Assembly: GCA_049976845.1 (NCBI GenBank)
Contig: JBMFHL010000006.1
Coordinates: 1 to 32,162 of the forward strand
DNA length: 32,162 nucleotides
Reading direction: 5' to 3'
DNA from: Candidatus Micrarchaeia archaeon
GTDB lineage: Archaea; Micrarchaeota; Micrarchaeia; Micrarchaeales; CABMGC01
Part shown: positions 1-32,162 of the stretch, in pieces
How positions within the stretch are numbered: the stretch's first letter is position 1
Layout: every line of letters begins with the position of its first letter
Made by a program: the position numbers and the translations under genes
Notes under the pieces: generated by a model
What the model was told of the DNA's origin: nothing
The model's input: only the letters and a program-made list of their open reading frames with translations
The model's database searches: none

Positions 1-1290
1 GTCGCCGCATTGCTCATAGCATTTGGCATGCAATCATTCTCACAGGCCAATTTTGCATATCCATTATACATTGCAACTATAGGCATAGTAAGCAGCCTCT
101 TCAGCATGCTTTTCATGAAGGTGAAGGGCGAAAATGCCACGAAAGCGCTTTACAAAGGCATAGGTTCTGCAGTAATTATTGCAGCCGTATTGGATTCTGC
201 CCTTACTTGGTATATGAATTTGCCAGTATACTATTTCATAGCCGTATTCTCGGGCTTGGTCCTTGCAATATTGATATTCTGGATAACCGATTATTATACC
301 GGCAATGAAAGCAAAGCAGTCATAAAAGTTGCAGACGCTGCAAGAGGTGGCGGAGGCACCGATGTTATAATGGGCCTTGCTACCGGACTTCGCACTACTT
401 GGCTCCCAGTGCTTGCAATAGTCGCGGCAATATTCGTGAGCTATGAATTGGTAGGCGTTTATGGAATAGGCATAGCCGCTGTTGGCATGCTCTCGCTCAC
501 TGCAACAATACTTACAATAGACTCCTTTGGCCCTATAACTGACAATGCCGGAGGCATAGCAGAGATGGCTGGATTGGAAGAGCATGTGAGGAAGGTCACA
601 GACAAGCTTGATGCAATAGGGAACACTACAAAGGCAACCACAAAAGGATTTGCAATAGGTGGCGCAGCTCTATCAGCAACAGCGCTGTTTGTCGCATTTG
701 CCCAGGCTGTGCATCTTAATGTTATTGATGCCCTTAACCCTGTAGTCACAATAGGCATATTCATAGGGGCTCTGCTTCCGTTTATCTTCTCCTCGTTCCT
801 AATGGAGGCAGTTGGCAAGGCTGCTAACCTAATGGTCGAAGAGGTAAGGAGGCAGGTAAAGACTATAAAAGGCCTTCTTCAGGGCAAAGCTAAGCCAGAT
901 TATGCAAAGGCTGTTGACATAGCAACAGTAAATGCGCTGAAATCATTGGCGCTGCCAGAGCTTATAGCAATAGTAACACCTATAGCTGTCGGATTAATAC
1001 TTGGCAAGGAAGCATTAGGTGGTCTGCTTGTCGGCATGATACCAGCAAGCTTCATGCTTGCGCTCTTCATGGCTAACAGCGGAGCGACAATGGACAACGC
1101 AAAGAAGTACATAGAAAGCGGGCATTTCGGAGGAAAAGGCAGCGATGCACACAAAGCAGCAGTAGTTGGAGACACAGTCGGAGATCCTTTGAAGGACACG
1201 GCAGGACCGGCACTAAATTCAATGATAAAGGTAGTAAGCACGATCTCAATACTTCTTGCCCCTGTGTTTATAACCTTTGCACTTCTCTAA
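1..1290 (+). CDS. hppA: Membrane-bound H+-translocating pyrophosphatase, K+-independent type (5' part lies outside the window)
   Basis: Motifs DSFGPITDNAGGIAEM, DAIGNTTKA, DNAKKYIE, GDTVGDPLKDTAGPALN and many TM helices. Lys in GNTTKA is the known K+-independence determinant. Confidence 0.95.
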   Translation, partial: VAALLIAFGMQSFSQANFAYPLYIATIGIVSSLFSMLFMKVKGENATKALYKGIGSAVIIAAVLDSALTWYMNLPVYYFIAVFSGLVLAILIFWITDYYTGNESKAVIKVADAARGGGGTDVIMGLATGLRTTWLPVLAIVAAIFVSYELVGVYGIGIAAVGMLSLTATILTIDSFGPITDNAGGIAEMAGLEEHVRKVTDKLDAIGNTTKATTKGFAIGGAALSATALFVAFAQAVHLNVIDALNPVVTIGIFIGALLPFIFSSFLMEAVGKAANLMVEEVRRQVKTIKGLLQGKAKPDYAKAVDIATVNALKSLALPELIAIVTPIAVGLILGKEALGGLLVGMIPASFMLALFMANSGATMDNAKKYIESGHFGGKGSDAHKAAVVGDTVGDPLKDTAGPALNSMIKVVSTISILLAPVFITFALL

Positions 1291-1312
1291 TTTTTCTTTT
1301 TCTTTTCTTTTT
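1291..1312 (+). terminator. Oligo-T archaeal-type terminator after hppA
   Basis: TTTTTCTTTTTCTTTTCTTTTT immediately follows the stop codon. Confidence 0.65.
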
Positions 1313-1328
1313 GCTAACTTCTTACAAT

Positions 1329-1354
1329 TCTTGCTATAATATCTTGCTATAATA
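1329..1354. repeat. 13-bp tandem duplication (TCTTGCTATAATA x2)
   Basis: Copies at 1329-1341 and 1342-1354, between hppA and the tRNA-Ile 3' end. Confidence 0.85.
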
Positions 1355-1392
1355 TATTGTCTTGGGCAGCACTGCATTGCGATAAGTATCCG

Positions 1393-1492
1393 TGGGCCCG
1401 GAGAGATTTGGACTCTCGACCTCCCGATTTCAAAGCACTTGAATTCTCAAGCTTATCAGTCGGGCGCTCCAACCAGGCTAAGCTACGAGCCC
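1393..1492 (-). tRNA. tRNA-Ile(GAT) with 25-nt intron at 37/38 (intron 1429-1453); CCA not encoded
   Basis: Reverse complement folds: acceptor GGGCTCG/CGGGCCC, anticodon stem CCCGA/TCGGG, loop CT-GAT-A^intron^A, T-arm GAGAG-TCCAAAT-CTCTC. Confidence 0.93.
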
Positions 1493-1601
1493 GCACTATA
1501 TTATTCAGCGAATATAATTAAATATTTGCTAAATCTGCAATGTTTCTCCAGCAATAAGCAATGGGTAGAATTTAATAACCTTTTTGCATATATAACATAT
1601 T

Positions 1602-2576
1602 ATGCTTCCTATGATCTCTTTCATGCTGATAAACTTATACAATCCTACAGTTGTGGGTGTATCCTCTGCTCTTATAATAGCGTTTCTTCTTGGAATAGTT
1701 CATGGCATAACTCCTGATGAGCATACATGGCCAATTACATTCAGCTATGCAATAGGCTCATACAGCACCAAAAAAGGGGCAAAGGCCGGTTTATTGTTCT
1801 CTGCAGGCTTTACTGTGCAGAGGGCCATTTTAGCAGAACTCGCATATCTCGCTCTTGCGCCTTTCCTGCTTTCAAATAATATAGATGGCGCAATCTACAT
1901 AGTTGTAGGCATAGTGATGGCATTATCTGGCTTCTACATATTAAAGAAGGGAATTTACATTCATTGGCATAGCCTTGCAAATCTTACATGCAGGTTCTTC
2001 CATATCTGCATGGGTATGCATGACAAGGACATATATGAAAAAGAAGGATTAGAGAGCCACGACATGTTTGCCGAGCACAAGGTGCTAGAGCCGCGCGCTG
2101 TTCCATTGAAGCTTACATTCGCTCACGGACTTATAGCGGGCTTTGGCTTCGGCGCTTTTGCCTTAATACTGTATACAGTAATTGTGCCGCAGATGCCCAA
2201 TGCCTGGGTTGCCTGGATTCCTGGCATGCTCTTTGGCATAGGGACTATGGTGATGCAGGTGATATTTGGGGCTCTGATGGGCTTCTGGCTCAAGACAAGG
2301 AAATATGCAGAAAACCAGATAGCATACATAGCAAAGAAAACCTCCGGAAGAATGCTGGCATATGGTGGGATTGTCTTTGCAATTGCAGGAATTATACTAA
2401 TACTGTTTCCACAGCTCTACAACTACAACATAATTACCCCGCTTAAGATCCACAACCTGCACAGTCTGGGTATAGGGTTCATACTGGTAATAGCGGTTGT
2501 CGGCATAATCTCAATCCCCTCGTATCTGTACGCAGTGAAAGAGTCAAAGAAGCTTAAGCCAGACAAATACAAGTAG
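1602..2576 (+). CDS. Ni/Co permease-like membrane protein (UreH/HupE/NiCoT-related, TauE/SafE-like)
   Basis: TM1 motif GIVHGITPDEH resembles HxxxxDH, there is a His/Cys-rich central loop, a second repeat HGLIAGFG, and about 8 TM segments. Confidence 0.65.
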   Translation: MLPMISFMLINLYNPTVVGVSSALIIAFLLGIVHGITPDEHTWPITFSYAIGSYSTKKGAKAGLLFSAGFTVQRAILAELAYLALAPFLLSNNIDGAIYIVVGIVMALSGFYILKKGIYIHWHSLANLTCRFFHICMGMHDKDIYEKEGLESHDMFAEHKVLEPRAVPLKLTFAHGLIAGFGFGAFALILYTVIVPQMPNAWVAWIPGMLFGIGTMVMQVIFGALMGFWLKTRKYAENQIAYIAKKTSGRMLAYGGIVFAIAGIILILFPQLYNYNIITPLKIHNLHSLGIGFILVIAVVGIISIPSYLYAVKESKKLKPDKYK

Positions 2577-3533
2577 TCAATTCCTTTTTATTAGTTGCGA
2601 GAATCCTTTGAGGTCATTCTCCATAATAGTCTTCACTCTCTTGAACCTAAGCGCAGCTGCAGGATGGTATGTCAGAAGATAGGTAATTCCATCTTTGCTT
2701 ACTGATTTTCCATGTAGCAAACCTATTGCATTCATTTGCAAGAGCGCAGAGAGTGCCACATTGCCTAGAACTACAATATATCTTGGCTTTACTATCTCTA
2801 TCTGCTTAATCAAGAACGGTCTGCATCTTTCTATCTCTTCAGGGCTTGGCACCCTGTTTTTCGGAGGAAAGAATTGCACAGCGCTTGTTATATAAACATT
2901 TTTTCTTTTTATGCCAGCATGCTTGAGCAGCTCCTCCAAAAGCATGCCGCTTCTTCCAACAAACGGCCTTTGCATTATATCCTCATTGTTTCCAGGAGCC
3001 TGCCCAACCACCATTATATCTGCATCAAGCGGCCCTTCCCCAGGCACAAATCTTCTGCTAAGGCTCCATCCTTTGCTTTTTTCAAGAAGCGCGTACTCTT
3101 TGTTGAGCTTCTTCATTGCTTCATATCTAGAAATGTAGTCAAACACCTTTGGAACAAGCACCTTCATATCCTTATATCTCAATTCATGCATAGCAGAACT
3201 GTAGTCAAGCCATTTGTACCCAGAATGTTCACTCGATACGATGACCTTGTTGCGGTTGCTCTCTGCAAGGAATAATGTCACAGTTTTAACTATCTTATCT
3301 TTCCCCTCATAAAAAAAATATTTGTTTACCCTTTTAAAGAACGCTATAAATTTTACCTCCAATCCTGTTTCTTCCTTTATCTCCCTATGTGCGGCCTGCT
3401 CGGCGCTTTCTCCTTTTTCTATGTGGCCTTTAGGTATGTCCAAATCCCCTTTTGGGCTTAGCAGGAACAGCATTTCGATGCTGCTGCCTCTTACCCTATA
3501 TATGAATGACCCTGCCGAAAACTCAAATTTCAT
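2577..3533 (-). CDS. NUDIX hydrolase (Ap4A-hydrolase-like) fused to a family-4-like uracil-DNA glycosylase
   Basis: Nudix box PKGHIEKGESAEQAAHREIKEETGL and SSEHSGYKW. C-terminal half has VPGEGP, VGQAPG, PFVGRSG and TYHPAAALR. Confidence 0.9.
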   Translation of the reverse strand: MKFEFSAGSFIYRVRGSSIEMLFLLSPKGDLDIPKGHIEKGESAEQAAHREIKEETGLEVKFIAFFKRVNKYFFYEGKDKIVKTVTLFLAESNRNKVIVSSEHSGYKWLDYSSAMHELRYKDMKVLVPKVFDYISRYEAMKKLNKEYALLEKSKGWSLSRRFVPGEGPLDADIMVVGQAPGNNEDIMQRPFVGRSGMLLEELLKHAGIKRKNVYITSAVQFFPPKNRVPSPEEIERCRPFLIKQIEIVKPRYIVVLGNVALSALLQMNAIGLLHGKSVSKDGITYLLTYHPAAALRFKRVKTIMENDLKGFSQLIKRN

Positions 3534-3541
3534 TCAAATCA

Positions 3542-5080
3542 TCAGCCATTAATAATTTTCTCCTGCAAACAGTATGCACTCAATAAATCGCTTTCAGTAG
3601 AAGCATTGTATAGATCAAAATTTACAAAATCATATGCGCTGCTGTAAAGCCAGTTGTAGGAATTGCAATTAAGTTTAAGGTTTTCCACAGGTTCCGGTAT
3701 CACCATAAATTCTTCTATCATTGCAAGCGAATTATAGTTAGAGATATAAGGGACAAGTTCCTCTGTCACAAATAACGTTGTGTTTTTAGACTCTAACTTG
3801 TACACTTTTACGTTTAGCCCTGTGCTTGTCAGATAATTGCTCTCTCCAATTATACTAACATTTGTGAGTAGAGTCTTCTGCTCCTCAGGATTTGGCAATG
3901 TGATGAAAAGCACCACAGGATTTGTAGTGTTGAATGTATTGTTTACAAAAAATATTACGCTGCTTAAGTTTGAAATCGTAAACTCCTTAGTAAACCAACC
4001 TGTAGTATTTATGCTACTTGAAACAAAATTCTCAAAAGCGCTGCTGTTAGAATTCAAAGCCTTAATATTTTCAAAGTAAATGGGTGATATCATAAGAGAA
4101 TGTGGATAGTTGAATGATATAATATAATATAAAAGCGAGCAGGCAATAGCAAGCACCATAGCAATTAGCAAGTAGCCATTTTTGTTTTTATCCCTTAATC
4201 TAGCACTGCCTTTCTGCGCTTTTGCTTTATCTACTTGCAATTTCAAGCCAAATTTACCTGCTAGTAATATAATGACAATGAGCGAAATGTAAAATATAAA
4301 TATGCCTGCAAACGAGTGCGCAAAAGATGTGCTTGCATTTGGTCCGTATTCAAACCATGCAGTTGCTATTGCAAACATGCGCAGCACATTCAAGAGCAGA
4401 AGCAAAAGAAAGCCAGAAAAGACCCAATAAAATTTGTTAATATTTTTTCCATCGTAAAGGTAGGCTACGGGCACAAGGAACATTACTATTGCGATCAATG
4501 CGCCTATACCAGCACAGCTCTCGCCTATGCCAAGCACGTAGCCGTTCAGCTTTATTGTTCCTGGCAAAATGTAAGTGGCGCTGCTCGCGAAAAAGTGCAG
4601 TATGGAGTATACTATAATGGTATTCATCTCTGCAAAAGGGGCGTTTAACTCGAATATTGGGCTCATCAGAATTGGGGAAGCAAAAAGAGCGTATACAAGC
4701 AATGCCTTAAAGTAGTTTATGCTCTTGAAGCCAAAAAGTACTATGATTAGTCCTGCAATGCCCAGCGGTAGCACAAGAAGATCGAGCCTATAGCTCATGA
4801 AGACAAAAGAAAAAGCCGATCTTAAATATATAGTGCAGATTACAAACAATGCAAAAACAATCAATCCTATAGCAATGCTTTTTTTATCTGTTTTGACTTC
4901 TATTTTTTTCTTGAATGTAAACAACGCAAGCAACGGCATCATGATTAACGGGACAATTATGTAAGTGGAAGGGTCCGTGTCAAGTATATTTGGTTGCGTA
5001 GCAAGGAAGGAGTTTGCGAGCATTATAAGCAGTGCAACCAAAAAAACTGCAATCACGGCTCGCTTATGATTGAAATTCAT
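3542..5080 (-). CDS. Archaeosortase/exosortase-family transpeptidase with an extra C-terminal extracellular domain
   Basis: Cys-Arg-His triad motifs GIGESCAG, LNVLRM and FAHSFAG in a multi-TM core, then about 190 aa rich in Asn/Ser/Thr after the last TM. Confidence 0.85.
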   Translation of the reverse strand: MNFNHKRAVIAVFLVALLIMLANSFLATQPNILDTDPSTYIIVPLIMMPLLALFTFKKKIEVKTDKKSIAIGLIVFALFVICTIYLRSAFSFVFMSYRLDLLVLPLGIAGLIIVLFGFKSINYFKALLVYALFASPILMSPIFELNAPFAEMNTIIVYSILHFFASSATYILPGTIKLNGYVLGIGESCAGIGALIAIVMFLVPVAYLYDGKNINKFYWVFSGFLLLLLLNVLRMFAIATAWFEYGPNASTSFAHSFAGIFIFYISLIVIILLAGKFGLKLQVDKAKAQKGSARLRDKNKNGYLLIAMVLAIACSLLYYIISFNYPHSLMISPIYFENIKALNSNSSAFENFVSSSINTTGWFTKEFTISNLSSVIFFVNNTFNTTNPVVLFITLPNPEEQKTLLTNVSIIGESNYLTSTGLNVKVYKLESKNTTLFVTEELVPYISNYNSLAMIEEFMVIPEPVENLKLNCNSYNWLYSSAYDFVNFDLYNASTESDLLSAYCLQEKIING

Positions 5081-5197
5081 GCACTCACTTGTCCTCAGCC
5101 GATATAGGCTTCATCATATTCAGCAGTTACTCTTTTCTTCACAGGACACAGGTAATTTACATTTTACATATATAAGTTTATCTATCAATAACCTATC

Positions 5198-5638
5198 ATG
5201 GAGAAAAGACACAGGTTTAGGTATCTTCCCCATACAGCTGAGATAAAATTTAAGGCATATGGAAATAACTTTAGTTCTGCAATAGAAAGTGCAGCAGCTG
5301 CAATGCTCAATGTTATGCTTGACATTAAAAAAATAGAGAGGAGCAATGCAATTGCAGGTAAGATTAGCATAGTGGAGCGCGCTAGCACAAGAGAGGAGTT
5401 GGTGTGGTATACTTTGCAAGATATACTTTCAAAGGTCGATGAGAAAACGCTTAACGCTTATGAATTTAAAGTATTAAGGATAAAAGAGGGCAAAAGCGAT
5501 ATAAACCTAAAGGGCGTGCTGCTTTTCAGAAAAGTCAAGGAGGATTTTCATCTTTTAGAAGTAAAAGCGGTAACCCCTTCTGAATTGTCTGTAAAAGAAG
5601 GGAGTAGATGGAGCATAAGCGTAATACTAGACGTCTAG
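5198..5638 (+). CDS. Archease (RtcB tRNA-ligase cofactor)
   Basis: N-terminal FRYLPHTAEI..AYG, C-terminal EVKAVT...VILDV, 146 aa. Confidence 0.93.
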   Translation: MEKRHRFRYLPHTAEIKFKAYGNNFSSAIESAAAAMLNVMLDIKKIERSNAIAGKISIVERASTREELVWYTLQDILSKVDEKTLNAYEFKVLRIKEGKSDINLKGVLLFRKVKEDFHLLEVKAVTPSELSVKEGSRWSISVILDV

Positions 5639-5693
5639 AAAAAACTTTTAGTAGAGATCTTTGTGCCTCAGAAACCAATAATATAAGATTATG

Positions 5694-5764
5694 AGCCAGG
5701 AGAGGGAGTTGAACCCCCCTTTGCCGCTCTGCAGGCGGCCGCATAGCCGATCTGCCATCCTGGC
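5694..5764 (-). tRNA. tRNA-Cys(GCA)
   Basis: Acceptor GCCAGGA/TCCTGGC, discriminator U, anticodon arm GCCGC-CT-GCA-GA-GCGGC, T-loop TTCAACT. Confidence 0.95.
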
Positions 5765-5870
5765 ATTGGCTGTTTACAGCTGAGTGGTTTAAATCAGCTC
5801 ATCATATATAAATACAACCTTATAAATAAATTTATAGGTTTATAATATTAACATATAAGAAGGGGTTTGG

Positions 5871-6998
5871 ATGATAGCATTTGAGGGCATACCGAGCGAA
5901 TTTGTGACAAAAACGCCAATATACGAGTATAAAGTGCCAATAACAGAAGCGCTTGATAAAATAAATCAGCTTACCGCTGTAGTGATAACGAAGAACAAGA
6001 GCTATTATGGGATAGTTGACGACAGGACGTTGACAAGGAAAGGCACGCTTAAGCTTACAAAAAAGTACTCAATAGGGAAATTTGCAAAAAAGGTTCCATT
6101 ACTCGACAATTCAACGTCGATAGAAAAGGCCATAGTATATTTCTATACGGAAGGCGTGAAGGCGCTGCCATACATGGAAGGAGATGTGATAAAAGGCGTA
6201 GTAAAAAGAAGTGAGATGCTTAAGGCAATACTCTCCTTCCACATGCTCTCTAATATAAAGGTTGAGAGTGCAATGACCTCACCAATAATAGCAATAGACA
6301 GCAATGCCAATATGGCACAGGCAAAGGATGCAATGCAGGAGAATAAAGTGAACAGGCTTGCAGTAATAAACAACGGAAAGCTGTTCGGAATAATAACCTA
6401 CAAGGACATGATGAAGGCATTCTCAACTTCTAGCGGAAGGGCGCCAAAGTATAAAAATTACTATTCATTGAGCGGCACCACTGTTGGGAGTGCATGCGAG
6501 AGAAACATACATACAATAGAGCAGAACATGCTTGTGGACAATGCAATAAGGGAGTTCCTTAACAAGAACATCTCCTCCCTTATAGTTACACGCAACCAGA
6601 AACCAGTCGGAATAATAACCGTAAAGGATGTATTTGAGCTCATTGCCTCTTCATCATTGGAGAGTGCAAACAAAGTTATAATATCAGGGCTTGACGATTA
6701 TACAAAGGAGTATGAAGAAGACATAAAGGCAGAGCTTAATGACCTGGCAAATAAAATAAACAGGTTCCGCAGGATAGGTGTAAATTACATAAGCCTAAAC
6801 ATAAAAAGGTCAAAGACGAGGAACTACGAGATGAGAGGTAAACTCGTACTCAAAAAGGGCGGAACGTTTGCAGCAGCATCACAGGGTTATTCTCTAGAGT
6901 CTGTATTGCGCGATATAACAAAAAAGCTCTATAAGTTTGCAGAGGGGAAAAAGGAGATAGTAATCAAGAATAAAAGAGAGAATGAGGTGCATGAATAA
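5871..6998 (+). CDS. Four-CBS-domain protein with C-terminal HPF/RaiA-like domain (putative ribosome hibernation factor)
   Basis: CBS motifs YGIVD, KGVVK, AMT-SP..LAV...LFGIITYKD, SSLIV...PVGIITVKD. The last ~105 aa follow the beta-alpha-beta-beta-beta-alpha pattern of HPF, ending GYSLESVLRDITKKL. Confidence 0.75.
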   Translation: MIAFEGIPSEFVTKTPIYEYKVPITEALDKINQLTAVVITKNKSYYGIVDDRTLTRKGTLKLTKKYSIGKFAKKVPLLDNSTSIEKAIVYFYTEGVKALPYMEGDVIKGVVKRSEMLKAILSFHMLSNIKVESAMTSPIIAIDSNANMAQAKDAMQENKVNRLAVINNGKLFGIITYKDMMKAFSTSSGRAPKYKNYYSLSGTTVGSACERNIHTIEQNMLVDNAIREFLNKNISSLIVTRNQKPVGIITVKDVFELIASSSLESANKVIISGLDDYTKEYEEDIKAELNDLANKINRFRRIGVNYISLNIKRSKTRNYEMRGKLVLKKGGTFAAASQGYSLESVLRDITKKLYKFAEGKKEIVIKNKRENEVHE

Positions 6999-7467
6999 CA
7001 TAAAGAAGGGATTTAGGGCGCAGTCAAGCTTCGAGCTACTTATAACCCTCTCCTTTGGCTTAGCAATTCTTTTGCCAATAGTCGTTCTTGCTTTTATGCA
7101 GATAGCAAGCTCAAGTGCTTCTCTGGCTTCGATAGAATCGCAGCAGGCGGCTTCAAAGATAGCAAGTGTGGCATCATTTGTTGGCAGCGAAGGGCCACCT
7201 GCAAGGCAAATAACGCAGATACAAGTTCCTCCAGGAGTTCAATACATCTATATCGGTTCGCAGAGCGGCGCTACAGGCCACTTAATAATTTTCGTAGTGA
7301 GATCACCATCAGGGCTTAGCTCAGTGACAGCATACACGCCAGTGAATGTGAGCGGCAATCTTGGTGGCATAAGTTCTACAGGAACATATCTAATAAATAT
7401 AACAGCAATGAGCGTCTGCCCCACATCTGCGCCGATGCCTTGCGTTTATATTACCCCATTTACATAG
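6991..7467 (+). CDS. Class III signal-peptide (type IV pilin-like) protein
   Basis: MNNIKKGFRA|QSSFELLITL, with E at +5 and a hydrophobic helix. SD GAGGTG at 6984-6989 favours the ATG at 6991. Confidence 0.85.
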   Translation: MNNIKKGFRAQSSFELLITLSFGLAILLPIVVLAFMQIASSSASLASIESQQAASKIASVASFVGSEGPPARQITQIQVPPGVQYIYIGSQSGATGHLIIFVVRSPSGLSSVTAYTPVNVSGNLGGISSTGTYLINITAMSVCPTSAPMPCVYITPFT

Positions 7468-7474
7468 TGTTTCG

Positions 7475-10400
7475 ATGAAGCTTCAGCTTTCACTTGAGTT
7501 CCTAATAGTCTTTTCATTTGTTTTGTTAGTATTCCTCTTCATGTTTGCCCTAATTTCGAACCAAAGGTCATTAGGATTAAGTGATCAGACATTCTCGCAA
7601 TTGCAGCTCCAGGCGCAGAGCATAGCAACAAGTATAGATTCTGCACAGCAGGCAGGCAACGGCTACATAGGCTCGGTTCCTGTGTCAAGCCTGATAGGCA
7701 TAATACCATACAATGTAACAGTCACTAAAAATGGCGTAGTAGTATTGCAAGCCCTGGTAGGTAAGCAGGTCGTAAAAGCAGTTGCATACAGTATGGCAAA
7801 GAATATTGTTTCAAATCCTCAGTATGCGTTGCCTGGCAATGCAAATTCCTATATGTTGCCGATATCTAATGGCTCGATATCGATTCAGAATTCATTTGGC
7901 AACATCTGCGTAGATTATCCATGCGCTTCGCAGGGCAACACTGCTGCTAGCATAAGCCTTTCTAGCCAAGATGTGCATGTGGCGCAGTTCAACGGGCAGA
8001 ACAGCTACATTCAAATTCCCAATGTGCAGCAGCTTCAACTACCAACTGTTACTTTTGGAGGCTGGGTAAACTATAGAGGGCCTACTTCAGGTAATTGGAA
8101 TTGGCTTATGGCAAAGCAATCTGCATACGGAGTAGGTGTTTGCGGTTCCTCTTTAAATGTGTGTTTCTATAATTGGGGTACTGCCACAAACTACCAGTCT
8201 ACATACTCTTTAAATAAAAATACTTGGTACTTTATGCTTGCCGAAGTCTACAACGGAAATGAAATAGCGTATATTAATGGAGATGAAGTTCTATCAGATC
8301 CGCTTAGCATTTCTAGCCAGTCGAGCGTAGGTTGGCAAATAGGATATGGAAATAGTGGTAGCCAATTCCTTAATGGCACAGCTGCAAATATCCAAATCTA
8401 TAACACCTCTCTTTCATCAAGCGAAATCCAAACTCTCTACCAAGAAGGTATAGGAGGTGCACCAATAGACTCGCAGAACCTCGTAGGCTGGTGGCCACTT
8501 AATGGCAATGCAAACGACTACAGCGGCAACGGCAACAACGGCGTTATAAAAGGTCCTTTGCTCTTTACAAGTGTCGCTGAGTTCTTTGCCAAGGTAAGAA
8601 GTGGCACAGGAAAAGTATTAGAAGGAGATTTGGTAAACTTTGCATCTACATATGGAAGCTTTTCAACGCAGCAGTCAAATTTCACAAACAGCAATGGTAC
8701 AGCAACTGCATTTCTAAATCAGCAAGCAACAAACGGCGAGGCGCTTGTTAAGGCAACAGCATTTAACGGCAATTCAACTATTGCGGCAAATATCATTGAC
8801 TGGTGGCCAATGAATCTTGGATCTGGAAACATTGCGTATTCTTCAAATCCTCTTGGAAACGGTTTTATAGAAAATGCATATTGGAATAAGCCAGATTATG
8901 TTTCAAAATTCAATGGGAATTCTTACATAAACCTTCCGCAGAACTCGCTCAATGCAAATTCAGTGCTTACTGCAGTAGCATGGTTCAAGACAACAAGCAC
9001 TGGCGTTGTGCTCTGGAACGGAAACGAGCCACAAATAAGCAGCGCTTCTTGCTACTCTCCAATAATATACATAAATCCGCAAGGCGATCTGGCTGGAGGA
9101 GACTCATCTTCTACAGGCACTCTTGCATTTAATACAAACTACTTTGTTGCAGATGGCAAATGGCATCAGGTTATAATAAATCAGACGGCAACGCAGCAAG
9201 TACTTTTTCTTGATGGAGTAGAAATAGCAACAGCATCATTGACTCCACAGACATGCACGCCCTTCAATTGGACAATAGGCGCAGGAACAACAAGCAGCGG
9301 CATTTCCTATTTCAACGGCTCTATTGCAAATGTGCAGATATACACAAGTTCGCTGAATGCTCCACAAGTTCATCAGCTCTTCAGCGAAGGCATTGCCGGA
9401 TTGCCTATAAGCAGCGCAGGCTTAGTGGCATGGTATCCATTAGATGGAAATGCAAATGATTATAGTGGTAGTGGCAACAACGGCGCAGTATATGGAAATA
9501 TAAATTTTGTCGGCACTCAAGCATCTGCAAACCAGCAAGGTGCCGGAAACTATTCAAGTTTCCTAGCAGGAAGTTTCAATCCGACAGGATCAACAACCAC
9601 AGGCGCCTATATAAATATACCTGGCATAGTCCCAATAAATTATAGCACTTTTTCTTATTTTGCATGGATAAAACCAACAGATGCTGAATCTTATAGCAAG
9701 GTATTAGCCACAAGCGGTGGAGATAGTGGTGCAATAGAAGTTTCTACTGGCGGCTCTACTCAGATAATGATAAACGGCTACAATACTGGTGGCTGGCTTA
9801 GCATAAATTCCTTATTCCCTCTAAATACTTGGAATCTTGTTGGGGCTACATATAATGGAAGTGCTTACACAGTATACCTAAACGGCAAGGAAGTTTGGTC
9901 AAAAACAGTGGGTAAACTGCTGGGATCTGCCGCTACCGGCAATCTGCAAATTGGGCTTACTACTGCATACGGTGTTTCAGGAAATCAGTTTTTTGGCAAC
10001 ATAGCAAATGTTCAGGTTTACCGCTCTGCACTGTCTCCTAATCAAGTGTCTCAAATCTACAGCAGTGGCATAACGGGCTTGCCTATCAGTGCTGCAGGTC
10101 TTGTCGGCTGGTACCCATTGGAAGGAAACGCCAACGACTATAGCGGCAACGGCAACAACGGCATTCCTACAAATGTAATATTCAATGCGCAGCAGGCATC
10201 AAAGCCATCTTTGATTAACTCTTTAAACGGCTATGGCGTAGATTTCAATGGGCAGAACAGCTACATATACAATGCCACAGCAGCGCCGCTGAATCTGCAG
10301 CCAAACTTCACAATAGCTGCGATGGTTTACTTGAATTCTTATGCAGGCTCTCCTGTAATTTACAGTGAAGGCATACCTGCAAACACCCTTTCATTTGGTG

Positions 10401-10801
10401 TAAGTGCCAATGGTAACCTCTATGCATCGGCGTGGAATGCAAAAACAACAAACAACTGGGTAGGTTTTACATCTAATCTCAAAGTGCCGCTCAATACGTG
10501 GACATTTGTGGCATTGCGCCTTCAGAATGGTGGCATAGGCACTGGTGCTGCAACGCTATACACGGATTCGCAGAACCAAACCTTTACGTTGCAGGAGGAG
10601 AACAACTCCGGCGCGCATTATCTGGGGATAGGATTCAATGTTGGCTACCTAGGCGGCCAGGGCTTCCAGGGCCTAAACGGCTCTATTGCAAATGTGCAGA
10701 TATTCAACAAAGCCCTTACGAATGAGCAGATAAACGAGCTGTACAGGAATGCATATCCTCCATATGCAACTTCCGAAGCCTCAATGGGTGTACTTCCATG
10801 A
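7475..10801 (+). CDS. Pilin-like adhesin: class III signal, 4 LamG modules and an Ig-like (Big_1-like) domain
   Basis: MKL|QLSLEFLIV, repeated FNG.NSYI ... ANVQIY ... LV.W[WY]PL.GNANDYSG, and an Ig-like stretch VNFASTYGSF...TNSNGTATA. Confidence 0.88.
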   Translation: MKLQLSLEFLIVFSFVLLVFLFMFALISNQRSLGLSDQTFSQLQLQAQSIATSIDSAQQAGNGYIGSVPVSSLIGIIPYNVTVTKNGVVVLQALVGKQVVKAVAYSMAKNIVSNPQYALPGNANSYMLPISNGSISIQNSFGNICVDYPCASQGNTAASISLSSQDVHVAQFNGQNSYIQIPNVQQLQLPTVTFGGWVNYRGPTSGNWNWLMAKQSAYGVGVCGSSLNVCFYNWGTATNYQSTYSLNKNTWYFMLAEVYNGNEIAYINGDEVLSDPLSISSQSSVGWQIGYGNSGSQFLNGTAANIQIYNTSLSSSEIQTLYQEGIGGAPIDSQNLVGWWPLNGNANDYSGNGNNGVIKGPLLFTSVAEFFAKVRSGTGKVLEGDLVNFASTYGSFSTQQSNFTNSNGTATAFLNQQATNGEALVKATAFNGNSTIAANIIDWWPMNLGSGNIAYSSNPLGNGFIENAYWNKPDYVSKFNGNSYINLPQNSLNANSVLTAVAWFKTTSTGVVLWNGNEPQISSASCYSPIIYINPQGDLAGGDSSSTGTLAFNTNYFVADGKWHQVIINQTATQQVLFLDGVEIATASLTPQTCTPFNWTIGAGTTSSGISYFNGSIANVQIYTSSLNAPQVHQLFSEGIAGLPISSAGLVAWYPLDGNANDYSGSGNNGAVYGNINFVGTQASANQQGAGNYSSFLAGSFNPTGSTTTGAYINIPGIVPINYSTFSYFAWIKPTDAESYSKVLATSGGDSGAIEVSTGGSTQIMINGYNTGGWLSINSLFPLNTWNLVGATYNGSAYTVYLNGKEVWSKTVGKLLGSAATGNLQIGLTTAYGVSGNQFFGNIANVQVYRSALSPNQVSQIYSSGITGLPISAAGLVGWYPLEGNANDYSGNGNNGIPTNVIFNAQQASKPSLINSLNGYGVDFNGQNSYIYNATAAPLNLQPNFTIAAMVYLNSYAGSPVIYSEGIPANTLSFGVSANGNLYASAWNAKTTNNWVGFTSNLKVPLNTWTFVALRLQNGGIGTGAATLYTDSQNQTFTLQEENNSGAHYLGIGFNVGYLGGQGFQGLNGSIANVQIFNKALTNEQINELYRNAYPPYATSEASMGVLP

Positions 10802-11325
10802 AACTGCAGTTTTGGTCTTTCGATGTAATCTTTGCGATGATCATATTCAGCTTCGCGGTAACAATATTAGCATTCGTGTGGTACAGCATAAACAACCAGT
10901 TCTCGCTGTCATATGGATATGGGGTAGCTTCGATGCAGATGCAGGTGCAGAGCCTTGCCGCAAGGCTTTTGACCCCTGGCACACCTGTTGGATGGAGCTC
11001 AATAATAGTTGCTAATAATACAAGCACATGGAACAACATAAGCATAGGTTTGTTGGGAAGCAATGGTGAGCTATCAATGCAGAAGCTAGCTGCATTGGAA
11101 TCGATGTCAAACTACAATTACGAAGCAACAAAGCAAGCAATGGGTATAGGATACGATTATTATATAATAGTCAATTCGCAAGGCATAAATATACCAATAG
11201 GCTCTAGCCCCTACGCAAATAATGCGCTTACAATACAAGTAATAAACGAGCCAATATCAATAAACGGAGCACCTGGCAACATGCAGGTTTTGGTCTGGAC
11301 CAACATGTCTTTTGGCGTGAGCTGA
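10798..11325 (+). CDS. Class III signal-peptide (minor pilin-like) protein
   Basis: MKL|QFWSFDVIFA plus TM helix and TPGTPVGW. ATGA overlap with the upstream gene. Confidence 0.8.
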   Translation: MKLQFWSFDVIFAMIIFSFAVTILAFVWYSINNQFSLSYGYGVASMQMQVQSLAARLLTPGTPVGWSSIIVANNTSTWNNISIGLLGSNGELSMQKLAALESMSNYNYEATKQAMGIGYDYYIIVNSQGINIPIGSSPYANNALTIQVINEPISINGAPGNMQVLVWTNMSFGVS

Positions 11326-13502
11326 TGAAAGGTATTGTATTTACATTGGATTCGATATTCGCATTGATTATAGCAATAGCGAGCATCTCAATAATGCTCT
11401 ACTTCTTCTATACGCCGCAGAGCTCGTATTCCTTCAGGTATTCAGAAGCTTCTTCGGTAATGAACAAGCTGCTGTCTACAAACATGAGCTCGCTAGCAGT
11501 TAGCAGCAAACTTGCAAGCCAGATCATATCTCAATCTGACGCATTCGCATCTGCGTGGCCCCAAGCACGGAAAAGCCCTGCCGGAAATGCCGGCTCTGGC
11601 TATGGCCCAGAATATTCTATGCTTTCATTTGTTTTTGCTGCGTCAAGCAATATACAAACCGGCATAGTTGCAGATTATGGAAACATATACTTCGCATCCG
11701 GGGCTAATGTTTATGCAGTTAATGCAACCACCGGCTCGCAAAGCTGGAGCAAGAATGCCGGATCTGCAGTTACGGAAACCCCTGCATTGTACAATAATAT
11801 GCTAATATACGCAAATGCAACCAATCTGGATGCAGTGAATGCGGCAAACGGCTCAATGGTATGGAGTGCCAATACAGTGGCATTAGCAGGTTACCAGATA
11901 ACTTCTACATCACCTATATTGCTATACAATGGGAAAGTAATTTTCGGGGCATCCGATTATTATGTTTACGCATTTTACGCCAATAATGGCACGCTTGCAT
12001 GGTCAAACTATACTGGCAGTAGCGTGACCTCTATGGCGGGATTATATAGCTCAATAGCTTTTAGAACGACATCCAACAATATCGGCGTAATAGTTCCAGC
12101 AAGCAATGCCGCAAAAACGCTCTTTATCAGGACAATGTCGGCTCAGATAAGCAATGTAGCAGCAATAAACAACACATTCTACTACGGCGCAGGAAGCTCT
12201 GCAAATGCAACTTACATAAGTGGGGCAAAGGGCTTTAGCACAAGTGCAGGTTCTATTGTGCAGGGTGTCGATGCATATAACAAAATCATAATCTATCAAG
12301 GTTTAAGTACAATGCTGGAGACGAATCCTTATGGTGCTGTGCTCTGGAGCTCGTCTTCTTCTTATGGTCCTGCTGTTACAGGCGCAATGCCTGTAATTGG
12401 AGGAGGCTTAGTATACACTGTCTGGTCAGGCAATCTGACTGCGCAGAATGTAACTACAGGAAATATCGCATGGTCATATTCATTGCCGCAGCCGTATACC
12501 TTCTCTTCTAATCTCACCATAGCATATGGAAAATTATTTGCAATAAGTGGGAATAAGGTATTGGCATTCGGCTCCTGCTATGTACCAAAGCAAGCGTCTC
12601 TTTCTAATGCGTCGGTGCTTAATACAGTTGCATCACTTTACATAAACAATGAAACGGGCTGCGCTGATGCATTGGCAAATGCGGTGTCTCCGATGTCCAA
12701 TTACAGCATCTCAGTTTCAGGCAAAGGATTGCCTGCGACAGGTTACATAAAGGGCGCAACATATTTAGGCAATAACAATTACATCTCTATAACAAACTAT
12801 CAATCTCTTGAGACAAATGCTTATTCATGGTCTTTCTGGATGTATCCTTATGCATGGAATACAAACAACGGCATAATAGGCCAGCAAAATCTGAGCGCCG
12901 GATATCCATATATCTATCAGTCCTCCAATCTATCTACAACGTATAGGCTGGTATTCAGCAACAACATGAGCAAATCTGGTTATACGTTGGGCGCAGCAGT
13001 AGGCCTAAATTCATGGTATCACGTAGTAGTGACCTCAAATTACGTAACAGGCATAACATCCTTATACATAAATGGCAAACTAATGCAGCAAAGCAAGAAA
13101 GAACTTCCTCCAATAGCAAGGCAGCATAGCCCATTTTACATAGGATATTTGCCAGGCAGTGCATTCTCATTCAACGGACTTATAGCCGACGTGCAGATTT
13201 ACAACGATACCCTTTCTCCTGCGCAAGCAGCCCAGCTTTACCTGCAGGGTATAGATAGCCCTCCATTGAGCAATGCAAACTTGCTGGCATGGTATCCATC
13301 GGGCTGCGCAAATGACCTCTATGCGCTGAATTACAGCGGATACATAGGCACTTCATGCACGCAGCTACTAAGAAATGGCCCGCTGCCTATTACTTTCTCT
13401 AATGCGCGCGAGATAAGCAGAGTCAGTATACCAATACCCTTGTTCAATTCAATGCTTAATAGAACATACCTATACAATGTAAGTGTTTATTCATGGGGAT
13501 GA
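11325..13502 (+). CDS. Pilin-like protein with PQQ-type beta-propeller and one LamG domain
   Basis: MKG|IVFTLDSIFA. Blade repeats VYAVNATTGSQSW, LDAVNAANGSMVW, VYAFYANNGTLAW, LTAQNVTTGNIAW. LamG WYHVVV...LYING...FNGLIADVQIY. Confidence 0.85.
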   Translation: MKGIVFTLDSIFALIIAIASISIMLYFFYTPQSSYSFRYSEASSVMNKLLSTNMSSLAVSSKLASQIISQSDAFASAWPQARKSPAGNAGSGYGPEYSMLSFVFAASSNIQTGIVADYGNIYFASGANVYAVNATTGSQSWSKNAGSAVTETPALYNNMLIYANATNLDAVNAANGSMVWSANTVALAGYQITSTSPILLYNGKVIFGASDYYVYAFYANNGTLAWSNYTGSSVTSMAGLYSSIAFRTTSNNIGVIVPASNAAKTLFIRTMSAQISNVAAINNTFYYGAGSSANATYISGAKGFSTSAGSIVQGVDAYNKIIIYQGLSTMLETNPYGAVLWSSSSSYGPAVTGAMPVIGGGLVYTVWSGNLTAQNVTTGNIAWSYSLPQPYTFSSNLTIAYGKLFAISGNKVLAFGSCYVPKQASLSNASVLNTVASLYINNETGCADALANAVSPMSNYSISVSGKGLPATGYIKGATYLGNNNYISITNYQSLETNAYSWSFWMYPYAWNTNNGIIGQQNLSAGYPYIYQSSNLSTTYRLVFSNNMSKSGYTLGAAVGLNSWYHVVVTSNYVTGITSLYINGKLMQQSKKELPPIARQHSPFYIGYLPGSAFSFNGLIADVQIYNDTLSPAQAAQLYLQGIDSPPLSNANLLAWYPSGCANDLYALNYSGYIGTSCTQLLRNGPLPITFSNAREISRVSIPIPLFNSMLNRTYLYNVSVYSWG

Positions 13503-16165
13503 AAAATAAAAAGAATAGGAAAGGATTCCTGATGACTATACTTGTAGTAGTAATATTTACGCTAATGTTGGCAGAGCTGTTGATATTCACAATGCTAAAC
13601 ACCAGCTACAACAACATAGAGCAGTCTGCGGCAGCAAGCTCGAGCTCAATAAATTACGCAGCAATGCTAAAGTCGAGCGCAGACGCTTTTGCTAGCGCCT
13701 CCCTCTCAAAGGCTCTGAGCACATTGGAAAGCTATGAGTATAACTCTAGCATGAGAAAGGGCAATTTTATATCAAACACGAGTCTATACCTCAGTACTCT
13801 GATAATAAACGGAACCCTGCCAAATGTACCAGCTAATTCGCTTGCGGCAAATACCCTTCTAGCGTTAATGGGAAATTCCACGCTTAAAGCATATAATGCA
13901 ACAGTATTATCTGATTTGAGGCCGTCGCCAGCTTACCTGAAGATAAGCGAGACAAAGCCAACAGTATTTCAAAGCAATCCATATACAATTTCAGTATCAT
14001 ATACAGAGAATATAAGCATTGGCTCTGCAACAGGGGTATACAACTACAGCATGCCTGTAGTTGCAACTATGCCTTTGAACGGCACAGCAGACCTTTTCTA
14101 TGCGCAGCAGGGCATATACAGGAAAATAAAGTTCTCATCAATAAACAATATGACAAGCATAATTGGCAACGCATATGCCACCTATGGCAACACGAGCGCA
14201 AATGCATTCATATACGGCATCGTATATCAAGTGCCCAGCGGAGTGACATGTACCAGTTTATCAAGCAACATCCCCTCGCAGTTTCAGGCAGCGCCTTTCA
14301 ATTCTTTGCTTATACTTGCGACTCCAAATGCAGCCCAGATAACAAATTCCACATGCACCGCAGCAAACAATTATGGCGGTTTGATAACATACTCAATAAA
14401 CAGCATAAGCAATCCTCCCACAGTGCCGTGGCTCGAATACTCAAGCTCTACAAATATACTGCAAGCCCTGCAAAACGGAGAGCATGTTCTGCTGTATGGG
14501 CCTGGCATGGACACCTTGAATATAGAAGCATTGAGAAATGCAATAGCCAATAATTCATATTTTGCATCCCCCTTCGCACCATCTTATCTAGATAGATCCG
14601 ATGCAAATTTTCTCAGACAATCACAAAATGGCATATTTACATTTTCAAACTTTAACAAAGATGCAGCTACTTTTTCGGGGACCAATTATATCTCTGTGCC
14701 TTCTATAAGTGGCATATCGGGCAGCACTGCCGCATCCATGTCTACTTGGATTAATACAAATTCTCTGGCTAATAATCAAATAGTTCTTTCTGATGACTGG
14801 TCGTCAAGTCAAGTATTGCAGCTCTACATCCATACAGACGGCCAAGTAGAAGCCGATTTTGGTTCTGGGAGCTGGATTGCAGCTGCAGAAACCACTGCAA
14901 ATGTTATTAGTATCAATAAATGGTACAGCATAGTTGCAACGTGGGGCAGTGGCAAAGGGATTAGCATTTATATAAATGGTACATCTGAACCCGTTACATA
15001 TATTGTAGGCTCGGCAACTTCAACAGGGGCATTGGGCTCACCTGCTACTGGAGACATTGCAAGCAACCAGGGAAATAGTGGTAATTTTGTTGGCCAGATA
15101 GTGAATCTGCAAATATATAATCAAGCCATTTCTCCTCAGGAAGCATATAATATTTATGAAGAGGGAGCAGGAGGAATTCCTATTAGCAACATGGGCCTTG
15201 TTGCTTGGTATCCACTAAATGGAAATGCAAATGATTATTCTGGTTTTGGGAACAATGGTGCAGCCACAGCTGTTTCATATCTGCCTCTGCAGAATTATAC
15301 TAGGGATAGCATCTTCCTTATTTCAACTCCACAAACTCATCCAATTCCAGGAATATTGTCGTGCATTAAGGGCCCAACATGTTCAAGCTCTTCTGCATTA
15401 TATCTGAGCGACTTGCCTTTGGAAATGGGTCAAGGATATATGCAAACTGCAGGTTTCAACGGGCAGAACAGCTACATTGAACAAACAAACGGTTTTTCAT
15501 TTATGAATAACGCCAATCAGCAAGCAACAATTTCCATATGGGCAAATCCTTCTTTACCAAATGGAGATATAGTAGATGAACTTGGTCAGAGTAGCATAAA
15601 CAACGGGTGGCATGATACATGGATAGACCTTGCAAATGGCAATATTTATATACGAGTGTGGGACTTGGGGTGTGTTAACCTTGGATCTATACCTCTCCAC
15701 TCTTGGTCTAATATCGCCATGATACTTTCTTATAATGGGGTTTCTCTTAATTACTCGGGATATATAAATGGGGTATACAAAAATTCTGGGAGTGGAAGTA
15801 GAAGTATTCCTGGCGGATCTTCTTCAATGTATTATCCACTTGGCTCTCCTGATGGTACAAACTGTGGTGATGGTGGAGCAGCATTCAACGGTCAAATGGC
15901 AGATTACCAATTCTATAATACCTCTCTATCCTCAAGCCAGATTAAGTCACTTTACCAAGAGGGCATAGGTGGCATGCCATACACTGCAAACCTTGTTGCA
16001 TGGTGGCCACTTAATGGCAATGCAAACGATTATTCTGGTTTTGGAAATAATGGCACGGCTTACAATGTTTTCTACCCATACTTCTCAGGAGCTTACCCTT
16101 ACAACGGGCTTTCTAATATCATGAATGCTGAAAACGAGAGGCAGCTTCTAAACCTTGTTGGATGA
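13499..16165 (+). CDS. Pilin-like protein with an uncharacterised N-terminal domain and 2 LamG modules
   Basis: MKNKKNRKG|FLMTILVVVI and two LamG repeats ending LVAW[YW]PLNGNANDYSGFGNNG. ATGA overlap at 13499-13502 (ORF track start 13493). Confidence 0.85.
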   Translation: MKNKKNRKGFLMTILVVVIFTLMLAELLIFTMLNTSYNNIEQSAAASSSSINYAAMLKSSADAFASASLSKALSTLESYEYNSSMRKGNFISNTSLYLSTLIINGTLPNVPANSLAANTLLALMGNSTLKAYNATVLSDLRPSPAYLKISETKPTVFQSNPYTISVSYTENISIGSATGVYNYSMPVVATMPLNGTADLFYAQQGIYRKIKFSSINNMTSIIGNAYATYGNTSANAFIYGIVYQVPSGVTCTSLSSNIPSQFQAAPFNSLLILATPNAAQITNSTCTAANNYGGLITYSINSISNPPTVPWLEYSSSTNILQALQNGEHVLLYGPGMDTLNIEALRNAIANNSYFASPFAPSYLDRSDANFLRQSQNGIFTFSNFNKDAATFSGTNYISVPSISGISGSTAASMSTWINTNSLANNQIVLSDDWSSSQVLQLYIHTDGQVEADFGSGSWIAAAETTANVISINKWYSIVATWGSGKGISIYINGTSEPVTYIVGSATSTGALGSPATGDIASNQGNSGNFVGQIVNLQIYNQAISPQEAYNIYEEGAGGIPISNMGLVAWYPLNGNANDYSGFGNNGAATAVSYLPLQNYTRDSIFLISTPQTHPIPGILSCIKGPTCSSSSALYLSDLPLEMGQGYMQTAGFNGQNSYIEQTNGFSFMNNANQQATISIWANPSLPNGDIVDELGQSSINNGWHDTWIDLANGNIYIRVWDLGCVNLGSIPLHSWSNIAMILSYNGVSLNYSGYINGVYKNSGSGSRSIPGGSSSMYYPLGSPDGTNCGDGGAAFNGQMADYQFYNTSLSSSQIKSLYQEGIGGMPYTANLVAWWPLNGNANDYSGFGNNGTAYNVFYPYFSGAYPYNGLSNIMNAENERQLLNLVG

Positions 16166-16169
16166 GTAA

Positions 16170-16208
16170 CAGCAAACAGTGCGGTGTGCAATGCTATGCT
16201 GTTTACTG
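16170..16208 (-). terminator. Stem-loop between the convergent adhesin and assembly operons
   Basis: On -: CAGTAAACAG...CTGTTTGCTG, 10 bp with one G-U pair. Confidence 0.4.
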
Positions 16209-16244
16209 ATTATAGCATGCAATAGCAAATAAAACATGCTAATA

Positions 16245-17234
16245 TCAGACGCCGCTTATGCTGTTGAACATTCCTGCTATTACTATGCCTACTATATAGA
16301 AAACTATTAATCCTACTACAAGGAATACTGGCAAGTATCTAAGGCCTTTGATTATTGAGCCAGTGGATATAGCAGAAACTATAAATGCGCCGAATCCAGT
16401 GATAAGAAAAACAGCAGACAATGCAAAGTCATGATACATGCCTATTGTTATCTTTGGTGGACTTGGCCTTAGGAATGACACGCCAGCTGTAGGCAAGCCT
16501 CCAGGATTCTGCTTTAGTATACCTGCCCACACAGTATCTGTTATTGTCATCATCTGCGTTGTCAATGCGTATAATGTTGGAGCTCCAACTATTGCTGCGA
16601 ATGCTATGAAAATTGTATACATGAACAATTGCCCAGAGATCTCCTTCTGTATCATCTGCTGATTCCTTATATCTTTTGCAACCTGATTAAGAAGGTCTGT
16701 CATGCCTCCTCCATACTGTATTGCCTCGACAAGCATTCTTACTGTGTGCTTCAGCTGCAATGATCTGTATCTGTCTGAAAGGAGAAGGAGTGCATTCTGC
16801 AGCGTCTCTCCCGCATACAGCTCCTTATTAACCAATTTGACATCATCGCTGAAATACTTGAATTCTGGCCTTGCGGCAAGCACCATCGCCTTGTCCAGAG
16901 ATATTCCACTCCTGACATTTGCTGCGGTAATCTGCAGGTAATTTGGCAATATTTCTTCTACAAAGTTCTTCCTTTTTTCAATGCTATACTCAAGGAGCAT
17001 GTAAAGTAAAAGCTCGAATATGACTGCACTTCCAATTCCTACCAAAATGGCAATGCCCACAAAATACTTAAATATGAAATATATTGAATATGAAGAGGCT
17101 ATGAGTATAAGCAAGCCGCCAACTATGGCTATGCCGAGGAATCTGTTTACTGTCATCTTTGATCCTGCAAGGTCAAGCTCCCTTGATATGAATACCACAA
17201 CGTTCCTTGCCACTAGTTTCTCGAATGATATCAT
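16245..17234 (-). CDS. Type II secretion F / TadC-like pilus platform membrane protein
   Basis: LPNYLQITAANVRSGISLDKAM, GETLQNAL, GGGMTDLL. Likely start ATG 17234. Confidence 0.9.
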   Translation of the reverse strand: MISFEKLVARNVVVFISRELDLAGSKMTVNRFLGIAIVGGLLILIASSYSIYFIFKYFVGIAILVGIGSAVIFELLLYMLLEYSIEKRKNFVEEILPNYLQITAANVRSGISLDKAMVLAARPEFKYFSDDVKLVNKELYAGETLQNALLLLSDRYRSLQLKHTVRMLVEAIQYGGGMTDLLNQVAKDIRNQQMIQKEISGQLFMYTIFIAFAAIVGAPTLYALTTQMMTITDTVWAGILKQNPGGLPTAGVSFLRPSPPKITIGMYHDFALSAVFLITGFGAFIVSAISTGSIIKGLRYLPVFLVVGLIVFYIVGIVIAGMFNSISGV

Positions 17235-17238
17235 GCCA

Positions 17239-18231
17239 TCACATTGCAAACACAGGCCTGGAGGACCTCATTATATTCAGGAATATCAGCTGCAGGAAGA
17301 ATATTCCCACAAGTGCGAAGATCAATGTAGATTGGTCTATGCTAAATAAGCTTATAAACGTAGTTAATATTGCTGCTACTGCTATTCCCATGCTTGGGAA
17401 TATAACTCCAAAAAGCATGTAAAACATAGCAAGTGCGTTGAGCCTTTGCCCATACCTCCTGAGCTCTATTATCCTCTCCTGCATCACGTCATCAACAACA
17501 CCCTGCAGTGCTCCTACTATATCTGCGCCAGCTTTTATACTCACAGACGCCTGCAGCATCAGATTCTTGAAAGTCTTGGATTCGCTCTTGCTGCTCACTT
17601 CATCGATCGCCTGCTCTATTGGCATGCCCAATTGAACCAATTCAACTACCTTTGCAAACTCCTTGCTCGCTGCTCCGTAGCCAGTGCTGACAGTTGTGAG
17701 TGCATTGAACAGAGGCATGCCTGAACGCATGCCGATAACCAAATCCCTTGTTGCAAATAATATGTCTCTTTCAATATCCTTGCCTATATTCTTGCTCTTG
17801 TCTATTGGGAATTGCACGAACTTGTTGAAGAAAACATAGTAGAACGCTATACCAAGTAACAATGCGAATATAATGCTTAAGCCATAATGAATCATCAGCG
17901 CCCCAACTGCAATCGTAAGTATAGCGCTGATTATTATAGAATTAATCATCATCTTTTTTATGAAATCATAGGTACTTTCCTTTATGCCCTGTTCCCTTAG
18001 TGCGATATCTAAGCCCTTGTGCTTTGCAGCTATGCTTGCCACATATATCTGAAATTTACTTACCTCCTTCTGCGGCACCTGCGGCTTCTGTCCTGTTTGC
18101 GTCGCTTCCTGAGCTTGCTGATAGATGGGCTTTGACTTTATCTTGAAGAAAAGGAACTTTTTCTGCTTTGTAAAGCCTATAGGCTGGAGCTGCTGTACAG
18201 AATCCTCTTTTATTTTCTTCTTTCCAAACAT
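17239..18231 (-). CDS. Type II secretion F / TadB-like pilus platform membrane protein
   Basis: IERDILFATRDLVIGMRSGMPLFNAL, YGAASKEF, GMPIEQA, GADI. Confidence 0.9.
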   Translation of the reverse strand: MFGKKKIKEDSVQQLQPIGFTKQKKFLFFKIKSKPIYQQAQEATQTGQKPQVPQKEVSKFQIYVASIAAKHKGLDIALREQGIKESTYDFIKKMMINSIIISAILTIAVGALMIHYGLSIIFALLLGIAFYYVFFNKFVQFPIDKSKNIGKDIERDILFATRDLVIGMRSGMPLFNALTTVSTGYGAASKEFAKVVELVQLGMPIEQAIDEVSSKSESKTFKNLMLQASVSIKAGADIVGALQGVVDDVMQERIIELRRYGQRLNALAMFYMLFGVIFPSMGIAVAAILTTFISLFSIDQSTLIFALVGIFFLQLIFLNIMRSSRPVFAM

Positions 18232-18248
18232 ACTCTAGCCAATTAATA

Positions 18249-18839
18249 TTAGAATGAAACTTTTTTAAGCACCTCTGCAAGCTTCTGATTCCTAAGCGCT
18301 ATAAGCGACATCTGAAATTCGTCATTGCTCGGTACCTTTTCAAATTTGATCTTGTCAGAAAGCCCGTTGACCTCATATCTTATCATATTAATCTGGTCAT
18401 CTGTAAATACATGCTCATCTATTCCTTCGCTCATCTTCTCAAGATCTGATATCTGATCCTGCAGTGACAAGCTTGGAAGTATGAGCTTGCCTCCTTTTAT
18501 ATTCTTTACCTCTTTCTTCACAGTCTTCTCAAATTCTCTTCCCGCAGAGCCTACTATATCTTTGATCTCCTTTGTAGCTTCAAGTACCTCCTTTTCCACA
18601 CCTGGCTCCTTATTAAATTGTGGAACAGCCTGTTGCACCAGTGGGCGTTGAGCCTCTACCTTCAATTCTGCCTTGCCAAGCATGTCAGCTGCCTTCTCAT
18701 AGCCATATTCTTCTATATCGAGCCTATTTGAGATTGCGTCCTTTAGATTTATCTCTATGCCATGCGTGCTCTTCTGAATCCCTTCAATAATCTCTGCAGC
18801 TTTGGCATAGTCTAACTCTTCAACATTCTCCAAATTCAC
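18249..18839 (-). CDS. Hypothetical acidic helical protein within the pilus assembly operon
   Basis: 196-aa ORF overlapping the ATPase stop (GTGA), same strand. No family recognised. Confidence 0.75.
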   Translation of the reverse strand: MNLENVEELDYAKAAEIIEGIQKSTHGIEINLKDAISNRLDIEEYGYEKAADMLGKAELKVEAQRPLVQQAVPQFNKEPGVEKEVLEATKEIKDIVGSAGREFEKTVKKEVKNIKGGKLILPSLSLQDQISDLEKMSEGIDEHVFTDDQINMIRYEVNGLSDKIKFEKVPSNDEFQMSLIALRNQKLAEVLKKVSF

Positions 18840-20344
18840 ACCTTCTTGAACAAGTCATTCGAATAAGGTACATTGTCATTTATAATCTGCATCACCTTGC
18901 TGTTATCTTTATAATAGTTGGCTATAACGTAGCCTGTTGCGTCAACATCAAATACCTTGTTGTTTACCATCCACTCTATTACCTTTTTCTTCTCTTCCAA
19001 GTCTGAAAATATCTCTTCCCTGGAGTAGCCTCCATAAAGCATTATCATGTCAGCGAGTCTCGCCAGTTCGCCTATCTGCGTAAATGTGTCAATCCTGGAG
19101 TTCCATCTATAGAGAACGCTGGCATCTCCCACCCTTGTTATCTCTCCAAATTCCAAAACCCTCCTTATACCGAGCCTCCTATGCCTGAACAATGTTATAG
19201 TGCCTCCTATTGCATTTATCATTAGCTTCGGTATGTCAATAGGTGGATTTGTCATCCTTATTATAGTATCTTCTGCATCATCAGCGTGCACTGTGCCATA
19301 TACGGCATGCCCTGTATGTATTGCCTCGAACAGCGTTTCAGCATCGCTCTTTGTCCTTATTTCTCCAACCAGCATTATATCTGGCCTCTGCCTGAGTGCG
19401 TTAATCATCAAGTCATAAAGTTTTATCTCTCCTTTACCTTCTGGATTTGGCTGCCTTGTAATCATCGGTACCCAGTGCAAGAACTCTGGTAGCGTAAGCT
19501 CCCTAGTCTCTTCTACCGATATAACCCTGTGGTTAGGCGGCATGAATATACTCATAGCATTGAGAAAACTTGTCTTTCCGCTTGCAGTGCCTCCTGAAAT
19601 AAGCAGGCTTATCTCGTTCTGTATGCAGAGCCATGTGAGTGCAGCTAGGTAGCTAGATATTGTCTTATTTGCCACAAGCGCAGGCATTGTCCAAGGATTT
19701 TTTCCAAATTTTCTTATTGTTATGGTGTTGCCCCTCTGCGATATTGGATAAAGCGTTGCATTTACTCTCGAACCATCAGGAAGCTCAGCATCCATAAGCG
19801 GAGACAGGTTTGTTATCTGCCTGCCAACACGCCTCCCAATCTGTTCAGCGTCGTCATATATAGTATCTTCGCTAGGTATTACTAGATTTGATTTGCACCA
19901 GCCATATGTTTTGTGGAAAACCCATACTGGCTCCTTTGAATCATTGACAGCAACCTCTTCCAAATTGTCGTCTGCAAGAGGCGCTTCTAAGTCTCCAAGG
20001 CCAAGCATTATATTTATTATGTATGCTATTAGCGCCTGCTTTGACTCCTTTCCAGTGCCTGGCAAATATCTATCTATTATTACCTCAGAGGCTTCGATAT
20101 ACCTGTTTGTAAGTTCATTAAGATACTCTTTGTCCTCTATTCTTGTAGGGTCTATGGGCACAAGCGACAGAAGCTCTTGCCTAAGGGAAAGCAAGAGAAC
20201 CTTGGTTGCCTCTCCTATGCCTGGGAGTGTTATCTCGTATATTGGCACAAAGTCTCCCTTGTCCACTATCCTTATGTTGACTTTGAGCCCATGTGCATCA
20301 AGTCCATAAGAGGCATACTCCTTCTCCAAATTCTCCTCTACCAT
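18836..20344 (-). CDS. Type II/IV secretion (TadA/CpaF/ArlI-like) assembly ATPase
   Basis: LPDGSRVNA, TIRKF, Walker A GGTASGKTS, Asp box VEETREL, LRQRPD..LVGEIR, His box TGHAVYGTVHA. Confidence 0.96.
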   Translation of the reverse strand: MVEENLEKEYASYGLDAHGLKVNIRIVDKGDFVPIYEITLPGIGEATKVLLLSLRQELLSLVPIDPTRIEDKEYLNELTNRYIEASEVIIDRYLPGTGKESKQALIAYIINIMLGLGDLEAPLADDNLEEVAVNDSKEPVWVFHKTYGWCKSNLVIPSEDTIYDDAEQIGRRVGRQITNLSPLMDAELPDGSRVNATLYPISQRGNTITIRKFGKNPWTMPALVANKTISSYLAALTWLCIQNEISLLISGGTASGKTSFLNAMSIFMPPNHRVISVEETRELTLPEFLHWVPMITRQPNPEGKGEIKLYDLMINALRQRPDIMLVGEIRTKSDAETLFEAIHTGHAVYGTVHADDAEDTIIRMTNPPIDIPKLMINAIGGTITLFRHRRLGIRRVLEFGEITRVGDASVLYRWNSRIDTFTQIGELARLADMIMLYGGYSREEIFSDLEEKKKVIEWMVNNKVFDVDATGYVIANYYKDNSKVMQIINDNVPYSNDLFKKV

Positions 20345-20348
20345 ATTG

Positions 20349-21545
20349 TCACTCCGAAAGGCTTCCTATATCCTTATTTGCATCGGAAACTTTATCATCC
20401 AAGGATCTCACTTCTGACGAGGTCTTTGAAATATCCTTTGAAAGCTCTTCTACTTTCTTGTTATTGCTTACTATCTCCTCTTTTGAAAGTGCATTAATAG
20501 CTTTTGCTTCATTCAATATCTTCTCAAGCTCCGCAGCCAAGCTCTCCTTCTTCTTATTCGCTTCTTCGATGGTGCTTTCTACCTTCCTCAGCGTGTCGTC
20601 TACTTTTGTAATGTCACCTATCTCCTTCTTCAATTCGGAAAGCTTGCTTATAAGCTCATCATACGACTTTTCTGCAAGGCCATAATACCTATCTATCTCC
20701 TGCTTTCTCTTTTCTGCAACATCCATTGCCTTGGAACTAACGGTTTCAAGCTCATGCTTCAGCTTCAGTGCATTGCGTTTGTATTCCTCGTTCGTCCTTT
20801 TATCTTCATTTAAAATTTTCTCATTGGCTATTATATTTTCACGCAGTGCAGATATCTCTTCCTTTATCTCGTTTGCCACTTCATTTATCCTTTTCCTGTA
20901 ATCATTTATTGCCTCCTCTGATTTTTTTCTTGTATCCTCGGAGATTGCCTCCATAAGCTTGAGCTTTTTGTTCATATCCTCTAGCAATCGCTCTGCGCCT
21001 CCGCTCAATTCAAAATGCTCTATGCTCTCTGCGCGCTCCTTTAAGCCCATTACCTCCTTGTTCAGCGTCTCAGCAATCTTGTCAACTTCATTCTTACTTC
21101 TCTTTATATCCTCATACCTCTTTTCAGCTTCATTTGCAACATTATGCAAATCGTCGAGCTGGCGCTTGAGCGGTCCCATCTTGCTCTTAAATATAGCCTC
21201 GCCTCCAGAGACGAATTTGTTTAAGGAATCGAGCCTCTCATTCAGCTGGTTTATGGCATTAAGCTGCGTGTTTACTTCGTTTATTATATTCTCCTTCTTT
21301 ATCTCGACATTGTGCTCTAGGGTGGAAACTCCTTCCTTAGAAATTGCAAGAGGCGACACGTACATCTTTGCTGCCCTGTAACTTATCTTAACTATATTGG
21401 ATTTTTCGAGGACATTGGCCCATTCGCCTATAAGTGCATCGCTAACCCCTAGTGCGTGTGCAAGCGTCGTAGAATCTGTTTCGCCGTGATTTTTCAGATA
21501 CTCTACCAACGCGTCTATGCTCGTTGTAGTTACAGGTTCGGCCAT
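20349..21545 (-). CDS. N-terminal winged-HTH-like domain plus long coiled-coil protein
   Basis: TSIDALVEYL...LAHALGVSDALIGEWANVLEKSNIVKISY, followed by about 320 aa of E/K-rich heptads. Confidence 0.75.
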   Translation of the reverse strand: MAEPVTTTSIDALVEYLKNHGETDSTTLAHALGVSDALIGEWANVLEKSNIVKISYRAAKMYVSPLAISKEGVSTLEHNVEIKKENIINEVNTQLNAINQLNERLDSLNKFVSGGEAIFKSKMGPLKRQLDDLHNVANEAEKRYEDIKRSKNEVDKIAETLNKEVMGLKERAESIEHFELSGGAERLLEDMNKKLKLMEAISEDTRKKSEEAINDYRKRINEVANEIKEEISALRENIIANEKILNEDKRTNEEYKRNALKLKHELETVSSKAMDVAEKRKQEIDRYYGLAEKSYDELISKLSELKKEIGDITKVDDTLRKVESTIEEANKKKESLAAELEKILNEAKAINALSKEEIVSNNKKVEELSKDISKTSSEVRSLDDKVSDANKDIGSLSE

Positions 21546-21672
21546 CCAAACACTATATTATTTGACAAATTTTATTAATATTAGTGTAAATCTACTCTAC
21601 CATGAATTACGCCAATATTAAAAAGATTTTTATGAATATTCATAAAGATACCAATTTACATGCTTATATAAC

Positions 21673-22407
21673 CTATTGCTTGCTTCTCATACTGAAAATA
21701 AATCCAGCGATTTCATCTCCAACTGCAACCTCTGGCATTATCAAATAGTTTATGCCAACCCTTTTCATTCTTGCGGTATCCTCAGATTTTTTTATCCTTG
21801 ATGCTATCCTTAGCTTGCCATTTATTCTTTTTGCAGTTACCGCTATCAATACATTCTTTATGTCCTCTTCCTCGAGTGCAAGCAGATTTGATGCTTTTTC
21901 TATATGCGCCTCGGCTAGCGTGCTGGCCTGGGATGCATCTCCCTGTACTGCAAGCATACCTTCTTCGATAAACCTCTCTACGTCTTTCCTGCGTGGATCT
22001 ATAATGACAAAAGGTATTCTGTTCTTCTTCAGCATTTTTGCTATATTGATTGAAATCCCATTCACTGGCGTTATCACAATATGCCTGTTTAGAGCATTAA
22101 TCCTATGCGCTATAATCCCCCTCTTTATATTTATTCTGCCAAGCGCCTGGTAAAACATTGAAGTAAGTAATATGGTTATTATAAGCTCTCCAATTATATC
22201 AAGAACAGAGCTTGTGAATGCAAATATGTTTGTTGAGTCTACAAGCGCCATCTCTATAGGGAAAGTGGCCCCAATTATGTTGAGGAAGTTCCAGAGCATA
22301 GCAGGCATAAGTCCAATACCTATATAAACGATGAGCAGCGTTGAAACTATGAATATTGCAAGCAGAAGCCCTATGAGTAGTTTTTGGACAGCTCTAAGCC
22401 CTATCAT
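21673..22407 (-). CDS. MthK-like 2-TM + RCK (TrkA-N) protein with degenerate pore
   Basis: Two TM helices then HIVI..., VQGDASQASTLAEAHIEKA, IMPE. Start ATG 22407 overlaps the upstream stop. Confidence 0.8.
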   Translation of the reverse strand: MIGLRAVQKLLIGLLLAIFIVSTLLIVYIGIGLMPAMLWNFLNIIGATFPIEMALVDSTNIFAFTSSVLDIIGELIITILLTSMFYQALGRINIKRGIIAHRINALNRHIVITPVNGISINIAKMLKKNRIPFVIIDPRRKDVERFIEEGMLAVQGDASQASTLAEAHIEKASNLLALEEEDIKNVLIAVTAKRINGKLRIASRIKKSEDTARMKRVGINYLIMPEVAVGDEIAGFIFSMRSKQ

Positions 22408-23189
22408 TTGAGCACCTTCACCCTCTTTGCAATAGTCTCGCCTATGGTTATGCCTGCAAGATACTCGGGCAGCACGCACATGTCAACCCCTACTCTGTAC
22501 ATCTTAGTTCTTATTTCCTCCTTGCTGACCCTGGCAATTACCTTTATATTTTTATTCACCTTCTTTGCCTCTATCGCACTTATCAAGTTGCTTATGTCGT
22601 CTTGGGAAGTCATGACCATGCTTTTTGCATACTCTACCGATGCGAGTTTTAAGTCCCTCTCGCTGGTGCAGCTCCCATTTAAAACGATTATATGCCTTCT
22701 GTGCAGCTCAGCAACATTGTTCTCATCACTATCAAGCACTATAAATTTTATTTTTTTCCGCTGTGCCCTTAGCCTTTCTATAAGCTTCTCGCTTACAGGA
22801 TTATATCCGCATATTATGACATGCCCCTTGAGCCTCTTCGCCCTGATTATATTCATTAACCTCTCTATATTGGCATATGCTATCATGTCCAGAACAGCAG
22901 CGATAATAAAGCTTATTATAAGCAACCTGCCTATATTGTCAATTATAACTATTCCTACTACAGCCGCAAAGTTGTAAATGTTATAGCCCATTACAAGTTC
23001 AGCAAGATTAAATGAAGATGCAGCATTGGGCGCCTCAAAAAAAGTTTCAAGCGTGTAATATGCATCCAAATATATATTTTTTGTTAGTAGCCAAAGGGAT
23101 GCAATAGAAAAAGCAATTATTATCGCAGCGATTATAGTAATAGAAACAAGAATATCCATCGTATTAAGATCCTGGTTTTTAGCAAGCAT
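22404..23189 (-). CDS. MthK-like 2-TM + RCK (TrkA-N) protein with degenerate pore
   Basis: TM-pore-TM then LKGHVIICGY, GSCTSERDL, VIARV, GVDMCVLPE. Confidence 0.82.
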   Translation of the reverse strand: MLAKNQDLNTMDILVSITIIAAIIIAFSIASLWLLTKNIYLDAYYTLETFFEAPNAASSFNLAELVMGYNIYNFAAVVGIVIIDNIGRLLIISFIIAAVLDMIAYANIERLMNIIRAKRLKGHVIICGYNPVSEKLIERLRAQRKKIKFIVLDSDENNVAELHRRHIIVLNGSCTSERDLKLASVEYAKSMVMTSQDDISNLISAIEAKKVNKNIKVIARVSKEEIRTKMYRVGVDMCVLPEYLAGITIGETIAKRVKVLK

Positions 23190-23606
23190 TCAAAGCCCTT
23201 TAATAAGCTCGTTGAAAAGCTCGTCGCTCGCGGATCTGTTCGGCGTTGCAATGAACTTAGCCCCTGCATCTGCGAGCTTCGTCTCAAAAAGCTCGTCGTT
23301 TGCTCTAGTCGCTATAAGTACATTCTCGTTAAGGCTCTTTGCTGTTATTACAGTAAAGAGATTTTTTGCATCGTCATCCATTGCAACTGCTATTGCTCTT
23401 GCGTCTGCAATACCCGCTTCTTTTAGAGCTTTTGAAGAAGTTGCATCGCCCTCTACCGTGTCAATGCCCCTCTCCCTAAGCAGCTCCACCTTCTTTTGGT
23501 CTATCTCTATAACCACGACATAAAGCTTATGCTGCAAAAGTATCTCGACAATGCGCTCTCCTACAATGCCATAGCCGCAAACAATAACATGGTCCTTTCT
23601 CTCCAT
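23190..23606 (-). CDS. Stand-alone RCK/TrkA-N (KTN) domain protein
   Basis: HVIVCGYGIVG, VEGDAT, AGIADA, DDDAKN, TRAND. Start at 23606, alternatively 23651. Confidence 0.9.
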   Translation of the reverse strand: MERKDHVIVCGYGIVGERIVEILLQHKLYVVVIEIDQKKVELLRERGIDTVEGDATSSKALKEAGIADARAIAVAMDDDAKNLFTVITAKSLNENVLIATRANDELFETKLADAGAKFIATPNRSASDELFNELIKGL

Positions 23607-23732
23607 AGGTTCATCTCGAAGAGCCTGCACAAACAAATGTTGCAATCGCATCTGATCAATAAAGCCAATTCATTATGTTTGTTGTATGCAATTGCTTCAA
23701 ACAAATGCTCTCTTATACTATATTTTATCCTG

Positions 23733-23742
23733 TATTTATATA
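23733..23742 (-). promoter_or_regulatory. Probable TATA box of the RCK/channel operon
   Basis: TATATAAATA on the - strand. Confidence 0.5.
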
Positions 23743-23788
23743 CTTTATTGAAATCCCAAAAATAGTTCCAAACACCTAAAATTGAACA

Positions 23789-23861
23789 TAGCTCCAGCCA
23801 GATTCGAACTGGCGTCAACGGGTCCAGAGCCCGTTATCCTTGACCACTAGACGATGGAGCT
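23789..23861 (-). tRNA. tRNA-Gln(CTG)
   Basis: Acceptor AGCTCCA/TGGAGCT (A1-U72, typical of archaeal Gln), anticodon arm ACGGG-CT-CTG-GA-CCCGT, T-arm GCCAG-TTCGAAT-CTGGC. Confidence 0.95.
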
Positions 23862-23932
23862 AATTTTTATATATTCTCTTGTATATTATCTTTAATAACT
23901 TTTTCTATTCAGAAGCGAGTGTTTTAGTGTAC

Positions 23933-24670
23933 ATGAGGGAACATATACTTTTTGGAAAAGAAATTGAGGAGCTGCTCCTCGCAGACCTAGTTCTTACTTT
24001 TGCGTTTTCGCTTGTAATTGTCGGTGGCATAGGGGATATCTCACAGTTGCTCAATGTGTTCATATATTTTATTCCAATCTCTTTTGTCGCAGTCTCTCTA
24101 TCCTTCATACTTCACGAGCTCATGCACAAATTCGTTGCCCAAAAATACGGCGCAATAGCAGCATTCAAAACCTCGCAATATGGCTTAGCAATAACGCTCA
24201 TAACAAGCCTTTTTGGCTTCCTGATTGGCATACCTGGAGCAACTATAATATATACAAACAACTTCACAAAGCGGGAAGATGGTCATGTTTCGATAGCAGG
24301 CCCGCTTACTAACTTTTTGATATTCCTTGTGTTCTTTGCAGCTGGCATGCTCCTATACAAGAACTTCATAGCGAATGTCACAACTACTCTGTCAATATCA
24401 ATGTACATGCATAACTCGTATCTGCACAACATGATAAATCTCACGCTTTTCATAAGCATACTGCTCGCATTTTTCAACATGCTGCCAATATACCCGCTTG
24501 ACGGCAGCAAGGTGCTCAGGTGGAACAAGGGCATATACGCTGCAATGCTCATAACAATATTCGCGCTTTTTGCGCTTGTAATACCCCTAGTCTCGCTTAT
24601 AATCGGTTTGGCGTTCATGCTGGTGTTTGCATATATCTTCTCAATGCTCTATAGGAATGTGCTGTTTTAG
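23933..24670 (+). CDS. Site-2 (M50) intramembrane zinc metalloprotease
   Basis: HELMH, SIAGP..N, FNMLPIYPLDG. ATG at 23933. Confidence 0.95.
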   Translation: MREHILFGKEIEELLLADLVLTFAFSLVIVGGIGDISQLLNVFIYFIPISFVAVSLSFILHELMHKFVAQKYGAIAAFKTSQYGLAITLITSLFGFLIGIPGATIIYTNNFTKREDGHVSIAGPLTNFLIFLVFFAAGMLLYKNFIANVTTTLSISMYMHNSYLHNMINLTLFISILLAFFNMLPIYPLDGSKVLRWNKGIYAAMLITIFALFALVIPLVSLIIGLAFMLVFAYIFSMLYRNVLF

Positions 24671-24687
24671 AGAGAACTGCAGCTATC

Positions 24688-24697
24688 TATATAAATA
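24688..24697 (+). promoter_or_regulatory. Probable TATA box for cdc48
   Basis: TATATAAATA about 100 nt upstream of the ATG, with SD-like GGTGG at 24781-24785. Confidence 0.5.
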
Positions 24698-24789
24698 TAA
24701 ATGTTGAATATTATGTTGATTAATGAACAGAGCAATCTCAGGCAAGTAATTCAGCATCGCGCTGACCTCTGCCTGGCTGTGGTGGAAAA

Positions 24790-26946
24790 ATGTCCAATGG
24801 AATAGAGCTTACAGTCGCCGATGCCTTGGTCACCGATTCTGGCAAAGGCATAGCAAGGATAGACTCCAAGTCTAGGAAGGCACTAGATCTTGTTTCAGGG
24901 GACATAATAGAAATTAAGGGCAAAATAAAATCCACAGCTGCAATAGTATGGCAATCCCATCCAAGCGATGAGGGTTTGGGCTTTGTGAGAATTGACGGAT
25001 ATCTTAGGCAGAATGTTGGCGTGGGCATTGGTGACAAAGTATTTGTTTCAAAGGCAGAGGCAAAGGATGCCGAAAAGGTCATAATTGCGCCTCCTCCAGG
25101 ACAGAGAACTCCTATCTCGCCGGACTTCTCAGAATATGCAAAAAGGAAATGGGAGGGGAAGCCGATGACAAAAGGCGATGTAATTCCAATACCAATGTTT
25201 GGCATAGTCTTCAATTTTCTTGTAGTGCAGGTCATACCTCATGGTGTGGTGAAAATAACAAAGGACACTAATTTTGTGGTAAAAGAAGAACCTGTATCAG
25301 AATCGTTGGTAAAAATAGGTGAAGTGCATTACGAAGACATTGGCGGATTGAAGAATGAGATCCAGAAGATAAGGGAAATGGTAGAATTACCAATACGTTA
25401 CCCAGAGCTATTTGAGAGGCTTGGCATAGAACCACCAAGGGGTGTTCTTCTTTATGGTCCTCCAGGAGTAGGCAAGACACTGCTCGCAAAGGCGGTAGCA
25501 AACGAGAGTGATGCAAATTTTATATCAATATCTGGCCCTGAGCTAGTCAGCAAGTTTGTCGGTGAAAGCGAAGAGAAGTTAAGGATGATATTCAAGGAGG
25601 CAAGTGAGAAGGCGCCTAGCATAATCTTCATGGACGAGATAGACGCGATAGCGCCGAAGCGCGAAGAGGCGACAAATGAGGTTGAAAGGAGGATGGTCTC
25701 GCAGCTTCTTACTTTGATGGATGGCATGTCCAAGAGGGGGCAGGTCATTGTTCTTGCAGCTACAAACAGGCCAGAGGCGATAGATCCGGCGCTTAGAAGG
25801 CCAGGTAGATTTGATAGGGAGATAGAAATAGGCGTGCCTGACAGGAATGCAAGAAAAGAAATACTGCAGATACACACTAGAAACATGCCACTCGCAAAAG
25901 ATGTTAGTATAGACGAATTGGCAAATGTCACACATGGTTATACGGGTGCAGATATAAGTGCTCTCGTTCGCGAGGCGGCAATGTCAACGCTGCGTTCAAT
26001 ACTGCCAAAGATAATGGACAAGCAGCACATACCAAATGACATATTAGCAGAGCTCACAGTCAAGAATGAGCATTTTTCAGATGCCCTTAGGAACATACAG
26101 CCAAGCGCACTCAGAGAAGTTTTTGTTGAGAGGCCAAATGTACACTGGAGTGATATAGGTGGTTTGACAGCAGTAAAGGAAGAGCTAAAGGAAGCAGTTG
26201 AATTGCCATTAAAGAAGCCTGAAGCGTTTGAGAAAATGGGCATAAGACCTGTAAAAGGTGTGTTGTTAGTGGGTCCTCCAGGAGTAGGCAAGACACTGCT
26301 CGCAAAGGCGGTAGCAACAGAAAGGGAATCCAATTTTATATCAATAAAAGGTCCAGAGGTGTTGAGCAAGTTTGTCGGGGAAAGCGAGAAGACGGTAAGG
26401 GAAATTTTCAGGAAGGCAAGGCTTGCTGCTCCATGCATAATATTTATAGACGAGATAGATTCAATAGCACAGATGCGCAATTTAGAAGATATAGATTCTG
26501 GTGTATCCCAGCGCGTTGTTGACACATTGCTTACAGAGATGGATGGCTTGACAATGCTAAAGAATGTTGTTGTTCTTGCAGCTACAAACAGGCCAGAGGC
26601 GATAGATCCGGCGCTGCTTAGACCTGGGAGGTTTGACCGGATAATAGAGATACCAATGCCGGATGCTGAGACAAGGCTTGCAATATTCTCGGTGCACACC
26701 AAAAACATGCCGCTTGACAAAAGTGTTCAGCTAGCTGACCTCGCAAACAGCACAGAAGGCTATACAGGCGCAGAGATAGAAAATGTATGCAGGGAGGCTG
26801 GCATGAATGCAATAAGGTCAAATAGGGAAGTGGTTGTAAAGGAAGATTTTGAAAAGGCATTGAGGGAGGTAAAGCCGGCAATACCAAAGGAGGTAACAGA
26901 AAGGATAAAGAGGTTCAAGGACGAACCAACTAGCATGTACAGATAA
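24790..26946 (+). CDS. cdc48: CDC48/VAT family AAA+ ATPase
   Basis: N domain, two AAA modules (GPPGVGKT, DEID, RPGRFDR), and C-terminal HbYX motif MYR. Confidence 0.97.
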   Translation: MSNGIELTVADALVTDSGKGIARIDSKSRKALDLVSGDIIEIKGKIKSTAAIVWQSHPSDEGLGFVRIDGYLRQNVGVGIGDKVFVSKAEAKDAEKVIIAPPPGQRTPISPDFSEYAKRKWEGKPMTKGDVIPIPMFGIVFNFLVVQVIPHGVVKITKDTNFVVKEEPVSESLVKIGEVHYEDIGGLKNEIQKIREMVELPIRYPELFERLGIEPPRGVLLYGPPGVGKTLLAKAVANESDANFISISGPELVSKFVGESEEKLRMIFKEASEKAPSIIFMDEIDAIAPKREEATNEVERRMVSQLLTLMDGMSKRGQVIVLAATNRPEAIDPALRRPGRFDREIEIGVPDRNARKEILQIHTRNMPLAKDVSIDELANVTHGYTGADISALVREAAMSTLRSILPKIMDKQHIPNDILAELTVKNEHFSDALRNIQPSALREVFVERPNVHWSDIGGLTAVKEELKEAVELPLKKPEAFEKMGIRPVKGVLLVGPPGVGKTLLAKAVATERESNFISIKGPEVLSKFVGESEKTVREIFRKARLAAPCIIFIDEIDSIAQMRNLEDIDSGVSQRVVDTLLTEMDGLTMLKNVVVLAATNRPEAIDPALLRPGRFDRIIEIPMPDAETRLAIFSVHTKNMPLDKSVQLADLANSTEGYTGAEIENVCREAGMNAIRSNREVVVKEDFEKALREVKPAIPKEVTERIKRFKDEPTSMYR

Positions 26947-26979
26947 TTGATTGACGCTAAAAAATAAAATGGTGATTTT

Positions 26980-27369
26980 TTGAAGATTGTTTATTCGGAC
27001 AAGAAAACTGGAAAAACAGCACAAGCCGAGGTGCCGAAAGAAAGGGAAGCACTGCTTATCGGCAAAAAAATGAAGGAGCAGATAGATGGTTCAATAATAG
27101 GCATGGAAGGCTACAAGCTTGAGATAACAGGCCTAAGCGATAAGACTGGCGCCCCTTCCAGATCTGAAATAGAGGGCACAAGGAAAGCATGGCCACTTCT
27201 TAGCTCAGGGCCGGGGATAAGGAAGCCTTCAAAAGGAGAGAGGAGGAAGAGGATAGTTAGAGGCAACACTATAGGTATTGATACCGAGCAGATAAATACA
27301 GTAATAGCAGAATATGGTTCGATGCCTGTTGAAGAGCTCTTCAAGAAGAAGGAGCAGCCGGCGCAATAG
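26980..27369 (+). CDS. rps6e: 30S ribosomal protein S6e
   Basis: GYKLEITGLSDKTGAP, GERRKRIVRGNTI, QIN. TTG start after GGTGA SD. Confidence 0.95.
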   Translation: MKIVYSDKKTGKTAQAEVPKEREALLIGKKMKEQIDGSIIGMEGYKLEITGLSDKTGAPSRSEIEGTRKAWPLLSSGPGIRKPSKGERRKRIVRGNTIGIDTEQINTVIAEYGSMPVEELFKKKEQPAQ

Positions 27370-27401
27370 CAGCGTAGCCGCAGCTATTTGAGGATTTGTT
27401 T

Positions 27402-28634
27402 ATGGACAAGAGCGAAAATGTAAAATTCAGCCAAAGCGAGCTAAACATAGGTACATTGGGCCATGTTGACCATGGCAAAACGACGCTCACAAAGGCAATA
27501 ACGGGCGTATTTACAGACAAGCACAGTGAGAGCATAAAGAGAAGCATGACAATAAAGCTGGGCTATGCAGATGCAATAATAAGAAAATGCGAAAATTGCG
27601 AAGGTCCAGAAGCATACACTACAAGTTTAAAGTGTGAAAATTGCGAAGGCGAAGCCCGCCCTGTAAGGCGTATATCGCTGCTTGATGCGCCAGGGCACGA
27701 AATGCTCATGGCCACTGCCATAGCTGGTTCAAATATAATTGATGCTGTGCTTTTTGTAATAGCTGCAACCGAGCCTTGCCCAATGCCGCAGACGAAGGAG
27801 CATCTAATGGTAATGAGCATACTAAAAATAAAGAAAATCATAATAGTGCAGACTAAAATAGATATTGTGGGGAAGGAAAAGGCCCTTGCACACTACAAGC
27901 AGATAAAGAACTTTGTTAAAGGTACAATAGCAGAGGAGGCTCCTGTGATACCTGTGGTTGCAAGCAAGGGTATAAACGTTGATGTTTTGCTTGAGGCAAT
28001 AAGCAAAATAGAGCCGCCTGAGCGAGATATAAATGGGGAGCCATTGATGTATATTGCAAGGTCTTTTGATGTGAATAAGCCTGGAACTCCAATAGAGAAT
28101 CTTATAGGCGGTGTTATAGGTGGCTCTATAGCAAAGGGCAAGTTCAGGAAAGGCGAGGAGATAGAGATAAGACCAGGATTCGATATCAGTTCTGATAAAA
28201 AGCGCGAAGAGTATAAAACAATAATAACAAGGATAGAGAGCATGTCTACCAGTACAGGCGAAATAGAAGAGGCCATAGCCGGTGGCTTGATAGCAATAAG
28301 CACTGATATGGATCCTGCATTTACGAAGGCGGACAGCTTGGCGGGCTGCGTAGCGGGCCACGTGGGCAAGTTGCCTGACATGGTAAAGGAGTTTACAATG
28401 GAATACCATCCCATAGAAAGGAGCGACATACCTAAGCAGGCCCTCAAAGAAGGCGAGCCGATAATATTAGGGGTAGGTACAGCAACCACTGTCGGCTATA
28501 TAAATCTAGTCAGGAAGAACAAGGTGAAGGTTACGCTCAAGCACCAGGTCTGCACAGATAAAAGCGCGAAGATCTCAGTATTGAGAAATTTTTCACAGCG
28601 CTGGAGACTTACAGGGTATGGAGTCATAAGTTAA
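27402..28634 (+). CDS. eif2g: Translation initiation factor aIF2 gamma subunit
   Basis: GHVDHGKTT, TIKLGYA, zinc knuckle CxxC..CxxC, DAPGHE, PQTKEH, RSFDVNKPG, RWRL.GYG. Confidence 0.97.
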   Translation: MDKSENVKFSQSELNIGTLGHVDHGKTTLTKAITGVFTDKHSESIKRSMTIKLGYADAIIRKCENCEGPEAYTTSLKCENCEGEARPVRRISLLDAPGHEMLMATAIAGSNIIDAVLFVIAATEPCPMPQTKEHLMVMSILKIKKIIIVQTKIDIVGKEKALAHYKQIKNFVKGTIAEEAPVIPVVASKGINVDVLLEAISKIEPPERDINGEPLMYIARSFDVNKPGTPIENLIGGVIGGSIAKGKFRKGEEIEIRPGFDISSDKKREEYKTIITRIESMSTSTGEIEEAIAGGLIAISTDMDPAFTKADSLAGCVAGHVGKLPDMVKEFTMEYHPIERSDIPKQALKEGEPIILGVGTATTVGYINLVRKNKVKVTLKHQVCTDKSAKISVLRNFSQRWRLTGYGVIS

Positions 28635-28712
28635 TATTAAGCAAATCCCTAAACCCTCGATACTTTTTTTCCATCTGCTATGCATTAGGATAAAAATATT
28701 GTTTAGAAAAAG

Positions 28713-28803
28713 TAAGGCCTGCTTGGGGGAAGCAGGCCTTAAGTAGCTCCCGAGAAGTGATTAAATGAGAAAGGCCTGCTTGGGGGAAGCAGGCCTTAGG
28801 TAG
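28713..28803. repeat. Two direct copies of a perfect hairpin AAGGCCTGCTT-GGGGG-AAGCAGGCCTT
   Basis: Identical 28-mers at 28714-28741 and 28771-28798 (33 bp with 1 mismatch), period 57. Confidence 0.95.
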
Positions 28804-29322
28804 TTACTGTGGAGGTGATACAATTAGCGTATTGGTCGTCTTGCCAGCATCAAATTTGTAATAAACTTTGTGGCCCAGCTGGTATCTGTCCAGCAAGCCA
28901 ATCATGTGCAATCTGTTAAGCCTTGCGCACGCTGCATTTCTACCTGTATAATTCATGAAAGTTTTAATATCATCAGCACAGGCAAGGCCTTTCGACTGCA
29001 CATATTCTACAATCTTTACATCAGTCTCGGAAAGCGGAACCTCCTTCCTCGCGTTCTCATGCGGGAATGTGGCTTCTGCAGCGCTTTCCTTATCCTCAAT
29101 CTCATTAAGCCTAGCTGCAAGCTCTCTTATTCTATCAGTTACACTGGCAAGAATCCTATTTGTCTTCTCCCTCTCCTTTATCATATATTTGACCAGTGAA
29201 GGCAAATCCTCCGATTCAGCATATTGGGTATAACCGCTTCCGGTGAGCTTGGCTACTTCCTTCTTTATGCTTTCAAGCTCCTCCTCAATCTCTTTTTTTT
29301 GCACTGTAAGCACGCTCTCCAC
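28804..29322 (-). CDS. Coiled-coil plus C-terminal winged-HTH protein (putative DNA-binding regulator); start uncertain
   Basis: LSETDVKIVEYV...CADDIKTFMNY...AACARLNRLHMIGLLDRYQLGHKVYY fits a wHTH pattern. Confidence 0.75.
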   Translation of the reverse strand: MESVLTVQKKEIEEELESIKKEVAKLTGSGYTQYAESEDLPSLVKYMIKEREKTNRILASVTDRIRELAARLNEIEDKESAAEATFPHENARKEVPLSETDVKIVEYVQSKGLACADDIKTFMNYTGRNAACARLNRLHMIGLLDRYQLGHKVYYKFDAGKTTNTLIVSPPQ

Positions 29323-29510
29323 AAGCTTCTTTCATGAAAGATGCACGAAGCATCTATGAAAGAATCATGATAGAATCACATATACTTCTAATAATAAACA
29401 TATTTAAATATTGCGCTTTCTTGTAGAACTTCCAGTTTATAGTGAGCTGAGGGAAAAGCTTTCAATGCAGATATTTTTATTTGTTCTCAACATAAATAAA
29501 AAGGTGACTT

Positions 29511-30026
29511 GTGATGCAGCAGATTCTAATACCACTAAAGCGTGCAAAGCTCCTTGATAACAAATTAATAAAGGAGCTGGAGGAGAAGCTCAAATGCACC
29601 ATAACTGTAGAAGAGAGTAGTTTGACGATATCTGGCGAACCTTTCGAGGAATACAATGCGCGCAATGTCATAACCGCATTCGGCAGGGGATTCGAGCTGA
29701 AGAATGCATTCAAACTGTTGCTTGAAGACTACTTCTTCAAAACGATAAATCTGAAGGAAATATTCAAGAGCAAGGATAAGATAATAAGCATTAAGGGAAG
29801 AATAATAGGCAAGGAAGGCAAGACAAAAGAATATATAGAATCTGTAAGTGGAGCACTGATTAGCGTCTATGGCGGCACAGTGAGCATAATAGGCACAAAC
29901 AATGAAATAACGATAGCCGAAGCAGCTATAAACACGCTTATAGACGGAGGTACCCACAAGAAAGCGTATAGGGTAATGGAAGCTGCACGCAAAAAAATCA
30001 GGATAAGTGATATACATGGTAGATGA
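29511..30026 (+). CDS. KH-domain rRNA-processing protein (Dim2/Pno1/Krr1 family)
   Basis: AFGRGF, KGRIIGKEGKTK, SVYGGTVSIIG, LIDGGTHKKAY. Usual neighbour of top6B. Confidence 0.92.
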   Translation: MMQQILIPLKRAKLLDNKLIKELEEKLKCTITVEESSLTISGEPFEEYNARNVITAFGRGFELKNAFKLLLEDYFFKTINLKEIFKSKDKIISIKGRIIGKEGKTKEYIESVSGALISVYGGTVSIIGTNNEITIAEAAINTLIDGGTHKKAYRVMEAARKKIRISDIHGR

Positions 30027-31608
30027 AAAATATGTTGCTGCTGAAGAAATCTTTAAGGAGTTCAGGGAGAACTCAATAGCAGAGTTCTTCAGGAAGAACA
30101 GGCAGATGCTCGGCTATGCCGGCAAGGTAAGGTCACTCACTACAGTTGTTCACGAATTCGTTACAAATTCCCTCGATGCGGCTGAGGAATCTGGCATATT
30201 GCCTGAGATATATGTAAAGGTCATCGAGTTGGGGGAAGACAAATATAGTGTATTAGTAGCTGACAATGGTCCAGGCATACCAAAAAATGTAATTGGAAAG
30301 GCGCTTGCCACGATATTGGCAGGTACAAAATTTCATAGATACATGCAGCAAAGGGGCCAGCAGGGCATAGGTGCATCAGGCTGTACCTTATTTGCGCAGG
30401 TAACTACAGGCAAGCCTATACACGCAAAATCAAGTACGGGAAAGGAAGCATATGAATGTGATATCTCCATAGACATAAAGTCAAACAAACCTATAGTAAA
30501 GAATCTTGTCAATTTGGAAAATGTACCAAAGGGGCTTTCTGTATACGGTGAGTTTGCAGATGTCAAATATGAAGACAGCGAACATGGAATATACGAATAC
30601 ATAAAAAGGACAGCGTTGGCAAACCCTCATGCAAGTATAACTCTTGTGATCCCTAGTGGCAAGGAATATGCATTCCCGAGGTCTGTGGATGAGATGCCAA
30701 AAAGGCCTAAAGTAATAAAGCCGCATCCATTGGGATTGGAAGCTGGGGATTTGCTTGAATTTGCTCACATGAGCGAAAGCAGGAGAATCTCCTCTTTCTT
30801 GTTGGAATCATTTTCAAGAGTGACGCCTAACAAAATTGACGAAATAAAAGGAATTGCAAATGTGGACTTGTCAAAAAATCCTAAGGAAATGACATGGGCA
30901 GATGCAGAGGAGCTTGTTAATTCTTTTAAGAAAATAAAGTGGATTGCGCCTGAACTAGATTCTGTTTCTCCTATAGGCCAGAAGCAGCTGGAAGCTGCCA
31001 CAAAGAACATACTGAACCCTGCGTTTATCTCAGTTGTAGAGAGAAAACCCAAGGTGTTCAGCGGCGGAATACCTTTTATTGTTGAGGTGGCTTTGGCATA
31101 CGGCGGCAATGCAGGCAAGCACAGCGAAGAGGAAGTAAGCGGAAACATAATAAGATTTGCAAACAAGGTCCCATTGCTATTTGATAGTGCTACATGCGCA
31201 ATAACCTCTGCGGTAAGAGACGTTGATTGGAAAAGATACAGTATCTCAAAATTTGAAGAAGAGCCAATAAGCGTGCTTGTAAATGTCTCTTCTGTTTTCA
31301 TACCCTACTCTGGCGTAGGCAAGCAGGCAATAGCTCAGGAGGATGAAATAATAGACGAGATAAAGCTTGCCCTCATGGATGCCGGCAGGGTAATTCAGAG
31401 ATATATAAGTGGCATAAGAAGCAGGAATGTGGTGGAGTCAAAATACAAGACTATAATGAGATATATTAGTCAGCTTTCAAACGACCTGAGCGAACTTACA
31501 GGGAAGCAGAAAACAGATATAGAAAGATCGCTGAAGAACCTTATAGATGTAAAGTACAAGAAGCTCTTCAAGGAAGATAATACAGAAGAAGTTGATTCTA
31601 ATAAATAG
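30016..31608 (+). CDS. top6B: DNA topoisomerase VI subunit B
   Basis: SIAEFF.KN.QMLGY, HEFVTNSLDA, DNGPGI, RGQQGIG, KPHPLG, RFANKVPLLFD. Confidence 0.97.
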   Translation: MVDEKYVAAEEIFKEFRENSIAEFFRKNRQMLGYAGKVRSLTTVVHEFVTNSLDAAEESGILPEIYVKVIELGEDKYSVLVADNGPGIPKNVIGKALATILAGTKFHRYMQQRGQQGIGASGCTLFAQVTTGKPIHAKSSTGKEAYECDISIDIKSNKPIVKNLVNLENVPKGLSVYGEFADVKYEDSEHGIYEYIKRTALANPHASITLVIPSGKEYAFPRSVDEMPKRPKVIKPHPLGLEAGDLLEFAHMSESRRISSFLLESFSRVTPNKIDEIKGIANVDLSKNPKEMTWADAEELVNSFKKIKWIAPELDSVSPIGQKQLEAATKNILNPAFISVVERKPKVFSGGIPFIVEVALAYGGNAGKHSEEEVSGNIIRFANKVPLLFDSATCAITSAVRDVDWKRYSISKFEEEPISVLVNVSSVFIPYSGVGKQAIAQEDEIIDEIKLALMDAGRVIQRYISGIRSRNVVESKYKTIMRYISQLSNDLSELTGKQKTDIERSLKNLIDVKYKKLFKEDNTEEVDSNK

Positions 31609-31640
31609 GATAAGCTGCAGGTACTGGCAAAAGTTTTGAA

Positions 31641-32162
31641 TTAGAGTACCAGCTGGTCAAGATGATCAGCGTCTATTATTCTCACATAATCATTTGCGAG
31701 CCCTATCTTGAGTGCCTGGGCCTGCTCGCCATAAGCTTCGTGAAGTTCCTCGACAAACTTCAGCCTGCTCTCTTCGTCCAAGAAAACAACGTATTTCCTA
31801 GTCTCCCCATCTATGAAAAGATTCTTCATCTTCCCTGATGCAGAATAAATCAAAAGATATGTCTGCACGCCGTTTTTAGTGAGTATCATATCCGCGTTCT
31901 CTGCGCCGCCAAGATCAGTGAACAAAATACCTGCGGTGACGCAGTAGTCCCTGAGCTTCCTGAAGGTTGCCAGATAATCTATGCCGTAACCAGATTCTTC
32001 AATCCACTTCTTTGGAGCATAATAGCCACCAGCCTCAAGCAAATCCCCTGAATTGGTAAGTTGCGTAAGTATAGTCCTGACATTCTGCAGTGTTATAGAT
32101 ACAGGCATGTTGTTGTATCTTATATTAGCCCCAACGCCACTTTTTATCTCTTCAGCAGTGAG
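31641..32162 (-). CDS. Hypothetical protein, C-terminal part (frame open to window edge)
   Basis: No stop upstream of 32108 in this frame (…LTAEEIKSGVGANIRYNNMPVS…). Confidence 0.7.
   Translation of the reverse strand, partial: LTAEEIKSGVGANIRYNNMPVSITLQNVRTILTQLTNSGDLLEAGGYYAPKKWIEESGYGIDYLATFRKLRDYCVTAGILFTDLGGAENADMILTKNGVQTYLLIYSASGKMKNLFIDGETRKYVVFLDEESRLKFVEELHEAYGEQAQALKIGLANDYVRIIDADHLDQLVL

Follow-up and report, generated by a model that had tools for sequence, protein, structure and literature searches.

The window analysed here is a whole 32,162-nucleotide stretch of DNA from a Candidatus Micrarchaeia archaeon, whose genome (G000) is a MAG, a 731-kb assembly that is 90% complete. 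Five co-oriented pilin-like genes lie on its forward strand. The first encodes a small protein of 161 aa (6982..7467; N-terminus KKGFRAQSSFELLITLSFGLAILL, identified by eye; no Pfam match) and is followed by gene A (7475..10801), which encodes a 1108-aa pilin-like protein with a hydrophobic N-terminus (MKLQLSLEFLIVF) and four LamG modules, A1 to A4 (Laminin_G_3, E = 5.2e-62, four stretches). Another small pilin-like gene, of 175 aa (10798..11325; N-terminus MKLQFWSFDVIFAMIIFSFAV; no Pfam match), precedes gene B (11325..13502), which combines a pilin-like N-terminus, a PQQ-type beta-propeller (PQQ_2, E = 6e-18) and a single LamG module, B1 (12741-13352; Laminin_G_3, E = 4.4e-25). Gene C (13493..16165) encodes an 890-aa pilin-like protein with two LamG modules, C1 and C2 (Laminin_G_3, E = 1.3e-27, two stretches). 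The Laminin_G_3 (PF13385) scores were 208.9, 89 and 97.3 bits for genes A, B and C, the curated cut-off being 27.6. On the reverse strand follow two TadC/PilC-type membrane protein genes (16245..18231; Pfam T2SSF, E = 1.6e-16 and 9e-16) and a type IV pilus/secretion ATPase gene (18836..20344; Pfam T2SSE, E = 1.5e-31), so that the three adhesin genes adjoin a type IV pilus ATPase and two platform-type genes.

All five genes, the three large and the two small ones, encode a short charged leader followed by about 20 hydrophobic residues, as judged by eye; their N-terminal parts had no match to a Pfam pilin model. For module A1, the AlphaFold model (pLDDT 81.9, pTM 0.83) had 13 strands and one helix, folded as a two-sheet jelly-roll beta-sandwich, and its top Foldseek matches were the LamG-like domain of PAPP-A, the carbohydrate-binding protein BACOVA_03559 and pentraxins (E = 1e-8 to 1e-6, TMq 0.68-0.72). 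We consider it probable that genes A, B and C and their two small neighbours encode pilin-like proteins, and that the LamG modules are of the concanavalin-A-like lectin type. Fold and gene context point to putative roles of the LamG cores in ligand binding and host recognition; incorporation into a pilus and binding of glycans or proteins by the modules are likewise putative.

Each LamG module consists of a conserved frame around a core of ~120-140 residues. The first strand of the frame reads Y-(V/A)-A-Q-F-N-G-Q-N-S-Y-I, and the last strand, helix and linker read F-N-G-x-I-A-N-V-Q-I-Y-N-x-S-L-S...L-Y-Q-E-G-I-G-G...W-W-P-L-N-G-N-A-N-D-Y-S-G-N-G-N-N-G. The frame of slots A1, C1 and C2 is also found in a dispersed family of ~300-aa small LamG pilins, which carry QSAMEYLMTYGWAILII. 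In slot A1, the 5' frame motif FNGQNSYI (7988..8011) is followed by a variable core, termed type Z (8012..8390), and by the 3' frame (8391..8545; IQIYNTSLS...LYQEGIGG...WWPLNGNANDYSGNGNNG). Slot C1 has its variable core at 14693..15130. In slot C2 the 5' frame motif (15455..15478) leads into a variable core of type X (15479..15880), and the 3' frame (15881..16057) is a mosaic, with a 29-mer as in A1 and a 17-mer as in C1. All of these lie on the forward strand.

The original prediction had started from short blocks of identical nucleotides in these modules, and nearly all of them were confirmed. A1 and C2 share a 24-bp start block (7988-8011 = 15455-15478, 24/24) and a 29-bp end block (8489-8517 = 16001-16029, 29/29), between which the cores, described as highly divergent, were 17% identical as protein. 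The 28-bp block in A2 and A4 (9314-9341 = 10676-10703, 28/28), the near-identical block in A1 and A3 (8513-8542 against 10133-10162, 29/30) and the 17-bp block in C1 and C2 (15233-15249 = 16028-16044, 17/17) were likewise as claimed. A third copy of the start block does exist, but at 10244-10267 rather than 10243-10266, and with two mismatches in 24 positions rather than one (one in the first 23). Across the 731-kb assembly, the 24-mer and the 29-mer each occurred only at their two sites. Within the genus, the 24-mer recurred with at most two mismatches at A4 (10244-10267), in slot C1 of the congener G002 and in G005, and the 29-mer recurred without mismatch in a small pilin of G004 (contig C1, 65423-65451). 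A suspected excess of T-ending codons in both cores was also borne out (T3 0.40 in the A1 core and 0.45 in C2, with 0.38 in C1; genome mean 0.255 in 125-codon windows, 5-95% range 0.17-0.36). The stable A3 core has a T3 of 0.40 as well, so this signal is not specific to swapped cores.

It had been argued that the block identity goes beyond what protein conservation alone would give. Holding the seven module proteins fixed, we resampled their synonymous codons under two codon-usage tables, with 2000 draws under each. The observed in-register exact runs far outnumbered those in the resampled sets: 8 of at least 17 nt (expected 0.55-0.70), 3 of at least 24 nt (0.019-0.028) and 2 of at least 28 nt (0.003-0.006). 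The A1/C2 pair has two runs of at least 24 nt, and not one simulation gave any single pair two. Thus, chance or codon bias was ruled out as the origin of the exact blocks, and their identity does exceed the combined effect of protein conservation and codon bias. The excess was confined to short tracts, with codon matching over the whole A1/C2 flanks only modestly raised: 8 of 10 identical-residue codons matched in the 5' flank (4.5 expected) and 21 of 41 in the 3' flank (15.5 expected), and matching in the core was at chance level (4 of 17; 6.0 expected).

We compared the locus slot by slot among five congeneric genomes (G000 and G001-G004), leaving out two others of the same genus (G005 and G006), in which the copies of the locus are fragments. 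The arrangement of four, one and two LamG modules was present with intact ORFs in all five, and gene A had full-length orthologs in the four congeners (58-72% identity). Four modules were orthologous throughout: the stable slots A2 (8900-9487), A3 (9554-10165) and A4 (10235-10798), which together span 8900..10798 on the forward strand, and B1, with core identities of 60-96%, 74-98%, 42-83% and 52-92%, respectively. The other three of the seven (A1, C1 and C2) had been replaced wholesale between close relatives, with four unrelated core types in A1, four in C1 and three in C2; unrelated cores had 15-25% aa identity. Different cores at the same slot between conserved flanks are what the cassette model had foreseen for orthologous loci. 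In 30-aa windows, the type Z core of A1 was 69-93% identical to its counterpart in G004 and 12-40% to those in G002, G003 and G001, and overall the type Z cores in A1 of G000 and G004 were 80% identical. The type X core was 72-93% identical in such windows to slot C2 of G004 and G003, and 6-36% to that of G002 and G001; type X occupies C2 in G000, G003 and G004 at 82-92% identity and also slot C1 in G001 and G004. The C1 core of G000 was unique among the five, its identity to each of the other four being 0-50% in windows of 30 aa.

Trees of the cores were incongruent with their surroundings, as expected of a recombinational mosaic. With slot groups chosen after the identity matrix had been seen, A2, A3, A4 and B1 each formed a single clade (SH-aLRT 99-100), and a single-clade constraint was rejected for A1 (AU test, P = 1.6e-5), C1 (P = 7e-6) and C2 (P = 1.3e-10). 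Two clades that cross slots, one uniting C2 of G002 with A1 of G003 and the other the type X cores (three from C2 and two from C1), had support of 100. G002 and G004 had one core type in common among 7 and 9 cores, respectively, which fits import from outside and also the incompleteness of these assemblies (91% and 93% complete).

In their backbone DNA, the sisters G002 and G004 are 92-93% identical, yet they differ at all three of A1, C1 and C2, and this allowed the joins to be mapped. Their ungapped collinear blocks (1653 and 6262 nt at 92-93%, and 252 nt at 88%) broke only at the three cores, and the breakpoints were sharp. At the 5' joins of A1, C1 and C2, identity ended inside GCAGCGCAGTTCAA(C/T)GG (AQFNGQ) in every case; it resumed at VQIYN in A1 and 56 nt before the module end in C1 and C2. 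Beyond these edges nothing aligned and lengths differed (394 v 460 nt; 533 v 524 nt), and exact words in common at the joins were only ~17-25 nt. At the syntenic small-pilin loci G002c14 and G004c1c, homology was lost exactly between ELPQYVA and VQIYN. All five mapped replacements had their 5' join in (V/A)AQFNG and their 3' join at VQIYN (2), LY-EGIGG (1) or WWPLNGNAND (2), and in all five the joins fell within sequence common to donor and recipient. Differential loss from a longer ancestral array was rejected, since the proteins have kept their lengths and linkers and are joined at homologous positions. As judged from these alignments, A1, C1 and C2 cores are replaced as units of ~400-530 nt, with joins inside frame-coding DNA. 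Wholesale replacement with joins in conserved motifs means that recombination, not point mutation, appears to renew these likely host-attachment surfaces.

A given core type was not confined to one slot but turned up in others, as well as in small pilins and further protein contexts. In G004, a frameshifted small pilin matched the whole of the G002 module A1 (85% over 631 nt, and 96% at the aa level in the C-terminal half), and the 3' frame of slot A1 was closest in DNA to the 3' ends of G004 small pilins (84-86% over 152-172 nt). L054 and L107, from records of two different Micrarchaeota species, were 100% identical over 495 nt, from VAQFNG to LY, between flanks that were 76% (N) and 88% (C) identical, and the DNA around the genes did not align. 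Type Z was found in 18 of 151 genomes, in gene-A-like, gene-C-like (877-889 aa) and small-pilin-size (248-290 aa) ORFs, and type X in 34 of 151, including small-pilin-size ORFs of 301-313 aa and ORFs of 2066 and 5127 aa. The C1 core had matches in 6 of 74 genomes of another family (45-64% identity) and in 0 of 75 genomes of its own. This distribution indicates that, over evolutionary time, cores move between slots, genes, large adhesins and small pilins, and species; as drawn from MAGs, it documents exchange among species on that time scale. Slot-wise replacement among the five congeners together with recurrence across slots supports the original prediction's view of the LamG modules as exchangeable cassettes.

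Divergence of the flanks was studied in the small pilins. From 78 loci we dropped 13 lacking an ORF of at least 220 aa with both motifs and three (L066, L095 and L096) that were not partitionable, leaving 62; copies cut short by a contig end were excluded from the C-flank analyses, which used 47 within-genome pairs (54 for the N flank). Flank pS was 0.68 (N) and 0.74 (C) within genomes and 0.78 and 0.80 between them, near synonymous saturation. The closeness of the two sets implies that recombination is rare relative to synonymous change or that tracts are short, and the within-genome values gave no support for general concerted evolution of the flanks. Runs of at least 20 nt were present in 52% of the 54 within-genome N-flank pairs (9% in shuffles) and 26% of the 47 C-flank pairs (2.6% in shuffles). 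A family-wide, position-specific codon preference behind the 24- and 29-mers was ruled out by mismatch distances and codon sharing: the 57 small pilins with the motif typically had 5-6 mismatches to the 29-mer, with none only in the same-genus G004 copy; 20 sequences with the 5' motif had 4-10 mismatches to the 24-mer; and between-genome codon sharing was 0.39-0.40, against 0.34-0.35 expected. Since the flanks are not homogenised overall, the exact 24- and 29-mers look like recombination footprints, and we regard them as more likely to be traces of recent short exchange than sequences kept identical as handles. Exact tracts also join stable slots, and A4, with its near-copy of the 24-mer, is stable in five genomes, so a tract alone is insufficient for swapping. 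Where the conserved flanks had been cast as handles that swap cores, the swapping and the joins in conserved motifs stand, and the exact blocks are probably not selected handles (pS 0.68-0.74, no codon constraint).

Short-patch conversion might have made the 24-29-nt blocks with no causal part in core replacement, and with no core moved recently in this genome. Such micro-conversion accepts the swapping and differs from the main explanation in cause and timing only. It draws on the exact tracts that join stable slots (A2/A4 and A1/A3), on A4 being orthologous in all five genomes despite its near-copy of the 24-mer, on the patchwork 3' end of C2 (a 29-nt A1-like and a 17-nt C1-like piece) and on flanks that are otherwise near synonymous saturation. 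We think it rather improbable, because all five mapped replacements join in the same motifs, A1 and C2, sharing both exact blocks, are two of the three swapping slots, and the 29-mer is identical in another species' small pilin. That the cores diverged in place, by point mutation under diversifying selection with the frames under purifying selection, or by retroelement mutagenesis, is hardly credible. Conserved first and last strands with a variable middle are the general conservation profile of the Laminin_G_3 family, and would suit this view; however, the 92-93% identity of G002 and G004 runs up to sharp edges and then gives way to sequences of different length that do not align, cores of one type are found again in further slots and genes, and the L054/L107 core is 100% identical between diverged flanks. 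A reverse transcriptase was not found in G000 either (0 matches to PF00078, RVT_1, in this 90%-complete assembly; the control was positive in 3 of 14 known genomes), in agreement with the RT-independent diversification that had been proposed. A direct-repeat search of 6500-18000 for the template/variable repeat pair of a diversity-generating retroelement (DGR) gave only the short frame blocks, and the cores are unrelated to each other, not A-substituted copies.

Chimeras of assembly or binning, in which short-read assemblers joined different pilin genes via their conserved flanks, are very unlikely. All of the genomes are MAGs, several of low coverage, and repeats break assemblies: contig C1 of G004 ends inside the C2 core, and a G000 small pilin on contig C21 is cut by the contig end. 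None of the recovered read contigs bridged a join (70 pieces, 12 of them at ≥99% identity, from one sequencing run with 9% of the words, present as short Logan contigs at a depth of ~3). Against this, five independent assemblies have intact ORFs and the same architecture, core types recur in the same slot at species-level divergence (Z 80%; X 82-92%) rather than as identical copies, and the ~17-25 nt in common at the joins are shorter than the final k-mers of the usual assemblers. In the same run, a single "skip" joint from 8532 to 9311 was given no weight, since its shorter side spans just 29 letters and falls at a repeated motif. Separately, 16 contigs piled up at 8236-8569 with loose ends reading into a small-pilin tail, which shows only that the linker sequence is common in that sample. 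Programmed antigenic variation, in which expressed slots are rewritten at high frequency from silent cassettes as in gonococcal pilE/pilS, likewise has little probability. Conserved ends with a variable middle fit it, as does a frameshifted G004 small pilin that carries the core of slot A1 in the sister species. No silent-cassette archive was found in G000, though at 90% completeness and with pilin repeats under-assembled its absence is not proven; this assembly has only eight LamG modules (seven in this locus) and one pilin cut by a contig end. A further 20 LamG stretches came from the five genomes: 11 of them are ORFs of 304-427 aa that have a pilin N-terminus of their own, one is frameshifted, and the remainder are contig-end fragments or members of a separate C3-type family. 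The flanks have a high synonymous divergence, unlike frequently converting loci, and neither a recombinase nor a guide element came to light in the window (Pfam).

Several known systems resemble this one in part. In Neisseria pilE/pilS, conserved segments flank variable ones, and non-reciprocal homologous recombination renews the variable part. The Micrarchaeia locus is similar in its pilin genes, conserved flanks and variable middle renewed by recombination, but it gave no sign of a promoterless silent archive, of high frequency or of a guide element; its flanks have diverged at synonymous sites, the unit is a whole domain core, and exchange is between species, not within a clone. The babA, babB and babC genes of Helicobacter pylori are expressed adhesin paralogs that recombine homologously at their conserved ends and so trade middle segments; the likeness lies in this exchange, whereas fold, domain of life and filament context differ, and the cores described here also move between species and between multi- and single-module proteins. 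In DPANN archaea and CPR bacteria, host-dependent lineages with small genomes, DGRs diversify surface proteins that bind ligands, a setting shared by the putative ligand-binding proteins here. They depend on a reverse transcriptase plus a template repeat, and what they rewrite are adenine-templated positions within a short region; unlike in DGRs, no RVT_1 gene was found here and whole unrelated cores are substituted.

Similar in protein architecture are PilC, a pilin with a concanavalin-A-like lectin module, and PilB, the modular type IV pilins of Streptococcus sanguinis (Raynaud et al. 2021, PMC8179133). They share with genes A, B and C a class III-signal or pilin-like N-terminus, an adhesive module of the ConA-like lectin type, a type IV pilus locus and a proposed role as tip or surface adhesin. 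Unlike them, the proteins here are archaeal and have up to four LamG modules each, and the available portion of that paper speaks of bacteria only and does not describe core replacement between conserved frames for modular pilins. 'Ca. Mancarchaeum acidiphilum' Mia14, also of the Micrarchaeota, has a LamG-like expansion linked to type IV pili loci, with some of the genes in a genomic island and a proposed role in host contact like the one suggested here (Golyshina et al. 2017, PMC5498576); slot-wise replacement, conserved frames and core-only transfer are not described in the accessible text of that account. Makarova et al. 2016 (PMC4858521) make no mention of LamG, laminin, concanavalin, DPANN or Micrarchaeota, and our literature search found no paper on LamG core swapping in Micrarchaeota pilus adhesins.

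Taken as a whole, recombinational replacement of cores in LamG pilus adhesins is the explanation that we hold to be likely. The mechanism would be ordinary homologous (RecA/RadA-type) recombination or gene conversion, starting where strong conservation of the frame as protein would keep runs of identical nucleotides available, with paralogs within one genome and DNA taken up from related cells as possible substrates. The exact 24-, 29-, 28- and 17-nt blocks would be footprints of recent short tracts and might in turn serve as substrates in later exchange; selection to keep them identical is improbable. A reverse transcriptase, a site-specific recombinase and a silent-copy archive appear not to be involved. 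The outcome would be turnover of the surfaces by which the pilus tip or shaft may bind host-cell glycans or proteins. More tentatively, and with some doubt on our part, the LamG frame (in this reading AQFNGQNSYI ... VQIYN-SLS...LYQEGIGG...WWPLNGNANDYSGNGNNG) might be a selected, lineage-wide docking frame, and the cores a common host-recognition pool across species and families, which cells would take up as DNA and build into small pilins or A1, C1 and C2 by homologous recombination. The host range of these obligate symbionts might then be set and reset through imported cassettes instead of mutation, perhaps fast enough to be seen inside a single population.

Pili and LamG-like proteins are named candidates for host attachment in DPANN archaea, and retroelements for diversification. 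Here, the recombinational turnover of A1, C1, C2 and the small lectin pilins outpaces the accrual of 7-8% divergence in backbone DNA, while the neighbouring modules are fixed. For genome-resolved metagenomics, this means that LamG pilin genes break, or may mis-join, assemblies. For host-binding assays, the modules to choose would be A1, C1, C2 and the small-pilin cores, with the others as scaffold, and strain-level host specificity should track core content. Core replacement would thus be a route by which archaeal surfaces diversify without a retroelement.

Three genes of the window, contig C6 of a 731-kb, 52-contig, 90%-complete assembly, gave strong Pfam Laminin_G_3 matches: gene A (7475-10801), gene B (11325-13502), which also encodes a PQQ-type propeller, and gene C (13493-16165). 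The LamG modules are A1 (7979-8545), A2 (8900-9487), A3 (9554-10165) and A4 (10235-10798) in gene A, B1 (12741-13352) in gene B, and C1 (14663-15262) and C2 (15446-16057) in gene C. These genes and two small ORFs beside them (6982-7467 and 10798-11325) start with a short polar leader and then a long hydrophobic stretch; we call these N-termini pilin-like by eye, because none of the five matched a Pfam pilin model. Two T2SSF (TadC/PilC-like) genes and a T2SSE ATPase gene, identified with Pfam, are convergent with them. The pilin operon is preceded, at a distance of ~2 kb, by a gene (3542-5080, minus strand) for a 512-aa membrane protein that matched Exosortase_EpsH (E = 4.4e-18) and is predicted to be an archaeosortase-like enzyme. 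Elsewhere in the window, three consecutive ORFs (21673-23651, minus strand) all match TrkA_N (E = 9e-22 to 2e-30), and two of them overlap as called.

It had been predicted that these modules are exchangeable cassettes, with variable cores between nucleotide-identical flanks that act as recombination handles. We compared the locus with those of four congeneric genomes (G001-G004, of which G002 and G004 are sisters), all of which have full-length gene A orthologs (58-72% identity) and the same 4+1+2 LamG architecture, the last module of G004 being cut by a contig end. Across the five genomes, the cores of A2 (60-96% identity), A3 (74-98%), A4 (42-83%) and B1 (52-92%) are orthologous; slots A1, C1 and C2 carry different cores, with 6-29% identity except where a core type recurs. 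The corresponding low-identity islands lie at ~8012-8390, 14700-15130 and 15480-15870. Recurrence crosses slots: type X occupies C2 in our genome (G000), G003 and G004 and C1 in G001 and G004, and type Y occupies A1 in G003 and C2 in G002. Type Z was found in A1 of G000 and G004, type W in A1 of G002, and six more cores are singletons. In a tree of 35 cores every stable slot formed a single clade (SH-aLRT 99-100) and the cross-slot clades had support of 100. Slot monophyly was rejected for A1, C1 and C2 (AU test, P = 1.6e-5, 7e-6 and 1.3e-10, respectively), in tests whose groups were named after the identity matrix was known and with several singleton cores on long branches.

The sister genomes G002 and G004 locate the joins. 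Their loci align without gaps (92-93% identity over 1653 and 6262 nt, 88% over 252 nt), and the alignment is broken at three cores only. On the 5' side, the match breaks off each time within the codons of Y-(A/T)-A-Q-F-N-G-Q(-N). On the 3' side it resumes at the VQIYN motif in A1 and 56 nt before the module end (WWPLNGNAND) in C1; C2 resumes at the same place as C1, judged on the G004 contig that bears the gene C tail. The swapped pieces differ in length (394 v 460 nt and 533 v 524 nt). These alignments show replacement of the cores rather than divergence in place. In-place hyper-divergence or a retroelement as the source of the variation is contradicted by the sharp edges and unequal pieces, by the recurrence of cores in other slots and genes, and by the lack of an RVT_1 gene in the 90%-complete G000 assembly, which also fits the RT-independent route originally proposed. 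G004 contig C1 breaks off (C1:285162, the end of locus L013) within gene C, in its second type-X core, and the tail of that gene sits at the end of contig C4 (L031); the break was probably caused by two X cores 89% identical within one gene.

Cores were also replaced as units in small LamG pilins of ~300 aa. In congeners their N-terminal part (...KAQSAMEYLMTYGWAILII...GELPQYVAQFNGQ) and tail (...IANVQIYNTSLSANEIQALY-EGIGGAPIDLQHLVAWWPLNGNANDYSGNGNNG...SNWYSGYTPP) are conserved and enclose LamG cores that are unrelated. At two pairs of syntenic loci (G002c14/G004c1c and G002c42/G004c1e) the surroundings match and the cores are unrelated; the non-homologous stretch of the first pair is bounded exactly by ELPQYVA and VQIYN. 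Only type W is common to the seven cores of G002 and the nine of G004. One small pilin of G004, which is frameshifted, matches the A1 module of G002 over its entire length (85% over 631 nt; 96% of amino acids in the C-terminal half). That pilin (L026, G004:C1:10000-11200) has an internal deletion as well as the frameshift and carries the core of G002 slot A1; it could be what is left of a donor, a copy in decay or the product of a sequencing error. G000 has one small pilin gene, on contig C21 (11267-11733), which runs off the contig end inside the core, and its 752-nt contig C48 bears the same pilin N-terminus at its start and end. The G000 assembly is broken by pilin repeats, so the real pilin count is probably above that assembled. 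A separate, stable membrane-anchored single-LamG protein of ~250-260 aa, without the WWPL tail, is conserved between congeners (G000:C3:25848-26429, minus strand; G004:C3:39202-39762; G002:C5:34905-35495) and is a LamG member outside the exchange.

Movement of cores is not confined to the genus. In GTDB species genomes, scanning yielded at least 597 confirmed small-pilin stretches among at least 623 candidates; 78 loci, nearly all from Micrarchaeota, were kept and 62 could be partitioned. Two loci from different species records (L054 and L107) are 100% identical over 495 nt, a stretch that begins in the codons for VAQFNG and ends in those for LY, between N and C flanks that are 76% and 88% identical, and the DNA around the genes is unalignable; this pair reflects transfer of the core alone. 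The cores that occupy the window's three variable slots were also sought across 151 genomes in the order. Type Z was present in 18, in contexts including gene-A-like ORFs of 1063-1112 aa, gene-C-like ORFs of 877-889 aa and ORFs of 248-290 aa, and one genome (G007) has types Z and X in a single 877-aa ORF. Type X was present in 34 (counting the unpublished G038, on which no conclusion depends), in contexts including ORFs of 301-313, 2066 and 5127 aa. Relatives of type X with 61-62% identity lie at G083:C1:258721-259098 and G108:C3:39662-40036, within the 5127- and 2066-aa frames of genomes of another family; LamG cores of this pool thus also occur in giant surface proteins. The C1 core was found in 0/75 genomes of its own family and in 6/74 of another (45-64% identity).

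The exact blocks underlying the original prediction are all present: 24 nt at 7988 and 15455, 29 nt at 8489 and 16001, 28 nt at 9314 and 10676, a 29/30 match at 8513 and 10133, and 17 nt at 15233 and 16028. The third 24-mer copy lies at 10244-10267 and has two mismatches, a correction to that list, and a search of the whole assembly found the 24- and 29-mers nowhere else. We aligned the seven modules as protein and redrew synonymous codons 2000 times each from the codon usage of the genome or of the three genes. We observed eight exact in-register runs of ≥17 nt (0.55-0.70 expected), three of ≥24 nt (0.019-0.028) and two of ≥28 nt (0.003-0.006), and no simulation placed two runs of ≥24 nt in one module pair. 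Protein conservation plus codon bias therefore does not account for the blocks. The blocks are islands within the flanks: A1 and C2 codon matching was in modest excess over whole flanks (8/10 and 21/41 v 4.5 and 15.5 expected) and at chance in the core (4/17 v 6.0). By codon alignment the 3' end of C2 is a patchwork of 29 nt equal to A1, then 17 nt equal to C1. Near-copies of the 24-mer occur in slot C1 of G002 (one mismatch) and in the same-genus genome G005 (two), and a G004 small pilin (C1:65423-65451) has the identical 29-mer; G004 small-pilin tails are also the nearest DNA in the set to the G000 A1 3' frame (84-86%).

When small-pilin paralogs of one genome are compared, their flanks show strong protein conservation (pN 0.064 for the N flank), but synonymous divergence nearly equals that between genomes (pS 0.68 and 0.74 within v 0.78 and 0.80 between). 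Across this family no preferred codon string was found at the 24-mer or 29-mer positions; codon sharing exceeded expectation only slightly (0.39-0.40 v 0.34-0.35), with a local rise at ELPQ beside the 5' join. Runs of ≥20 nt occurred in 52% of 54 within-genome pairs for the N flank and 26% of 47 for the C flank, v 9% and 2.6% in codon shuffles and 12% and 6% between genomes. This enrichment makes the window's pattern general to the pilin family in the genomes examined: exchange has recently left short tracts in a frame that is old and constrained as protein. We read the exact blocks as probable footprints and possible next substrates of exchange, not as sequences selected for identity. This reading fits the exact tracts that link stable slots (A2/A4 and A1/A3) and the 24-mer near-copy in A4, a slot yet unswapped in all five genomes. 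A less probable rival, micro-conversion of the flanks only, would differ from exchange of cores between frames in cause and timing alone.

The excess of T-ending codons noticed by eye in the A1 and C2 cores is real (T3 0.40 and 0.45, with 0.38 in C1, v 0.255 in 125-codon genome windows, 5-95% range 0.17-0.36). Because the core of A3 (9617-9985), a stable slot, also reaches 0.40, unusual codon usage does not cleanly mark imported cassettes. Module A1 as modelled by AlphaFold (input alignment of 34 modules; pLDDT 81.9, pTM 0.83) matched LamG-like, pentraxin and carbohydrate-binding domains (TMq 0.68-0.72). The strand LVGWW, which comes after the core and a helix, belongs to the same sandwich in this model; its packing into the preceding sandwich suggests a permuted strand order. 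The WWPLNGNANDYSGNGNNG stretch (8480-8545; also in small-pilin tails, e.g. locus L042) follows the core, even where it forms the extreme C-terminus of gene C or of a small pilin with a single module, and we take it to resemble the N-terminal start of the Pfam Laminin_G_3 profile.

Cores thus join inside frame motifs and move between slots, genes and species. Homologous recombination or gene conversion in the DNA that encodes the frame would bring about the exchange, with both paralogs and imported DNA as partners. Assembly chimeras are an unlikely source of the mosaic, given five concordant assemblies and core recurrences at species-level divergence; the single sequencing run found gave contigs at a depth of ~3, none bridging a join. 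A programmed system of the pilE/pilS kind would be defined by an archive of silent copies, and none was found in the 90%-complete G000 assembly. Conversion between paralogs in bacterial adhesins and pilins follows a similar recombination logic. The modular type IV pilin PilC of S. sanguinis (PMC8179133) shares the protein design seen here, and in Micrarchaeota Mia14 LamG-like proteins are reported to have expanded in linkage with type IV pili loci (PMC5498576). A full-text literature search, judged by listings and abstracts, returned no paper in which LamG cores of DPANN archaea are exchanged between conserved frames. The congener loci support cassette swapping of LamG cores on an evolutionary time scale. 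It may have a functional consequence for host binding, and it marks A1, C1 and C2 as modules that are likely to determine host recognition in a group of symbionts about which little is understood.
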